Assembly (NCBI GenBank): GCA_003567475.1
Contig: PWZL01000021.1
Location: forward strand, 3,485 to 67,484
Reading direction: 5' to 3'
Length of the DNA: 64,000 bases
DNA from: Gammaproteobacteria bacterium
GTDB taxonomy: Bacteria; Pseudomonadota; Gammaproteobacteria; Steroidobacterales; PWYM01
In this document: positions 1-64,000 of the stretch, in pieces
How positions within the stretch are numbered: position 1 is the first letter of the stretch
Layout: each line of letters starts with the position of its first letter
Made by a program: the position numbers and the translations under genes
Notes under the pieces: model-generated
Seen by the model: the letters and a program-made list of their open reading frames with translations, nothing else
Told to the model about the DNA's origin: nothing
Databases searched by the model: none

Positions 1-881
1 GAGGCGGCGCCATTCAGCGCCATGATGGTCCCCATGCCGACGCCCGCGACCATGTACCCCACCTGGCTGATGATGTGATAGGCCAGCAGCCGACGGATAT
101 CGTTGGCAAGCACGGCATACACTACACCCCACAGCGCCATCACCACCCCGAGCCAAACCAGCAGTTCGGTGCCGGGGAACCCACGGATCAGCGTATAGAC
201 GGCAGTCTTGGTTGTCAGTGCACTGAGGAAAATCGCACCGGTCACCGTCGACTCGGGATAGGCGTCCGCCAGCCAGGCACCGAGTGGTGGTACGGCTGCG
301 TTGAGCAGGAAACCGACGAGGATCAGATAGAAGGCAAGACCGGTATCTTCGATCTGTGCGAACTGCACGGTACCGGTATCGAGGTAGTACAAAATGATAC
401 CGGCGAGCAGCACGATGCCGCCGAGGGCATGGACCAGCAGATACCGGAAGCCTGCGGCCATCGACGCCGGGTTACGCCGGCACCAGATGAGCCACACTGA
501 AGTAAAGACCATCAGCTCCCAGAAGACATACAGGGTAACAAGGTCACCTGCGAACACGACGCCGAGTGCCGACCCGGCATACATCAGGGCAGCCACATGC
601 TGAGGGGTGTCCTTCACATGCAGCGCATAAATCGCCCCGACCAGGGTGATGATCGCGAACACCGAAGCGAACACCAGGCTCAACTTGTCCACGCGCATCG
701 GTGAGAGTTCGATACCCAGGAACACCGTTGCGCCGAACACCCCGCCCGGCAGGGAAAACACCAGCCAGATCAAGGTGGCTGCAATCAGCAGCAGCGCACC
801 CTGCTGCAACCGGCCACGCAGGACGGCCACCACCAGCGCGCCGGTGAACAGCAGGATCGAGGGGTGCAACACCTCACTCAT
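1..881 (-). CDS. Mrp/Mnh antiporter MrpD/NuoL-like membrane subunit (3' end outside window)
   Basis: ATG at 881 overlaps the stop of the upstream small gene; reads MSEVLHPSILLFTG..., contains FWELMVFTSV, GFLLNAAVPPLGAWLADAYPESTVTG and LLAYHIISQVGYM motifs of the proton-antiporter family; runs off the window edge. Confidence 0.85.
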   Translation of the reverse strand, partial: MSEVLHPSILLFTGALVVAVLRGRLQQGALLLIAATLIWLVFSLPGGVFGATVFLGIELSPMRVDKLSLVFASVFAIITLVGAIYALHVKDTPQHVAALMYAGSALGVVFAGDLVTLYVFWELMVFTSVWLIWCRRNPASMAAGFRYLLVHALGGIVLLAGIILYYLDTGTVQFAQIEDTGLAFYLILVGFLLNAAVPPLGAWLADAYPESTVTGAIFLSALTTKTAVYTLIRGFPGTELLVWLGVVMALWGVVYAVLANDIRRLLAYHIISQVGYMVAGVGMGTIMALNGAA

Positions 882-1125
882 CGTAGTAATCCTCTGGGCG
901 ATACAGCAGCAGGTAGCCCAGCGCCTTGGACACCACGATGATCAGCACACAGGAGATGAAGCCGTAGAACGCACCGAACCCACCGATACTCTCCCAGGGA
1001 AAGCGGTCATATTTCGAGGGCACCACAATGTCGGCGATGACCAGGCCGGCCAGCACGACGTACATGATCCGGCGCAACAACACGCCGCGCTCTACCATCG
1101 CCTGCAGCAGTCTGCCCAAGTCCAT
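874..1125 (-). CDS. small two-TM membrane protein inside the mrp operon
   Basis: 83 aa, two hydrophobic segments, ends RPEDYYDE; overlaps the start of the next subunit. Confidence 0.75.
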   Translation of the reverse strand: MDLGRLLQAMVERGVLLRRIMYVVLAGLVIADIVVPSKYDRFPWESIGGFGAFYGFISCVLIIVVSKALGYLLLYRPEDYYDE

Positions 1126-1158
1126 GTCAGGTCACTCCGTCATCGATCCGCGCGACAC

Positions 1159-2634
1159 TCAGCCGCCCGGCACCGCCAGATAGGGCCGTAGCAGCTCGGC
1201 CAGCGGCCCCGCCAGGACGAACAGCGCCAGACAACCGAGCGCCGTCAAGCTCAGCGGCACGACACACAGCAACGGCGCCTCACGCACGCCACCGGTCTGC
1301 TCGCGCTCCGGCGACGGCAGCAGAAATGCCGTCACCACCGGCGGAATCAGATATGCGATGTTCAGCAGCGTGCTGACGACCAGCGCCACCACGACCAGCG
1401 GGTAGCCGGAATCGTAGGCCCCCATGAACAGGTGCCACTTGCTCCAGACCCCACCCATTGGCGGCACTCCGATCACACACAGGGCGCCGATGAAAAAGGC
1501 CGCAAAAGTCACCGGCATGCGCCGGCCGAGTCCGTGCATATCGCTGATGGCGGTTTTCTTGGTGGCGACATAGATCGCGCCAGCGCAGAAGAACAGCGTA
1601 ATCTTGCCAAAAGCATGCATCACGATGTGCATACCGCCGCCCAGCGCCGCGAACTCGCTGACCAGCATCGCAGCGGCGACGATATAGGACAGCTGACTGA
1701 CCGTGGAATAGGCGAGCCGCGCCTTGAGGTTGTCCTGCTGCATCGCCACCAGGGAGGCGGCAAGCAGCGTGAATACGGCAATGTAGAGAATCAGGTCACT
1801 GGTGGCGAGTTCGCGCAGGTAATCCAGTCCGAACAGATAGACACTGACCTTGAGGACGGTAAACACACCAGCCTTGACCACGGCCACCGCATGCAACAGC
1901 GCCGAGACGGGCGTCGGCGCCACCATCGCCGCGGGCAACCAGCGATGGAAAGGCATCAACGCCGCCTTGCCGATGCCATACATGAACAACACCAGCAGAA
2001 TGGCACCCACCGTCGGATCGACGCGCCCTGCCATGATTCCGCCTGGCGTGAACTCCAGCGTGCCCGTCAGCCACCATGTGGCAATGATCGCGGGTAACAG
2101 GAGACCGACCGACGTGCCGAGCAACAGTCCGAGATAAGTCCGCGCGCCTTTCTTCGCGGCCTCATTGCCCTTGTGTGCCACCAGCGGGTAGGTGGACAGC
2201 GTCAGCACCTCGTAGAACACGAACAGCGAGAACATGTTCGCCGAGAACGCGATACCCGTGGCGCTGAACAGCGCGATGCAGAAGAAGACGTGAAAGCGCG
2301 TGTGGTTGAGCTCCTTGGCGCCCCGCATGTAGCCGATGGCATACAGCGCGGTGATGATCCACAAACCTGACGCCAGCAATGCAAAGACCATCCCGAGCGG
2401 CTCGACCACGAAAGCGATCTCAAGCCCCGGGAAGAGCTCGAGCAGAGTCGCCGAGGGACGCTGGCCTTCGCGCACACGCGGCAGCAGCTGCAGGACCACG
2501 CCGAACATCACGGCGGCCGTGGTCACCACCAGGCCATCACGCAGACCCGCCCAGCGGCTGGCAGCCATCAGGGCAAACATCCCGATGAGCGGAACCGCCA
2601 GCGCGAGATAGATCAGGGCGGCATCGCTTACCAT
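1159..2634 (-). CDS. mrpD: Mrp antiporter MrpD-like subunit
   Basis: 491 aa polytopic; FYEVLTLSTYPLV, KAALMPFHRWLPAAMVAPTPVSALLHAVAVVKAG, LAYSTVSQLSY. Confidence 0.85.
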   Translation of the reverse strand: MVSDAALIYLALAVPLIGMFALMAASRWAGLRDGLVVTTAAVMFGVVLQLLPRVREGQRPSATLLELFPGLEIAFVVEPLGMVFALLASGLWIITALYAIGYMRGAKELNHTRFHVFFCIALFSATGIAFSANMFSLFVFYEVLTLSTYPLVAHKGNEAAKKGARTYLGLLLGTSVGLLLPAIIATWWLTGTLEFTPGGIMAGRVDPTVGAILLVLFMYGIGKAALMPFHRWLPAAMVAPTPVSALLHAVAVVKAGVFTVLKVSVYLFGLDYLRELATSDLILYIAVFTLLAASLVAMQQDNLKARLAYSTVSQLSYIVAAAMLVSEFAALGGGMHIVMHAFGKITLFFCAGAIYVATKKTAISDMHGLGRRMPVTFAAFFIGALCVIGVPPMGGVWSKWHLFMGAYDSGYPLVVVALVVSTLLNIAYLIPPVVTAFLLPSPEREQTGGVREAPLLCVVPLSLTALGCLALFVLAGPLAELLRPYLAVPGG

Positions 2635-4115
2635 GACTGCGGCACCCCCAGCAGCGCGTCGGCGGCATTACGGGCGGCGCCGATCGGGAACTGCGCCCAC
2701 ACACCGAACACAATGGTGGCACCCGTCAGCACCCACGTCGGCACCAGCAGTGCCAGCGGCGCCTCACGAACCTCGCGGGCATCCTCTGGTGGCGCCCGGA
2801 AATAGGCCGCCTCCACCACTTTCCACATATAGACCGCAGCAATCAGCGAGGTGGCGAGCAACAGTGCGGCCACCGGCCAGAACCCCTCCATCAGCGCCGC
2901 CTGCAGGAGATACCACTTGGTGACGAAGCCGGCGGTCAACGGCACACCGATCAGACTCAGACCGGCCACGACGAATGCCGCCATGGTCCAGGGCATACGC
3001 TCGGCGGCTCCGGCGACCCGCGCCAGGGAGACGCCGCCAAGCCGATACACCAGGCAGCCTACAGCCATGAACAGCGCCGCCTTGGTGATGGCATGATTGA
3101 ACAGGTGCAGCACCGAGGCCATCAGACCGAGGGCACTGGCGAAACTGATCCCCAGAATCATGTAGCCGACCTGGGCGACGCTGGAGTAGGCGAGCAACCG
3201 CTTGACGTCGTCCTGGAACACCGCGATCAGCGACGGAATGACGATACCGAGCAGGGCGAGCGGCATCAGCACCCAAGCCATGGACAATTCGACGAAGCTG
3301 AATTCGAAGCCGAACACCGTGTAGACGAAGCGCAGCAGCACGTAGATGGCCACTTTGGTGGCGGTCGCGGACAGAAACACCGTCACCATCGAGGGAGCGT
3401 AGCTGTAGGCGTTCGGCAACCACAGGTGTAGCGGGAAAAGCGCCAGCTTGAGCGAAATGCCGACGGCAATGAACGCGAAGGCCGCCCGAATCGTACGGGT
3501 GTCGGTCACCTCCGGAAGTCGTGCAGCCAGATCGCCAAGATTCAGCGTGCCCGTCATGATGTACAGAAAGCCTATGCCGATCAGCAGGAAAGTCGTGCCA
3601 ATCGTGCCCATGATCAGGTACTGGTAGGACGCCAATACCGCGCGGCGATCCCTGCCCATGGCGATCAGGGCATAGGAGGCGAGCGCGGAGATCTCGAAGA
3701 ACACGAAGATATTGAAGGCGTCGGCGGTGATGGCGATGCCAAGCAGGCCGGCATTGGCCAGCAGGAACGCCGAATAGAACAGGCCGATGCGGTCGGCTGG
3801 AATCTCCTGGTCGACGCTGCGTCGCGCAAACGGCATGACCACCGCGCTGACCAGCCCGATGATCAGCAACACCCAGGCGTTGGCACCATCAACGCGGTAC
3901 TCGATACCCCAGGGGGGCGCCCAGCCGCCCATCTCGTAGCGGATGACGCTGCCGTCCGACACCTGCAGCAGCAGCATCACGGCCACCGCGAAGGTGGCCC
4001 AGCAGGTCACCAGGGTCACGCCCCAGGCCAGTCGTGGCAGCCGGTTCAGCAGCATCACCAGGGGGGCGGCGGTCAGCGCGATCACCACCTGAAGTGCAGG
4101 CAGATGCTCGGTCAC
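2628..4115 (-). CDS. mrpD: Mrp antiporter subunit D
   Basis: 495 aa; GGWAPPWGIE, FNIFVFFEI, LKLALFPLHLWLPNAY, LAYSSVAQVGY. Confidence 0.9.
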   Translation of the reverse strand: MTEHLPALQVVIALTAAPLVMLLNRLPRLAWGVTLVTCWATFAVAVMLLLQVSDGSVIRYEMGGWAPPWGIEYRVDGANAWVLLIIGLVSAVVMPFARRSVDQEIPADRIGLFYSAFLLANAGLLGIAITADAFNIFVFFEISALASYALIAMGRDRRAVLASYQYLIMGTIGTTFLLIGIGFLYIMTGTLNLGDLAARLPEVTDTRTIRAAFAFIAVGISLKLALFPLHLWLPNAYSYAPSMVTVFLSATATKVAIYVLLRFVYTVFGFEFSFVELSMAWVLMPLALLGIVIPSLIAVFQDDVKRLLAYSSVAQVGYMILGISFASALGLMASVLHLFNHAITKAALFMAVGCLVYRLGGVSLARVAGAAERMPWTMAAFVVAGLSLIGVPLTAGFVTKWYLLQAALMEGFWPVAALLLATSLIAAVYMWKVVEAAYFRAPPEDAREVREAPLALLVPTWVLTGATIVFGVWAQFPIGAARNAADALLGVPQSW

Positions 4116-4465
4116 TGTTGTTCGTCCTGCTGATGGATGTCGTCTTCTTCAATGGAGCCGTAGGTCTCGTGGATTCTCACCACGAGCGCCAGGCCCATGG
4201 CCGTCAGCGCCACGCCCACGACGATGGCCGTGAGGATCAGCACGTGCGGCAGCGGATTGGCGTATTCCGTCACGCCCGGCAGGGCGATCGGTGCGGTACC
4301 GCCCTCACGCCAGGCGAGACTGATGAAAAAAATGAATGCCGAGGTCTGGAAGATGTTCAGCCCGACGATTTTCTTCACCAGATTGCCCTGAGCAATCACG
4401 ATATAGAAACCGATCATCATCAGCACGACGACGATCCAGTAGTTGTACAGGCCGAGCAGCGTCAT
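4112..4465 (-). CDS. mrpC: Mrp antiporter subunit C
   Basis: 117 aa; NLVKKIVGL and NPLPHVLILTAIVVG. Confidence 0.9.
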   Translation of the reverse strand: MTLLGLYNYWIVVVLMMIGFYIVIAQGNLVKKIVGLNIFQTSAFIFFISLAWREGGTAPIALPGVTEYANPLPHVLILTAIVVGVALTAMGLALVVRIHETYGSIEEDDIHQQDEQQ

Positions 4466-4884
4466 GCGTCCGGCCTCCGCCCGGCAAAGGAGTAGAACAG
4501 CGACAGGCCTACTGCTGCCACGGTAATCCCGACGCCCAATTCGATGCCGATGATGCCGAAGGTTTCACCCGCCTGGTCGTTGGGCAGCAGGACCTTGTAT
4601 TCGAGGAAATTGCCGCCGAGAAACAGGCTCGCAAAACCGAACGCGGCGAACAGCAATACGCCGATCGCAGAAAGCGCATGCGCTGCTTCCGGCGGGATCG
4701 CTTTCTGGGCGGCTTCCAGGCCATACAGCAGCGTATAGACGACGAAGGCGGCGGTGAACACGATGCCGGCCTGGAAGCCACCACCGGGACTGTATTCCCC
4801 GTGAAACTGCACATAGAACGCGAATATCAGGATGATAGGGATCATCAGGCCACTGATGACCCTGAGCACGATGTACCGGTTCAT
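4462..4884 (-). CDS. mrpB: Mrp antiporter subunit B
   Basis: 140 aa; HGEYSPGGGFQAG MnhB signature. Confidence 0.9.
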   Translation of the reverse strand: MNRYIVLRVISGLMIPIILIFAFYVQFHGEYSPGGGFQAGIVFTAAFVVYTLLYGLEAAQKAIPPEAAHALSAIGVLLFAAFGFASLFLGGNFLEYKVLLPNDQAGETFGIIGIELGVGITVAAVGLSLFYSFAGRRPDA

Positions 4885-5462
4885 GGCCCCTCGTCCCCTG
4901 CGCCCCGACGCGCAGCGTCACGCGATTTACGCCCGCGCACCGAGCCACTGCCAAGCACCAGCAGCACGCCCACAGCGGCGGCGAACACCACCACGGCCTC
5001 CCCGAGCGTATCGATACCGCGGTAGCTGGCCAGTACCGAGGTCACCATGTTCGGAATACCGATTTCCTCGGGCGACTCCTGGGTGAAACGCGGCGAAAGG
5101 TGGACATGCGCCGGCGCCTCCGGATCGCCGAACCTTGGCATGTCGAGGGTAGCGTAGATCAACGCGGCACCCGTGATCGCCACCACCACCAGAGCCAGCA
5201 GGTTGTGACGCATGCTGTGCCGGCGCTCCTCCCGGGTGGTCAGCGCGATGGTGCCCAACATCAGGATGACCATCAGGCCGGCGCCGACGGCCGCCTCGGT
5301 GAGGGCGACGTCCGGGGCATCCATCAGGACGAACAGCACGGCCACGACCAGACTGTAGATTCCCGTCAGCATGGTCACGGCCAGCAGGTTGCGGATACGC
5401 ACGATGGCGATCGCGATGATCGCGAGAAAAGTGAGCAGAACGATGTCGATCAGCGCTTCGAT
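4881..5462 (-). CDS. DUF4040/MrpA C-terminal-like Mrp subunit (probable ATC start)
   Basis: APDVALTEAAVGAG and NMVTSVLASYRGIDTLGE motifs; the frame stays open to an ATC at 5462 behind GGAGG (ORF track starts at GTG 5402). Confidence 0.8.
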   Translation of the reverse strand: MEALIDIVLLTFLAIIAIAIVRIRNLLAVTMLTGIYSLVVAVLFVLMDAPDVALTEAAVGAGLMVILMLGTIALTTREERRHSMRHNLLALVVVAITGAALIYATLDMPRFGDPEAPAHVHLSPRFTQESPEEIGIPNMVTSVLASYRGIDTLGEAVVVFAAAVGVLLVLGSGSVRGRKSRDAARRGAGDEGP

Positions 5463-5779
5463 GACGCACCTCCCGGCGCGCGGCGCCAGGGCTCAAGATG
5501 ATCATGCCGCGCGGCCTTGGCCAGCGCATGGGCGGCAGTCGGGCCCGTGAACAATAGAAAGGCGAGCGTGAACAGAAGCTTCGCCGCCACCGGTATGCTG
5601 TCGGCCTGCAGCGTCAACCCCAGCAGGATCAGGATCGAACACAGCGTGTCGGTCAGACCTGCGGCCTGGATACGCGAGTAGAAATCCGGCATCCGCATGA
5701 GACCGAGACCACCAATCACCAGCAGCGTGGAGCCGGCCAGCAGCAGCACCCAGCTCAGGATGTCCAGCACGAGAGCCAT
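5450..5779 (-). CDS. mrpG: Mrp antiporter subunit G
   Basis: 109 aa; GLMRMPDFYSRIQAAG, PTAAHALA. Confidence 0.9.
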   Translation of the reverse strand: MALVLDILSWVLLLAGSTLLVIGGLGLMRMPDFYSRIQAAGLTDTLCSILILLGLTLQADSIPVAAKLLFTLAFLLFTGPTAAHALAKAARHDHLEPWRRAPGGASSKR

Positions 5780-6078
5780 CAGCGCTCCCCCCCGCTCTGC
5801 TCGGTCTCTTCAGCAGGATCACCCACCAGGCTGCCGGATTCGAACACGCGCAAGACGGCGATGATGCCGATGTAGTTCAGCAGGGCGTAGACGATGGCGA
5901 TGTCGATGAATTCCGGTCGCCCGGTAATGAACCCGACGACGGCGATCATCAGTACGGTCTTGGTCCCCACGACATTGACGGCGAGGATGCGGTCATGAAT
6001 CGTCGGGCCGACGAACGCCCGGACCAGCGCCATGCCCAGGGTGATGAGAATCGCGAGAGCCACCGCAAAAAACATCAC
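5779..6078 (-). CDS. mrpF: Mrp antiporter subunit F
   Basis: 99 aa; GPTIHDRILA, DIAIVYALL. Confidence 0.9.
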   Translation of the reverse strand: MMFFAVALAILITLGMALVRAFVGPTIHDRILAVNVVGTKTVLMIAVVGFITGRPEFIDIAIVYALLNYIGIIAVLRVFESGSLVGDPAEETEQSGGER

Positions 6079-6560
6079 GACAGCCCCTCTTCGAAGCGCA
6101 GAACGCGGCGGTTCATTTCACCGGTTTCCAGGTCATCGACGACTTCAGGCAGCAGGGCGTAATACTCGATGTAATCCTCGGTGACCTGCAGCGTGACGGT
6201 CCCCGGGGTCAGCGTGATGGAATTGGCCATGATGGCCCGCCCCACATGGGTGCGCTGCAGGGTGTGCAGACGGGCGATGCGCGGGTCGATGGCATCGCGT
6301 CCGGCGAGGATCCGGCGCGCGACCAGCACATTGGCGAGCACGATCTGCCCCAGCAGCCATGGCCAGTAGCGCAGCGCCGCCGGCAACATGTGAAAGACTT
6401 CCGTGTCGCGCCCCAGCAGATCCATGCGCGCAACCAGCCAGACCGTCACGATCACGGACGCCACGCCCAGGGACAGGATGAGCGGATAGGTCCACATCCC
6501 CGAGAACAGCAGCCAGACGATGGCCAGCAGCACTGTCAGACTGATCACGTACCTGGACAC
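6075..6560 (-). CDS. mrpE: Mrp antiporter subunit E
   Basis: ANSITLTPGTVT motif; start placed at GTG 6560 behind GGAG. Confidence 0.88.
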   Translation of the reverse strand: MSRYVISLTVLLAIVWLLFSGMWTYPLILSLGVASVIVTVWLVARMDLLGRDTEVFHMLPAALRYWPWLLGQIVLANVLVARRILAGRDAIDPRIARLHTLQRTHVGRAIMANSITLTPGTVTLQVTEDYIEYYALLPEVVDDLETGEMNRRVLRFEEGLS

Positions 6561-6608
6561 GGCAGACTCCCGAACCGCTAGACGCCAAAATCCCTGTCGA
6601 CACCTGAT

Positions 6609-6680
6609 CGCGTCCCTGCGACGCGGCACCGGGGCAAGCTCACCGCCTGGGAGGCAGCAGCGACGCCGCAGCCACCCCTT
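6609..6680 (-). ncRNA. candidate structured cis-regulatory RNA (possible Na+/Li+ riboswitch-like) in the mrp leader
   Basis: GGGGUG-hairpin-GCCU/AGGC hairpin-GGUGAGCUUGCCCCGGUGCCGC followed by an overlapping CGCGUC/GACGCG hairpin, upstream of mrpE; resemblance judged from memory only. Confidence 0.35.
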
Positions 6681-6893
6681 GGCCGCGGCCGGATCACCCG
6701 GCACGAAAGCGCGGCATCTTAGACTGAAATCCGCGCTGAATAAAGCACTTCCGGGGCTCGGGCGCTGCTGACCCGCCGTCCGCCAGCACCCGTCTCGCAG
6801 GCCTCAGCGGCCGCGAAAGCGTCGACGTCAAAGACGGTGTTAATAAGTCATGCGTTGCGCTGCAGCACGACCGCCAGAGTCGACACGCGCCGA

Positions 6894-6927
6894 TAGTTTT
6901 GCACAAAACTAATTGATGGCATATAAT
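6894..6927 (+). promoter_or_regulatory. sigma70 promoter with overlapping palindromic operator for the marR-ect operon
   Basis: TTGCAC(6899-6904)-17 nt-TATAAT(6922-6927); perfect inverted repeat TAGTTTTG-CA-CAAAACTA (6894-6911) covers the -35. Confidence 0.75.
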
Positions 6928-6938
6928 TTCTGGCTGAC

Positions 6939-7511
6939 ATGAACGAGCATCGAAACAACAGTGGAAAACACAGTTCGCGCGGTGAAACCGACGAGACCTC
7001 TGGCGCGCCCGAGCGCGACGCCGGCCATGAATGGGCGGCTCGGGAGGATCGGGTAATGTCTGCGGTACGCCATTTCCGCGTCGTGGTTCGCGCCGTGCAG
7101 GCGCATTCCAGCTGGGTGGAACGCCAGTGCGGCGTCACCGCAGCCCAGCTCTGGGCGCTCTGGGAGGTGTTTCGGGATCCCGGTATCCGGGTGTCCGACA
7201 TTTCCCGGCGCTTGTCGATCAAGCCGGCCACCGCAAGCAACCTGCTCGACAAGATCGAGGGTAAGGGGCTGGTACGGCGGGAGCGCCGCGGCCCGGACCA
7301 GCGGGTAGTGCGCCTGTTCCCGACAGATGATGGCGCCCGCCTGCTGGCGAGGGCGCCGCGACCGGCCGAGGGCGCGCTGCTCGATGCCCTCACCCGCCTG
7401 GATGACCAGCAGCTCGAGGCGCTCAACGGCAGCCTCGAGGCACTGGTCGACATTCTGCGCGTCAAGGACGAGGGCTCGGCATTGTCGCCGATCCTGCCCG
7501 CCGGGAACTGA
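6939..7511 (+). CDS. MarR-family regulator (EctR/CosR-like) of ectoine genes
   Basis: GVTAAQLWAL...ATASNLLDKIEGKGLVRRERRGPDQRVVRL winged-helix pattern; first gene of the ect cluster. Confidence 0.85.
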   Translation: MNEHRNNSGKHSSRGETDETSGAPERDAGHEWAAREDRVMSAVRHFRVVVRAVQAHSSWVERQCGVTAAQLWALWEVFRDPGIRVSDISRRLSIKPATASNLLDKIEGKGLVRRERRGPDQRVVRLFPTDDGARLLARAPRPAEGALLDALTRLDDQQLEALNGSLEALVDILRVKDEGSALSPILPAGN

Positions 7512-7593
7512 TGCGCCTCGCCGCCCCGGGCTCTCGCCGCCCGCGGCACTCTCCATTAGCTATCAGATAGACAACAAAAGGCTCACGAAGCAC

Positions 7594-8796
7594 ATGGACA
7601 TCATCGTTCAGAAGTACGGCGGGTCATCGCTCGCCGAAGACGCCAAGTTGTGCGCTGTTGCGCACCGGATCGCCGAGACACGCCGCAACGGCACAGGGCT
7701 CGTGGTGGTGGTTTCTGCCATGGGCAACACCACCAGCCGGTTGCTCGCACATGCCGGTCGCCTCAACGCGACACCGGAACATCGCGAACTGGACATGCTG
7801 CTGGCCGCGGGCGAGCAGAAGTCCGCCTCCCTGCTGTCTCTGGCCCTGCACGACCTCGGGATCGAAGCGGTGGCCCTGACCGGCGCACAGGCGGGCGTGC
7901 GCACCTGCAACGCCCACCTCAATGCGCGCATTCGCAGTGTCGACCCGACGCGGATGCGCAGCGAGGTCGCCGCGGGACGGGTGGTGGTCGTCGCCGGCTT
8001 TCAGGGCGCCGGCCCGACGGGCGACATCACCACACTGGGCCGGGGCGGCTCCGACACCACGGCCGTGGCCATTGCTGCTGCCGTCGGCGCCAGCCGCTGC
8101 GAGATTTATTCGGACGTCGACGGCGTCTACACCGCCGATCCGCGGGTGGTGCCGGAGGCAAGCCGACTGCGCATGCTCAGCCTGACCGAGATGAAGACAC
8201 TGGCCCATCACGGCTCCGGGGTGCTCAACGAGCGGGCCGTCGACTATGCCATCGAGCATGGCGTCACCATCCACGCGCGCCGCGCCCATGGCGATGGCGG
8301 CCAGACGATTGTCCGGACGGAACAGGGCACCGGCGGCCGCACCCGCATCGCCGGAATCGCCACTCACGGTGAGCTGCTGCGGATCGATTTCACCGAGCTC
8401 GCCGATCGTGCCGCGTTGAGTGAACTGCTCGACGAATACGACAGCTTCGCCCCGGAGCTGGCCCTGGGGGGGCGTGGCCTGTACCTGCTGCCCACCGATC
8501 AGCTGGCCGACGTCCCGGGCCTGTGCGCGGCCATTGAGGCTCGCTGCGGCGATGGCGTGCGGGTACACGGGACGGTGGCGTCGGTGTCCGCCGTGGGCCG
8601 CCAGGCCGGACGCGACCCGAGCACTCTGGCCTTCGCGCAGCAGCTGCTGCAGGCGCAGGACATCACGGTGCATCACGCGTTCGCCACGGAACACGCTGTC
8701 ACCTGCCTGGTGGCCGAAGAGATGCGTGCGACGGCGGCGCAGACCTTCCATACTGGCTTCCGTATCGCCGATACCGGAGTGGCCGATGTCGCCTGA
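7594..8796 (+). CDS. ask: aspartate kinase (ectoine-associated)
   Basis: IVQKYGGSS, VVVSAMG, TTLGRGGSDTTA, SDVDGVYTADPR; ATG 7594. Confidence 0.9.
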   Translation: MDIIVQKYGGSSLAEDAKLCAVAHRIAETRRNGTGLVVVVSAMGNTTSRLLAHAGRLNATPEHRELDMLLAAGEQKSASLLSLALHDLGIEAVALTGAQAGVRTCNAHLNARIRSVDPTRMRSEVAAGRVVVVAGFQGAGPTGDITTLGRGGSDTTAVAIAAAVGASRCEIYSDVDGVYTADPRVVPEASRLRMLSLTEMKTLAHHGSGVLNERAVDYAIEHGVTIHARRAHGDGGQTIVRTEQGTGGRTRIAGIATHGELLRIDFTELADRAALSELLDEYDSFAPELALGGRGLYLLPTDQLADVPGLCAAIEARCGDGVRVHGTVASVSAVGRQAGRDPSTLAFAQQLLQAQDITVHHAFATEHAVTCLVAEEMRATAAQTFHTGFRIADTGVADVA

Positions 8797-9325
8797 AGCG
8801 CTGACCCGCGCCACTGCATCGGCCATCCGCTTTCGTGCTGCGCGGCCCGAAGATGGCGCCGCCATGTGGCGACTCGTTCAAGACATGGGTGGACTCGAAC
8901 TCAACACCGCGTATTTCTACGTGCTGTTCTGCATCGACTTCGCTGAAACCTGTGTCGTGGCCGAAGCGGACAACGGAGAGCTCGCCGGCTTCGTGCTCGG
9001 CCACCGGCCTCCCGCGAGGCCGGATACCGTATTCGTCTGGCAGGTTGGCGTGGCGCCCTGGATGCGCCGCCAGGGTCTGGCAGGGCGACTGCTCGAGGCG
9101 CTGCTGCGCCAGCAGGCACGCCCCGCGCGCTGGCTCGAGGCTACCGTGAGCCCCGACAACACTGCCTCGATGCAGCTGTTCCGCGCCCTCGCCCGCGCCC
9201 ACGACGCGCGGTGCGAGGAAAGCGATTTCATGGACGCCGGACTGTTTCCCGGCGACCACGCGGCCGAGCGGTTGTTCCGCATCGGCCCACTGAACCCATC
9301 ATCAGCACAGGGAAAAACAGTATGA
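8786..9325 (+). CDS. ectA: L-2,4-diaminobutyrate acetyltransferase
   Basis: LELNTAYFY, FAETCVVAE, FVWQVGV, LEATVSPDNTAS; ATG 8786 overlaps the end of ask. Confidence 0.92.
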   Translation: MSPEALTRATASAIRFRAARPEDGAAMWRLVQDMGGLELNTAYFYVLFCIDFAETCVVAEADNGELAGFVLGHRPPARPDTVFVWQVGVAPWMRRQGLAGRLLEALLRQQARPARWLEATVSPDNTASMQLFRALARAHDARCEESDFMDAGLFPGDHAAERLFRIGPLNPSSAQGKTV

Positions 9326-10602
9326 GCATTCCAACCATCGAACGCCTCGAATCGGCAGTCCGCGGCTATGTGCGCAGTTTCCCGTGTGTATTCACACACG
9401 CGAAAGGCGCGCGGATGACCAGTGAGGAGGGTCGCGAATACATCGACTTCTTCGCCGGCGCAGGCGTGATGAACTATGGCCACAATCATCCGGCACTGAA
9501 GACAGCGCTGCTCGAGTACCTCGCCGAAGATCACATCATCCACAGCCTGGACATGGCGACTGCGGCCAAGATCCGCTTCCTCGAGCGCTTCGAGGAGGTC
9601 ATCCTCAAGCCGCGCGGCCTGGACTACCGCGTCCAGTTCCCCGGACCCACGGGCACCAACGCTGTCGAGGCGGCGCTGAAACTCGCGCGCAAAGTCACCG
9701 GCCGTGAGCGCATCCTGTCCTTCACCAATGCCTTCCACGGCATGACGTTGGGCGCACTCGCTGTGACGGGTAACTCGTTCAAGCGCGCCGGTGCCGGCGT
9801 ACCCCTGTCGCATGCCACGATGATGCCATTCGACAGCTACCTTGATGAGGGCGACGAACAGAGCCTCAAGCTGCTGGAGGCGATGCTCGGAGACGAGGGC
9901 TCGGGCATGGACAAGCCCGCCGCCGCCATCATCGAGACGGTTCAGGCTGAAGGCGGGGTGAACGTCGCCCGGATGGAATGGTTGCGGGAACTCGCCGCAA
10001 TCCTCAAACGCCACGATGTGCTGCTGATCGTGGACGATATCCAGGTCGGCTGCGGCCGCACCGGACCGTTCTTCAGCTTCGAACCGGCGGGTATCCAGCC
10101 AGACATCATCTGCCTGTCGAAGTCCTTGAGCGGCTTTGGTCTGCCTCTGGCTGTCACGCTCATGCGCCCAGAGCTCGACGTCTGGGCCCCGGGTGAGCAT
10201 AACGGGACCTTCCGCGGCCACAACCCCGCCTTCGTCACGGCCACAGCGGCGCTGGGCTTCTGGACCGATGACCAGCTCGAGCGCGAAGTCGGGCGTAAGG
10301 CGACGGTGATCGAACAGCGTCTTCACGCACTGGTCGAACGCTTGCCGGTCGAGGCGACCCACCGGGGCCGTGGAATGATCCAGGGCATCGAATTCAGCGA
10401 TCGCACGCTCGCCGCAGAGGCCTCACAAGCGGCATTCCAGCGCGGCCTGATCATCGAAACCGCCGGTATCGACGACCAGGTGTTGAAACTGCTGCCGCCG
10501 TTGATGATTGCCGACGCGGATCTCGCCGCAGGCCTCGATATCGTCGATGCCGCGGTCACTGCGGTGGCCCGACGGGCAGCGCCTGGCCGTAAGGTCGCCT
10601 GA
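9322..10602 (+). CDS. ectB: diaminobutyrate-2-oxoglutarate transaminase
   Basis: ESAVRGYVRSFP, DFFAGAGVMNYGHN, QFPGPTGTNAVEAA, PGEHNGTFRG. Confidence 0.95.
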   Translation: MSIPTIERLESAVRGYVRSFPCVFTHAKGARMTSEEGREYIDFFAGAGVMNYGHNHPALKTALLEYLAEDHIIHSLDMATAAKIRFLERFEEVILKPRGLDYRVQFPGPTGTNAVEAALKLARKVTGRERILSFTNAFHGMTLGALAVTGNSFKRAGAGVPLSHATMMPFDSYLDEGDEQSLKLLEAMLGDEGSGMDKPAAAIIETVQAEGGVNVARMEWLRELAAILKRHDVLLIVDDIQVGCGRTGPFFSFEPAGIQPDIICLSKSLSGFGLPLAVTLMRPELDVWAPGEHNGTFRGHNPAFVTATAALGFWTDDQLEREVGRKATVIEQRLHALVERLPVEATHRGRGMIQGIEFSDRTLAAEASQAAFQRGLIIETAGIDDQVLKLLPPLMIADADLAAGLDIVDAAVTAVARRAAPGRKVA

Positions 10603-10650
10603 GCATCGCCCCGACGTCACCTGATCAAACCACTCCAGGGAAGCCATGAC

Positions 10651-11061
10651 ATGATCGTAAGGACACTGAACGGAACGCTCGGCACCGAGCGCGAAATCGA
10701 CACGCCAGGCTGGACCAGCCGACGACTGCTGCTGAAGAGCGAGAACATGGGTTTCTCGCTGCACGACACGCTGATCAAGCCTGGCGCCGAACTGCCCATG
10801 TGCTATCGCAATCACCTCGAGGCGGTCTACTGCATCGAGGGCGAAGGCGAAGTGGAGACTGTCGCCGACGGTGTCCGCCACCAGATCAAGGCGGGCACCG
10901 TCTACGCACTGGACCAGCACGACGAACACATCCTGCGGGCGCGCACGCAGATGCGCATGGTCTGCGTGTTCAACCCGCCGATTACCGGCCGGGAGGTGCA
11001 CGGCGAAGACGGCGCCTACCCGCTGATCGAGGATGACGAGCCGGTGACCCGCGTCTCCTGA
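10651..11061 (+). CDS. ectC: ectoine synthase
   Basis: [45 protein letters not shown]. Confidence 0.95.
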
Positions 11062-11141
11062 GCCCGCGCGGCCCCCTCCACGGCCTCAGTTTCTGGCCAA
11101 TCGCCGCGATGCCGCACCCTTGACGCCAGTGCCGGGGCAAG

Positions 11142-11726
11142 TCATTTCCGATTGAGAAACACCGCATCATGCGGGGTACGACTACCGCGCAGCGTCAGGC
11201 TTGCATTGATGCCTTCGTCCTGGATCATGGTCGACGGCACGTTCTCGTTCCAATCCATGACGACCTGTCGGCGCGCGATACGCCACTCGCCGTGACGCTT
11301 TTCAAGACGATCGACGTAGCGGCCGCCGAAGATGTAGAGATGCCGACCGCGTTGATCAGGGCCGACGTTGAACTGCTGCATGTAGCTGGAACCGAAAATG
11401 TCATCCATGCGGTCCGGCCGGACGATGTGATAGGCCAGCAGATAACTCTCCGTAAAGGCCACGTCGCCGTCGATCTCCATGTGGACATTGCAGATGGCAT
11501 GAGTGGTCACCTCAAACCACACCTGGATTTCCCGGATGATGTATTCCGCAAACTCCTGGGCATTGCCCTGGAAAATACCATGATCATCGAAACCGTCCTC
11601 GTGATAGACGGTTTTCATCAGTTCGACGTCGCAGCGATCGAGTGCACGGCAGTATCGGGTCAATACGTCGTAGCATTTCTGACGCGCAACGAGTTCGCGA
11701 ATTTCGGCTTCGGTGACGGTGTCCAT
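11142..11726 (-). CDS. SnoaL/NTF2-like family protein
   Basis: RYCRALDRCD, HAICNVHMEIDGDVA, GGRYVDRLEKRHGEWRIARR. Confidence 0.8.
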   Translation of the reverse strand: MDTVTEAEIRELVARQKCYDVLTRYCRALDRCDVELMKTVYHEDGFDDHGIFQGNAQEFAEYIIREIQVWFEVTTHAICNVHMEIDGDVAFTESYLLAYHIVRPDRMDDIFGSSYMQQFNVGPDQRGRHLYIFGGRYVDRLEKRHGEWRIARRQVVMDWNENVPSTMIQDEGINASLTLRGSRTPHDAVFLNRK

Positions 11727-11876
11727 GATTCCCCCATGATGACTGACTGAGGCCTGTACGCACCGGGATAAGTGTGTCGCCCGGATGCCCGCCGATCAAC
11801 ACTCCGCTGCCACCGAACGTCCGCATCCCTGGCGATGCTAGACTCACTGCCCAGCAGACGTCACCTTGGATAGCCG

Positions 11877-13178
11877 ATGAGCGATAGTCAACGCTTCCCG
11901 CCTCAGGTGCACCTTAACCTCAACGTCCGGGGCCTGGAGCATTCCGCAACCATTGCCATCAACGAGCGCAGCAATGCCCTGCGGCGCGAGGGCCGGGACA
12001 TTGTGCGACTCGGCCTTGGCCAGTCACCCTTCCCGGTGCCGGCACCCATGGTCGCGGCCCTCAGGGAGTCTGCCGGCGAAAAGGATTATCTCCCGGTGAA
12101 AGGTCTGCCCCGACTGCGCGAGGCGATCGTCGAGTACTACCGACGGACCGAAGGGCTGGACTATCACCCCGACCATGTGCTGGTGGGTCCTGGCACCAAG
12201 GAGCTCATGTTCCTGGTGCAGCTGGTGTATTACGGCGATCTGGTGATTCCGGCGCCCAGCTGGGTGTCCTACGCCCCGCAGGCGCGCATCATCGGCCGCC
12301 ATCTCCACTGGCTGCCCACGCGTATCGAGTCAGGCCTTGGGGTCACCCCCGAGGCATTGGAGCGACTGTGTGCCGTGGACCCGGAACGCCCCCGCCTGTT
12401 GATCCTGAACTACCCCGGCAATCCTACGGGGACGACCTATCCTCCGGAAAGCCTCGAAGCCATCGCCGAAATCGCCCGCCGGTATCGCCTGCTGGTGCTG
12501 GCCGACGAGATTTACAGTGGCCTGCACTTCGAAGGCGGCCATGTGTCGATCGCGCGCTACTACCCTGAGGGCACGATCATCAGTAACGGGCTGTCGAAAT
12601 GGGCCGGTGCAGGCGGCTGGCGTCTTGGCGCCTTCACCTTTCCGGCGTCACTCAAATGGCTGGTGGATACGATGGCCGCAGTGGCGAGCGAGACCTTCAC
12701 GGCCACGGCAGCACCGATCCAGTACGCGGCCATTCGCGGCTTCGAGGACAGTCAGGACATGCAGGATTACCTGTCGCGGACGCGACGCATCCTGGCGGCG
12801 CTCATGCGCCACGCCTGGCGGCGGCTCGAGGGCATCGGCGCTGAGCTCACCGAACCACGTGGCGGGTTCTACGTGTTCCCGAATTTCACGCCCCTGCGGG
12901 AGCAGCTCAACGCCAAGGGAGTGCTGACCAGCCCGGAGCTGTGTGAACGCGCGCTTGAACGCGCCGGCGTGGCCTTTCTACCGGGTACGGCCTTCGGCCG
13001 GCCTGAGCACGAACTCTCGGTGCGCATGGCCTGCGTGGACTTCGACGGCGCGCGCGCAATGGCGGCGCTTGACGAACTGGCGCCGGGAGAATGTCCCGAC
13101 ACCGCCTTCCTTGCGCGCTACTGCCAACCAACCTTCGATGGCATCGAACGCCTATGTGACTGGATCACCCGGCCCTGA
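11877..13178 (+). CDS. class I/II PLP-dependent (aspartate-type) aminotransferase
   Basis: GLGQSPFP, NYPGNPTG, DEIY, GLSKWAGAGGWRLG. Confidence 0.88.
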   Translation: MSDSQRFPPQVHLNLNVRGLEHSATIAINERSNALRREGRDIVRLGLGQSPFPVPAPMVAALRESAGEKDYLPVKGLPRLREAIVEYYRRTEGLDYHPDHVLVGPGTKELMFLVQLVYYGDLVIPAPSWVSYAPQARIIGRHLHWLPTRIESGLGVTPEALERLCAVDPERPRLLILNYPGNPTGTTYPPESLEAIAEIARRYRLLVLADEIYSGLHFEGGHVSIARYYPEGTIISNGLSKWAGAGGWRLGAFTFPASLKWLVDTMAAVASETFTATAAPIQYAAIRGFEDSQDMQDYLSRTRRILAALMRHAWRRLEGIGAELTEPRGGFYVFPNFTPLREQLNAKGVLTSPELCERALERAGVAFLPGTAFGRPEHELSVRMACVDFDGARAMAALDELAPGECPDTAFLARYCQPTFDGIERLCDWITRP

Positions 13179-14396
13179 CCGCCGCGCGGTGGCCCCATCA
13201 CCGCCACCGCGAAACCGCCCACCCTCGCCATCCTCCGGCGCAAACCAGACCTGTACGTCTCCCACCCGCGGATGTCGCCGCGTCGCAGCCATCAACCGGG
13301 CCGCCTGCCAGGCCGCGCGACCCTCGGCACCGCCGGCACCCGGTGCCAGAAACAGCTCGACGTGAATGCGCCCGTCCAGGTAGTGGAGATCGACCCGCTG
13401 GATCCGCTCGGCGCACTCGATCCCCTGCCAGTAGGCGGCAAGTTCCGCGAGCAGTTGCGCGCGCACGGGCAGCGCCAGACTCAGGCGCTCGCGAGCTTCG
13501 TCGATCTCGGGATCGACATGCACGGTGACGTCGGCGACATCATCATCGGCCTCGAGCAGCCTCGCGCGGACACACTCGCTGACATGATGCGCTTCGGAGA
13601 CGCTGATCCGCGAGGCGAGCCTGACGTGAACATCGACCAGTGAGTTGCCGCCCATCCGTCGAGTCCGCAGCAGGTGCAGATCCTGCACACCGTCGACCGC
13701 GCGAATCGTGGCATCAATGCGCGCCAGGCGCTCGGGATCCAGCCCACGATCGATCAGTTCGGCGAGCCCTCGATACACCAGCCGGGCGGCGATGAAGGCA
13801 ATCATCACTGCCACCAGCAACGCCGCAACACTGTCCAGCCAGGGAAACCCGACCAGCGCACCGATCACACCGGCCAGCACCACCAGCGAGGAGGCCACAT
13901 CCGAGCGATGGTGCCAGGCGTTGGCCGCCAGCAACGGCGACCGCAGACTGCGCGCCACGCGCCGGGTATAGCGGAACAGTGCTTCCTTGGTCAGCACAGC
14001 CACAGCGGCGAACAGCAGCGCCAGCGGCGCCGGCGCAACCTGCACCGAATCATCGAGCAGATGTCGGGCAGCGTAGAGGGCCAGCGTGAAGGCCACCCCC
14101 GCGAGCAGGACACCCACGATCACCGACGCCAGCGTCTCGATACGACCGTGTCCGTAAGGATGCGCGCCATCAGCGGGACGGCTGGATTCACGGGCCGCCA
14201 GCAGCACGACCGCGTCGCTGATGAGATCGGAGAGGGTGTGCAGCCCGTCGGCGATCAACGCCTGGGACTGCGACACGACGCCACCAGCGAGTTGCAGGGC
14301 GGCAAGACCGAGGTTGGTGACGGCCCCGACGAGTGTCACCCGGCGCATCGCCGGATAACGGCCGTCGCTACGGCGCTCCGGCGAGCTGATGTTCAC
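13152..14396 (-). CDS. cation diffusion facilitator transporter (FieF-like)
   Basis: ALIADGLHTLSD, HPYGHGRIE, NAWHHRSD, DVTVHVDP. Confidence 0.9.
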   Translation of the reverse strand: MNISSPERRSDGRYPAMRRVTLVGAVTNLGLAALQLAGGVVSQSQALIADGLHTLSDLISDAVVLLAARESSRPADGAHPYGHGRIETLASVIVGVLLAGVAFTLALYAARHLLDDSVQVAPAPLALLFAAVAVLTKEALFRYTRRVARSLRSPLLAANAWHHRSDVASSLVVLAGVIGALVGFPWLDSVAALLVAVMIAFIAARLVYRGLAELIDRGLDPERLARIDATIRAVDGVQDLHLLRTRRMGGNSLVDVHVRLASRISVSEAHHVSECVRARLLEADDDVADVTVHVDPEIDEARERLSLALPVRAQLLAELAAYWQGIECAERIQRVDLHYLDGRIHVELFLAPGAGGAEGRAAWQAARLMAATRRHPRVGDVQVWFAPEDGEGGRFRGGGDGATARRSGPGDPVT

Positions 14397-14417
14397 CCGG
14401 GAAACGCCTCCGCCGGG

Positions 14418-14921
14418 TCAGTTCACCGTCAGCACCTTCACCGCGAAATTCAGCGCCTGACCGGCCAGCGGGTGGTTGAAGTCGAGCACCACCCTGTCAT
14501 CACGCACCTCGGCGACGCGCACCTGGAAAGGCATGCCATCCGGATCGACGCCGACCAGCATCTCTCCGACCTGGCGGCCTTCCTCGGGGATACGGTCCAG
14601 CGGGACTTCCTGGAAGCCTCGGGGATCGACTTCACCGTAGCCCTCCTCGGCATCCAGCCGAAACTCTCGCGCGTCGCCCGCTGTCAGCCCGGTCAGCGCC
14701 TCTTCCAGCGCCGGGAGCAGCTGGCCGGCGCCATGGGTGTAGACCAGCGGCTCACCGCCGACGTTGCTGTCCGCCGTGCTGCCGTCATCGAGGGTCAATG
14801 TGTATTCAATGGTGACTTCGCGACCCTCGCCCACGACGCCCCCCTCTTGCGCCTGCGCCAGCGGCGCGGCGAGAGCCCACCAGAGTGCCAGCGCAACGCC
14901 GGCAGACAGCTTGATCTTCAA
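14418..14921 (-). CDS. SlyD-like FKBP peptidyl-prolyl isomerase with signal peptide
   Basis: N-terminal signal ending AQA; PLVYTHGAGQLLPALE, EEGYG, DFNHPLAGQAL. Confidence 0.85.
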   Translation of the reverse strand: MKIKLSAGVALALWWALAAPLAQAQEGGVVGEGREVTIEYTLTLDDGSTADSNVGGEPLVYTHGAGQLLPALEEALTGLTAGDAREFRLDAEEGYGEVDPRGFQEVPLDRIPEEGRQVGEMLVGVDPDGMPFQVRVAEVRDDRVVLDFNHPLAGQALNFAVKVLTVN

Positions 14922-14997
14922 CGGAAAACTCCTGAGGATGTTGGATACCGTAACTATAGCCCAGTCACACTACACGCGAGCATGGCCGCATCTCAAG

Positions 14998-15429
14998 ATG
15001 AAATTCTCCCTCCACCCTGCCCTGGCGCAGGACACCATCCCGATCACCCGGCTCTGCGGCAGCAGGCTGCTGTTGATGAAGGACAGCCGATTCCTCTGGT
15101 GCCTGCTGGTGCCGGAGTGTCCCGGCCTGCGCGAACTCCACGAGTTGCCGCTACCGCAACGCGGCCTATTTCTGGAGCTCGTCTGCCAGTTCTCGGCAAC
15201 CCTGCACACCGCCTTCAATGCGGACAAAATGAACGTCGCGGCACTCGGTAACCGCGTCCCCCAACTCCACGTGCATGTCATCGTGCGCCACCAAGACGAT
15301 GCGGCCTGGCCGGATCCGGTCTGGGGCGCCGGCACACCCGTGCCCTGGGGCAGCAGCGCACTCGCCGACATCATTCCGCGGGTGCGCGAGTGCGCCGCGA
15401 CCGTCGAGGCCGGGCAGCGGAGGACATGA
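14998..15429 (+). CDS. HIT family protein
   Basis: KMNVAALGNRVPQLHVHVI histidine triad, AWPDPVW. Confidence 0.88.
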   Translation: MKFSLHPALAQDTIPITRLCGSRLLLMKDSRFLWCLLVPECPGLRELHELPLPQRGLFLELVCQFSATLHTAFNADKMNVAALGNRVPQLHVHVIVRHQDDAAWPDPVWGAGTPVPWGSSALADIIPRVRECAATVEAGQRRT

Positions 15430-15851
15430 ACACCGCCACCCTGCGCCTGCTCCTCGGGTTCGTGGTCGCACCACTGCTGCCGCTGGCGATCTGGGTGGTC
15501 ACGCCATCCGGCTTCAACGTGATTGCCTTCGTGCAGACCCTCCCCGGAGCGTATGCACTGGGGCTTGGCGTCGGGATCCCCCTGTGGCTGCTGTTGCGGC
15601 ACTGGAACCGCTTGAATCCCTTGCCTGTGGTGCTCTGCAGCGGGCTGATGATTGCCCTCGCCGGCACCCTTCACCAGGCCTGGGTCCTGCGCCAGGCGCG
15701 ATATGTGCGCCAGCGCGAGCGCGATCTCGTGCTCGACGGCCAACTCACTGGCGACGGCCTCAGCGCACTGCTTGGCCATGCAGTCACCCTGTCATGGCTC
15801 GCCGCCATCGGCGCCCTGGCCTGGTGGCTGATCGTGCGCGCGCGCCGCTGA
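15426..15851 (+). CDS. hypothetical membrane protein
   Basis: ATG overlaps the HIT stop, GGAGGA RBS, four hydrophobic segments. Confidence 0.65.
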   Translation: MNTATLRLLLGFVVAPLLPLAIWVVTPSGFNVIAFVQTLPGAYALGLGVGIPLWLLLRHWNRLNPLPVVLCSGLMIALAGTLHQAWVLRQARYVRQRERDLVLDGQLTGDGLSALLGHAVTLSWLAAIGALAWWLIVRARR

Positions 15852-15907
15852 CCCCTGGGCTACACTGGCGCGAGAAGCTTGCGTACCACTCCGGGGGGAG
15901 AGATGTC

Positions 15908-18109
15908 ATGAGCGAACGCGTTTCATCGATTTGCAGGTTCTGCCACGCCCAGTGTGCCATCCACGTCGACCTCGAGAACGGGCGACCGGTGCGGGTCGAC
16001 GGCGTCAAGGATCACCCCATCTACCACGGCTATGCCTGCGCGAAGGGCCGGGAGCTGCCGCGTTTCCATGACGCGCCCGACCGCCTGCTGCAACCACAGC
16101 GCCGCGGGTCTGATGGCCGGTACCAGACAATCGATTCAGCCACCGCGATGGACGACATCGCCGCCCAGCTGAGGGCCATCCGCGAGCGTCATGGTGAGCG
16201 GGCCATCTCGCTCTACATCGGCACGCACGGTTACAACAATCTGGCCTCCACGCAGCTCGCGCTGGCATTCATGGAAGCGCTGGGCTCGAAAATGGTCTTC
16301 ACCAGCGTGACCATCGACCAGCCTGGCAAAGCGGTATCGCAGGCGCTTCATGGCACCTGGCTGGCCGGCGCCAGCAATGCCTGGGAGGCGGACAGCTGGC
16401 TGGTGACGGGAGCCAACCCGATCGTCTCGATGCTCGGACCGGTCAACCCGGCCTGGACGTTCAAACAATCGCAGGCCCGGGGGATGAAGCTCATCGTCAT
16501 CGATCCGCGGCGGACCGAACTGGCCAGGCGCGCCGATCTCCACCTGCAGGCCCGCCCCGGCCAGGATCCGGTCATCCTCGCCGGGCTGCTGCATGTCATT
16601 CTGGACGAAGGCCTGCACGACGCCGCGTTCATGGCGCGTTACACCCGCGGCCTGGCGGCCCTGCAGGCCGCGGTCAGCGCCTACACGCCGGAATTCGTCG
16701 CCGCCCGGGCCGGCCTGCGGCCCGAGGACGTGGTGATGGCCGCACGGCTCTACGCCGGGGGCCGGCGGGGCGTGGCCACCGTCGGCACCGGCCCGAACAT
16801 GTCGGGCCATGGCAATCTCACCGAGTATCTATCCAAGGTGCTGATGAGCGTTTGCGGTCACTGGCTCCAGGCCGGCGACCCGGTGCCCAATCCCGGCGTG
16901 TTCGTCAATCCGATGCCGGCGCTCGCGCAGGCGATCGATCCCATGCCGGCGTGGGGCTTTGGTGAACGACTGCGGGTACGGGGCCTGACCGATACCGCCG
17001 CCGGGTTGCCGACCGCGGCGCTGGCCGACGAGATCCTGCTGCCGGGAGATGGCCAGGTGCGCGCGCTGATCGTGCTCGGCGGCAACCCGATGATGGCCTG
17101 GCCCGATCAGCTGAAAACCCGCGAGGCGATGGACGCCCTCGACCTGCTGGTCTGTGTGGAGCCGGTGATGTCGGCCACCGCCCGGCTGGCGCACTACGTC
17201 ATCCCACCGAAGCTGACCTTCGAAATGGCCGGGTGCTCGGTGCTGCAGGAGTTCCTCGGCGTGATCCAGGGCTGGGGCTACCCCCAACCTTACGGCCAGT
17301 GGGCGGACCCGCTGGTGTCACCCCCGCCCGGCAGTGACGTGATCGAGGACTGGGAACTGTTCTACGGCCTGGGCCAGCGTCTCGGGCTCGCGCTGTCGGT
17401 CAAACCGGTCAGCCACCTTGATCCGGCGGTGCAGGCACGTGAGGCCACGCCGCTGGACATGCGCCATCCGCCCACCAGCGAAGCGCTCTGGGAGATGCTC
17501 CTGAAGGGCTCACCCATCCCCCTGTCGGAAGTCAGGACATATCCCGACGGCCACGTATTCGACCGCGGCGAGTCGCAGGTCGCCGACGGCGACCCTGCCC
17601 ACACCGGTCGGCTCGACGTGGGCAACCCGGTAATGCTCGAGGAACTCGTGGCCCTGCAGACCGTCGACCCCGACGCCGCCCATGGCGACTACGCATTCCG
17701 GCTGGTCAGCCGGCGGCTGGCCGATGTACTGAATTCCGCATGGCACAGTAACGAGAAGCTCATGCGTCGCTGGAAGTACAACCCTGCGTTCATGCATCCC
17801 GACGACATGGCCGCGCTGGGGGTTCGCGCGGGCGAAGTGGTGGAGATCAGCTCCAGCCGCGCGAGCATCCGTGGCGTGGTCGAGCCGGCCGAGGACGTCC
17901 GCCAGGGGGTGATCTCGATGACCCATTGCTTTGGCGACCTCCCTGAAGATGAACACGACGTGCTCACCCAGGGAAGCAACACCGGGCGGCTGACGCCCGT
18001 GGATCGCGACTACGACCCCTACACCGGGATTCCCCGGATGAGCACCATCCCGGTCAACGTGCGGGCGGTGGTGTCGGCACCGCTGGCCGAGGATCGCGCA
18101 GCGGGCTGA
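15908..18109 (+). CDS. molybdopterin-dependent oxidoreductase (DMSO reductase superfamily), cytoplasmic
   Basis: N-terminal CRFCHAQC...CAKG 4Fe-4S motif, VIDPRRTE, GGNP, C-terminal MHPDD molybdopterin-dinucleotide domain; no Tat signal. Confidence 0.88.
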   Translation: MSERVSSICRFCHAQCAIHVDLENGRPVRVDGVKDHPIYHGYACAKGRELPRFHDAPDRLLQPQRRGSDGRYQTIDSATAMDDIAAQLRAIRERHGERAISLYIGTHGYNNLASTQLALAFMEALGSKMVFTSVTIDQPGKAVSQALHGTWLAGASNAWEADSWLVTGANPIVSMLGPVNPAWTFKQSQARGMKLIVIDPRRTELARRADLHLQARPGQDPVILAGLLHVILDEGLHDAAFMARYTRGLAALQAAVSAYTPEFVAARAGLRPEDVVMAARLYAGGRRGVATVGTGPNMSGHGNLTEYLSKVLMSVCGHWLQAGDPVPNPGVFVNPMPALAQAIDPMPAWGFGERLRVRGLTDTAAGLPTAALADEILLPGDGQVRALIVLGGNPMMAWPDQLKTREAMDALDLLVCVEPVMSATARLAHYVIPPKLTFEMAGCSVLQEFLGVIQGWGYPQPYGQWADPLVSPPPGSDVIEDWELFYGLGQRLGLALSVKPVSHLDPAVQAREATPLDMRHPPTSEALWEMLLKGSPIPLSEVRTYPDGHVFDRGESQVADGDPAHTGRLDVGNPVMLEELVALQTVDPDAAHGDYAFRLVSRRLADVLNSAWHSNEKLMRRWKYNPAFMHPDDMAALGVRAGEVVEISSSRASIRGVVEPAEDVRQGVISMTHCFGDLPEDEHDVLTQGSNTGRLTPVDRDYDPYTGIPRMSTIPVNVRAVVSAPLAEDRAAG

Positions 18110-18126
18110 ATCGCGGGCCGGTCGGG

Positions 18127-19512
18127 TCAGTCGCGCAGTGCGGTCAACAGCGCCTGGAAACGGGGGTGTCCGCGCAGAGCCGCGAGGTCGGGATCATGCT
18201 CAACCCAGGCTCGGTTGGCCATCTGGCGGAGTTCGAGGCGCTCGAGGCAGGCCAGTGCGGTATCCACATCGCCAAGCCGTGCGTACAGGCAGGCGGCGTT
18301 GTAGTGGACTGCGACATCGTCCGGATCGAGCGCGAGGGCGCGATTGATCCAGTCGCGGGCCGCGTCGCGCTCGCCCAGACGCAGGAAGGCCGCAGCGCCC
18401 ATGGACAAGGCACGACCATCGTCGGGAAAGGCCTGGTGATGCCGGGTCACCCGGGTCGCGCCCTCACGCGTCCAGGCCAGTGTCTGGACCTCGTCGCCCA
18501 GCTGCTCGTAGGCCTGGGCAGCCAATAGCGTGGCCTGGTATTCGTGAGGCATCACCCCGGCGGCGGCGCGGTAGAGTTCGGCCGCGCGCTGGTGTTCGCC
18601 CTGATGCATGCAGGCGCGGCCGAACTGATACAGCGCGTTGTAGTGATCGCGCTGGAGCGCCAGTGCGCGCCCGAAATGCTGCTGTGCATCGCCCCAGCGA
18701 TCGAACAGCATCGCCACCAGCCCGGCGGCGACATGGCTGCCCGGATGCTCTGGGGCCAGGGCCAGAGCGCGCGCGACCGCCTCGGCCGCCTCGTGACGCA
18801 GGCCCTCCTCCGCCACGGAATAGGCATAGATTCGAGCACTGCAGCCGGCGAGCTCCGACCACGCGCGGGAATAGTCGGCGTCCAGTGTGACCGCTTCGCG
18901 AAACAGCCGGCGCGCCTGTTCGAGGCGGCGGCGCCCGGGCTGGCTCGCGTAGTGGCGACCCTGCAGCACCGCCAGATACGCGGGACCACCGCGGGGACCA
19001 TGCAGGTCGGTCACCGACGGAACGAGTGACGGTGCCACGCCCAGCGCGTCAGCGACCTCGGTCACCACGGCACCCAGAATCACGGCGTAATCGGGGTCGC
19101 AGTCCGCGAAGCGCCCGGCCCAGCGCGCCCGGCCAGAGGCCGGACTCAGGTCGAAGCGCAACCGATAGCCCCCACCGGCGGCGTCGCCCTGGACTTCACC
19201 CGACAGCCGCCAGTGGCCCTGGGCTGGGGGATCGAGCCGCGCGTCATGGCGGCCCTCGGCGGCATCAACCAGGGCCAGACCGACGGAGAGGCCGGGGAGA
19301 CGCGCCAGGGCGGCATGGAGATCGTCGGTGAAGCTGCCCAGCAGGGCGGTGGCGGAGGCGTCGTCAGTGCGATCCGCCAGGGGGACCACAAGCAGATCCA
19401 CCACCCGGGTCGCCGGCCCGACGACCGGCAGCGCGGCAGCGTTGGTGGCCGGCGACCGCCTGGCAAGCAGGCGGCGGCCGAACGAGCGGATTCGCAAGCC
19501 TATTGGACCCAC
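18127..19512 (-). CDS. TPR-repeat protein with TolB-like N-terminal segment
   Basis: multiple TPR-like helices, terminal YNAACLYARLG...DPDLAALRGHPRF; start uncertain. Confidence 0.75.
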   Translation of the reverse strand: MGPIGLRIRSFGRRLLARRSPATNAAALPVVGPATRVVDLLVVPLADRTDDASATALLGSFTDDLHAALARLPGLSVGLALVDAAEGRHDARLDPPAQGHWRLSGEVQGDAAGGGYRLRFDLSPASGRARWAGRFADCDPDYAVILGAVVTEVADALGVAPSLVPSVTDLHGPRGGPAYLAVLQGRHYASQPGRRRLEQARRLFREAVTLDADYSRAWSELAGCSARIYAYSVAEEGLRHEAAEAVARALALAPEHPGSHVAAGLVAMLFDRWGDAQQHFGRALALQRDHYNALYQFGRACMHQGEHQRAAELYRAAAGVMPHEYQATLLAAQAYEQLGDEVQTLAWTREGATRVTRHHQAFPDDGRALSMGAAAFLRLGERDAARDWINRALALDPDDVAVHYNAACLYARLGDVDTALACLERLELRQMANRAWVEHDPDLAALRGHPRFQALLTALRD

Positions 19513-19584
19513 GCAGCTTCAATCCCCGAACTGGCACAGCCCCCAGTCTACGCCGCAGTGCGGCCCGCGACCGTCGACCGCGTC

Positions 19585-21114
19585 TCAGCGCCGACGCCGT
19601 TCCAGGTCGACCACCAGCGGGAGGTGGTCGCTGTAGGCCGCATCCTCGGCAGTGAGTCCATGCCTGTCCAGCGCCTGCGCCGTCAGGCCCGAGGTGTCCA
19701 GCAGAAACGCATTGACGGCCACGGTCGCCGACGCGGCATAGAGCACATAGTCCAGCCGTGAGGGCGGAAACCTGGAGCGCGGATCGCGCCACGTGGTGGC
19801 CGCATCCCCGGCCAGGGTCAGCATCCGTGCAGCTTCCAGATTCACCCCGGCGGGATCGAGACTGGCGGCGATGATCTCCTTGGGCGCCGTGACGCCGACC
19901 AGGTTGAAATCGCCGCCCACCAGCACCCCCTCGGCGCCGGTCTCGCGCACGGCGCGGCGCAGTGCCAGATTGATGCTCACCGCCTCGGCCTTGCGCTGCA
20001 GATCTTCCGCGGAACCCGCCGACCCGCAGCATTTCAGATGGACATTGGCCACCAGCACAGGACCTATCCGCGACTCGGCGAGCGCGGCGACATAACGCAC
20101 ACTGCGCTCAAGCAGGGCATCCTCTCCCTCAGCCAGCCGATAGGCCAGCGGTGCCTCGCCGACCGGCGTGAGGGGCACCTGGGAGACAATCACCACCCCC
20201 AACGCCCCGGTCCGGTGCACCTGCCACGGCCGCTCGGCAGGCGCGTGGGTGTCGAACCAGCGGGCGATGGAACTCGCGGACAGGCGCGGCGGTGGTCGCC
20301 CACGCGCATCACGCGTCACTCGATCCCATTCCTGCAGGAGCACGATATCGGGCTGGGTGGCCGCCAGCAGCCGGGCGAACGGTGCTGGAGTGTCCAACGG
20401 TGCGGCCCATTCGACGTTCGCCGAGAGCACCCGCAACGCCCCGTCAGGGCGCACCGGAATGCCAGTGTCGGCCCGCCACGGCCCGGGGGCGGCCAGCGGC
20501 CGCGACAACGCCAGGACCCCGGACTCCCAGACCACGCGCCCGCTGGCATCCAGCCGACGCACGAGCACCCGCGCCGTCCCCGCGGCGCGCAGCAGCGGCC
20601 CCAGACGACGGTCTTCCAGTAGATGACGGGAGATGCGCAACTCGAATTCATCGGCGAGATGAGTCGGCAGTGCCGCGAAACCGACCTGCTGATGGCGCAG
20701 GCTGCGCGGCGTACCGTCACGCCGATAGGCACGCGCGGCGGCACCGCTGCCCTGCCCGGCCTCGTCGCGCGTCGCCGCCGGCGCGAACAGCAGCGCCAGG
20801 TCCACCCCGAGCGACGCGTCACCCTCGGCAGGCGTGATCGGCCGACCCGTGCCAGCCTCGTCATCCAGGTCGATCAGCACTTCGGTGGCGACCGACGAGG
20901 TCTGCAGGCTGACCGGTTCCGGCAGCGACAGGCGCAAATGGAGGTGCCACGGATCGGCCAGGGCCTGTTCGCCCGCAGGCCAGTCGCTGAACTCACCGTC
21001 CAGCACAATGGTTGGTTGGGCCTGCACCGGCAGGAGCGGCACCAGCAGGCAAACCAGCGCGATGCGGGCCCATGACCCGGGAGGGCACCTCTTGGTCCTG
21101 GCTTCGGGTAGCAT
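19585..21114 (-). CDS. exported endonuclease/exonuclease/phosphatase (EEP) family protein
   Basis: signal peptide (VQA-QP), LRVLSANV, DIVLLQE, HLKCC, GGDFN, RLDY, SDHLP. Confidence 0.85.
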   Translation of the reverse strand: MLPEARTKRCPPGSWARIALVCLLVPLLPVQAQPTIVLDGEFSDWPAGEQALADPWHLHLRLSLPEPVSLQTSSVATEVLIDLDDEAGTGRPITPAEGDASLGVDLALLFAPAATRDEAGQGSGAAARAYRRDGTPRSLRHQQVGFAALPTHLADEFELRISRHLLEDRRLGPLLRAAGTARVLVRRLDASGRVVWESGVLALSRPLAAPGPWRADTGIPVRPDGALRVLSANVEWAAPLDTPAPFARLLAATQPDIVLLQEWDRVTRDARGRPPPRLSASSIARWFDTHAPAERPWQVHRTGALGVVIVSQVPLTPVGEAPLAYRLAEGEDALLERSVRYVAALAESRIGPVLVANVHLKCCGSAGSAEDLQRKAEAVSINLALRRAVRETGAEGVLVGGDFNLVGVTAPKEIIAASLDPAGVNLEAARMLTLAGDAATTWRDPRSRFPPSRLDYVLYAASATVAVNAFLLDTSGLTAQALDRHGLTAEDAAYSDHLPLVVDLERRRR

Positions 21115-21196
21115 TGCGCTCGACGACCTCCGTGAATGGATCAGCATGGCAGGCGCGACGGTAAGCGTCGGACGCCGCCTGCGCAAGTGCCCGGGC

Positions 21197-21230
21197 ATGT
21201 CGTCATTTCGTAACCCGGAACGGCCACACT
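21197..21230 (+). promoter_or_regulatory. putative Pho box plus -10 upstream of phnD
   Basis: ATGTCGTcatt/TCGTAAC half-sites 11 bp apart, 10-nt spacer, CACACT. Confidence 0.45.
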
Positions 21231-21242
21231 GTTAAGTTTTGG

Positions 21243-22199
21243 ATGCTGACGGCGATCTGCGTGACCCAGAAACTACGACCCAGCGTTCTCCTGCTCGGAA
21301 TGCTCGCCGCCGTGGTCAGCGCGAGCTGCTGCCCGCCACCCGATATGGACGAGCGCGGCTGGCCACGACAGCTCGTGCTGGGCCTGGTGCCGGCCAACGA
21401 GGCCGAGGCGATGGTCGACAACCTCGAACCGCTGGCAGAGTTTCTGGAAGAGCGGCTCGGCCTGTCGGTGCGAGCATTCGTTCCGCAGGACTACACCGGC
21501 GTGGTGGAGGCCATGGGCAGTGGCCGCGCCGATATCGGCATGCTGCCACCCTTTGCCGCCATGCTCGGGATGCGTCGCTACGACATCGAGCCCATTCTGA
21601 TCTCGGTGCGCAATGGCGAGACCGGCTACCGTTCACAGTGGATGACCAATGACCGCTCACTCTGTGACAGCGATCTGGTGACCGATGCAGCGGGCATGCT
21701 GAGTTGCGAGGGACGACTGGACACCATCGCCGGACGCTCGGTGGCCTTCACCGACCCGAACAGCACCTCGGGCTTTCTCTTCCCGTCGCTGCAGCTCGTC
21801 GAACTCGGGATGGACCCGGAACGGGAACTCCGCAGACTGTTCGTGGGCGCGCACGACGCCGCGGTGCTGGCGGTCTACGGCGGCGATGTGACCGTAGGCG
21901 TGTCCTACGACGACGCCCGCGGCATGGTCCGTCCGCAATTCCCGGACGTCGGCGAGCGGGTCATCGTGTTCGCCCATTCTCCGCGCATCCCCAACGACGG
22001 CGTGCTGCTGCGCGCCGACCTGCCCGAGGATCTCAAGACGGCCATCCGCGATGCCTTCGTCGCGCTCGCCCGGGAACAGGCCGAGCTGCCACGCGAGCAG
22101 CGGGTACTGTGGATCATCTACGAGATCGACGATTTCATCCCGGCCACGCCGGGCATCTATGACCCCGTGGCCGCCGCCTACGACTTCATGCGGCGCTAG
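21243..22199 (+). CDS. phnD: phosphate/phosphite/phosphonate ABC transporter substrate-binding protein
   Basis: DYTGVVEAM, AFTDPNSTSGFLFP, GAHDAAVLAV, IPND. Confidence 0.85.
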   Translation: MLTAICVTQKLRPSVLLLGMLAAVVSASCCPPPDMDERGWPRQLVLGLVPANEAEAMVDNLEPLAEFLEERLGLSVRAFVPQDYTGVVEAMGSGRADIGMLPPFAAMLGMRRYDIEPILISVRNGETGYRSQWMTNDRSLCDSDLVTDAAGMLSCEGRLDTIAGRSVAFTDPNSTSGFLFPSLQLVELGMDPERELRRLFVGAHDAAVLAVYGGDVTVGVSYDDARGMVRPQFPDVGERVIVFAHSPRIPNDGVLLRADLPEDLKTAIRDAFVALAREQAELPREQRVLWIIYEIDDFIPATPGIYDPVAAAYDFMRR

Positions 22200-22208
22200 G
22201 AGCCCACC

Positions 22209-23012
22209 ATGCCCGCGCAAACTGACAGCCACGACGTCATGATCCGCTTCCGTGGCGCGGGCGTGACCTATCCGAACGGTGTGGTCGGTCTCCAGGACGT
22301 CACCCTGGATATCCGGCGCGGCGAGTTCGTGGTGATCGTGGGATCCTCCGGCGCTGGCAAGTCGACCTTTCTACGCACCATCAACGGACTGACCCCTCTC
22401 AGCACCGGGGCGGTCGAGGTCGCAGGCCAGCCCGTGCCACGCCGGCAGGGCCGCGAACTGCGCCAGCTGCGGGCACGCATCGGCATGGTCTTCCAGGACT
22501 TCCGCCTGGTGCGGCGGGTATCGGTGCTCAACAACGTCCTGATCGGTCGGGTGGCGCGCGTGGCGGGCTGGCGCAGCGTGCTCAACCTGTGGCCACGCGA
22601 AGACATTGATCTCGCGTTCTCCGCACTGGAACGCGTCGGCATCGTCGACAAGGCCTACACTCGCGCAGGCCAGCTCTCCGGGGGCCAGCAGCAGCGGGTC
22701 GGCATCGCCCGTGCGCTCGCCCAGGAGCCCGAGGTGATTCTCGCCGACGAGCCGGTGGCATCGCTCGATCCGGTCACCTGCCACCAGGTGATGGAGGATC
22801 TGCTGCGCATCAATCGGGAACTGGGCATCACCACACTGGTGAACCTGCACTTTCTCGATCTGGCGCGACGCTATGGACAGCGGATCATCGGGCTGCAGCA
22901 GGGTCGCCTGGTGTTTGACGGCGCGGGCAGCGATGTCACTGACGCTGATTTCCAGCGGATCTACGGCCGCCAGCCGGAGGAGGACGACTTTCTCCAGGAG
23001 GCCCGCGCGTGA
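22209..23012 (+). CDS. phnC: phosphonate-type ABC transporter ATPase
   Basis: [37 protein letters not shown]. Confidence 0.9.
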
Positions 23013-23788
23013 ACCGTCCCGCGCCGCCGCCACGCCAGCTCGGCCTGTGGTTCACGATCGCCGCCGGTCTCGCGGCCATGACAGCGTGGTCCGGGATCAG
23101 CATCGGTTTTTCGGTGAGCGAACTGGTCTGCAACGCCGCCGGAGGCAGCCGGCTGCTGCGCGAGTCCTGGCCTCCGGACTTTGCCTTCCTGCCGCGGCTG
23201 ATCGGCCCGTTTCTGGAGACCGTACAGATCGCGCTGATCGGCACGGTCGTCGGCGCCGTGATCGCGATTCCGGTGGCGGTGCTGGCCGCGCGACCGGTCA
23301 GCCCGAACTGGCTCACCTGGATCCTCGACCGGAACTTCATGAACATCCTGCGCACGCTGCCGGATCTGTTCTGGGCCATGCTGTTCGCCACGGCTGTCGG
23401 GTTCGGTCCGTTGGCGGGCGCGCTGGCACTGTCGGTGTTCAGCGTGGCCGTCATCAGCAAGCTGTTCTCCGAATCGGTCGAGGCCATCGACCTCAACCTC
23501 ACCGAGGCGGTGCGCGCCAGTGGCGGCAGCTGGCTGCAGATGATCGGTCTGGGCACCTTGCCCCAGGTCTGGCCCCAGTACGCGGCCTACGTGCTCTACG
23601 CCTTCGAACTCAATGTCCGCGGATCGATGGTGCTCGGCCTGGTCGGCGCCGGGGGGATCGGCATGATCCTCGAGACCCAGCGCGCCAACTTCGAGTATGA
23701 GCGCGTGGCCATGATCATCCTGGCGGTGCTGGTGGTCGTGCTGTTGATCGAGCAGTTCAGCATCGCCGTGCGCCGGCGGCTCACATGA
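23009..23788 (+). CDS. phnE: phosphonate-type ABC transporter permease
   Basis: KLFSESVE, FELNVRGSMVLGLVGAGGIG. Confidence 0.9.
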   Translation: MNRPAPPPRQLGLWFTIAAGLAAMTAWSGISIGFSVSELVCNAAGGSRLLRESWPPDFAFLPRLIGPFLETVQIALIGTVVGAVIAIPVAVLAARPVSPNWLTWILDRNFMNILRTLPDLFWAMLFATAVGFGPLAGALALSVFSVAVISKLFSESVEAIDLNLTEAVRASGGSWLQMIGLGTLPQVWPQYAAYVLYAFELNVRGSMVLGLVGAGGIGMILETQRANFEYERVAMIILAVLVVVLLIEQFSIAVRRRLT

Positions 23789-24573
23789 GCGCGCAACGCC
23801 TGCCCATGCGCCAGTGGCGGCCCGGCTTCGCGAGCTGGACTACCCTGACTGTCGGTGTGCTGTTGCTGTGGTCACTGTGGGCCATTGAGGCCTCGCCGGA
23901 ACGTCTGGCACGCCTGCCCTCGCAACTCGCCCAGGTGCTTGGCTTTTTCTGGCCGGTCGACTGGCAGTACGGCCATACCCGCGTGGTCCCCGCCATCATC
24001 GAGTCGATTCAGCTCGCCTGGATCGGCACCATCATTGGCGCGGCGCTGTCACTGCCGCTGGCCATTCTCGGCGCAAGCACGCTGTTTCCATGGGCGGCCA
24101 AGGTCGTCAAGGGCATCTCGGCCGCCATCCGCGCGGTACCGGAGATTCTCTGGGCGCTGTATCTGGTGCCCATCGTGGGGCTCGGACCGTTCGCCGGCGC
24201 GCTGGCGCTGGGCATCAACTCGGTCGGCATGCTTTCCAAGCTCGGCGCCGAGGTGGTCGAGTCGGCCGATCTCGCGGCGATGGAGGCGGTCGAGGCCGCC
24301 GGCGGCTCACGCCTGGCAGCGATTCGGCTGGGGCTGCTGCCGCAGGTTCTGCCGGAGCTGATGGCCCACTGGCTGTTCCGCTTCGAGCTCAACCTGCGGG
24401 CCTCGGCGGTGCTGGGCGTGGTTGGCGCGGGCGGGGTCGGTGGCCTGCTCCTCAACACGCTGCGTTATCGGCAGTTCGAGATGGCCGCAGCCGTGCTGGT
24501 GCTGACGATACTGGTGGTGCTGGCCATCGACATGGTGTCGGGCTCGGTGCGCCGCAAACTGCTGCGTGGTTGA
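23785..24573 (+). CDS. phnE: phosphonate-type ABC transporter permease (second copy)
   Basis: RFELNLRASAVLGVVGAGGVG. Confidence 0.9.
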   Translation: MSAQRLPMRQWRPGFASWTTLTVGVLLLWSLWAIEASPERLARLPSQLAQVLGFFWPVDWQYGHTRVVPAIIESIQLAWIGTIIGAALSLPLAILGASTLFPWAAKVVKGISAAIRAVPEILWALYLVPIVGLGPFAGALALGINSVGMLSKLGAEVVESADLAAMEAVEAAGGSRLAAIRLGLLPQVLPELMAHWLFRFELNLRASAVLGVVGAGGVGGLLLNTLRYRQFEMAAAVLVLTILVVLAIDMVSGSVRRKLLRG

Positions 24574-24587
24574 ACTGCGCCGCGCAC

Positions 24588-25934
24588 TCAGTTCGCGGCG
24601 GCGGTCACCAGCAGATCCCGCCGATAGACCTGGCCCCCTTTCATCACGAAACCCACCTGCGTGAGCTCGTTGACGTCGACCAGCGGATCACCGGCCACCG
24701 CGATGATATCGGCATAGCGCCCGGGGGTGATCGAGCCGATGTCCTCCTGCATCCCGAGCAACTCGGCGGTATTCACCGTCGCCGTCTGGATGGCCTGCAT
24801 CGGCGTCATGCCCCACTCGACCATCCGCGCGAACTGTCGCGCGTTGTGTCCGTGCGGGAACACGCCGGCATCAGAACCGAAGCTCATGCGCACGCCGGCT
24901 GCCAGCGCCCGCTGAAAGTTCTCACGCTGGGCCGTCCCGACGATGCGTTCCTTCTCCAGCGATTCCGGCAGAATCCCCATCGCCTCACCACTGCCCAGAA
25001 TGAAATCGCTCACGTAGATGTCCATCGACAGAAAAGTCCCGCGCTCGCGGGCGAGCCGGATCCCCTCATCATCGATCAGACTGGCGTGCTCGATTGAATT
25101 CGCGCCGGCGCGGATAGCGGTCTTGATGCCTTCGGTGCCATGCGCGTGTACCGCCACCCGCAGGCCCAGCATCTGCGCTTCCTGCACGATCGCCTCCATC
25201 TCTTCGAACGTGTACTGCTGGGCGCCGATCGAGGTACCGGCCGACAACACCCCGCCGGTCGCACAGAACTTGATCAGGTCGACCCCGTATTTCAGGTTCT
25301 CGCGGACACGCTGACGCACTCCCCAGGGACCGTCGGCCACCCCGTCGGAGAAGGCCCGGAATTCCGGCGGCAACAGGTTGTTGTCGCAATGGCCACCGGT
25401 GATGCCGATTGACGGTCCGGAGACCAGCATCCGCGGGCCGACCACCTCGCCATCATTGATCGCGTCGCGAAGGGCGACGTCGGCAAAGCCACCAGCGCCG
25501 ACGTTGCGCACGGTGGTGAACCCTGCTCGCAGGGTGTGCAATGCACTGGCCACCCCGGTGAGGGCCGCCCGCGGCGTGGACACCGCCAGGCCGCGATAGC
25601 CGTGCTGATCATGCCGGCTGGTGAGATGGACATGGCCATCGAGCAGCCCGGGCAACACCGTCGCGCTCGACAGGTCGATGACCTGGGCAGCTTCAGGGAC
25701 CGGCGTATCCGCCACCGGCCCGACCGCAATGATCCGCTCGCCCTCGATGACGATCAGTTGGTCACGGAGTGCTCTGCCCTGATCGACGTCGAGCAGCGTG
25801 CCGGCATGGATCGCCAGCACGCGCGGGCTGTCTGCGTTCGCCGAGGCAACAGCCGACACTGCCATGCCAAGGCAAAGCCACAGCAGGGACACAACACCAA
25901 GGGCAACCGGCAAACGTACGCGGGGGATGGACAT
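24588..25934 (-). CDS. exported amidohydrolase (Xaa-Pro dipeptidase-like)
   Basis: signal peptide, PGLLDGHVH, KFCATGGV, HAHG, EHAS, GSDAG; ATG 25934 behind GGAGAG. Confidence 0.85.
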   Translation of the reverse strand: MSIPRVRLPVALGVVSLLWLCLGMAVSAVASANADSPRVLAIHAGTLLDVDQGRALRDQLIVIEGERIIAVGPVADTPVPEAAQVIDLSSATVLPGLLDGHVHLTSRHDQHGYRGLAVSTPRAALTGVASALHTLRAGFTTVRNVGAGGFADVALRDAINDGEVVGPRMLVSGPSIGITGGHCDNNLLPPEFRAFSDGVADGPWGVRQRVRENLKYGVDLIKFCATGGVLSAGTSIGAQQYTFEEMEAIVQEAQMLGLRVAVHAHGTEGIKTAIRAGANSIEHASLIDDEGIRLARERGTFLSMDIYVSDFILGSGEAMGILPESLEKERIVGTAQRENFQRALAAGVRMSFGSDAGVFPHGHNARQFARMVEWGMTPMQAIQTATVNTAELLGMQEDIGSITPGRYADIIAVAGDPLVDVNELTQVGFVMKGGQVYRRDLLVTAAAN

Positions 25935-26049
25935 GGGGCCTCTCCAGAGCTGACTGAACTCGCCGACGCGAGCCGACTGCGCTCGAGGATAGCGGCCAAC
26001 CTGCCGGCTGTCCAAATCCGAAGCCGCTGCGAGGCGCCGGCACAGGGAC

Positions 26050-26080
26050 AAAAAAAGCGGCCGGCGAATGCCGGCCGCTC
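26050..26080 (-). terminator. intrinsic terminator after the TonB-dependent receptor
   Basis: AGCGGCCGGC-ATTC-GCCGGCCGCT followed by a T run on the minus strand. Confidence 0.85.
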
Positions 26081-26103
26081 GTGGAGCAAGATACCGCAAG
26101 GCC

Positions 26104-29100
26104 TCAGAATTCGTAGCGAATTCCGATCCGCGCGTACCACACAGCCTGGGAGTTCGAACGGAAGCTCGTCGCCCCGCCGCCGAACGAGTTGTAGCGGAAC
26201 AGACAGTCGTCGGCACTCAGGCAGTTGGTGCGCGGCGCATCCCCCGTGAGGGCAGGGGCTGCATCGATGCCCAGCGCCGCCACATCCTCTGCCCGGACCA
26301 GATCGGCGTTGAGGATGTCACGCTGACCGAAGCCCGGAGCGTTCTTGGCCGTGCCCCAGCGCTTGTTCAGCAGGTTGGCGACGTTCTGGATATCGAGCTC
26401 GATCCGGAAACGATTGTCACCGAAGAAACCCGGCAGCTCCTGCTGCAGCTTGAGATCCCAGCGCTGGCGCCACGGACCACGCGCCGAGTTCACCGCCTGG
26501 ATGGCACCGCGCGTCATGCCATTGTCGGTGATGTAGTTGTCGAAGGCCGTGACGTCGAAGCCCGACCCGTAGACCACGCGTGGATCGTTGACCGTCGGAA
26601 CGTAGACCGGGCTGTTGTTGAACGGCGCTTCGAAGTTGCCCGGACGACCGAACAGCGGGTTGCCGCCACCACCGGAAAACCCGGAGTAGGTGAAGGTAAA
26701 CGGCGCCCCCGAATTGAACTGGCCGAACAGATCGACGCGGGTCATCAGGTCACGGACGAAGTTACGCTCATACGACAGTCCAAGCTTCAGCGCATGCCGC
26801 ACCTCGTAGATGGAGGTCCGCGGCTCGGGGTCGTTCGGATTTGCCGTCACCTGGCCACGGAACGCAGAGATGCCGCGCGAGGACGAGCCCTCGGTGATCA
26901 TGTCGACATCCTGGTAGGAGTACGCCGCATAGACGCCAAGCCCGTTATCGAACTGGTTAGCCATCGACAGTGTGAAGATCCAGTTCTTGTCGCCCGACGT
27001 GTTGGCCAGAATCGTACGGTTGGACACCCCCAGCGCCTGCAGATCCGCGTAGATCGGTCGGCCATCGGGCGCCACGCCGGTCTGGTTGAACGGGGACTGC
27101 AGCACCTGGGCACCCTCGATCCAGACGAAGGAGTCCCGCGAGCGGCTGTGCAGCAGCTGGGCCGTACCCAGCCAGCCGCGGCCCAGATTGAGACCTTCGA
27201 AGTCGAGATCAATCTGCTGCTCGACACGCACGGAAGCCTTCCAGTCTGACGGGATCCGGAAATTCGGATCGATGGCATCGATGGCGGTGGGCGTACCCCC
27301 GGCCACGGCGTCGAGCAGCGCCTGGGGCACGTCCCGTCCGGTGACGCCGGCCACGTTGCTCGCCGAGGCGAACACTGCCGGCACCTGGAAGGCATTGGAA
27401 GTCCACACGCCCGGCGAACCGCCAGCGAACAGACCGAGACCGCCGGTCACCGTCGTGCGATCCGCCGCATCCCAGCGGAACGAGAAGCGCGGCATCCACA
27501 GGTCCAGACCATCGGTCGTCGCGGTGTTCGAGAAGCCTACGGCCTCTGCGAAACTCGGATCGAGCGTCGGGCGGTCGCTGGTCGAGATCCGCTCATAACG
27601 AAGGCCGAACCCGAGTTCGAGATCCGGACGAGCCTGCCAGCGGACCTGGGCGAACGGCGCGAACGTCGAGTATCCCCATTCCGCGGCGCCGTCACGCGAC
27701 ACATTGGACGGGACGTTACGGTACTGGACGCTGTTGGCGACCTGGTTGGCGATATTGTCGGCGTTCTGGAACCGGAACAGACCGCGGGAACGCTCGACAA
27801 ACTCATTGAAGATATCGAGGTTCTCGTAGTCGATACCGAAGGTGAAGATGAAGTCGTCCATGAAGTAATCCGCCTTGGCGAACAACTGCAGACGCTCATC
27901 GGCGTAGTCGTTGGCGTGGCGGAAGCGGTCACAGCCGCCGGTGAACGTCAGGTTGTTGGCCCGCGTGAACAGGCCCTCCAGGGGCGAACCGGCCACAGAG
28001 GCGGCGTTCAGCTGGAATTCCAGCGTGCCGACATCCGCCGGCGCGCGGCAGTTCTGACCCCGGGTGTAGTCGATGTAGCTCGCGCGCAGTTCGGTGGAGA
28101 AGTTCGGTGACCAGTCTGAGAACAACTGTACGGTGTAGTTCTCGAGCAGCGTGGGCGTGTCATACCACGCCGACTGGAAGTTGGTCGCCGAGATTCCGCT
28201 GACGCCGGTATCTTCACTGCGCTGATAGTTCATCTGCAGGCGCTGGGAATCGTTGATGTCCCAGTCGAGGCGCACGAACCAGCGCTCGGTCTGCTCCGGC
28301 ACGGCGGCCTGCTGTGGACGACCGAGCATGTCGATGCCGTAGGTATCGAGAACCAGCTGGTTCAGCGTGCTGAAGAAAGCCGGGTCGACGCTGTTGTTGG
28401 CGTCGGTCGCGACGAAGTCGAGCTGGCGTGCGGTATCGAACTTGTCGTAAGACAGTGCGAAAAACAGCCGATCCTGGATGATCGGGCCGCGGAATGAGAT
28501 ACCGTATTCCTTTTCCTCGAACTCGCCAGGGCGGAAGGCACCCTCGCCACCGAACGGCTTGCGTCCGATCCAGCCCTCGTCGCGATAGTAGTAGAACGCC
28601 GCACCTTCGAACTCGTTGCTGCCGCCACGGGTCACGACGTTGACCAGGCCACCGGTGAATCCTGAGCTGGTCACCGAATACTCGGAGGCCACCAGCGAGA
28701 CGGACTCGATGATGTCGATATTGATGGGCGAGCGTGCTGTCGCGAAGGTGTTGGAGCCGAGGCCGAAGTTATCCTGCTGCCGGGCGCCGTCGATGGTCAC
28801 CCCATTGAAGCGCGGGTTCACGCCACCGACCGAAAGATTGTTCGGGCCGCCGGAAATCGCCAGCGGATCACGCGACAGTGTGGAAATCACGTCACGCGAG
28901 AGTGACGGCTGATTTGCAATGTCCTGCGCATTGAAGTTCGAGCCGACACCGCTGTTCAGATCCAGGGCCTGCACCGCCTGGCCGACCACGACGATCTCGT
29001 CGAGTTGCCGCATGCCGCTCAGGGTGATCCGCAGGGGGGGCTGGGTGCCGGGCTGCAGCCGAAGATCCTGTACGACACCGCCTTCAAAACCAGGCGCCGA

Positions 29101-29388
29101 AACGCGAATGGTGTAGGGTCCGCCCACCCGCAGTCCGGCCTGCAGGAAGCTGCCGGTTGCGCCGGTCGTCGAACTGCTGGTGCTGCCGGTAGGCTCATGA
29201 ATCACCGTCACGGTCGCGCCGCTGACGGGGGCGCCCTCTGCGCTCACCACCGAGCCGCGAAGCTCGGAGGAGGTGATCTGCGCATGAACGGCTGCCACCG
29301 GCGCCATCGCCAGCAACGTCGAAATGGATGCCGCGAGAGACGTTCGTCCCGGGCGCGCAAGCGCCGCCTGCAATGCCTGCTTCAACAT
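26104..29388 (-). CDS. Oar-type TonB-dependent receptor with N-terminal carboxypeptidase-regulatory-like domain
   Basis: 1094 aa, signal peptide, GLRVGGPY, NVVTRGGSNEF plug motif, C-terminal GIRYEF. Confidence 0.9.
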   Translation of the reverse strand: MLKQALQAALARPGRTSLAASISTLLAMAPVAAVHAQITSSELRGSVVSAEGAPVSGATVTVIHEPTGSTSSSTTGATGSFLQAGLRVGGPYTIRVSAPGFEGGVVQDLRLQPGTQPPLRITLSGMRQLDEIVVVGQAVQALDLNSGVGSNFNAQDIANQPSLSRDVISTLSRDPLAISGGPNNLSVGGVNPRFNGVTIDGARQQDNFGLGSNTFATARSPINIDIIESVSLVASEYSVTSSGFTGGLVNVVTRGGSNEFEGAAFYYYRDEGWIGRKPFGGEGAFRPGEFEEKEYGISFRGPIIQDRLFFALSYDKFDTARQLDFVATDANNSVDPAFFSTLNQLVLDTYGIDMLGRPQQAAVPEQTERWFVRLDWDINDSQRLQMNYQRSEDTGVSGISATNFQSAWYDTPTLLENYTVQLFSDWSPNFSTELRASYIDYTRGQNCRAPADVGTLEFQLNAASVAGSPLEGLFTRANNLTFTGGCDRFRHANDYADERLQLFAKADYFMDDFIFTFGIDYENLDIFNEFVERSRGLFRFQNADNIANQVANSVQYRNVPSNVSRDGAAEWGYSTFAPFAQVRWQARPDLELGFGLRYERISTSDRPTLDPSFAEAVGFSNTATTDGLDLWMPRFSFRWDAADRTTVTGGLGLFAGGSPGVWTSNAFQVPAVFASASNVAGVTGRDVPQALLDAVAGGTPTAIDAIDPNFRIPSDWKASVRVEQQIDLDFEGLNLGRGWLGTAQLLHSRSRDSFVWIEGAQVLQSPFNQTGVAPDGRPIYADLQALGVSNRTILANTSGDKNWIFTLSMANQFDNGLGVYAAYSYQDVDMITEGSSSRGISAFRGQVTANPNDPEPRTSIYEVRHALKLGLSYERNFVRDLMTRVDLFGQFNSGAPFTFTYSGFSGGGGNPLFGRPGNFEAPFNNSPVYVPTVNDPRVVYGSGFDVTAFDNYITDNGMTRGAIQAVNSARGPWRQRWDLKLQQELPGFFGDNRFRIELDIQNVANLLNKRWGTAKNAPGFGQRDILNADLVRAEDVAALGIDAAPALTGDAPRTNCLSADDCLFRYNSFGGGATSFRSNSQAVWYARIGIRYEF

Positions 29389-29714
29389 GGTCTACCCCAC
29401 CTGTGAGTGTGCTTGAGAACTCGTGATGTCGGATCGCCGCGACGACAAGGCGACACCAGACCCCTGGTGTCGCCTAAGCGCAACAGCTCTACGCCGATCG
29501 ATGTTAGTTTGAGGGCCAAACATGACAGTTTTCTGTACGTCAGGTGACCGGTTGACTGCAGCGGCCCGATCAGGTGGAGGACGAACACCGCGGAACGTCG
29601 GCGATACGCACACTCACCCCCGATCCGGGAGACAAAACAGGCTTGAGGCCACCGGCCGCGTGTTGAACTGCTCCGTGACAGGATGTTGTTTTTTATTTAC
29701 AGCCCAGGTGACCC

Positions 29715-30557
29715 TCAGGTCCCTGAGGGTGCCGGTGACGGCTGGTCGTGATGATACACGTGCACATCGCGCTGGGGGAACGGAATGCTGATGCCTTCCT
29801 CGTCAAACCGCTGTTTGATGCGCTCGGTCAGATCGAAAAATACCGGCCAGTAATCACCGGCCTTGACCCAGGGGCGGACCACCCAGTCGATGCTTGAGTC
29901 GGCGTGGGACATCATGCGCACCACCGGCGCAGGCTCCGACAGCACCCGCTCGTCGGCTGCGAGGATGTCTTGCAGCACCCGACGGACGTGATCGGAATCA
30001 TCGTCATAGCTGACGCTGGCGGTGAGATCCACACGGCGGGTGTCGTGGGCCGAATAGTTCACTATCGTGCCGCTCATCATCTGGCCGTTCGGGACGATGA
30101 TTTTCTTGTTGTCCGGCGACTTCAGGATGGTGGTGAAGATCTGCACCTCTTCGATGGAGCCGGCCACGCCGCCACCCTCCACGTAATCCCCGATCTTGTA
30201 AGGGCGGAAAATGATGATCAACACCCCGGCCGCGAAATTCGCCAGCGAGCCCTGCAGGGCGAGACCCACCGCCAGACCGGCAGCACCCAGGACGGCGATC
30301 AGCGAGGTGGTCTGGATGCCGACCTGGCTGATCGCCGCCAGCACGACAAACACCAGCAACAGCGTGTAGGTGATGTTGCCGAGAAATTTGACCAGGATGG
30401 CTTCCATCTTGGCCTTCTCGAGCCCCTTGACGAGCACCCGGTGTACGATTTTCGCGACCCAGCGACCGATGATGAAGATGGCGATCGCCGCCAGCAGGTT
30501 CAGTCCGAAGCTCGCCCCGACCTCCTGAACGGTGTCCAGCAACTGCTCGGTATCCAT
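29715..30557 (-). CDS. mscS: small-conductance mechanosensitive channel
   Basis: LGAAGLAVGLALQGSLANFAAG, RPYKIGD, IPFPQRDVH; ATG 30557 behind GGAGG. Confidence 0.93.
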   Translation of the reverse strand: MDTEQLLDTVQEVGASFGLNLLAAIAIFIIGRWVAKIVHRVLVKGLEKAKMEAILVKFLGNITYTLLLVFVVLAAISQVGIQTTSLIAVLGAAGLAVGLALQGSLANFAAGVLIIIFRPYKIGDYVEGGGVAGSIEEVQIFTTILKSPDNKKIIVPNGQMMSGTIVNYSAHDTRRVDLTASVSYDDDSDHVRRVLQDILAADERVLSEPAPVVRMMSHADSSIDWVVRPWVKAGDYWPVFFDLTERIKQRFDEEGISIPFPQRDVHVYHHDQPSPAPSGT

Positions 30558-30645
30558 TCGCTGCCTCCCTTGTTGCACTGGAATTTCGCGCGAGATGGTT
30601 ACACATGCCGGCCGCGATGAAAACGCTGTCTACGCCAGCCCTGCG

Positions 30646-30701
30646 CTGTCGCCGGACTGTCACAGGTCTTTCGCGCTGCTGACATCTCCCGGTGGCTCAA
30701 T
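30646..30701 (+). promoter_or_regulatory. putative tandem Pho boxes upstream of the olsF-like gene
   Basis: CTGTCGC/CTGTCAC/CTTTCGC/CTGACAT at 30646, 30657, 30668, 30679 (exact 11-bp phase). Confidence 0.6.
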
Positions 30702-30734
30702 TGAATCTCCGTGATTCCGGGGGCTTGCCGCAAC

Positions 30735-32558
30735 ATGGTTACCGTGGTTCGTAACTCCCTCCAGCTCCGCGACCCGCAGCACACCGGGCTGGGCGCACTG
30801 TGGCGCAGCGCACTTGACCGGGTGCTCGGCCTGCGTGCGCTCGACCGGCTTTACCGCAGCCTGCCACCTGGGCTGGATGCGCGCGGCCTGCTGGATGTCG
30901 CCGCCGACACACTGGCGCTGGACTACGACCTGCTCGGCAGCGATCTCGAGACGCTGCCGGCCAACGGGCCGCTGGTCATCGTTTGCAATCACCCCTTCGG
31001 CGGCACCGACGGGATCCTGCTCACCCGTCTGCTGCTGCGGCGACGCCCCGACCTGCAGGTGCTGGCCAACAGCGCACTGCTGCGCCTCGCGGAACTTGGG
31101 GAAATTCTGCTGCCGCTCGATATCCTGGGGACCACACGCAGCTCGGCGGTCAACCGACGCAGCCTCCGGGCGGCGGCCCGCCATCTGGGCCAGGGTGGCG
31201 CGGTCCTGGTGTTCCCCGCGGGCGAAGTGTCCCACATGAGCCTCGACGGCCGGACCATGGACCGGCGCTGGAGTGCGGCGGCCGGCTGGCTGGTCCGGCG
31301 CGCGCGCGCGACGGTCGTTCCGGCCTGCTTCGAGGGCCGAAACCCGTGGTGGTTCCAGGTGGCCGGTTGGGTCCATCCGCGCTTGCGCACGGTCCTGCTG
31401 CCCCGCGTGCTGCTCAGCCAGCAGGGACAGCGGTTCCGGCTGCACCTCGGTGCCAGAATTCCTTACGGACGGCTGGACAAGCTGGCCTGTGAGCAGTCGA
31501 TCAGCGACGTCCTCAGAGCGCTCACCCTCAACCTGCCCATGCAGGCATCGGATTCATCCGGCGACGCGGCAGACTGGCACCTTGCACCCCTGGCTCCCGC
31601 TGTCGCCCCGGAGCTGCTGCAGGCCGAGCTCGAGGCATTGCCCGCACGTGGCCTGCTGCTGAAAAATCGCAGCCTGCACGTCCACCTTGCCCGGGCCAAT
31701 GAAATCCCCTGGATGCTCAGGGAGATCGGGCGGCTCCGGGAGCTGACCTTCCGGCGCGTTGGCGAGGGCACCGGGCGGGCGCTGGACCTCGACCGTTTCG
31801 ACGAGGACTACCAGCACCTGTTCATCTGGGATGCCTCCGCGCGGCGGCTGGTCGGCGCCTACCGGCTCGGACCGGTCGATGAGATCCTCGCGCGGCGTGG
31901 CCGGCACGGACTCTATACGCACTCGCTGTTTCGCTATTCCGACGCCCTGCTCCAGGATCTCGGGCCAGCGGTGGAACTGGGCCGTTCATTCATCGTTCCC
32001 GAGTACCAGCGCAGTTTCGCCCCGCTGCTGCTGCTATGGCGGGGCATCGGCGCGTTCATGGCGCAGCATCCACACTATCGCTGCCTGTTCGGACCGGTAA
32101 GCATCAGCGCCGACTACCGGCCTGATGCACGACGCTGCCTGGTGCGCTATCTGCGTCGCCACGCCTATGACCGGCGGCTGGCACGTCGCGTCAGACCACG
32201 ACGGCCCTATCGCAGCTGGCCGTTGCCGGGGAACCATGAACATCTCTGGCGGGAGGTCCGCAGTGTGTCTGATGTCGATCTGTTCTCCAACCTGCTGAGC
32301 GCCGGTGACCGCGACGGCCGGGGCGTGCCGGTACTGCTGCGCCATTACCTCAAGCTCGGCGGCCGGATCATCGGCTTCAACGTCGATCCCGCGTTCCGCG
32401 ACGCACTGGATGGCCTGATTGTCGTCGATCTGCTGCAAACCGATGACGCGTCGCTGCAGCGCTACATGGGCATCGAAGAAGCTGCGGCCTGGCGTACCCT
32501 GCATCGCCGACACGATGTCGCCGACGGCAAACGCGATGGCAGACAGCAGATTGCCTGA
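30735..32558 (+). CDS. olsF: bifunctional PlsC-type O-acyltransferase/GNAT N-acyltransferase (OlsF-like aminolipid synthase)
   Basis: NHPFGGTDG and FPAGEVS acyltransferase motifs, then EIGRLRELTFR, VGAYRL, ELGRSF, LLRHYLKLGG, FNVDPAF GNAT domain. Confidence 0.75.
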   Translation: MVTVVRNSLQLRDPQHTGLGALWRSALDRVLGLRALDRLYRSLPPGLDARGLLDVAADTLALDYDLLGSDLETLPANGPLVIVCNHPFGGTDGILLTRLLLRRRPDLQVLANSALLRLAELGEILLPLDILGTTRSSAVNRRSLRAAARHLGQGGAVLVFPAGEVSHMSLDGRTMDRRWSAAAGWLVRRARATVVPACFEGRNPWWFQVAGWVHPRLRTVLLPRVLLSQQGQRFRLHLGARIPYGRLDKLACEQSISDVLRALTLNLPMQASDSSGDAADWHLAPLAPAVAPELLQAELEALPARGLLLKNRSLHVHLARANEIPWMLREIGRLRELTFRRVGEGTGRALDLDRFDEDYQHLFIWDASARRLVGAYRLGPVDEILARRGRHGLYTHSLFRYSDALLQDLGPAVELGRSFIVPEYQRSFAPLLLLWRGIGAFMAQHPHYRCLFGPVSISADYRPDARRCLVRYLRRHAYDRRLARRVRPRRPYRSWPLPGNHEHLWREVRSVSDVDLFSNLLSAGDRDGRGVPVLLRHYLKLGGRIIGFNVDPAFRDALDGLIVVDLLQTDDASLQRYMGIEEAAAWRTLHRRHDVADGKRDGRQQIA

Positions 32559-32590
32559 CACGCTCCGCCCACCGCCAGACACGGGAGGCG

Positions 32591-33091
32591 TCAGTCAGTG
32601 TGCCTGCCGATCATGACCAGCTCACGCTTCAACGACTCGGCCGTCATGGTCTCCACCGGCAGCGCGAGCAGCCGATCGACGCGGGCACGGACCCGTTGCA
32701 AGGTGTCTGCGAAGGCCGCCTGTCGGCGTGCATCATCGCCGGCCACCGCAGCCGGGTCCGGCAGCCCCCAGTGGGCCCGCAGGCCGCCGCCCGGGAACAG
32801 CGGGCAGCTTTCGGCCGCGGCGCTGTCACACAGCGTAATGGCGGCATCGATCGTCGGGGCATCGGGACCGGTGAAGCTGTCCCAACTCTTCGAGGCCAGA
32901 CCGTCCAGCGCATAGCCCGCGCGCTCAAGACAGCGCAACGCATCCGGATTGACTTCGCCACGAGGCTGACTGCCGGCGCTGAAGGCCCGCATCCGACCCG
33001 CCGCCGCCGCGTTGAGCACCGCCTCTGCCAGAATGCTCCGGGCCGAGTTCGCGGTACACAGGAACAGCAGGGTGAACGGCTGCGGGCTCAT
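32591..33091 (-). CDS. arsC: arsenate reductase, LMW-PTP type
   Basis: LFLCTANSARS, SAGS, TLCD, HWGLPDP. Confidence 0.85.
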   Translation of the reverse strand: MSPQPFTLLFLCTANSARSILAEAVLNAAAAGRMRAFSAGSQPRGEVNPDALRCLERAGYALDGLASKSWDSFTGPDAPTIDAAITLCDSAAAESCPLFPGGGLRAHWGLPDPAAVAGDDARRQAAFADTLQRVRARVDRLLALPVETMTAESLKRELVMIGRHTD

Positions 33092-34446
33092 GGTGCCTCC
33101 CGTCGGCGGTTGCGGATCTCGTCAAGTCCGGCATCGAGTGCGGCGCGGTCGAACCAGTCGCCCCGCAGCATCACGCCCAGCGGTCGACGCAGCGGTTCGA
33201 GGTCATCGAGCGGATTGCCGTCGAGCAGCACCAGATCGGCCACGCGTCCCTCGCCGAGGGTGCCGAAATCCGCCCGATCGAAGAAGCGGGCGACGTTCAC
33301 CGTGCCAGTCTGCAGCGCCTCGAACCGGGTCAGGCCCGCTGCCAGCAGTGTCTCGAGTTCCGGCACGATCGAAAAACCGGGCGCATTGAAAAACTGCGGT
33401 GAATCCGAGCCCAGCAGCAGATCCACCCCGGCGGCGTGCAGCTGCGCCGTCAGCGTCCGCCGGAGTTCGAAAAAGCGCTCCGCCCGCGCCGGCGAATAGG
33501 CGGGGTGGCCAAGAAAGCTCTGCTTGGCCGCCGTCCAACGCGCCACCAGTTCGGTCGGCAGATAGGCCATTTCCGGTCGCGAGGCCAGGACCTCAGGCGG
33601 CTCAGGCGACAGGCCGTTCAACATGATCGTCTCGGTCGGGACGATCCAGACGTCCTGCTGGCGGGTCGCGCGCGCCAGTCCCGGGAGGCGGGCTTCGTCG
33701 ACCAGGTCCACGAGATTGAAGCCGAAAAACCCGGGTGTCAGATCGTCCGGGATCCGCGGCACGAGCGCGTCGAGATAACCGTCCAGATGATCGATGGCCT
33801 GCTGGCGCGCCGCCAGGGCGCGAGGGACGCCGACCGCCGACGACACATGCCCGGAGAATGCGATGTCGTGAACTGCCGCGGTGGCCACAATGGCCTCGAA
33901 AGTCTCGCGACTGAGGCCCGGGTGGAGCTTCAGGAAGTCATAGCCTGCAGCGGCCTGCTCGGCGACCATGCGCGCGCCGTCTTCCGGGCTGCGGACACTG
34001 TTGCCGTTGAGCGACGGCCCCGAGGTGAAGATGCGCGGGCCCGGCACTTCGCCGGACGCCACCGCCTCACGCAGCGCCAGGTGCCACGGCTCGCCGAGCA
34101 TGCCGCGGATGGTGGTCACGCCATGGGCGAGATACATGAACAGCACGTCAGCCGCAAACTCCTGCTGGGCGTGTCCGGGGATATGCGCGTGCATCTCGCC
34201 AAGGCCGGGCAGCAGCCAGCCCCCCTGCGCCTCGATCACCCGGTAGCCGTCGAGCGCTTCTGGCGCCACCTCGGCGGCCTCGACCAGGCGTTCGATCCGC
34301 CCGGCCCGGATGAAGACATGCCGATCTTCGAGGACGGTCTCGGTCGCCATCGGCACCACATTCACATGGGTGAAGACCCAGGCCTCCCCGGCCTGCACCA
34401 TCGCTGCGCCGGCCAGCCCAAGCACCAGGACTGCTGATCTGATCAT
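33088..34446 (-). CDS. exported amidohydrolase family protein
   Basis: signal peptide, PGLGEMHAH, GSDSPQ, ADLVLLDGNPL. Confidence 0.82.
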   Translation of the reverse strand: MIRSAVLVLGLAGAAMVQAGEAWVFTHVNVVPMATETVLEDRHVFIRAGRIERLVEAAEVAPEALDGYRVIEAQGGWLLPGLGEMHAHIPGHAQQEFAADVLFMYLAHGVTTIRGMLGEPWHLALREAVASGEVPGPRIFTSGPSLNGNSVRSPEDGARMVAEQAAAGYDFLKLHPGLSRETFEAIVATAAVHDIAFSGHVSSAVGVPRALAARQQAIDHLDGYLDALVPRIPDDLTPGFFGFNLVDLVDEARLPGLARATRQQDVWIVPTETIMLNGLSPEPPEVLASRPEMAYLPTELVARWTAAKQSFLGHPAYSPARAERFFELRRTLTAQLHAAGVDLLLGSDSPQFFNAPGFSIVPELETLLAAGLTRFEALQTGTVNVARFFDRADFGTLGEGRVADLVLLDGNPLDDLEPLRRPLGVMLRGDWFDRAALDAGLDEIRNRRREAP

Positions 34447-34450
34447 GGCT

Positions 34451-34885
34451 CTACTCCCGTTCGCCCAGTGTCCGCAAGGCACTGGCCACGACATCGGCAT
34501 GGTCGAACGCCAGCCTCGGCAGTGCCTGCAGACCAAACCAGCTGGCCTCGGCCGCATCGCTGCCAGCATCCGGTGTCGTGGTGCCCGGCAACTCACCCAG
34601 ATACACCACACTGATGACCCGTTCGCGGGGGTCGCGTCCCGGCGTGCCCCAGGTGCCGAGCTGGCGCAGCGGCCCGACGGTCAGCCCTGTTTCCTCGGCA
34701 AGTTCACGACGCGCAGCCGCCTCAAGGTCCTCGTCGATATCCACGAAACCGCCCGGCAGCGCCCAATGGCCGGCGAACGGCGCCGCGGCGCGGCGGATCA
34801 GCAGCAGCCTGCGCCGGGCCGGCAGACCGGCAAACAGGACAACATCCACGGTCACTGCCGGATGGGGATAACGGTAGGTGTACAC
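34451..34885 (-). CDS. Nudix hydrolase
   Basis: PGGFVDIDEDLEAAARRELAEETGL Nudix box, RDPR. Confidence 0.9.
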   Translation of the reverse strand: MYTYRYPHPAVTVDVVLFAGLPARRRLLLIRRAAAPFAGHWALPGGFVDIDEDLEAAARRELAEETGLTVGPLRQLGTWGTPGRDPRERVISVVYLGELPGTTTPDAGSDAAEASWFGLQALPRLAFDHADVVASALRTLGERE

Positions 34886-34903
34886 GGTCCGGGGAAGCTG
34901 ACG

Positions 34904-36076
34904 TCAGGCCACCCGGGCCATTTGCGGGGGACGGCCCAGCACCCGCCCGATCTGGCGGTGCATGTTCTGCACACCAATCTCGTTGCGTCCGATGATGACG
35001 TTGCGCTCGAGCCCCGAATCGATACCCCGCTGCAGCCTCTCACCCAGCCAGTAATCCTCCTCGATGACCACGCGGGTGATCATCTCGAAAAACTCGCGGT
35101 AGTGGCGCTCCTCGGCCTCATCGGCGGGCGGGCGGGGCAGGAACAGCGACTGATAGACCACCGAATGACAGTGATCCACCGGGTATACCCGCCAGAGCTG
35201 GAAATGATCCTCGACCACGAAAAACACGGTGGCGGGAAAAGCGTAATACACGAACGAGAGATGGTTTCGAGGCTGCCAGCGATCCCGCGGCGTGTCTTTC
35301 AGTTCGGCGATCGTGAGTTTCGGGGCGCAGAGGCGGTGGTTCGGTCCGAGTTGCCGGTAATGGCAGATGTTGTTGTAGCTGATCGCGCCGATGGTGTTCG
35401 GGTGCAGCGCCGCGAAGTGGTAGAACTCGTGATAGCCCTCGAGCAGCGACTTCCAGTTCTGGCGGACCGGGATGCGGGTGGTATCGAAGAGATGATGATC
35501 CTCGAGACCGAAGCCGGCCATGTCCTGACCCAGATCGGCCTGCACCGCGGCCAGGTCGATCGTGCCCTTCGGCTCCACCAGCACGTAGATCATCCCGTCG
35601 CGCTCGACTGCCGGCAGCGGTGTCAGACCGAGCTCGGCCCGATCACAGTTCGGGAACCCTTCGCGCCCCGGAATCCCGCGCAGACGGCCTTCCAGGGTGT
35701 AGGTCCAGGCATGGTACGGACAGGACATCACCCCGCCGGGCAACTGCCCGCTGCCGACGGCCACGGGCGCCCCCCGGTGACTGCAGACATTCAGGAAGGC
35801 ACGAACACGGCGATCCCGATCCCTGAGCAGCACGACAGGCACACCAGTATCGTCGAAGGTGAAATAGTCACCCGGCTCGCGGAGCAGGCAGCTCGGCCCG
35901 ACACACAAGGGATGCTCGCGGAACAGCTGTCTGGTCTCCTCGGCAAACTGCCCAGGATCCCGGTAGATGCTGTTGGGCAGAATCATCTCTGCCTGGTCAA
36001 GGCAGGTGGCCTTGCGCTCGACGTAGTCGAGCAGGATTTCGGCCTCCGTGGCCAGCGCGTCGGCATGCATGATCAA
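34904..36076 (-). CDS. Rieske ring-hydroxylating oxygenase alpha subunit
   Basis: CSHRG...CPYHAW Rieske motif; EFYHF..LH and EED mononuclear iron ligands. Confidence 0.88.
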   Translation of the reverse strand: MIMHADALATEAEILLDYVERKATCLDQAEMILPNSIYRDPGQFAEETRQLFREHPLCVGPSCLLREPGDYFTFDDTGVPVVLLRDRDRRVRAFLNVCSHRGAPVAVGSGQLPGGVMSCPYHAWTYTLEGRLRGIPGREGFPNCDRAELGLTPLPAVERDGMIYVLVEPKGTIDLAAVQADLGQDMAGFGLEDHHLFDTTRIPVRQNWKSLLEGYHEFYHFAALHPNTIGAISYNNICHYRQLGPNHRLCAPKLTIAELKDTPRDRWQPRNHLSFVYYAFPATVFFVVEDHFQLWRVYPVDHCHSVVYQSLFLPRPPADEAEERHYREFFEMITRVVIEEDYWLGERLQRGIDSGLERNVIIGRNEIGVQNMHRQIGRVLGRPPQMARVA

Positions 36077-36224
36077 CCCTCCCCCGAAGGCTTCCCTCGA
36101 CGGCCATCAGCCTAAACCGGCGCGGCACCCCACGCAACGATGCTGATGCGGGTTCCCCGGTCGGCCTGACGCCAGCTGCCAGACAGGTTAAACTTGCTGA
36201 CTCATGCCAACTTGAGGAGCGCTC

Positions 36225-36719
36225 ATGCAGATCGCGCAGGACACCGTCGTGCACATTCACTACACGCTGAAGAGCGATGCCGGCCAGGTGCTCGACAGTT
36301 CCGAGGGCAATGAGCCGCTGAGCTACCTGCACGGTAACAGCAACATCATCCCGGGTCTGGAGAAAGCGCTGGACGGCCGCAGCCAGGGCGACAGCTTCGA
36401 AGTCAGCATCCCGCCGGACGAGGCGTACGGGCCGCGCGATGAATCGCTGCTCCAGGCGGTGCCGAAAACCGCCTTCCAGGGCTTGGGGGACCTGCAGCCA
36501 GGCATGCAGTTCCAGGCGCAGACCGACCAGGGGCCCCGCATCGTCACCATCGCCGCGGTCGCCGAGGAGTCGGTCACGGTGGACGGCAACCACCCGCTGG
36601 CCGGTCAGACCCTCAACTTTGCCATCGAAGTCGCCGCCGTACGCGAAGCGACGACCGAAGAACTGTCCCAGGGCCAGGTCCAGGATCACGATCAGGATCA
36701 GGCCCCGGATCCGGACTGA
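36225..36719 (+). CDS. slyD: FKBP-type PPIase SlyD
   Basis: YLHGNSNIIPGLE, AYG, VDGNHPLAGQTLNF, VREAT. Confidence 0.9.
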   Translation: MQIAQDTVVHIHYTLKSDAGQVLDSSEGNEPLSYLHGNSNIIPGLEKALDGRSQGDSFEVSIPPDEAYGPRDESLLQAVPKTAFQGLGDLQPGMQFQAQTDQGPRIVTIAAVAEESVTVDGNHPLAGQTLNFAIEVAAVREATTEELSQGQVQDHDQDQAPDPD

Positions 36720-36758
36720 GTCCATGACCGACGTCACCGACCCGTTCAGGTAGACACC

Positions 36759-38072
36759 GTGGCCAGAGTCGGTTTCGTCAGTCTTGGATGCCCCAAGGCG
36801 CTGGTTGACTCCGAGCGCATCCTCACGCAGTTGCGGGTCGAGGGCTACGAGATCTCGCCCAGCTATGAGGCCGCGGATCTCGTGATCGTCAACACCTGCG
36901 GGTTTATTGACGATGCCGTGCATGAGTCGCTCGACGCGATCGGCGAGGCGCTGGAAGCCAACGGTCGGGTGATTGTCACGGGGTGTCTGGGCGCAAAGCC
37001 CGAGACCATCACCTCCCGCCATCCCGGCGTCCTCGGGGTCACCGGACCACAGGCCTACGAAGAGGTCATGGCGGCGGTTCACACCGCACTGCCGCCGGTC
37101 CACGACCCCTTCATCGATCTCGTGCCGCCACAGGGTATCCGCCTGACGCCGCGGCACTTCGCCTACCTCAAGATCTCCGAGGGCTGCAACCATCGCTGCA
37201 GCTTCTGCATCATCCCCTCCATGCGTGGCGACCTCGCCAGCCGCCCGATCGGCGAGGTGATGCAGGAGGCCGAGCGACTGGTTGATGCCGGCGTCCGCGA
37301 GCTGCTGGTGATCTCTCAGGACACCAGCGCCTACGGTGTCGATCTGCGCTACCGCACCGACTTCTGGAACGGGCGCCCGCTGCGCAGCCGGTTTGCCGAG
37401 CTGTGCCGCGCCCTGGGCTCACTGGGTGTGTGGGTGCGCCTGCACTACGTGTATCCGTATCCGCACGTCGATGAGGTCATCCCGCTGATGGCGGAGGGCA
37501 AGCTGCTCCCCTACCTCGACATCCCCTTCCAGCATGCCAGCCCGCGTATTCTCAAGCTGATGCGCCGACCCGCCGCAGCCGAGAACACCCTCGCGCGACT
37601 GGCCGCCTGGCGCAGCCTCTGCCCGGACATCACGGTGCGCAGCACCTTCATTGTCGGGTTCCCTGGCGAGACCGAAGCGGAGTTCCAGGCTCTGCTCGAC
37701 TGGCTGGAAGAGGCGCAGCTCGATCGCGTCGGCTGTTTCGCCTACTCGCCGGTGGCCGGTGCGGCCGCCAACGCTTTGCCGGACCCGGTACCTGAGGACA
37801 TCAAACAGGCGCGGCGGGAGCGTTTCATGCAAGCGGCGGCCGCCATTTCGGCGAAGCGCATGGCGGCGAAGGTGGGTCGGCGTCTGCAGGTGCTGATCGA
37901 TGAGGTCGATGACACCGGCGCCATCGGCCGCAGTGCTGCAGATGCCCCTGAGATCGATGGCGTGGTTCATGTGGCCCCGGCGCCCGGCCTGCGTGCAGGC
38001 GAGTTTTGCGAGGTCGAAATCCTTTCGGCTGACACCTACGATCTACATGGACGCCTGGTCAGTCCCGCCTGA
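36759..38072 (+). CDS. rimO: ribosomal protein S12 methylthiotransferase
   Basis: [20 protein letters not shown] radical SAM motif, DAPEIDG TRAM domain. Confidence 0.95.
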
Positions 38073-38904
38073 GGGTGACGAGACGGCCCTGGGGCACGCC
38101 CTGGCAGGTTTCCTGCGCGACCATCAGCGGGTGGCGGTGCTGACAGGTGCCGGCGTCAGTACCGCCTCAGGCATCCCCGACTACCGCGATGCCGATGGTC
38201 AGTGGAAACACTCGCGGCCGGTGATGTTCGAGGATTTCCGGCGGGAGGCGCGGGTGCGTCGTCGCTACTGGGCGCGCAGCCTGGTGGGTTGGGAGTATTT
38301 CCGGCGGGCGCGCCCCAACCCGGCCCATGCGGCATTGGCCAGCCTGGAAGATGCGGGTCGTGTTCGTGGTCTGGTCACCCAGAACGTCGATCGTCTGCAC
38401 CAGCAGGCCGGCCACCGTGTCGTGCTCGACCTGCACGGACGGCTCGATCGTGTCGTGTGTCTGGACTGTGGCGATGTCAGTGAGCGTGAAGACATGCAGG
38501 TGCGCCTGCAGACGCTCAACCCGCAGTTCACTGGCACGGTGGCAGTGACCCGCCCGGACGGCGACGCCGACGTCGACCTCGCGGTCAGCGGCGAGCGCTT
38601 TCAGGTGCCGGCCTGCCAACACTGCGGTGGACCGTTGAAGCCCGCGGTGGTGTTCTTTGGCGAAAGCGTGCCGCGCGCCTGGGTCCGTCAGGCCCTGGAT
38701 GACGTGGACGCAGCCGACGCCCTGTTGGTGGTGGGCAGCTCGCTGATGGTGTTCTCGGGCTTTCGTTTTGTCCGCCACGCCGCACAGCACGGCAAGCCTG
38801 TGGCCATCCTGGGTCTGGGACGTACCCGCGCCGACGAGCTGGCGACGCTGCGCCTGCCTGGCGACTGCAGCAGCGTGCTGAACGCCGCGCTGGCGGCACT
38901 GTGA
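38047..38904 (+). CDS. NAD-dependent protein deacylase (sirtuin, class II-like)
   Basis: [38 protein letters not shown]. Confidence 0.9.
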
Positions 38905-40067
38905 CCCGCCAGTCGACGGTGATCACCGCCGCCGCAGTGCTCATCGCGACGATGGCGCTGACCGGACCCCGCGAGGCCAGCGCCACGGCCCCGGTTGACC
39001 GCAGCTGGCACTGGTCCGGCGATGCCCGCGGTGGCCTCTTCGTCAGCGAGCGACGGGTCGAGGGCGAGACTGTCGGGCGCAGCGAGGACCTGCGCTGGCG
39101 ACTGCGCCTGTCGGCCCGCCGCAGCCTGGCCGAGCGTCTGGAATTCCGTGCCCGGGCGGCGGGCACCTGGTCGCTCGATGAGCCCGGCACACGCGCCTAC
39201 CTTCGTGCCTCCAGCCCGAGCGCTACGGGTGCGAACGCAGGCGATGTCACCTTTGACGAACTGCAGCTTCGCGTTCGCGGCGCCGACAACACCTGGTGGC
39301 TGGTGGCAGGCCGGTTCCAGAACCGTTTCCTGCTGCCCGGTGTCGCCGCCAAATCACTGGACCGCAACGACGGCTCCAACGTCGGCGTCGCCTGGCGCGA
39401 CGGCCTGCATTACTCGCACCGATTGAACGAGGCGTGGCGCGCACATGTGGTCGTGACGCACCGGCCGCGCGACGGCGGCGGCAGTGCCCGCCGGGCGCCA
39501 CTGGACTTCATGCACACCGACCACCGCGCCAGTGTGTTCACCGGGCTGGCCAGCGAACGGGCCGAGGGCCCGATCATCATGCGCATGGTCGGCATCGACT
39601 GGCTGCCTGATGCACTGGCCAGCGATCAGGCCGACCCGTCGCGCCGGGAAGACTATGTCGCCCTTGTGGCCCGAGCGGCGGCACAGTGGCCGCTCGGCGC
39701 TCACGGGACACGGCTGCTGGCCGGAGCGGAAATCGGCTATGCGCCGAGGACGCAGCGGCTACCCGGAGCGGCAGGCATGACGGGCGGTCGCGCCTCCGGG
39801 CTCGCCTGGCAGGCGTCAGTGAATCTCTACGACATCCGGCCAGGCCATCACCTCGGGCTGGTTCACGGCCAGGCCGGCGCCGGCTGGCTGCTTTCGAATG
39901 ATTTCCGGGCAAACGATCGGCTGACCGAGCTGCGTTATCAGCGCCGCTTCAGCCCGGCACTCTCCGTCGAAATCCGCGGCCGCTATCGCGACACGCTCGT
40001 CCCCGCCCCGGGACAGCCCCGCCGCCACGACCGCGATGCCTATGCGCGGATCACGCTGCGATTCTAA
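38901..40067 (+). CDS. putative outer-membrane beta-barrel protein
   Basis: signal peptide, alternating amphipathic strands, C-terminal YARITLRF. Confidence 0.65.
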   Translation: MTRQSTVITAAAVLIATMALTGPREASATAPVDRSWHWSGDARGGLFVSERRVEGETVGRSEDLRWRLRLSARRSLAERLEFRARAAGTWSLDEPGTRAYLRASSPSATGANAGDVTFDELQLRVRGADNTWWLVAGRFQNRFLLPGVAAKSLDRNDGSNVGVAWRDGLHYSHRLNEAWRAHVVVTHRPRDGGGSARRAPLDFMHTDHRASVFTGLASERAEGPIIMRMVGIDWLPDALASDQADPSRREDYVALVARAAAQWPLGAHGTRLLAGAEIGYAPRTQRLPGAAGMTGGRASGLAWQASVNLYDIRPGHHLGLVHGQAGAGWLLSNDFRANDRLTELRYQRRFSPALSVEIRGRYRDTLVPAPGQPRRHDRDAYARITLRF

Positions 40068-40105
40068 GTCGCGGGTGGAGTCAGCCGGGTGCTCTGTGTC
40101 CCGAC

Positions 40106-41122
40106 TCAGAACGGGAAGATGAACCCGACAGCCAGCCCCTGAGGCGTGTTGCCCTCCAGGCCGGTGAGGTCGAGTTCCGCGCCGTGAGCACCGCCGCCTG
40201 ACATGTTGTAGTTCGCCAGGCGATCATTGCGGGTCGTGGCGTAGGTCAGGTAGAGCACCGCACGATCACCGAGGTGCCAGTCTGCGCCGATGGCGAAAAG
40301 CGTGGCGTCCCGATCTGACAGTGAGCTGTCGGTCGTGAACACATGCGCCTTGAAGGTCAGGTCCTGCCAGCGGCGGCTGACACCGACGCCGTAAGTGTCA
40401 ACGTTACCGCTGGCGCGCAGGCGGGCAAACTGTGCCAGGCCCATCACAGTCCAGTCCTGGTACTGCCACTGCGCCGCCAGACGGGTCGCCTGTGGGCGCA
40501 CGCCACCGGCACGTTCCCAGGCACCCAGCAGCAGCAGATCACCCAGCGTGTAGCCCAGGCCAACGCTGAGCACGTCGGCATTGCGAGCGTCCTGACTGGT
40601 GCCGGTGTTGTCATTGGTGGCGTAATGGACATCGGCGACCAGCCCGTTGAGTGCCGGCGTGCGGTAGTGGATGCCGTTGCGCAGGCGGAAGTCCCAGTTC
40701 TTACCACCGAACTGGTCGTCGAGTTTCGTGAGGTTGCGAAGATCGCCGATGCGGTTGCCGAACAGATCCAACCGTGAACGGATCAACATCAATGGCGACT
40801 GCATATAGCCCAGACGCAGCATGCCGAAATCGCCCCGCAGGCCGACGAAGGAATCCCGGCTGGCCCAGTTGCCGGCGCCGTTGTCCATCCGCAGCCCCTG
40901 CTCGATCTGCATCATCGCAGTCAACCCCGGCTGGAGTTCGGTATGGGTCCGGAAGCCGATCCGGCTGGCATTGCTGGACGTGTTCATGCCGGCACGATCG
41001 CCGTCATCCAGCCACTCCACACTCAGGTGCGCCTCGCCGTAGAGCTGAATCTGTTCGGCTGCCGCGGCCTGGGCAAAGCCAAGACTCAGAATAACCAGGG
41101 GCAATATCATTGTGCTGCGCAT
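40106..41122 (-). CDS. Gram-negative porin (paralog 2)
   Basis: signal peptide, QLYG, SRIGFR, RDSFVGLRGDFG, RNGIHYRTP, terminal F. Confidence 0.88.
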   Translation of the reverse strand: MRSTMILPLVILSLGFAQAAAAEQIQLYGEAHLSVEWLDDGDRAGMNTSSNASRIGFRTHTELQPGLTAMMQIEQGLRMDNGAGNWASRDSFVGLRGDFGMLRLGYMQSPLMLIRSRLDLFGNRIGDLRNLTKLDDQFGGKNWDFRLRNGIHYRTPALNGLVADVHYATNDNTGTSQDARNADVLSVGLGYTLGDLLLLGAWERAGGVRPQATRLAAQWQYQDWTVMGLAQFARLRASGNVDTYGVGVSRRWQDLTFKAHVFTTDSSLSDRDATLFAIGADWHLGDRAVLYLTYATTRNDRLANYNMSGGGAHGAELDLTGLEGNTPQGLAVGFIFPF

Positions 41123-41189
41123 CAGCGCTCTCCTGTCGAACCCGTATATTCCGCTGCGGCTGGGTATCCGGGCGTTTCGCCGGCGGCGC

Positions 41190-41211
41190 CAAGGTTACGG
41201 GAACATGACGC
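41190..41211 (-). promoter_or_regulatory. possible Pho box upstream of porin 2
   Basis: GCGTCATgttc/CCGTAAC half-sites 11 bp apart. Confidence 0.35.
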
Positions 41212-41241
41212 CGATGCAAGCACGTTATGGCATGACGATAT

Positions 41242-41270
41242 AAAAAAACCCCGCCACAGGGTGACGGGGT
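41242..41270 (-). terminator. intrinsic terminator after porin 1
   Basis: ACCCCGTCAC-CCT-GTGGCGGGGT followed by a T run. Confidence 0.85.
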
Positions 41271-41329
41271 CCAAGTCTCCACCTTGCGGGGGGGAGCGGG
41301 CCCTCTCGGACCCGTTGGGGAGTCTTGCC

Positions 41330-42364
41330 TCAGAAGTCGTAGCGAAAGCCTACCGACAGGCCGCTGTGGTTGAGGCCGGGCGCGGCTGTGGCCAGCTGCG
41401 TGTCGCGGCCACCGCGGGACATCGAGTAGGTGGCATTGTCGTCGTTGGCAGTCCGGGCATAGGCGAACAGCAGCCGGAAGGGCCGTGCGATCCGGTAGTC
41501 CAGTCCGACAGCGATCATATTCGCATCACGCTCGTCACCGTCGGCCGAGATCATGTAGTACTGCGCCTTGACGGTGGTCTTGTCATTGACCTTGTAGCTG
41601 CCGCCGATACCAAAGGTGTTCACGTCCTGGTCAGGGCCCAGGGTCGAGCTTTTGATGGTGGCGAACTGCGCCAGGGCGGCCACGTCGAAATCGCCAAAGC
41701 TGTAGCGGGCGCCCAGACGGATCGCGTCGGACTTGCTCTGGTTCTTGCGCTCGTAGGCACCGGCCAGGTACAGGTTGCCCTCGGTGTAACTCACGCTGGT
41801 GCTGAGCGCATCGTTGTCGTTATCCACCGTCGTACCGCCATCGGTGTTGGTGGAATAATGCAGGTCGACCACCACGCCGCCCATGCGCGGGGAGCGGTAG
41901 TGAATGCCGTTGCGGAACCGGGTATCGAAATCGAAATCGCTGCCGCTGTATCCATCACGCAGGCGGGTCATGTTGCGGGCATCGCCGATCTGATCACCAA
42001 AGAAGTCGGTGCGGCTGCGCACGCTCTTCAGCGGAGTATCGAAAAAGCCGGCGCGAATCATGCCGAAATCGCCCTGCAGACCGACGAAGCTGTCGCGGCT
42101 GGCGAAACTGCCGGCGCCGTTCTCGAAACGGATATTCTGCTCGATCTGCATCACCGCCCGCAGATTGTTGCCGAGATCATGATTGGCACGGAAGCCCAGT
42201 CGGCTTGAGTTGCTCGATACATTGAGCCCATCGTCAGCACCGTTGTCGAGCCAGTCTAGGCTGACGTGAGCGCGGCCGTACAGTTGCACCGAGGTGTCGG
42301 CCAGTGCCGCCACCGGGCTGAGCATCGCCGTGGCGACCGCGGCGGCAAGAAGTTGCTTGTTCAT
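41330..42364 (-). CDS. Gram-negative porin (paralog 1)
   Basis: MNKQLLAAAV signal, QLYG, SRLGFR, RDSFVGLQGDFG, RNGIHYRSP, GFRYDF. Confidence 0.9.
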   Translation of the reverse strand: MNKQLLAAAVATAMLSPVAALADTSVQLYGRAHVSLDWLDNGADDGLNVSSNSSRLGFRANHDLGNNLRAVMQIEQNIRFENGAGSFASRDSFVGLQGDFGMIRAGFFDTPLKSVRSRTDFFGDQIGDARNMTRLRDGYSGSDFDFDTRFRNGIHYRSPRMGGVVVDLHYSTNTDGGTTVDNDNDALSTSVSYTEGNLYLAGAYERKNQSKSDAIRLGARYSFGDFDVAALAQFATIKSSTLGPDQDVNTFGIGGSYKVNDKTTVKAQYYMISADGDERDANMIAVGLDYRIARPFRLLFAYARTANDDNATYSMSRGGRDTQLATAAPGLNHSGLSVGFRYDF

Positions 42365-42426
42365 GCGAACTCTCCGGGAGTCTGTTTTGGAATAGTGTTG
42401 CAGCGGGAGAACACGTTGCGGGGGGC

Positions 42427-42482
42427 AGTCTACGCCGACCGGGTGACGGCGGCGTGACTCTGATATGTCACTTATGTTACGA
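42427..42482 (-). promoter_or_regulatory. tandem Pho boxes plus -10 upstream of porin 1
   Basis: TCGTAAC/GTGACAT/GAGTCAC/CCGTCAC in 11-bp phase, then 10 nt and TAGACT. Confidence 0.65.
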
Positions 42483-42545
42483 ACTGAAACCTGTTGGGAT
42501 CACACAACGCAGTCCCGACCATCGGGCCGCGGCTCGGGGCCGCAC

Positions 42546-43268
42546 TCAGTCCGTGCGCCTGGCCTCGCGCTCGAGGTCTTCGAGGCTGGTGTGGCGGACA
42601 TCCTTTCCCTTGACGATGTAGATCACGTACTCGCAGAGATTGCGAGCCCGATCGCCGATGCGCTCCAGTGAGCGTGCGGCCCAGATCACGTTCAGGGCTC
42701 GCGGGATGCTGCGCGGGTCTTCCATCATGTGGGTGATCAGTTCGCGGGTGAGCCCCTCGAAGTCGGCGTCCACGCTGAGGTCTTCGCGCACGACCTGCGC
42801 TGCCAACTCGGTGTCCAGTGTGTCCATGGCGCGCAGGGCCTCGGCCAACTGTTGCTGGACGTTGCGACCCAGTCGCCCAAGCTCCGCAAAACGCCGACTC
42901 GGCTCCTCGGCGGCCGGCCCGAGGCGCACCGCCATGTGACCGATACGCTCGGCCTCGTCGCCCATGCGCTCCAGATCCGTGGTGCTCTTGGCCATGGCGA
43001 TGATGAACCGAAGATCCGTCGCCGTCGGTTGACGCCGCGCGATGATGTGCGCGCACTCCTCATCGATACGGACTTCCATGGCGTTGATCAGATGGTCGCT
43101 AGTGATCACTTGCTCGGCCAGTTCGACGTTACCGGTCACCAGCGCGTCCACTGCCGAGATGATCTGCGCCTGCACCAGCGCACCCATCTGCATGACCGTG
43201 CTGAAAAGCTCCTGCAACTCGCGATTGAACTGACTGGAGATATGCTGCGAGATATGGGCCTTATCCAT
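42546..43268 (-). CDS. phoU: phosphate signalling protein PhoU
   Basis: ARRQPTATDLR, DLERMGDEA, RSLERIGDRARNLCEYVIY. Confidence 0.95.
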   Translation of the reverse strand: MDKAHISQHISSQFNRELQELFSTVMQMGALVQAQIISAVDALVTGNVELAEQVITSDHLINAMEVRIDEECAHIIARRQPTATDLRFIIAMAKSTTDLERMGDEAERIGHMAVRLGPAAEEPSRRFAELGRLGRNVQQQLAEALRAMDTLDTELAAQVVREDLSVDADFEGLTRELITHMMEDPRSIPRALNVIWAARSLERIGDRARNLCEYVIYIVKGKDVRHTSLEDLEREARRTD

Positions 43269-43323
43269 GGGCTGTCCTGAACAGGTGACGGGAGGATACC
43301 GCAAGCTTGCCGCGCGCGGCGGC

Positions 43324-44220
43324 TCAGCCGTAACGCCCGGTGATGTAGTCCTCGGTCGCCTTTTCCCTGGGGTTGGTGAACAGCGTGATCGTGTCGCCGT
43401 ACTCCACCAGTTCGCCGAGGTACATGTACGCGGTGTAATCGGAGACCCGGGCCGCCTGCTGCATGTTGTGCGTGACGATCATGATCGTGTACTGCGTTTT
43501 CAGCTCGCCTATGAGCTCCTCGATTTTGGCGGTAGAAATCGGATCGAGTGCGGAGGTGGGCTCATCGAGCAGAATCACTTCCGGCTCGATGGCAATCGCC
43601 CGGGCGATCACCAGCCGCTGCTGCTGACCACCGGACAATCCAAAGGCGTTGCTTTGCAGCCGGTCCTTGACCTCATCCCACAAGGCGACCGACTTCAGGG
43701 AACGTTCGACCACCTCGTCGAGCAGTGCCTTGTTGGTCACGCCCTGCAGCCTGAGGCCGTAGGCGACATTTTCGTAAATGGACTTGGGAAACGGGTTGGG
43801 CTTCTGGAACACCATACCGATGCGACGACGCAGCTCGGCAATGTCGGTTGCACGGGAATAGATGTCGTCTCCCTGCAGCACGATGCGGCCCTCGATCCGG
43901 CAGATGTCCACCAGATCGTTCATGCGGTTGAAACAGCGCAGCAGTGTGGATTTACCGCAGCCGGAGGGGCCAATGAACGCCGTCACCCGCCGAGAAGGGA
44001 TCTGCATGTTGATCCCCTTCAACGCCTGCGTGTCCCCGTAGTAGAGATCGAGGCCCTCCACCGACAGGGTGATGTCCTCGTCCTGCAGCGAGAGCGCCTC
44101 ACGCGCGCTGTCCTGAAACAGCGACGCGGCCATGCTGCTGACGGTGTTCTGAGTCTCCTTCATTTCAGTCTCCACGGCTCTGGGTGCCGGTGTGCCTGCG
44201 ACGGTCTGGCCGGAGGCCAT
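43324..44220 (-). CDS. pstB: phosphate ABC transporter ATPase
   Basis: [36 protein letters not shown]. Confidence 0.95.
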
Positions 44221-45872
44221 CAATCGCTCTCTGCGCGGTATTTTTCGCGCAGGTGATTTCGAATGGTGATGGCTGTCAGGTTGAGCATGACGATCAACAG
44301 CACCAGGATCAGTGCCGTTGCGTATACCAGCTGCTCCGCGGCTTCGGCATGCGGGCTCTGGAAACCCACGTCGTAGATGTGGAACCCGAGATGCATGATC
44401 TTGCGTTCCAGATGAATGAACGGGAAGTTGCCATCGATCGGCAGGGTCGGCGCCAGCTTGACCACGCCCACCAGCATCAGCGGCGCGACCTCCCCTGCAG
44501 CCCGGGCAATGGCCAGAATCAGTCCCGTCATCATCGCGGGCGTCGCCAGTGGCACGACAACCTTCCACAGGGTCTCGCCCTTGGTCGCGCCCAGGGCCAG
44601 CGACCCTTCGCGCAGCGTCGAGGGAATTCGCGCGAGGCCTTCCTCCGTCGACACGATCACCACCGGCAGCGTCAGCAGCGCCAGTGTCAGGGACGCCCAG
44701 AACAGACCTGGCGTGCCGAACGTCGGCGCCGGCAGTGCTTCCGGATAGAACGTCCGGTCGATGGCGCCGCCCATGAAGTACACGAAGAAACCAAGACCGA
44801 ACACGCCAAAGACGATCGAGGGCACGCCAGCGAGGTTGTACACTGAAATCCGTACGGTCCTGAGCAGCGGCCCCTGTTTGGCGTACTCGCGCAGATAGAT
44901 GGCCGCGAGAATGCCGAAAGGCGTCACGATAATCGACATGACGAGCACCATCACGACCGTGCCGAAGATCGCCGGGAAAATCCCCCCCTCGGTGTTCGCT
45001 TCACGCGGATACCCGAAAATGAAGTCCTTGAAATCGAGGAGGTAGAACCAGACCTTCTGCAGCACGGACATGTTGTTCGGCTGCCAGGCCTTGACGATAT
45101 CGGCGAGGCGGACCGTGACCTCACGACCGTCCGCCACCCGCATCACCAGGCTGTCACGTCCGGCTTCTTGATAGAGTTCGTCAAGACGCGCTTCAAGCAC
45201 TGCGTAGTCGGCATCGAGTGCCGCTCGGCGAGCGGCCAATTCGGCCTCCAACTGTGGCGTGAGCGTGTCGCGCAGCACAGCCCGTCGACGGTCGAGGCGC
45301 ACGCGCTCGATCGCGAAGTTGATCCGTCCGATATCTACCCGCTCGATCTGGCGGATTTCATCGTAGAGCGCGTTGCTGCGGGCCAGACGCAGCTTGAATT
45401 CCGGCCAGAGTGCATCGCCCGTGGCCACCGAGCCCCCCGCCTCGAGCAGGCGGACCGGAAAGCCGATGAAATCACCCCACTCGCGGCGCTCAAGCACCGT
45501 GGCGTCGCGGGGAAACGACCATGGGGTCATGAAGTCGGCGACGAAAAACCCGAAATCCCGCCCGGTGACGTCACGGTTACCCATCTTGATGAGGTGACGA
45601 TCCACCAGGGCCTGTTCCTGAGGGATGTTCAGCCCGGCATCGCGCATGGCCTCAGCCGTGAACACCTGGGATCGACGCAGTGACCCGAGAATCTCAAGCT
45701 GTGCCTCACCCGGCTGGGTGTAGGTGGTCTGCAACACCGGATGCGGCCAGAACGCGCTGAAACCACGCACCAGAATCAAGGTGATCAAGCCGAACACCAT
45801 GACCATGCTGATCGTGACGGCGCCCCCGTTCAACCAGATCCAGGGCGCACCGCTTTTCCACCATTCCTTCAT
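44220..45872 (-). CDS. pstA: phosphate ABC transporter permease PstA (long form)
   Basis: [38 protein letters not shown]. Confidence 0.93.
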
Positions 45873-45896
45873 GAGATCACTACCGGCTGCATGGCA

Positions 45897-48194
45897 TTAC
45901 AAGGAGGCATAACGTTTGCGCAGACGCTGGCGAACGATTTCCGCGGCGGTATTCAGCAGGAACGTGAACACCAACAGCACGAGCGCCGAGAGAAACAGCA
46001 CACGGAAGTGGGTCGAGCCCACATCGGTCTCCGGCAGCTCCACGGCAATGTTGGCGGCCAGCGTACGCATACCCTCGAACAGGTTGAAATTCAGCACCGG
46101 GCTGTTACCCGAGGCCATCAGCACGATCATGGTTTCCCCGACCGCACGGCCGAAACCGATCATCACGGCCGAGAAGATTCCCGGGCTGGCCGTGAGCAGC
46201 ACGACGCCCATGACGGTCTGCCAGGGCGTCGCGCCCAAGGCCAGCGAGCCCATGGTCAGGTGTTTTGGAACATTGAATACGGCATCTTCGGCGATCGAGA
46301 AAATTGTGGGAATGACGGCAAACCCCATGGCCATGCCAACGATCAGCGCATTGCGCTGGTCATAAGGAATACCGACATCGGAAAACCACTGACGCATCGA
46401 GCCATCGAAGAACCACACCTCGATCCACGGGCTCGAGGTCACCACGATCCAGCCGGTGAACAGCACCACCGGGACCAGCAGTGCCGCCTCCCAGCCGTCC
46501 GGGACCATCCGACGCACCTGGGTCGGCAAACGCGACCAGCCGAAGGCCGCCACCAGAATGAGCAACGGAAAGAGCACCGCGCCGGTAATCAGGATCGGCA
46601 AATTGTTCTCGACATAGGGCGCCAGCCAGATACCGGCGAGGAAACCTAGGATGACCGTCGGCAGGGCCTCCATGAGTTCGATCGACGGCTTCACCACCCG
46701 ACGAATCCGCGGTGACATGAAATAGGCGGTATAGATCGCGCCCATGATCGCCAGTGGTGTCGCCAGCAGCATGGCGAACAGCGCCGCCTTCAGGGTGCCG
46801 ACCGAGAGCGGGACGATGCTGAACTTGGCCTCGAAGGCATCGTCGGCCGATGACGACTGCCAGATGAACTCCGGTTCGCTGCGCCCTTCGTACCACACCC
46901 GGCCCCAGAGCCCGCTGAGCGAGGTCTGCGGGTGGGGATTGTCGATGGCCAGCACGGTCAGCTGCGCAGCGTCTGCGCCTTCGATCAAGGCGCGGCTGTT
47001 GTTGGGCCCGATTGCGAGCCGCGCGATCTCCCCCTCGACGGCCGGCTTCATGGCGAGCGTCACACTCGATGTCGCATAGTGCAGACCGACCGTGCCGCTG
47101 GCATCGCCGACCAGAAAGCCCTTGCGGATGTACTCCGGATCGATGAACGTGATCGCGGCGGGGTGCTGACGAAAACTGCGGATCAACGTCAGATGCGGGA
47201 CGTTGGTCTCTTCGTCACGAACCAGGAACCACTGGCGGACGCTGCCATCGGATCCGCCGACGATCAGCGACCGGCTGCCGACCAGGAACTCGGCAGCAGT
47301 GACCTCCGCACCATCGGCGACCAGCTGCACCTCCTCGATCAGTGTGGGGGCGTTGCGATCGACGATGTCGAAATTGAACAACCGGCCGCGGTCGTCGATG
47401 ACAAAGATGTTGCGCAGGGTTTCGTTCACCAGGATCCGGCGCACCGGGCGGCCCAGGGCAGGCAGGCGATAGTCGGATCGGGTGACCTGGGTCTGCCCCG
47501 TCATCAGGTTGGTACGGGTGGCGAACATCGCCATGTCCAGATCGCCGGCCGCCGTGCCACCGGCCACGACAAACCCCCCGCGGCCCTGGATGACGGTCAG
47601 CGCGGAGAACTCGCTGACGTCCTCGTCGCCGAGGCGGATCGGGTCCTCACCCAGCGGGTAGCCAAGCTCAACGGAGATCTCGCGAATCCCGGTGTCGAAA
47701 CTCTGCGGATAGTCGACACGGATCGGCAATACCGAGCCGTCAGAAAAACCATAAACGAACAGGCTACGGCGGTTTTCGCCACGGCCGAATGCCGTGATGT
47801 GCGCGCCTGGCGGCACCGGCACCTGGATGCGGTCGCGTACAGCACCGGTACCGGCAGCGAACACGGTGATCTCGCCGGTATCGGCGAAACGCGCCCCGAT
47901 CGTCTCGAAGCGGTCGAGCGTCATGTGCAGGGTTGTCTGGCCATCACCGGCCCACGGGACCTCGAATTGGGTCTCCACGACGACGCTCGCAGGCTTGAGC
48001 ATCGGGAACGTTTCATAGAACAGATAGACGAAAATCAGACCCAGGGCGATGATCACCCCGATCCCACCGGCGCCCACCCCGTACAGCGACAGGCCGTCGC
48101 GAAGGGCCCGGAGCTTGCGCAGCTTCAGCCGTCGCTCGGTGTCGGGCAGCAGCGAGCCGGAGCTGAGGGGTTGTTCACTGGCTGGCGTAGACAT
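45897..48194 (-). CDS. pstC: phosphate ABC transporter permease PstC with large periplasmic (WD40-like) domain
   Basis: KPSIELMEALPTVILG, GRAVGETMIVLM; 765 aa. Confidence 0.92.
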   Translation of the reverse strand: MSTPASEQPLSSGSLLPDTERRLKLRKLRALRDGLSLYGVGAGGIGVIIALGLIFVYLFYETFPMLKPASVVVETQFEVPWAGDGQTTLHMTLDRFETIGARFADTGEITVFAAGTGAVRDRIQVPVPPGAHITAFGRGENRRSLFVYGFSDGSVLPIRVDYPQSFDTGIREISVELGYPLGEDPIRLGDEDVSEFSALTVIQGRGGFVVAGGTAAGDLDMAMFATRTNLMTGQTQVTRSDYRLPALGRPVRRILVNETLRNIFVIDDRGRLFNFDIVDRNAPTLIEEVQLVADGAEVTAAEFLVGSRSLIVGGSDGSVRQWFLVRDEETNVPHLTLIRSFRQHPAAITFIDPEYIRKGFLVGDASGTVGLHYATSSVTLAMKPAVEGEIARLAIGPNNSRALIEGADAAQLTVLAIDNPHPQTSLSGLWGRVWYEGRSEPEFIWQSSSADDAFEAKFSIVPLSVGTLKAALFAMLLATPLAIMGAIYTAYFMSPRIRRVVKPSIELMEALPTVILGFLAGIWLAPYVENNLPILITGAVLFPLLILVAAFGWSRLPTQVRRMVPDGWEAALLVPVVLFTGWIVVTSSPWIEVWFFDGSMRQWFSDVGIPYDQRNALIVGMAMGFAVIPTIFSIAEDAVFNVPKHLTMGSLALGATPWQTVMGVVLLTASPGIFSAVMIGFGRAVGETMIVLMASGNSPVLNFNLFEGMRTLAANIAVELPETDVGSTHFRVLFLSALVLLVFTFLLNTAAEIVRQRLRKRYASL

Positions 48195-48217
48195 CGTCCA
48201 CCTTTAAGTCAGTAGCG

Positions 48218-48255
48218 AAAACGCGGCCCCGACACTGCATGCCGTCGGGGCCGCG
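48218..48255 (-). terminator. pstS-pstC intergenic stem-loop (attenuator or mRNA stabiliser)
   Basis: 12-bp stem CGCGGCCCCGAC...GTCGGGGCCGCG followed by TTTT. Confidence 0.7.
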
Positions 48256-48270
48256 CGGTCGGTCGTCGCC

Positions 48271-49227
48271 TCAGTCGAGATTGAACTGGGTGCGGAAGCG
48301 CTCGGCGGCGCTGGCATCCAGCGTCACGTAGCCGTCACGGTTAACGACGCCCTGGCCTTCGCTGGACAGCACCATGCGGAAGAACTCGCGCTCCAGCGGA
48401 TTCCAGCCGTCGACCGGATTCTGGTTGGCCGCGATATACAGGAAGCGCGCCAGCGGATAGTCGCCCGTGGCGGCGTTCGCGCCCGACGCCTCGAAGCCGT
48501 TCAGCGGCACGACGCGGACACCGGAGGTGCGGTAGCCGATGCCGGAGTAGCCGACGCCACCCAGGGTCTGCTCGACGCCACGTACGACGGCCGAGGAGCC
48601 CGGTTGCTCGTTGACGGTGTCCTTGAAGTCGCCACCGCAAAGCGCGACCTCGCGGAAGAAACCGTAGGTCCCGGAAACCGCGTTACGGCCATAGATGGTG
48701 ATGTCGCGGTTGGCCCAGCCGCCGGTCAGACCGACCTGGCCCCAGGTGCGGATGTCACTGGGACCCCCACAGGCTCGGGTGGCCGAGAAGATCGCGTCGA
48801 CCTGCTCCATGGTCAGCCCTTCGATCGGGTTGTCCTGGTTGACGTAGACGGCAATCATATCGATGGCGACCGGCACCAGCGTCGGGGCATAACCGAAACG
48901 GTCCTCGAAGGCGCGCTGCTCGGAATCCCGCATCGGACGGCTCATGGGGCCGAAATTCGACGTGCCCTCGATCAGCGCCGGCGGTGCCGTGGAGGTGCCT
49001 GCACCCTGGATCTGGATATTGACGTTCGGATAGAAGTTCGCGAACTCTTCCGCCCACAGGGTCATCAGGTTGTTGAGGGTGTCCGAGCCGACCGAACTCA
49101 GGTTGCCCGAAATCCCCGAGACGCGCTCGTAACTGGGCAGGTTGGGATCGACGTCGGCGACGGCAGACTGGGCCGAGATGCCGAGCGCTACGGCGACACC
49201 CACGGCGAGTGTGGTTTTAAAACTCAT
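48271..49227 (-). CDS. pstS: phosphate ABC transporter substrate-binding protein
   Basis: SVGSDTLNNL, GPMSR, YGRNAVSGT, YPLARFLY. Confidence 0.95.
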   Translation of the reverse strand: MSFKTTLAVGVAVALGISAQSAVADVDPNLPSYERVSGISGNLSSVGSDTLNNLMTLWAEEFANFYPNVNIQIQGAGTSTAPPALIEGTSNFGPMSRPMRDSEQRAFEDRFGYAPTLVPVAIDMIAVYVNQDNPIEGLTMEQVDAIFSATRACGGPSDIRTWGQVGLTGGWANRDITIYGRNAVSGTYGFFREVALCGGDFKDTVNEQPGSSAVVRGVEQTLGGVGYSGIGYRTSGVRVVPLNGFEASGANAATGDYPLARFLYIAANQNPVDGWNPLEREFFRMVLSSEGQGVVNRDGYVTLDASAAERFRTQFNLD

Positions 49228-49301
49228 GGTGCGAAGTCCTCATGTATGAGTGATGGTCCCGGCCGGGGCAGCGGTGAGCGCTGAGTCCCGAGCGTTGCGG
49301 G

Positions 49302-49357
49302 AGTCTCTGCCCCCTGCACGACAACCGTATGACGCCAACGTTACAACTTGATGATGG
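49302..49357 (-). promoter_or_regulatory. tandem Pho boxes plus -10 upstream of pstS
   Basis: CCATCAT/TTGTAAC/GCGTCAT/TTGTCGT in 11-bp phase, then 10 nt and GAGACT. Confidence 0.7.
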
Positions 49358-49366
49358 TCACGAAGC

Positions 49367-49918
49367 TCAGCGCAGGTTCGGCACCGGCTGCTCCCACTCG
49401 GCCCGCGCCTGCGTCGCAGGTGGCGGCACGATCGCCAGCAGCTTGAGTTCGAACACCAGGGTCTCGTCCGGACCGATCACCCCGGCGCCGGAGCGCCCAT
49501 ATGCGCGCTCCGGGGGCGTCACCAGCCACATCCGCGTGCCCACCGGCGACTGCGCGAGCACGTCCTGCCAGCCGGCAATGGCGCGCGCGACCGGCAGCGT
49601 CGCCGGCTCCTCCCGCCGCCAGGAGTTATCGAATTCCCGTCCGTCGATCCGCCAGCCGCGATAATGCACCCGCACCCAGTCTTCCAAGGCCGGCACCTCG
49701 CCGTCACCAGGCACCAGCACTTCCACCAGCACACCGCTGGACAGCCGCACGACGCCCGGGCGCGCCGCCTCCCGGCGACGGTAGTCGGTCCCTTCCTCGG
49801 CGTTGAGCGTTGCCAGCAGCACCCGATCTTCGATCTGCTGGGGCGTGAGCCCACTGGAGCGCGCCACCAGAAACACGGCGACCAGCGCGGCCAGGCTGAG
49901 CAGAATCACCCGCAGCAT
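49367..49918 (-). CDS. membrane-anchored FKBP-type PPIase (FklB/Mip-like)
   Basis: VRVHYRG..IDGREFDNS, IAGW, PERAYG, IGPDETLVFELKLL. Confidence 0.88.
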   Translation of the reverse strand: MLRVILLSLAALVAVFLVARSSGLTPQQIEDRVLLATLNAEEGTDYRRREAARPGVVRLSSGVLVEVLVPGDGEVPALEDWVRVHYRGWRIDGREFDNSWRREEPATLPVARAIAGWQDVLAQSPVGTRMWLVTPPERAYGRSGAGVIGPDETLVFELKLLAIVPPPATQARAEWEQPVPNLR

Positions 49919-49928
49919 CGGGGCTGCC

Positions 49929-50852
49929 TCACTGGGCGGCCGCCCAGGCGATCGCGCGGGCACGGACTTCACGGCGCTCGGCCTCCGTGAGGACGCCGTC
50001 GAGCAGCCGGCGCAGGCGCTCACCCGAGGCATCACCGCCAGCGGCGGCCAGGTTGGCCCATTTCGCAGCGGTCAGGGCGTCCTGCTCGACGCCCTGGCCT
50101 TCGAGGTAAAGATAGGCCAGCCGCGCCTGTACCGACGCATGACCGCGCGCGGCCCCGAGTTGCGCATACTCCGCCGCACGCGTGGCATCGATCGGATGCC
50201 CGCCGATCCCCTCCAGATACAGTCGGACCAGGAAGTGCGTCGCCAGGGTCTCGCCGTCCGCGAGCGCGGTCTCCAGCAGGGCACGTGCCTCAGCAACCCG
50301 GGAAGGCTCGGCGCCGCCCATGGCATCGGCGATCAGCACAGAGGCCCAGGCGACACGGGCGGGGGCATAGTCCGCCTCGATCGCCTCCTCGAACCAGTGC
50401 TCTGCCAGAGCCACATCCTGGGCAACGCCCTGCCCGCCGAGATACATCCAGCCGAGTTTCAGGGCGTACTCAGACGCCCCACCGCGGGCCGCGGCGGCAT
50501 ACCAGCGGGCAGCCTCCTCGCCATCCATCGGCACGCCATGCCCCTGCTCGTAGATCCAACCCAGTTGCGTCATCGCCGCGACCGAGCCTGCAGCGGCAGC
50601 ACTCTCGAAACCTTCGCGCGCACGCTGCCAGTCGGGCGGGGTCTCCCTCAGGGCGGCATGCGCGCGGGCTTCGGCCACCTCGGCCGCCACCGTGGTGGGG
50701 GCGACGCCTGGCGTGCCATGCGACGCGGCTGGCGGGCTGGACCGGTCCTGCGGCGCGGTTGCGCAGCCCAGCAGGATGATCACCACCGCGGCGCACAGCG
50801 GCAGCGTGCGCGCCAGCGACGTGACGGGATAAGATGGTTCAGGCGGGTTCAT
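49929..50852 (-). CDS. Sel1-repeat lipoprotein
   Basis: LLGC lipobox; repeated LGW.Y..G.GV..D...A..W motifs. Confidence 0.85.
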   Translation of the reverse strand: MNPPEPSYPVTSLARTLPLCAAVVIILLGCATAPQDRSSPPAASHGTPGVAPTTVAAEVAEARAHAALRETPPDWQRAREGFESAAAAGSVAAMTQLGWIYEQGHGVPMDGEEAARWYAAAARGGASEYALKLGWMYLGGQGVAQDVALAEHWFEEAIEADYAPARVAWASVLIADAMGGAEPSRVAEARALLETALADGETLATHFLVRLYLEGIGGHPIDATRAAEYAQLGAARGHASVQARLAYLYLEGQGVEQDALTAAKWANLAAAGGDASGERLRRLLDGVLTEAERREVRARAIAWAAAQ

Positions 50853-50908
50853 GCGTCGCCGTCTCGTGGCCGGAAGCGAAACGCCCGGCCCTGGTTACCG
50901 ACCCGGGA

Positions 50909-50942
50909 AGCTTAAGCCCCGTTTGTTACGATCATGTGACGA
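50909..50942 (-). promoter_or_regulatory. putative Pho box plus -10 upstream of the Sel1 gene
   Basis: TCGTCACatga/TCGTAAC, 10 nt, TAAGCT. Confidence 0.6.
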
Positions 50943-51000
50943 GATGGCCGCAAGGCCCGCAAAGCGCGGTCCCGAGGACGCGCGGCGAGGAGGGAAGCCC

Positions 51001-51456
51001 ATGGACAGCGTCATCACGGCGCGCGTCGGCGCAGCGCGACCGACGCCAGCACACCACCCCGGCCAAGCGCGCTGGGGCACGGTCACACTGACCTGGACCG
51101 GCGCGCTGCTGGCGGCAGGCGCCGGCTGGGCGGTCGCCGCGGCCACTGAGGCGACGCCGGTGGACCCGGAACTCGCCCTGCTGATCCGCGGCATGGCCGG
51201 GATCAAGGCGCTGATCGTGGTGGCGCTGCTCGCGGCGCTGAGCTGGCGGACCCGATGGCACCTGTCACGCCCCCTGTGGGCGGCTTACGCCATGGGCGCC
51301 TGGGGCATGGCCTTCGCGACCCTGCTGATCTGGCAGGCCGCCTTCATCGGCGCCGCCGCGGTATTTTTCCACGTCGCCGAGCTGGCCGTACTCGTCCTGG
51401 CGTGGCGCGACGGTCGCCGGAGTTTCGGCCTGCTCGACTACGCCGGACGGGGCTGA
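51001..51456 (+). CDS. hypothetical membrane protein
   Basis: GGAGGAGG RBS, four hydrophobic segments. Confidence 0.6.
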   Translation: MDSVITARVGAARPTPAHHPGQARWGTVTLTWTGALLAAGAGWAVAAATEATPVDPELALLIRGMAGIKALIVVALLAALSWRTRWHLSRPLWAAYAMGAWGMAFATLLIWQAAFIGAAAVFFHVAELAVLVLAWRDGRRSFGLLDYAGRG

Positions 51457-51502
51457 TCAGCCCCCCCGGCGCCGGCGCGTCACCGCCGTTTTCGAACCCG
51501 GC

Positions 51503-52303
51503 TCAGGGCGCCCCGGCCTTCCGACCGACCGCCTCACCTTCGGCACGGTAATGACCGTTCACCGCCAGCGCAGGCTTGTCGTCCGTCTCGTCGTCACGGC
51601 CGTGTTCATCAGCCGCGGTCGAGGTTGCGGCCTGGCCGTCACCGTCCTTGACGTCCTCGCGCGCGTCGCCGTCAGCAGCACCCGCGTCCTGCAGGACAGG
51701 TGTCTCGGCCGCCGAATCGGCCGCCGGGATGGCCCCCTCCGCTGCGGCACTGGACTCGGCGGCGTGAGCGGCCTGGGCGGGCGGATCGGCGACTTCAGGG
51801 GCGGCCGTCGACTTGGCAGCCTCGGGCTCCTCGGACGCGCGGTCGTGGGCCGGGGTTGCCGCGGCCCCGGCGGCCGCCGCACCCACCGCGGCCCCCGCGA
51901 CGCCCGCGCGCGCCGGATCCGGCCCTGAGGACGCGGTCGCCGACCCGGGCGGATCCCCCGCGTCGTCGGTGCCGGCCTCGGTGTCCGTCACGGCCTCGGT
52001 CAAGCGTCGCCGCTCGGGCTCCGCCTGCAGCACGTCCTGCCGCGGCGCATCGCAGAGCTCGGTGGCGCCGGAGGCGAGGTGCTCATACAGACTGCGGTAG
52101 TCCGCGGTGATCTGGTCGAACAGCTCGCCGGTGTGCTGGAAATGATCCGTGACCTGCTGACGGTAGTCCGCCAGCGCCTGCTTGGCCGCATCCCGCTCAG
52201 CCTCGACCTTGCCGGCACGCGACTTGTCGGACGAGAGCCGGCCGACGGCGAGGCCGATGACCCCACCGGCGACAACCAGAAGCAGGTAGACGAGTATCTC
52301 CAT
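51503..52303 (-). CDS. YhcB/ZapG (DUF1043) family protein with long acidic Ala-rich tail
   Basis: N-terminal TM helix, YRQQVTDHFQHTGELF...YRSLYEHLASGA motif. Confidence 0.8.
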   Translation of the reverse strand: MEILVYLLLVVAGGVIGLAVGRLSSDKSRAGKVEAERDAAKQALADYRQQVTDHFQHTGELFDQITADYRSLYEHLASGATELCDAPRQDVLQAEPERRRLTEAVTDTEAGTDDAGDPPGSATASSGPDPARAGVAGAAVGAAAAGAAATPAHDRASEEPEAAKSTAAPEVADPPAQAAHAAESSAAAEGAIPAADSAAETPVLQDAGAADGDAREDVKDGDGQAATSTAADEHGRDDETDDKPALAVNGHYRAEGEAVGRKAGAP

Positions 52304-52587
52304 GACAACCTCCACGCGGACACACCCGAGCGCCGGGTGACCCGCAACAGTGAACTGCGTCGAGCATAGGCAATGCGTAACGGCTTTACCACCGTATTTT
52401 CCGCAGCGCCACAGGGGTTTGCCTGTCGTGACATTCCCGCTACAGTGCACTCGCCGGATAAGGGGAGGACGTTCACGGCAGGGTCGGCCCGAAGACCTCA
52501 GAACGTGCGGCTCCGGCTTGCAGCAACCGCCCGCGGCGCTCGAAGGACGCGCACGCCGCCGGCCATGCTCCGCGAGGACATGGCAAC

Positions 52588-55500
52588 GTGATCGAAGAGC
52601 CCTCTACCGTGCCCGCGGTGCTGCCGCCGAAGGCGTCCGTCAATCCCCTGCGCACGCGCGCGGACTGGCAGTCCGCGCGTACGGCCTGCGAGACCGACCC
52701 CGGCCGCTACCATGGCGACCTCGCCGCTCACGAGCTGCACTGGTTCGATCCCGCGACAGGCAGCCACGGCGCCTGGCTGACGCTCGACGCCGGCGGCCAC
52801 TGGTCAGGCTGGGACGCGGTCAGCGGGGCTGCCGTCACCGCCGATCATGCCGCTGACTGGCGCCCGTGGCGCTGTGGCCTGGACGACACCGAGGCGCCCT
52901 GGTATCGCTGGTTCGTCGATGCCCGCACCAATGCCTGTTTCAACGAAGTCGACCGGCATGTGCTCGCAGGACATGGCGAAGAGCCCGCGCTGCTGGTGGA
53001 AGGCGATCGCTGGGACCAGTCGCGTGCCGAGGGTCGCGGCGGCCCGGTGGTGTCCTACCCGGTCTCCCGACGCCGGCTGCTGGTGGAGGTTGCCAGCGCC
53101 GCGCTGGTGATGCAGCGCTTGGGCTTGCGGCGGGGTGACCGCATCGCCCTGAACCTGCCGAATATTCCTCAGCAGGTGGTCTGGACTGAGGCGGCCAAGC
53201 GCCTGGGGATCATCTACACGCCGGTGTTCGGCGGTTTCTCCGACAAGACGCTGGCCGATCGCATCCACGATGCCCGTGCCCGCGTGGTGATCACCGCTGA
53301 CGGCGGTTACCGCAACGCCCAGATCGTGCCGTTCAAGGCCGTCTACACGGATCCCGCGCTGGACCAGTATCTGCCAGGCGAGCGTGCGCTCACCGTGGTC
53401 GCCGAGGCGCTGGCAACCCTCGGACTGGGTGCCGAAGCCGTCGAGCGCATTATCGCCTGTGCGGCCGATGCGGTGGCTGGCGAAATCACCGTCGAGCGCC
53501 GGGATGTCATGCGTGGTGTGGGCGTGGCCCTGGGCGAACTGAGCGAGCGCGCCGATCTCGACGCCGCGGCCGCCGGGCGTATCCGCACGACCCTGGCCCG
53601 CGCGCTGGTCGATGCCGGTGCCGACGTCGAGCATGTGATCGTGGTCCGCCACACCGGCCAGGAGGACCTGCCCTGGCGCGAGGGGCGCGATCTCTGGGCT
53701 CACGAACTCCTCGCCGAGGCCACTGAGACACTGCTCGAGGCCGCCCGCGGCGCCGGCATCGAGGTGGCGGACGCCGCCGGCCTGCTTGCCCTGCCGGATG
53801 CCGACTGCGTCCGTGCCGTCTGGGCCGCCTGTCCGCCAGCGCCGCTCGACGCCGAATATCCGCTGTTCTTCATCTACACCTCCGGCTCCACCGGCAAGCC
53901 CAAAGGCGTCGTGCACGTGCACGGCGGCTACACGGCCGGTATCGCACACAGCATGCGCATCAGCTTCGATGCCCGGCCGGGCGATGTCATCTATGTGGTG
54001 GCCGACCCCGGCTGGATCACCGGCCAGAGCTACATGCTCTCCGCGGCACTGACTACCCGGGTGACCAGTGTCCTGGCCGAGGGTGCGCCGGTATTCCCCT
54101 CCGCGGGGCGCTTCGCCTCGATCATCGAGCGCTATGGCGTGACCATCTTCAAGGCCGGCGTCACGTTCCTCAAGACCGTGATGACCGATCCGCAGAACGT
54201 CGAGGACGTGCGCCTCTATGACCTCTCCTCGCTGCGGGTGGCGACGTTCTGTGCCGAGCCCACCTCACCGGCGGTGCAGCAGTTCGCGATGGAGCTGATG
54301 ACCCCCTGGTACATCAACTCCTACTGGGCCACCGAGCACGGCGGCATCGTCTGGACACATTTCTATGGCAACGGCGACTTCCCGCTGCGCGCCGACGCCC
54401 ACACCTGGCCCCTGCCGTGGGTGATGGGCGACGTCTGGCTGCCGGATGGCCCGCCCGCCGCTGACGGCCGGCTGCCCTGGCGCCGTGCCGACGATGGTGA
54501 GAAAGGCGAGATCGTGATCCATGCGCCCTACCCTTACCTCGCCCGCACCATCTGGGGCGACGCCGAGCGCTTCGTGGTCGAGGATGACCGCGTAAGCCCC
54601 GGCTGGCGCGGCGACTTCGCCCGTTACCGCGACACCTACTGGGCGCGCTGGCAGGACACCTGGGCCTATACCCAGGGCGATTTCGCCATCCGCCATGCCG
54701 ATGGCAGCTTTTCGCTGCACGGGCGCAGCGATGATGTGATCAACGTCTCCGGCCATCGCCTGGGCACCGAGGAGATCGAGGGCGCGATCCTGCGTGACAA
54801 GCAGCTCAATCCGGGCTCGCCGGTCGGTAACGTGATCGTGGTCGGCGCGCCGCACCGCGAGAAGGGCCTGACGCCGCTGGCTTTCGTGACGCCGGCACCG
54901 GGCCGACGCCTTACGGTCGATGACCGCCGACGGCTGATCGAGTTGGTGCGCCAGGAGAAAGGCGCCGTGGCCGTCCCCGAGGACTTCCTGGAGGTGCCGG
55001 CGTTCCCCGAAACGCGCAGCGGGAAATACCTGCGTCGCATGGTGCGCGCGCTGGTCGAAGGCCAATCCCCGGGCGACACCACCACGCTACGCAACCCCGA
55101 ATCGATTCCCCCGCTCGAACGGGCGATCGGCGAGTGGATCGCGCGCCAGAAGATCCGCGAGACACAGCGCCTGCTGGAGCGTGGCCGCTACTTCCATATC
55201 CACTACCACCCGGTGCCGCTCGCAGGCCACGAAGACTCACGGCTGGCGCTGGTGACGGTCAGCAATCCGCCGGTCAACGCGCTCAACGAGCGCGCGCTCG
55301 ACGAACTCGTCACCGTGGTCGAGCACCTGTCGCGCCGGCCCGAGGTGGTGGCGGTGATCTTCACCGGCGAGGGCACCTCCTCGTTCGTGGCCGGCGCAGA
55401 CATTCGCCAGCTGCTCGAAGACGTGCACACGCTCGACGAGGCCATCACGCTGCCCAACGTCGCCCACCTGGCCTTCCGCAGCATCGAGCGCATGGACAAG

Positions 55501-58065
55501 CCCTGCATCGCCGCGATCAACGGCGTGGCGCTCGGCGGCGGCATGGAATTCGCGCTGGCCTGTCACCTGCGCCTGGCCGAACCGGTGGCGAGCTTCGGCC
55601 AGCCGGAGATCCGCCTGAACCTGCTGCCCGGCTACGGCGGCACGCAGCGGCTGACCCGGCTGCTGGCCGACCGCGACGGGCTGACGGGCCTGGTGGGGGC
55701 CGTGGAGCTGCTGATGGGCGGGCGCAGTGTCGAGGCCCCGGAGGCGCTGCGGCTCGGACTGATCGACGGCATCGCCGAGGGCGGTGATGATGTCGTGAGC
55801 CTCGCGGCCGGCATGGTCTACGACTGGCTGCGCGACCCCGCAGACAGCGCCCTGGGTCAGCGCTGGCAGCGCGTACGGGCGCAGCGGCTGGCCTGGGAGC
55901 AGCCCGGCCGCCTCAATCTCGAGGCCGCCCTGGCCAGCGAGCAGGTGGCCGCCCTGCTCGCCCAGGCCACGGCAGTGGGACGCAGCGCCGCGGCCACGCG
56001 GGTGCTCGAGGCTGTACGCACCGGCTGGGAACAGGGACTGGCCGCCGGCCTCAAGCACGAAGCCGCGCTGTTCGCTGCGGCGGTGATCGACCCCGAGGGC
56101 GGCAAGGCCGGTATCCGCGCCTTCTTCGACCGGCGCAGCCCGCCGCTGCCCGTGCGCTTCGGCCAGCCGCGCTCACTCGAGGAGGTCCCGGCGCTGATCG
56201 CCCGAGGCGAGCTGCTGCCGGTCGGCGCGCCCTTCTATCCGGGCCTGACCCCCCTGCCACGCTGGCAGATCGGCCAGGGCGTGGTGCGCGACGCGGCCAC
56301 CGGTGCGCCCCGCCATGGCGACCCCGCCGAGGTCGAGTGCGAAGTCATCGTGCCGGTGGAACGCCCGGAGGCCGACGAGGTGCTGCTGTACATCCTCGCC
56401 TCCGAGGTCAATTTCAACGACATCTGGGCCATCCAGGGCATCCCCGTATCCCCGTTCGACAGTCACGACCGCGACGTGCAGGTCACCGGCTCAGGCGGTG
56501 TGGCCCTGATCGCGGCCCTCGGCGATTCGGTGAAGCGCGAGGGACGGCTGCGCGTGGGTGACCTGGTGTCGATCTACTCCGGCCAGTCGACCCTGCTCTC
56601 GCCCTTCGCCGGCCGCGACCCGATGTCGGCAGATTTCCGCATCCAGGGCTACGAGACCCCGGACGGCAGCCACCAGCAGTTCCTCCGGGTGCAGGCACCC
56701 CAGTGCCATCCGCTGCCCCCGGATGTCCCGCTGGAGGCGGCCGGCTCCTACATCCTCAATCTCGGCACCGTTGTCCGCGCGCTCTTCACCACGCTGGGTA
56801 TCGAGCCGGGTCGGCGGATGTTCGTCGAAGGCGCGGCCACGGGAACCGGCCTGGAGGCGCTCAAGACGGCGGCGGCGCAGGGACTGCGGGTCACCGGCAT
56901 GGTCTCCAGCCCCGCCCGCGCGAACGTCGTACGGCAGTACGGCGCGGTCGGGGCGATCGACCGACGCGACCCGGCGCTGGCCGATTGCTTCCGGCCGGTT
57001 CCGGGCGAGCGTGAGGCGATTCTGGCCTGGGAGCGCGCCGGTGAGCCGCTGCTCGAGGCCTTCCGGACCCAGCATGGCGGCCAGCTCGCCGACTATGTGG
57101 TCTCGCACGCCGGCGAGCAGGCGTTCCCGCGCAGCTTCCAGCTGCTCGACCAGGGCGGCTGCCTGGCCTTTTACGGCGCCTCCAGCGGCTATCACTTCAC
57201 CTTTGCCGGCAAACCCGGCGCCGTCCGTGTGGAGGAGATGCTGCAGCGCGCCCGGCTGCGGGCCGGCGAGGCCGTGCTGGTGTACTACGGCCCGGAGCTC
57301 GACGCCGAGGCCCTGGTCGACCCCCACGGTATCGAGGCGATCGAGGCCGCGGCCGCGCGCGGGGCGCGGGTGGCCGTGGTCTGCTACAGCGAGGCTCAGC
57401 GGGAGTTCGTGCGTTCGCTGGGCTTCGGTGACCGGCTCGCCGGGGTGGTTTCGATCGAAGAGCTGTCCCGCCGGGCCACGATGGACTTCGAGTGGCCGGA
57501 CACCATGCCCGGCCTGCCGGAGGTGCGCGACGATACGGCAGCCTTCCGCGAAGCCGTGCGGGCCTTCCAGGAGCGCACCATCAAGCCGCTGGGTCAGGCG
57601 GTTGGCAAGCTGCTGCGCTCGGCCGACAACCCGCGTGGGGCGCCCGAACTGATCATCGAGCGCGCCGGTCACGATGCACTGGCCGTCTCGACCTCGCTGG
57701 TCCAGCCGTTCACCGGCCGGGTGGTGTACGCCGAAGACATGCACGCACGCCGCTACAGCTTCTACGCCCCCCAGGTCTGGACCCGCCAGCGGAAGATTCT
57801 GCTACCCACCTGCTCGATTCTTGGCACGCACCTGTGCAACCCCTACGAGGTCACGCAGATGAATCGCATGCTGGCGAGCGGCCAGCTGGAGATCACGCCG
57901 CCGACCCTGGTCGACTGGCACGAGTTGCCGGAAGCCCACCAGGCGATGTGGGAGAACCGTCACGCCGGCGCGACCTATGTGGTCAATCACGCACTGCCGG
58001 CCGCGGGCCTGCGCAGTCGCGACGAACTTTTTGAAGCTTGGGCAGCGGGAGGTCAGGGAACATGA
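52588..58065 (+). CDS. pcs: trifunctional propionyl-CoA synthase (acyl-CoA synthetase + enoyl-CoA hydratase + enoyl-CoA reductase)
   Basis: 1825 aa; YTSGSTGKPKG and PETRSGK (ACS), GGGMEFALACH and GQPEIRLNLLPGYGG (crotonase), SEVNFNDIW/GYETPDGS/EGAATGTG (Ccr-like reductase). Confidence 0.92.
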   Translation: MIEEPSTVPAVLPPKASVNPLRTRADWQSARTACETDPGRYHGDLAAHELHWFDPATGSHGAWLTLDAGGHWSGWDAVSGAAVTADHAADWRPWRCGLDDTEAPWYRWFVDARTNACFNEVDRHVLAGHGEEPALLVEGDRWDQSRAEGRGGPVVSYPVSRRRLLVEVASAALVMQRLGLRRGDRIALNLPNIPQQVVWTEAAKRLGIIYTPVFGGFSDKTLADRIHDARARVVITADGGYRNAQIVPFKAVYTDPALDQYLPGERALTVVAEALATLGLGAEAVERIIACAADAVAGEITVERRDVMRGVGVALGELSERADLDAAAAGRIRTTLARALVDAGADVEHVIVVRHTGQEDLPWREGRDLWAHELLAEATETLLEAARGAGIEVADAAGLLALPDADCVRAVWAACPPAPLDAEYPLFFIYTSGSTGKPKGVVHVHGGYTAGIAHSMRISFDARPGDVIYVVADPGWITGQSYMLSAALTTRVTSVLAEGAPVFPSAGRFASIIERYGVTIFKAGVTFLKTVMTDPQNVEDVRLYDLSSLRVATFCAEPTSPAVQQFAMELMTPWYINSYWATEHGGIVWTHFYGNGDFPLRADAHTWPLPWVMGDVWLPDGPPAADGRLPWRRADDGEKGEIVIHAPYPYLARTIWGDAERFVVEDDRVSPGWRGDFARYRDTYWARWQDTWAYTQGDFAIRHADGSFSLHGRSDDVINVSGHRLGTEEIEGAILRDKQLNPGSPVGNVIVVGAPHREKGLTPLAFVTPAPGRRLTVDDRRRLIELVRQEKGAVAVPEDFLEVPAFPETRSGKYLRRMVRALVEGQSPGDTTTLRNPESIPPLERAIGEWIARQKIRETQRLLERGRYFHIHYHPVPLAGHEDSRLALVTVSNPPVNALNERALDELVTVVEHLSRRPEVVAVIFTGEGTSSFVAGADIRQLLEDVHTLDEAITLPNVAHLAFRSIERMDKPCIAAINGVALGGGMEFALACHLRLAEPVASFGQPEIRLNLLPGYGGTQRLTRLLADRDGLTGLVGAVELLMGGRSVEAPEALRLGLIDGIAEGGDDVVSLAAGMVYDWLRDPADSALGQRWQRVRAQRLAWEQPGRLNLEAALASEQVAALLAQATAVGRSAAATRVLEAVRTGWEQGLAAGLKHEAALFAAAVIDPEGGKAGIRAFFDRRSPPLPVRFGQPRSLEEVPALIARGELLPVGAPFYPGLTPLPRWQIGQGVVRDAATGAPRHGDPAEVECEVIVPVERPEADEVLLYILASEVNFNDIWAIQGIPVSPFDSHDRDVQVTGSGGVALIAALGDSVKREGRLRVGDLVSIYSGQSTLLSPFAGRDPMSADFRIQGYETPDGSHQQFLRVQAPQCHPLPPDVPLEAAGSYILNLGTVVRALFTTLGIEPGRRMFVEGAATGTGLEALKTAAAQGLRVTGMVSSPARANVVRQYGAVGAIDRRDPALADCFRPVPGEREAILAWERAGEPLLEAFRTQHGGQLADYVVSHAGEQAFPRSFQLLDQGGCLAFYGASSGYHFTFAGKPGAVRVEEMLQRARLRAGEAVLVYYGPELDAEALVDPHGIEAIEAAAARGARVAVVCYSEAQREFVRSLGFGDRLAGVVSIEELSRRATMDFEWPDTMPGLPEVRDDTAAFREAVRAFQERTIKPLGQAVGKLLRSADNPRGAPELIIERAGHDALAVSTSLVQPFTGRVVYAEDMHARRYSFYAPQVWTRQRKILLPTCSILGTHLCNPYEVTQMNRMLASGQLEITPPTLVDWHELPEAHQAMWENRHAGATYVVNHALPAAGLRSRDELFEAWAAGGQGT

Positions 58066-61000
58066 CAGGCAGCCAGGACACAGGCGGCGATCGCCGCCGG
58101 ACATCTCGCGGGCGACTGGCGGGCAAGATCGCCCTGGTCACCGGTGCAGGCGGCAACATCGGCCGGGTGGTCTGCGAACGCTTCCTGAAGGAAGGCGCCA
58201 CCGTGGTCATGACCGGGCGCACGCGCGAGAAACTGGAGGCGCTGCGCAGCGACCTTCGGGAACGCCTGCGGGTGCCCGCGGCGCGCATGCCGGTGGTGGT
58301 CATCGACGGCGCCGAACCCGGGCAGGTGCGCGTCGGCATCGAGAACATCATCGCCACGCACGGGCGAATCGACGTACTGGTCAACAACGCCGGCTCAGCC
58401 GGCCCGAAGTGCCCGCTGGCCGACCTGCCGATCACGCCGGACGACCTTGCGGCATTGAAGGCCGCCGGCATCGAGGAGCACGAGACCGTGCCCATGGCGG
58501 CGCGCAATTTGCTGGGCATCGCCTGGAACTTCGTACGCGCGGCGGCCCCGCACCTGCCGCCCGGCGCCAGCGTGATCAACGTCTCCACGATTTTCTCGCG
58601 AACCCAGTACTACGGCCGGGCCGCCTACGTCGTGCCCAAGGCGGCACTGAACACGTTCTCGCGCCAGCTGGCGCTAGAACTCGGGCCGAAAGGCGTCCGC
58701 GTCAACACCGTGTTTCCGGGACCGATCGCCTCCGAGCGCATCCGGACCGTGTTCGCCGCCATGGACACGCTGCGCAGCCAGCCCCAGGGCACGACGGCCG
58801 ACGAGTTTCTCGGGCTGATGACCCTGGCACGGCCCCAGGACAGCGCGGCACCCGCCTACGGCTTCCCGACCATCGATGACGTGGCCAATACCCTGGTGTT
58901 CCTCGCCAGCGATGAGTCGGCCGCCATGAACGGCCACAACATCGAGGTCACCCATGGCATGCAGGTGCGCCAGGAGTCGCGCAGCACGGCCATCTCGCGA
59001 CCGGAACTGCGCACCGTCGACGGCGTGGGCGTCCGGATCCTGCTGGCAGCCGGCGATCAGGTGAGCGACGCCCTCACCGTGGCCCGGGTGCAGGCCGACT
59101 GCGGCGCCGAGGTGCTGCTTGGGCTGGGCTCTGAGGAATCGGTCCGCGCGGCCCGCGAGGCTCTGGAGGACACGGGCCGAGACCAGCGGATCCGCACGGT
59201 ATTGCTGGACCGGACCCGGCCCGACACCGTCAGGGCAGTGTTCGAGGCGTTATGCGACGCCGGGGAGGCGCTGCATGGGGCGATCATCATGCCGGCCTAC
59301 GGGGCCTGGCGCTTCCGCGGCACCCTGGTCGGGGACAGTGACGCCGACGTGGCCGCGTTCCTCGACGGCGAGCTGGTCGGCAGCCTGGTCATCGCCCGTG
59401 AACTGACGCGGTTCTGGAAGCGGATCGGAGACGCGCTGCGGCTGGCGCCGAGCGTGGTGTTCGTCTCCAATGGCGACGACGGCCACGGCAATGTCTATGC
59501 CGACATCCTGCGGGCGGCCACCGAGGAACTCTGCCGCATCTGGCGCAACGAAACCGAAGTGCAACAGCAGGCGGGCGAGCGCCGGTTCCAGGAATGGTCC
59601 AACCAGGTGATCCGCTGGCCCAACCGCGAAGGCGAGGAAGTGCCCTTCGCCGCCGGGCAGGCGGCCAGACTGCTGTATACCCGGCGGCGGATCCGGCAGG
59701 TGAACCTCTACCTGCCGGCCTCGATTGCCGAGGCGACCGGTTCACGGCGCGCGATCTTCGGCTGGATGGAAAGCCTGATGGGCCTGCACCTCGGCAAGGT
59801 CGCGCTGATCACCGGCGGCTCGGCAGGCATCGGCGGACAGCTTGGCCGGCTGCTGGCCATTGGCGGGGCACGGGTCATGCTGGTGGCGCGCCGCGCCGAT
59901 CAGCTGGCCGAGATGCGTGCGTCCATCGTGCGGGAACTCGAAGACATCGGCTATTACGCGGCCGAAGAACGGGTCCAGGTGATGGCCGACATTGATGTCG
60001 CCGACGAGGCGGCGCTGGCCCGCTCGGTGGCGCAGACCATGGCGAAGTTCGGGCGTCTCGACTATCTGATCAACAACGCCGGCATTGCCGGCGCCGAGCA
60101 GATGGTCGTCGATATGGAGGTGGACGACTGGCGCAACACCCTGAATGCCAATCTGGTCTCGAACTTCTCACTGATCGAGAAAGTCGTGCCGATCATGAAG
60201 GCGCAGGGCAGTGGCTACATTCTGAACGTCTCTTCCTATTTCGGCGGTGAAAAATACATCGCCGTGCCCTATCCCAACCGGGCCGATTACGCCGTCTCCA
60301 AGGCCGGCCAGCGCGCCCTGACCGAAAACCTCGCGCGCTTCGTCGGCCCGGAAATCCAGATCAATGCCATCGCTCCCGGCCCGGTCGACGGCGACCGGCT
60401 GCGGGGTACGGGCGGCAAGCCGGGGCTGTTCGAGCGTCGCGGGCGGCTGATCCTCGAGAACCGGCGTCTCAATGCCCTGTACGCCGCAGTCATCGAGGCC
60501 CTGAAGGCCGGCCATGACATCGACGCGATCCTGCAGGTGCTCGCCAGCAACGATGCGGCGGCGATCGCCTCCGAGGAGCGCGCACCGCCGCAGTTGCGCG
60601 CCTTCGCCGAACGCGTGCGCAACAAGGGCCTGGAACTCCAGGAAGCCGCCAGTTCAGGACGCTTCCTGATGAACCGCGCGATCGCCCAGCGGCTGATCGG
60701 GCGCCTGCGTCTCGGTGGCCGGTTCCTCGCCGAGAGCCAGAGCGCCGCTTACGGCGACGACTGGTTGACGGCCCTGCCCGCGCCGCCCGAACCGTTCGTC
60801 GCGCAGAGCGACGTGCTGAAGGCGGCGGAGAAGATCCGTACCGGCGTGCTGGAGATCCTGCATCTCAACAACATGCCCAGTGAACTCGAAGTGGCGCTGG
60901 CCACCGTGTACTTCCTGGCCGACCGGGCGGTCTCCGGCGAAACCTTCCACCCCTCCGGCGGACTGCACCAGGAACGCACCATCACCGAACGTGAGCTGTT

Positions 61001-61757
61001 CGGCCGGGCCAAGCCCGAGCGGGTCTCCCAGATGGAGGGGCAGACGATCTGGCTGATTGGCGAATTCCTGACAGCCAACCTGGCACGCGCCGCGCGGCTG
61101 GCCCTGGAACACAGCCGCGTGGGCAGGATCATGCTGCTGACCCAGACCCCGGCCGCTGCGCATCAGGTGCGCGAGCTGCTGCAGATCGTGCCCGGTGTCG
61201 AGCGGATCCATCCGATCTGTGTCGGCGACGATCTCGAAGCCGGCATGGATGAGGCACTGCGCGTGGGCGGCACGCCGGCGGCGGTCGTCTCCACGCCGTT
61301 CATGCCGCTGCCCAAGGCGCTGTTCGCCCACGAAGACGAGCAGGGCCTCGACGCGGCCGGTTTCGCCGGGCTGGTCGAGGCCCATCTCACGCACCACTTC
61401 CGCGTCGCCCGCAAGGTCAGCCTGCTCGATGGCGTACGCCTGGTGCTGGTAACGCCCGACGTGCCGGTCCACCCCACGCATGCGGAATTCGCTCTGGCGA
61501 ATTTCATCAAGACCACGCTGCATGCGCTGACGGCCACCTTGGGCGTCGAGAACGAGCGGCTGGTGCACGGCACACCGGTCAACCAGGTGAACCTGACCCG
61601 CCGGGTGCGTTCGGAGGAGCCGCGCGACCTGGGTGAGCAGGCCGAGGAGCAGGAACGTTTCGCGCACGCTGTGCTGCTGGCCAGTGCACCCATCGCCGGA
61701 CACAAGGACAGCCGTTACCGCGCGCGCATTTATCGGGGGCTGGCGATCACAGTGTAA
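58062..61757 (+). CDS. mcr: bifunctional malonyl-CoA reductase
   Basis: ~1231 aa tandem SDR domains: TGAGGNIG and YYGRAAYVVPKAAL; TGGSAGIG and YPNRADYAVSKAGQRA; ATGA overlap with pcs. Confidence 0.92.
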   Translation: MTGSQDTGGDRRRTSRGRLAGKIALVTGAGGNIGRVVCERFLKEGATVVMTGRTREKLEALRSDLRERLRVPAARMPVVVIDGAEPGQVRVGIENIIATHGRIDVLVNNAGSAGPKCPLADLPITPDDLAALKAAGIEEHETVPMAARNLLGIAWNFVRAAAPHLPPGASVINVSTIFSRTQYYGRAAYVVPKAALNTFSRQLALELGPKGVRVNTVFPGPIASERIRTVFAAMDTLRSQPQGTTADEFLGLMTLARPQDSAAPAYGFPTIDDVANTLVFLASDESAAMNGHNIEVTHGMQVRQESRSTAISRPELRTVDGVGVRILLAAGDQVSDALTVARVQADCGAEVLLGLGSEESVRAAREALEDTGRDQRIRTVLLDRTRPDTVRAVFEALCDAGEALHGAIIMPAYGAWRFRGTLVGDSDADVAAFLDGELVGSLVIARELTRFWKRIGDALRLAPSVVFVSNGDDGHGNVYADILRAATEELCRIWRNETEVQQQAGERRFQEWSNQVIRWPNREGEEVPFAAGQAARLLYTRRRIRQVNLYLPASIAEATGSRRAIFGWMESLMGLHLGKVALITGGSAGIGGQLGRLLAIGGARVMLVARRADQLAEMRASIVRELEDIGYYAAEERVQVMADIDVADEAALARSVAQTMAKFGRLDYLINNAGIAGAEQMVVDMEVDDWRNTLNANLVSNFSLIEKVVPIMKAQGSGYILNVSSYFGGEKYIAVPYPNRADYAVSKAGQRALTENLARFVGPEIQINAIAPGPVDGDRLRGTGGKPGLFERRGRLILENRRLNALYAAVIEALKAGHDIDAILQVLASNDAAAIASEERAPPQLRAFAERVRNKGLELQEAASSGRFLMNRAIAQRLIGRLRLGGRFLAESQSAAYGDDWLTALPAPPEPFVAQSDVLKAAEKIRTGVLEILHLNNMPSELEVALATVYFLADRAVSGETFHPSGGLHQERTITERELFGRAKPERVSQMEGQTIWLIGEFLTANLARAARLALEHSRVGRIMLLTQTPAAAHQVRELLQIVPGVERIHPICVGDDLEAGMDEALRVGGTPAAVVSTPFMPLPKALFAHEDEQGLDAAGFAGLVEAHLTHHFRVARKVSLLDGVRLVLVTPDVPVHPTHAEFALANFIKTTLHALTATLGVENERLVHGTPVNQVNLTRRVRSEEPRDLGEQAEEQERFAHAVLLASAPIAGHKDSRYRARIYRGLAITV

Positions 61758-61799
61758 GCCGCGGGATAATCCCATGGTGTTTTCTGCGGCAGGCCGCTG

Positions 61800-62789
61800 A
61801 TGTTTCATATCGTCAATACCGATGTTTTCGATCGCGAGAGCCTGGATCGACTGTGCCACCTGAGCGATGCCGTGCGGCACATCGCCAAGGCAACCGAGGG
61901 CGCACGCTTCCTGCAGCAGCTGCTGCCGACCAAGCGCGCGATGCTGTATTTCACCCAACCCTCGACACGCACGTTTCTCTCCATGAACAACGCCTGTCAT
62001 GTGCTCGGCGTGCGAACCAGCGAAATCCGCGACCCCGAGGTGTCGTCGGAAATCAAGGGCGAGACGTTCGAAGACAGCATCCGTACGTTCAGTTCCTACG
62101 TCGACCTGATCGTGATGCGTACGCCGGAACCCGGCTATGCCGCCCGCGCCGCAGCGCTGATGGATTCAATTCCGCGGCCGGTGCCGATCGTCAATGCCGG
62201 CAGTGGCCGCGATCAACACCCCACGCAGGCGCTGCTGGACATCTACACGCTTGAGCGCAGCTTCGAGCAGCGCGGTGGCATCGATGGCAAGACCATCGGC
62301 ATGATGGGGGACCTGCGTCGCGGGCGCACCGTGCGCTCACTGAGTCGCCTGATGCGACATTACCGCGATGTGCGCCTCGTATTCATCGCGCCACCAGCCT
62401 TCGAGATGGAGCCGGACATCAAGGCGTTCCTTGACGAGTACGGCGTGGCCTGGTCTGAAACCGCAGCACTGCATGAGGCCCTGCCGGCACTGGATGCGCT
62501 GTATGTCACCCGCATGCAGTTCGAGCATGACACCGACGGCGAGTCCTCGCGAGTCGACCTGGCGCAATTCAGCATCGGCCCGGCAGAGCTCGGGATTCTG
62601 CGGCCCGACACCGTGCTGATGCATCCCCTGCCCCGCGGCCGCGAGATCCATCCGTCCGTGGACGGCGACGCGCGTGCCATGTACTGGCGACAGGAACGCA
62701 ATGGCATGTGGATGCGCGTGGCATTGATCGCCACGCTGTTCGGCGCACAGGACCGTATCCTCGAGGCCGTGGACCGCTACGACCACTGA
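61800..62789 (+). CDS. pyrB: aspartate carbamoyltransferase catalytic subunit
   Basis: FTQPSTRT, HPTQALLD, GDLRRGRTVRSL, HPLPR. Confidence 0.92.
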   Translation: MFHIVNTDVFDRESLDRLCHLSDAVRHIAKATEGARFLQQLLPTKRAMLYFTQPSTRTFLSMNNACHVLGVRTSEIRDPEVSSEIKGETFEDSIRTFSSYVDLIVMRTPEPGYAARAAALMDSIPRPVPIVNAGSGRDQHPTQALLDIYTLERSFEQRGGIDGKTIGMMGDLRRGRTVRSLSRLMRHYRDVRLVFIAPPAFEMEPDIKAFLDEYGVAWSETAALHEALPALDALYVTRMQFEHDTDGESSRVDLAQFSIGPAELGILRPDTVLMHPLPRGREIHPSVDGDARAMYWRQERNGMWMRVALIATLFGAQDRILEAVDRYDH

Positions 62790-62817
62790 TCACCACCGCC
62801 CCCTCTGGAGCGTACTT

Positions 62818-63249
62818 ATGAGCAACAGCCTGAAGACCGTCGCCATTCTCGTCGCACTCTTGCTGGCGACACTCGCGGGCCGCGCACTGGTCGCGGAGAC
62901 CGCTGATGACGCTGAGCCGCGGCCAGGCTACATGATCGTGATCGGGACCGGTGTGGACTCCCCCCGCATGGGTCCCTACGCGGCGGCCACCGTTCCGTTG
63001 CTGCTCGAGTTCGGCGGTGAGCTGCTGTTCATCAGTGAGGAACACGGTGCGGAGATTCTGGAGGGCGGGCCGTTCGAGAGCTCGATCCGCGTGTTCCGCT
63101 TTCCTTCGCTACAGCACGCCCGTGACTTCTACTACTCGGAGGCCTACCAGCGGGAGGCGATACCCTTGCGCGAGGGTCTGGGCCAGCTCGATGTCATCGT
63201 CAGCGACGCCTTCGTGCCTGATCCGCGCTGGCTGCAGGCTGGCGATTGA
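62818..63249 (+). CDS. DUF1330-like protein with signal peptide
   Basis: LEGG...RFPSLQHARDFYYSEAYQ...R pattern. Confidence 0.7.
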   Translation: MSNSLKTVAILVALLLATLAGRALVAETADDAEPRPGYMIVIGTGVDSPRMGPYAAATVPLLLEFGGELLFISEEHGAEILEGGPFESSIRVFRFPSLQHARDFYYSEAYQREAIPLREGLGQLDVIVSDAFVPDPRWLQAGD

Positions 63250-63256
63250 GCGGCGA

Positions 63257-64000
63257 TCAGGCCGCGCCGGCCGCCGCCGGCGCCAGGCAGTCGATCACCC
63301 GCGCCACTTCCGCCGGGCTGCCAAGCACCACGGGGGTACGCTGGTGCAGCGCCGTGGGCTGGATCTCCAGGATCCTGCCCCTGCCATCCATCGCCTGACC
63401 GCCCGCCTGCTCGATGATCATGGCCATCGGGTTGGCCTCGTAGAGCAGCCGCAGCTTGCCCTGCGGCGCCTGCTCGGTCGGCGGGTACATGAACACGCCG
63501 CCCTTGAGGAGGGTGCGATGCACGTCGGCCACCATGGCACCCACATACCGGCTCGAGTAACCGTGCTGCTGCGCCCAGTCGAGATAGGCGCGATACCCGG
63601 CTGGAAAGCTCTGCCGGTTGCCTTCGTTCAGGGAATAGCAGCGGCCGGTCTCTGGGATCTTAAGGCCCTGCTCGACACGAATGAACGCACCGATCGAGGT
63701 GTCGAGCACGAACATGTCGACGCCCTCGCCGGTCGTCATGACGAGGACCGTCGAGGAACCGTAGAGCACATAGCCGGCGGCGACCTGCCGGTCACCGCGC
63801 TGCAGTACCGAGTCTTCGGTACGGCTGCTGCGCCGATCATGGCGCAGAACACTGAAAATCGTCCCGACGCCTCCGGCGACGTCGAGGTTCGAAGAGCCGT
63901 CGAGCGGATCGAACAGTACGCAGTATCCGCGCTCCCGGCCATGGTCTGCAGTGATCACCACCGGCTCTGCGGCCTCTTCAGAGGCAAGCACCATGACCCC
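63257..64000 (-). CDS. fbp: fructose-1,6-bisphosphatase class 1 (5' end outside window)
   Basis: FDPLDGSSN, RYVGAMVADVHRTL, GKLRLLYEANPMA. Confidence 0.93.
   Translation of the reverse strand, partial: GVMVLASEEAAEPVVITADHGRERGYCVLFDPLDGSSNLDVAGGVGTIFSVLRHDRRSSRTEDSVLQRGDRQVAAGYVLYGSSTVLVMTTGEGVDMFVLDTSIGAFIRVEQGLKIPETGRCYSLNEGNRQSFPAGYRAYLDWAQQHGYSSRYVGAMVADVHRTLLKGGVFMYPPTEQAPQGKLRLLYEANPMAMIIEQAGGQAMDGRGRILEIQPTALHQRTPVVLGSPAEVARVIDCLAPAAAGAA

Follow-up and report, generated by a model that had tools for sequence, protein, structure and literature searches.

Within the 64,000-nt stretch of DNA analysed (hereafter the window), two genes on the forward strand form an operon: pcs (52588..58065; GTG start; 1825 aa), for a propionyl-CoA synthase (Pcs), and mcr (58062..61757; 1231 aa from its ATG), for a bifunctional malonyl-CoA reductase (Mcr). 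Pfam domains along Pcs follow the order ACAS_N, AMP-binding, AMP-binding_C, then ECH_1, then ADH_zinc_N, and the protein is collinear with PDB 6eqo (2452.7 bits; residues 23-1822 against 25-1843). Three domains were delimited on this strand: a putative 3-hydroxypropionyl-CoA synthetase (ligase) domain at 52855..55026 (~aa 90-813; ACAS_N at aa 90-119, AMP-binding, and AMP-binding_C at aa 745-813), a putative dehydratase domain of enoyl-CoA hydratase fold at 55237..55842 (~aa 884-1085; ECH_1 at aa 884-1085), and a putative acrylyl-CoA reductase domain of Ccr-like MDR fold at 56305..57969 (~aa 1240-1794; ADH_zinc_N and ADH_zinc_N_2, with 4gi2 matching over aa 1240-1542), which scored 201 bits against TIGR01751, below that model's cut-off. 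The SGK lysine of the ligase (K813), the two crotonase glutamates (E987 and E1007) and the nucleotide-binding glycine motif GAATGTG (G1415-G1421), which we take to be the defining catalytic motifs of Pcs, were all invariant in a 13-sequence alignment. Judged by domain order and motifs, the protein is a trifunctional propionyl-CoA synthase, predicted to convert 3-hydroxypropionate (3-HP), ATP, CoA and NADPH into propionyl-CoA.

The mcr reading frame was listed from a TTG at 58038 to 61757 (+; 1239 aa), yet the alignments to PDB relatives begin no earlier than residue 23 of that reading, and the start is therefore likely the ATG at 58062. From there, the ten letters at 58060-58069 read acATGAcagg, such that the mcr ATG (58062-58064) overlaps the pcs TGA (58063-58065) in an ATGA at 58062..58065 (+); a Shine-Dalgarno-like GGGAGG lies within the 3′ end of pcs at 58047..58052 (+), with a 9-nt spacer to the ATG. 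Mcr matched 8hjw over its full length (1213.1 bits) and 8hi4 (1211.9 bits), with two adh_short stretches in Pfam. Its N-terminal half (58062..59726, +; fragment 6k8v, 584.2 bits, residues 24-573) is predicted to reduce malonate semialdehyde to 3-HP, and its C-terminal half (59727..61757, +; fragment 6k8s, 769.6 bits, residues 562-1239) malonyl-CoA to malonate semialdehyde. The motifs of both halves, TGxxGNxG (27-34), NNAG (108-111) and Y189-x3-K193 in the former, TGGSAGIG (584-591), NNAG (671-674) and Y743-x3-K747 in the latter, were invariant in all 52 aligned Mcr sequences. Two matched halves, each with the motifs of an active SDR module, identify the protein as a bifunctional Mcr of the Chloroflexus type, which would carry out NADPH-dependent reduction of malonyl-CoA to 3-HP. 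Gene identities and operon structure were thereby established and agree with the original prediction, which had described a full-length three-domain Pcs and a multi-SDR Mcr with recognizable catalytic motifs, translationally coupled through an ATGA overlap; the activities of both enzymes are predicted from homology.

The surroundings of the operon also matched what had been described. A scan of 10 neighbouring ORFs revealed neither transposase nor integrase domains, no tRNA gene was found in the window and no convincing flanking repeats were seen, in line with the reported lack of mobile-element traces. The claim that the window holds no further bi-cycle genes is consistent with a family-level domain scan covering 20 of its ~51 ORFs, and genome-wide matches to HpcH, CoA_transf_3, Carboxyl_trans and MM_CoA_mutase were all on contigs other than the pcs-mcr contig. 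The gammaproteobacterial setting holds as well, the closest named records being labelled Gammaproteobacteria bacterium. The carbonate-rich habitat that had been hinted at agrees with the labels of sequencing runs: 0.95-0.97 of the sampled words occur in runs whose labels name a soda lake, alkali sediment or a salt lake. The window carries an Mrp-like cluster.

Trees of Pcs and Mcr, the phylogeny that had been proposed as a check, were built by FastTree from the 80 best hits only, with SH-like support. In the Pcs tree, the window's sequence, with those of loci L026 and L027, falls inside a 14-row clade that otherwise consists of 11 Gemmatimonadota (support 99-100); the Mcr tree agrees, the window's Mcr belonging to a clade of 11 rows, 8 of them Gemmatimonadota (support 100). 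As both genes nest among Gemmatimonadota sequences, transfer of the operon is implied, apparently in an exchange with Gemmatimonadota, a point not raised before. The best named relatives of PufM from the source genome are not Gemmatimonadota.

Pcs is encoded in at least 568 species genomes, a spread that the earlier description of homologs occurring sporadically understates. From 80 loci examined, 33 other Pcs-bearing genomes were chosen for taxonomic spread, and 31 of these 33 carry pufLM (35 of 37 among all Pcs-bearing genomes tested); the genomes compared here, the source genome included, are drafts. Among 151 genomes sampled from the order, pufLM was present in four of four Pcs-bearing genomes, and Pcs in none of the 127 genomes without pufLM. 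The source genome, 98.4% complete, conforms: the proposed search for pufLM and rbcL located pufL and pufM on contig C90 and found no RuBisCO. The order pcs then mcr, the type-II reaction centre genes and the lack of RuBisCO together are those of the partial 3-HP module of aerobic anoxygenic phototrophs (AAP), in which the pair is a widespread module already reported in papers of 2022-2026. Daytime up-regulation is reported for the 3-HP genes of Porphyrobacter ULC335 (PMC10674011), the 3-HP trait predicts AAP MAGs (PMC13702023) and ‘complete' 3-HP pathways are claimed for some proteobacterial and AAP MAGs (PMC9802188, PMC13702023).

Such claims favour a complete 3-HP bi-cycle, or another closed cycle on these genes, as does the presence in the source genome of pcs, mcr, acetyl-CoA carboxylase (ACC), methylmalonyl-CoA mutase (MCM), epimerase, one CitE-like lyase and eight family-III CoA-transferases; this would be autotrophy outside Chloroflexota, with the remainder of the cycle encoded elsewhere in the genome, as had been suggested. 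The inventory of partner genes established here does not bear it out. Those named for the search were recovered in part: pufLM, MCM and isocitrate lyase (792.8 bits) are present, while Mct, full-length Mch, canonical propionyl-CoA carboxylase (PCC) and RuBisCO were not found in the source genome. All eight CoA_transf_3 genes were scored against the Mct model, whose cut-off is 725 bits, and the best reached 107.9; the single-MaoC matches to mesaconyl-CoA hydratase (Mch, PF19315) cover only profile positions 20-168 and 20-183 of 353. The one HpcH/CitE-like lyase gene recovered in the search for Mcl, the trifunctional malyl-CoA/beta-methylmalyl-CoA/citramalyl-CoA lyase, had no equivalog match, its best NCBIfam model being RipC (177.4 bits; cut-off 375), and it scored 150 bits to 3qll, 138.7 to Mcl 4l9y and 84 to Chloroflexus-type 4l7z. 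It is nearest to RipC/CitE, below every cut-off, and occurs in seven of seven genomes of the genus with or without Pcs. A tandem CoA-transferase pair beside acyl-CoA dehydrogenases on C85 had no equivalog match, succinyl-CoA:malate CoA-transferase (SmtAB) not being among the models used. A closed autotrophic cycle is therefore considered highly improbable. The presence of isocitrate lyase also means that growth on acetate does not depend on the pcs-mcr route. On C47, methylmalonyl-CoA epimerase (133.1 bits; cut-off 115), MCM (1240.5 bits; cut-off 876) and MeaB form one operon, the retention of which would make sense if propionyl-CoA is still carboxylated, perhaps by the genome's carboxylase resembling methylcrotonyl-CoA carboxylase (MCC).

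Carboxylation of propionyl-CoA was the core of the two-gene route first proposed, in which ACC and PCC would turn acetyl-CoA and two bicarbonates into succinyl-CoA via methylmalonyl-CoA, as in the first half of the bi-cycle of Chloroflexus. The epimerase-MCM-MeaB operon speaks for this route, and so does its being the usual arrangement, with PCC-beta present in 29 of the 33 other Pcs-bearing genomes. However, the three PF01039 matches in the source genome comprise one long carboxyltransferase and two short ones, read as accA and accD, and the long one is of MCC type (802.5 bits to 3u9r versus 226.7 to the PCC-beta 3n6r). A tblastn search with the biotin carboxylase (BC) partner of the MCC-like enzyme found a single other BC domain, on C99, read as accC; a third was not found in the source genome. 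TIGR01117 scores separate the genomes sharply, at ~280 bits in the source genome (281.2) and in G001 and G025, the remaining two genomes of the genus that carry Pcs, versus 795-802 in G042 (possibly a mixed bin), G086, G059 and G081. Canonical PCC was thus not found in any of these three relatives, which as kin count as one event, and in G001 (100% complete) and G025 neither PCC-beta nor MCM was found. The MCC-like carboxylase might accept propionyl-CoA, but MCC enzymes carboxylate 3-methylcrotonyl-CoA, not propionyl-CoA. The succinyl-CoA route is hence left unsupported here, and we regard it as unlikely.

A different outlet is encoded in full. On C23 (50621-54387), the 2-methylcitrate cycle genes prpB (498.6 bits; cut-off 353), prpC (711; 550) and prpD (756.7; 575) lie in a row, all above their NCBIfam equivalog cut-offs and so assigned by sequence to this cycle. 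PrpB is above cut-off in three of three Pcs-bearing genomes of the genus, and PrpBCD is present in G073, which lacks Pcs; the cycle would therefore be the general propionyl-CoA outlet of the lineage, not tied to pcs-mcr. Across the 33 other Pcs-bearing genomes, PrpB was found in 4, of which 3 are among the 4 without PCC-beta, and among the 36 genomes in which both markers were scored, 6 have PrpB without PCC-beta. Nearly every Pcs holder therefore has one or the other outlet, and the pairing with the methylcitrate cycle in place of PCC is a minority arrangement, described here for the first time. Given a complete prpBCD operon and no canonical PCC, propionyl-CoA would most likely be converted to pyruvate and succinate and not via PCC to succinyl-CoA.

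On balance, we lean towards a genuine pcs-mcr operon in a RuBisCO-less phototroph of the bacteriochlorophyll type, apparently exchanged with Gemmatimonadota, that probably delivers propionyl-CoA to the methylcitrate cycle and not to an autotrophic cycle; both the destination of its propionyl-CoA and its connection with light are here deduced from gene content alone. In this scheme, ACC would form malonyl-CoA from acetyl-CoA and bicarbonate, Mcr would reduce it with 2 NADPH to 3-HP, and Pcs would activate, dehydrate and reduce 3-HP (ATP, CoA and NADPH) to propionyl-CoA. The latter would most likely enter the 2-methylcitrate cycle (PrpC, PrpD, aconitase and PrpB) to give pyruvate and succinate, oxaloacetate being regenerated from succinate. 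The net reaction would be acetyl-CoA + bicarbonate + 2[H] to pyruvate, at a cost of ~three ATP equivalents that light-driven ATP synthesis can supply; a photoheterotroph may thereby co-assimilate some CO2 and dispose of NADPH.

The methylcitrate cycle is also the typical catabolic outlet of propionyl-CoA, and Pcs might mainly assimilate or detoxify external 3-HP or acrylate, such as that exuded by algae or cyanobacteria, with Mcr minor or balancing. Pcs alone is enough for 3-HP assimilation, and adjacent mcr is absent in 13 of the 73 pcs loci having enough downstream sequence. Scavenging was the role to which the original prediction would have limited the pair were PCC and MCM absent, of which the former was not found but the latter is present in the source genome. 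Catabolism from 3-HP, however, needs no NADPH-consuming malonyl-CoA reductase, whereas in the window mcr is translationally coupled to pcs, was apparently co-transferred with it and retains all its catalytic motifs, and in 59 of the 80 loci mcr comes after pcs; we thus judge scavenging to be a rather improbable main role.

Alternatively, the pair may act purely as a redox valve, consuming 3 NADPH for each acetyl-CoA whenever the cell is over-reduced by light, a role that the Calvin cycle has in purple non-sulfur bacteria; the carbon gain would then be incidental and respired again. The lack of RuBisCO in the source genome is consistent with this, as are the near confinement of Pcs to pufLM holders and the distribution within the genus, where RuBisCO is found in two of four genomes without Pcs and none of three with it, and Ccr in one Pcs-less genome. 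Yet these counts are tiny and the genomes related, electrons can go to oxygen in aerobic phototrophs, and two of the three reducing pairs would be returned by the methylcitrate cycle. A valve overlaps with delivery of propionyl-CoA to the methylcitrate cycle and does not exclude it; as the sole function it seems quite unlikely.

In marker-gene surveys, finding mcr and pcs counts as a sign of 3-HP carbon fixation; recent papers disagree on whether phototrophic heterotrophs with both genes are hidden autotrophs. The source genome is a clean counter-example, with an intact, coupled pcs and mcr and neither a second cycle nor even PCC; it therefore supports a portable acetyl-CoA-to-propionyl-CoA module of light-harvesting heterotrophs. 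More tentatively, and with the balance somewhat against it, Mcr-Pcs may be wired to the methylcitrate cycle, not to PCC/MCM, both here and separately in some Steroidobacteraceae/Acidibacter MAGs, as an oxygen-tolerant, ATP-driven route from acetyl-CoA and bicarbonate to pyruvate; we know of no organism shown to use it. If so, the pathway would stand in for pyruvate synthase in a cell that is aerobic and powered by light, and the two-gene module would plug into whichever propionyl-CoA outlet its recipient already has. Bicarbonate carbon would arrive at C1 of pyruvate with one CO2 fixed per turn, not two, which would change the budgeting of bicarbonate uptake by such bacteria, and a natural aerobic acetyl-CoA-to-pyruvate route would interest pathway engineers.

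Compared with known systems, the operon shares with the Chloroflexus aurantiacus bi-cycle an orthologous Mcr and Pcs (the latter ~61-62% identical), and ACC, epimerase and MCM are present in the source genome; unlike here, none of the 10 Chloroflexota loci with 3.2 kb or more of sequence downstream has mcr linked to pcs. As the source genome lacks Mct, full-length Mch, PCC and a clear Mcl, neither Chloroflexus cycle can close as described. The AAP Alphaproteobacteria are more similar in layout: 6eqo is Pcs of Erythrobacter sp. NAP1 and 6k8s/6k8v are Mcr of Porphyrobacter dokdonensis, and in these hosts (also Porphyrobacter sp. ULC335) both enzymes are full length and collinear, in the order pcs then mcr, with pufLM and without RuBisCO. 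An AAP alphaproteobacterial host is regarded as having no full fixation pathway (PMC10674011). The class of the host differs, however, as do Pcs (~61-63% identity) and the outlet, with sampled sphingomonad and Erythrobacter genomes carrying PCC-beta and no PrpB, the reverse of the source genome.

The nearest relatives outside the genus are phototrophic Gemmatimonadota (MAGs labelled Gemmatimonas/Gemmatimonadales, for example, L028-L030 and L084; Pcs 69-75% and Mcr 70-73% identical), which share the gene order and pufLM and in whose clade the window's genes nest. They differ in phylum, in outlet (PCC-beta in seven of seven sampled genomes, PrpB in none of the seven) and in a pcs-mcr gap of 63-126 nt (between alignment ends, not mapped start codons) versus the overlap in the window. 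Alike in metabolic setting are the Steroidobacteraceae/Acidibacter MAGs L039, L045 and L053, which are gammaproteobacterial, with pufLM, no PCC-beta found and PrpB above cut-off; their Pcs, however, is in another clade (66-68% identity), and the PCC-less methylcitrate combination would therefore have arisen separately.

The original prediction had read the two genes as a complete pair, with full-length propionyl-CoA synthase (Pcs) and malonyl-CoA reductase (Mcr), recognisable catalytic motifs and an ATGA overlap, and this was borne out by domain content, matches to solved structures, invariant motifs and the sequence itself. The pcs gene occupies 52588-58065 on the plus strand, an ORF of 1825 aa with a GTG start; its Pfam domains are ordered ACAS_N, AMP-binding and AMP-binding_C, then ECH_1, then ADH_zinc_N, and residues 23-1822 of the product match the solved propionyl-CoA synthase 6eqo at 2452.7 bits. 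The mcr ORF on the same strand spans 58038-61757 when read from a TTG; in that reading the alignment to solved relatives does not begin before residue 23, so the ATG at 58062 was taken as the start, giving a protein of 1231 aa. This ATG overlaps the TGA stop of pcs (bases 58060-58069 are acATGAcagg), with GGGAGG nine bases 5′ of it. Two short-chain dehydrogenase (SDR) stretches were found in Mcr with Pfam. Against 8hjw and 8hi4, both full-length malonyl-CoA reductases, the protein scores ∼1212 bits, and it also matches the structures of the two halves solved on their own, 6k8v (N-terminal) and 6k8s (C-terminal). In both active modules, the motifs for nucleotide binding and the Y-x3-K motifs were invariant in all 52 aligned Mcr sequences; in a 13-sequence alignment of Pcs the lysine of the ligase, both glutamates of the hydratase and the glycine motif of the reductase, which are regarded as the catalytic motifs of the family, were likewise invariant. 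Contigs of the sequencing runs X1 and X3 both break at 58049-58078, none spanning the ATGA by 31 letters on each side, and the junction rests on the window together with L026 and L027, the two Pcs loci that group with it.

On the upstream side of pcs are a ZapG-like gene on the minus strand and genes for a Sel1-repeat protein, an FKBP and phosphate transport; an aspartate/ornithine carbamoyltransferase-like (PyrB-like) gene starts 42 nt 3′ of mcr, with a DUF1330 gene and a fructose-bisphosphatase (FBPase) gene also downstream. The GC content is 0.69-0.71 over pcs-mcr versus 0.666 genome-wide. The predicted lack of mobile-element traces held: no tRNA gene was seen in the window, no mobile-element domain among the neighbouring genes scanned and no insertion scar at pcs-mcr, where the search for flanking repeats returned only low-identity matches typical of GC-rich DNA, besides the internal similarity between the two SDR modules of mcr. 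A promoter and terminator scan of 51400-63400 was uninformative: nothing promoter-like was found, and the lone terminator-like site lies within mcr on the wrong strand. In X11, the sole RNA-library run (contigs only), mismatch-free contigs were found inside pcs (54968-55203) and mcr (60043-60284 and 60719-60948). They were rejected as evidence of expression, since DNA carry-over is possible; equally good contigs were found in neighbouring genes, and contigs show neither level nor strand. One 664-nt contig of the same run carries ten G>A differences crowded into a 70-nt stretch of the ZapG-like gene (51776-51845), which are absent from the DNA runs at those positions and may be strain variation, contig error or a clustered change.

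A saline, carbonate-rich setting, in line with the carbonate-rich habitat hinted at by the original prediction, fits both the labels of matching runs and the gene content of the window. Runs labelled alkali sediment, soda lake or salt lake metagenome held 0.95-0.97 of the sampled window words, of which the best DNA holder is not independent support because it may be the source sample. At 1159-6704 lies an Mrp-type antiporter cluster, made up of an Oxidored_q2 gene and two Proton_antipo_M genes; after it come an aspartokinase-like gene with a class-III aminotransferase-like (EctB-like) gene and small ORFs at 7327-11061, the latter pair being compatible with an ectoine cluster. Runs labelled gut metagenome held 0.53-0.74 of the words; for the four gut-labelled runs X5, X8, X10 and X12, all from one study, the range was 0.13-0.74, whereas the other matching runs carried the soda lake, alkali sediment and salt lake labels.

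The window is part of contig C7 in an assembly of 3.06 Mb (102 contigs; 98.4% complete), in which pufL and pufM, named in the original prediction as genes to look for, were found on C90. The RuBisCO large subunit was not found in this 98.4%-complete genome. None of its eight family-III CoA-transferases came near the model of mesaconyl-CoA isomerase (Mct; best 107.9 bits, cut-off 725), the mesaconyl-CoA hydratase model recovered half-length MaoC proteins only, and the single HpcH/CitE-like lyase fell below every curated cut-off. The lyase gene has a TonB_C (TonB-domain) gene on one side and a Rieske oxygenase gene on the other, past which comes one for a TonB-dependent receptor; the lyase was rejected as a Pcs-linked malyl-CoA lyase, being present in all seven genomes of the genus, Pcs-bearing or not. 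Therefore, the complete 3-hydroxypropionate (3-HP) bi-cycle, and with it the autotrophic reading of the original prediction, is not supported. Separately, an acyl-CoA dehydrogenase gene followed by two tandem family-III CoA-transferase genes, without an equivalog match, was found at C85:12109-15748 (locus L019).

The other reading offered at the outset, a route via ACC and propionyl-CoA carboxylase (PCC) to succinyl-CoA, is contradicted by the gene content. PF01039 has three matches in the genome, of which two are short, presumably accA and accD, and the third is a long carboxyltransferase encoded on C8. The latter is of the methylcrotonyl-CoA carboxylase (MCC) type (802.5 bits to 3u9r versus 226.7 bits to the Ruegeria PCC-beta 3n6r; it also scores 793.9 bits to 9tps, which is ‘propionyl CoA carboxylase beta' by entry name alone), and its gene is accompanied by acyl-CoA dehydrogenase, MaoC hydratase and biotin carboxylase/BCCP genes. 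TIGR01117 separates the two carboxylase types well, giving 795-802 bits to canonical PCC-beta sequences from relatives and about 280-300 bits to MCC-like genes. A tblastn search of the genome with the neighbouring biotin carboxylase recovered only one further such domain, on C99, which we assume to be accC. The PCC route is thus possible only if the MCC-like enzyme encoded at C8:6200-9892 moonlights. A complete prpB-prpC-prpD operon, all three genes above equivalog cut-offs, is located at C23:50621-54387, and isocitrate lyase is present. An epimerase-methylmalonyl-CoA mutase (MCM)-MeaB operon is kept on C47, though no PCC was found; MCM is missing from the two nearest Pcs-bearing relatives (G001 and G025). 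In the stretch C47:3754-11807 (L022, L134), this operon is followed on the same strand by an NRPS-like gene of 1467 aa, whose product combines adenylation domains with a luciferase-like monooxygenase domain of the MupA/Atu3671 type.

Because no PCC was found and the prpBCD operon is intact, propionyl-CoA should condense with oxaloacetate, and on this gene content pcs-mcr most likely feeds the methylcitrate cycle. Via the established ACC, Mcr and Pcs reactions, acetyl-CoA, bicarbonate, two ATP (one cleaved to AMP) and three NADPH would yield propionyl-CoA, which with oxaloacetate would be converted by the methylcitrate cycle to pyruvate and succinate. Succinate would regenerate oxaloacetate and give back two reducing pairs, for a net conversion of acetyl-CoA, CO2 and 2[H] to pyruvate, and light-driven ATP synthesis could make the ATP cost bearable. 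As rivals to this methylcitrate-linked route, the pair could scavenge 3-HP or acrylate, or could act purely as a redox valve.

Seven genomes of the genus were scored for pufLM, Pcs plus Mcr, PCC-beta, PrpB, MCM, Ccr and RuBisCO. PCC-beta and PrpB were mutually exclusive, PrpB being found in four (the window's genome, 98.4% complete; G001, 100%; G025, 90%; G073, 87%) and PCC-beta in three (G042, 94%; G086, 85%; G059, 93%), a pattern that amounts to one or two events because the genomes are related. Pcs plus Mcr occurred only on the PrpB side, in all but G073, and pufLM in every genome but G059. MCM was present in the window's genome and G086; G001, G025 and G073 had no MCM but an IcmF-like match only, while the MCM matches of G042 (830.5 bits, below the cut-off) and G059 were split over contigs. 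RuBisCO was confined to G086 and G059, and Ccr to G086. The carbon modules are a mosaic within one genus. The absence of Pcs in G042 is not secure, since its bin may mix two populations or may have lost a contig carrying pcs-mcr: contigs C184 (L130) and C216 (L129) between them carry two PyrB-like copies, of 95% and 80% identity to that of the window, and the 95% copy, which is accompanied by DUF1330 and FBPase genes, begins only 11 bp into its contig, so that the contig breaks off just where the end of mcr would be expected. In an empty-site comparison, the PyrB-like gene of genus members without Pcs was located in another neighbourhood, with no ZapG-like, DUF1330 or FBPase gene nearby, so that gain and loss of pcs-mcr are not distinguishable.

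At large, among 8000 candidates scored in a protein search, 1190 clusters reached E≤1e-50, and a pattern scan limited to a single genome per species turned up a Pcs relative in at least 568 genomes, whose best 80 loci were analysed. Among these 80, mcr lies directly 3′ of pcs on the same strand in 59 and 5′ of it in one (L088), and was not found in 20. These 20 are 7 loci with <1200 bp of downstream sequence, 10 loci from Chloroflexota, and L047, L069 and L078. Only L026 and L027 share the genes that flank pcs-mcr in the window. In 33 of the best 80 genomes, picked for taxonomic spread before any result was known, PCC-beta was found in 29 and PrpB above the cut-off in four, three of which (the L039, L045 and L053 genomes) are among the four without PCC-beta; the L046 genome has both and the L069 genome neither. 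pufLM was found in 31 of the 33, the exceptions (the L047 and L078 genomes) also having no adjacent mcr. These two Pcs relatives, from a Nevskiaceae MAG (L047) and an Aneurinibacillus danicus record (L078), are of 60-67% identity with no mcr within 3-6 kb downstream, and in the Pcs tree the Bacillota sequence (L078) is placed together with one from Chloroflexia. Across 151 sampled genomes of the window's order, Pcs was found in 4 of the 24 with pufLM and in none of the 127 without. A light-driven ATP supply would fit this near-restriction of pcs-mcr to reaction-centre holders, and also the daytime up-regulation of 3-HP genes reported for Porphyrobacter ULC335 (PMC10674011).

Phylogeny suggests an origin of the operon outside the genus. 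From a sample biased toward close matches, FastTree trees with Chloroflexota as the root were made for Pcs (80 rows; L104 left out for an internal stop) and Mcr (52 rows; L028, L036, L052, L053, L060, L063, L064, L082 and L094 left out because mcr is cut or split between frames). In the Pcs tree, the window, L026 and L027 are nested in a clade of 14 rows, the remaining 11 of which are Gemmatimonadota without exception (SH-like supports 99-100), and the Mcr tree agrees, with an 11-row clade including 8 Gemmatimonadota (support 100). The best named relatives of the genome's PufM were labelled Woeseiaceae, Alsobacter, Rhodoferax and Ectothiorhodospira, among others, with no Gemmatimonadota among the named matches in the top 120. 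Physical linkage of pcs-mcr to the photosynthesis gene cluster was rejected, as tblastn of 45 C90 ORFs against the 80 Pcs loci gave three unrelated matches only, and no gene of that cluster lies within 6 kb of pcs in these loci. Since both trees agree, the named PufM relatives are not Gemmatimonadota and no cluster gene lies near pcs, the operon appears to have moved as a unit between Gemmatimonadota and the window's genus, apart from the photosynthesis genes; its nesting in the trees suggests that the direction was into the gammaproteobacterium.

Much of this is anticipated by earlier work. Mcr, Pcs and Mct are described in Alpha- and Gammaproteobacteria (PMC9802188), and 3-HP markers have been reported from aerobic anoxygenic phototrophs (AAPs) of the Pseudomonadota and Gemmatimonadota (preprint 10.64898/2026.09.02.748891); the 3-HP trait is a predictor of AAP MAGs, which are almost alone in expressing it (PMC13702023), and PCC was not detected in bloom-associated AAPs (PMC11089705). 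The 3-HP steps and the methylcitrate cycle appear as separate theoretical building blocks (PMC8307300); assignment of the combined Mcr-Pcs and methylcitrate route to any organism was not found in the portions of the literature available, a weak basis for calling the route unpublished. pcs-mcr here is a known and widespread module in a new host lineage, and what is modestly new is the Gemmatimonadota-related origin suggested for the operon and its PCC-less, probably methylcitrate-type wiring.
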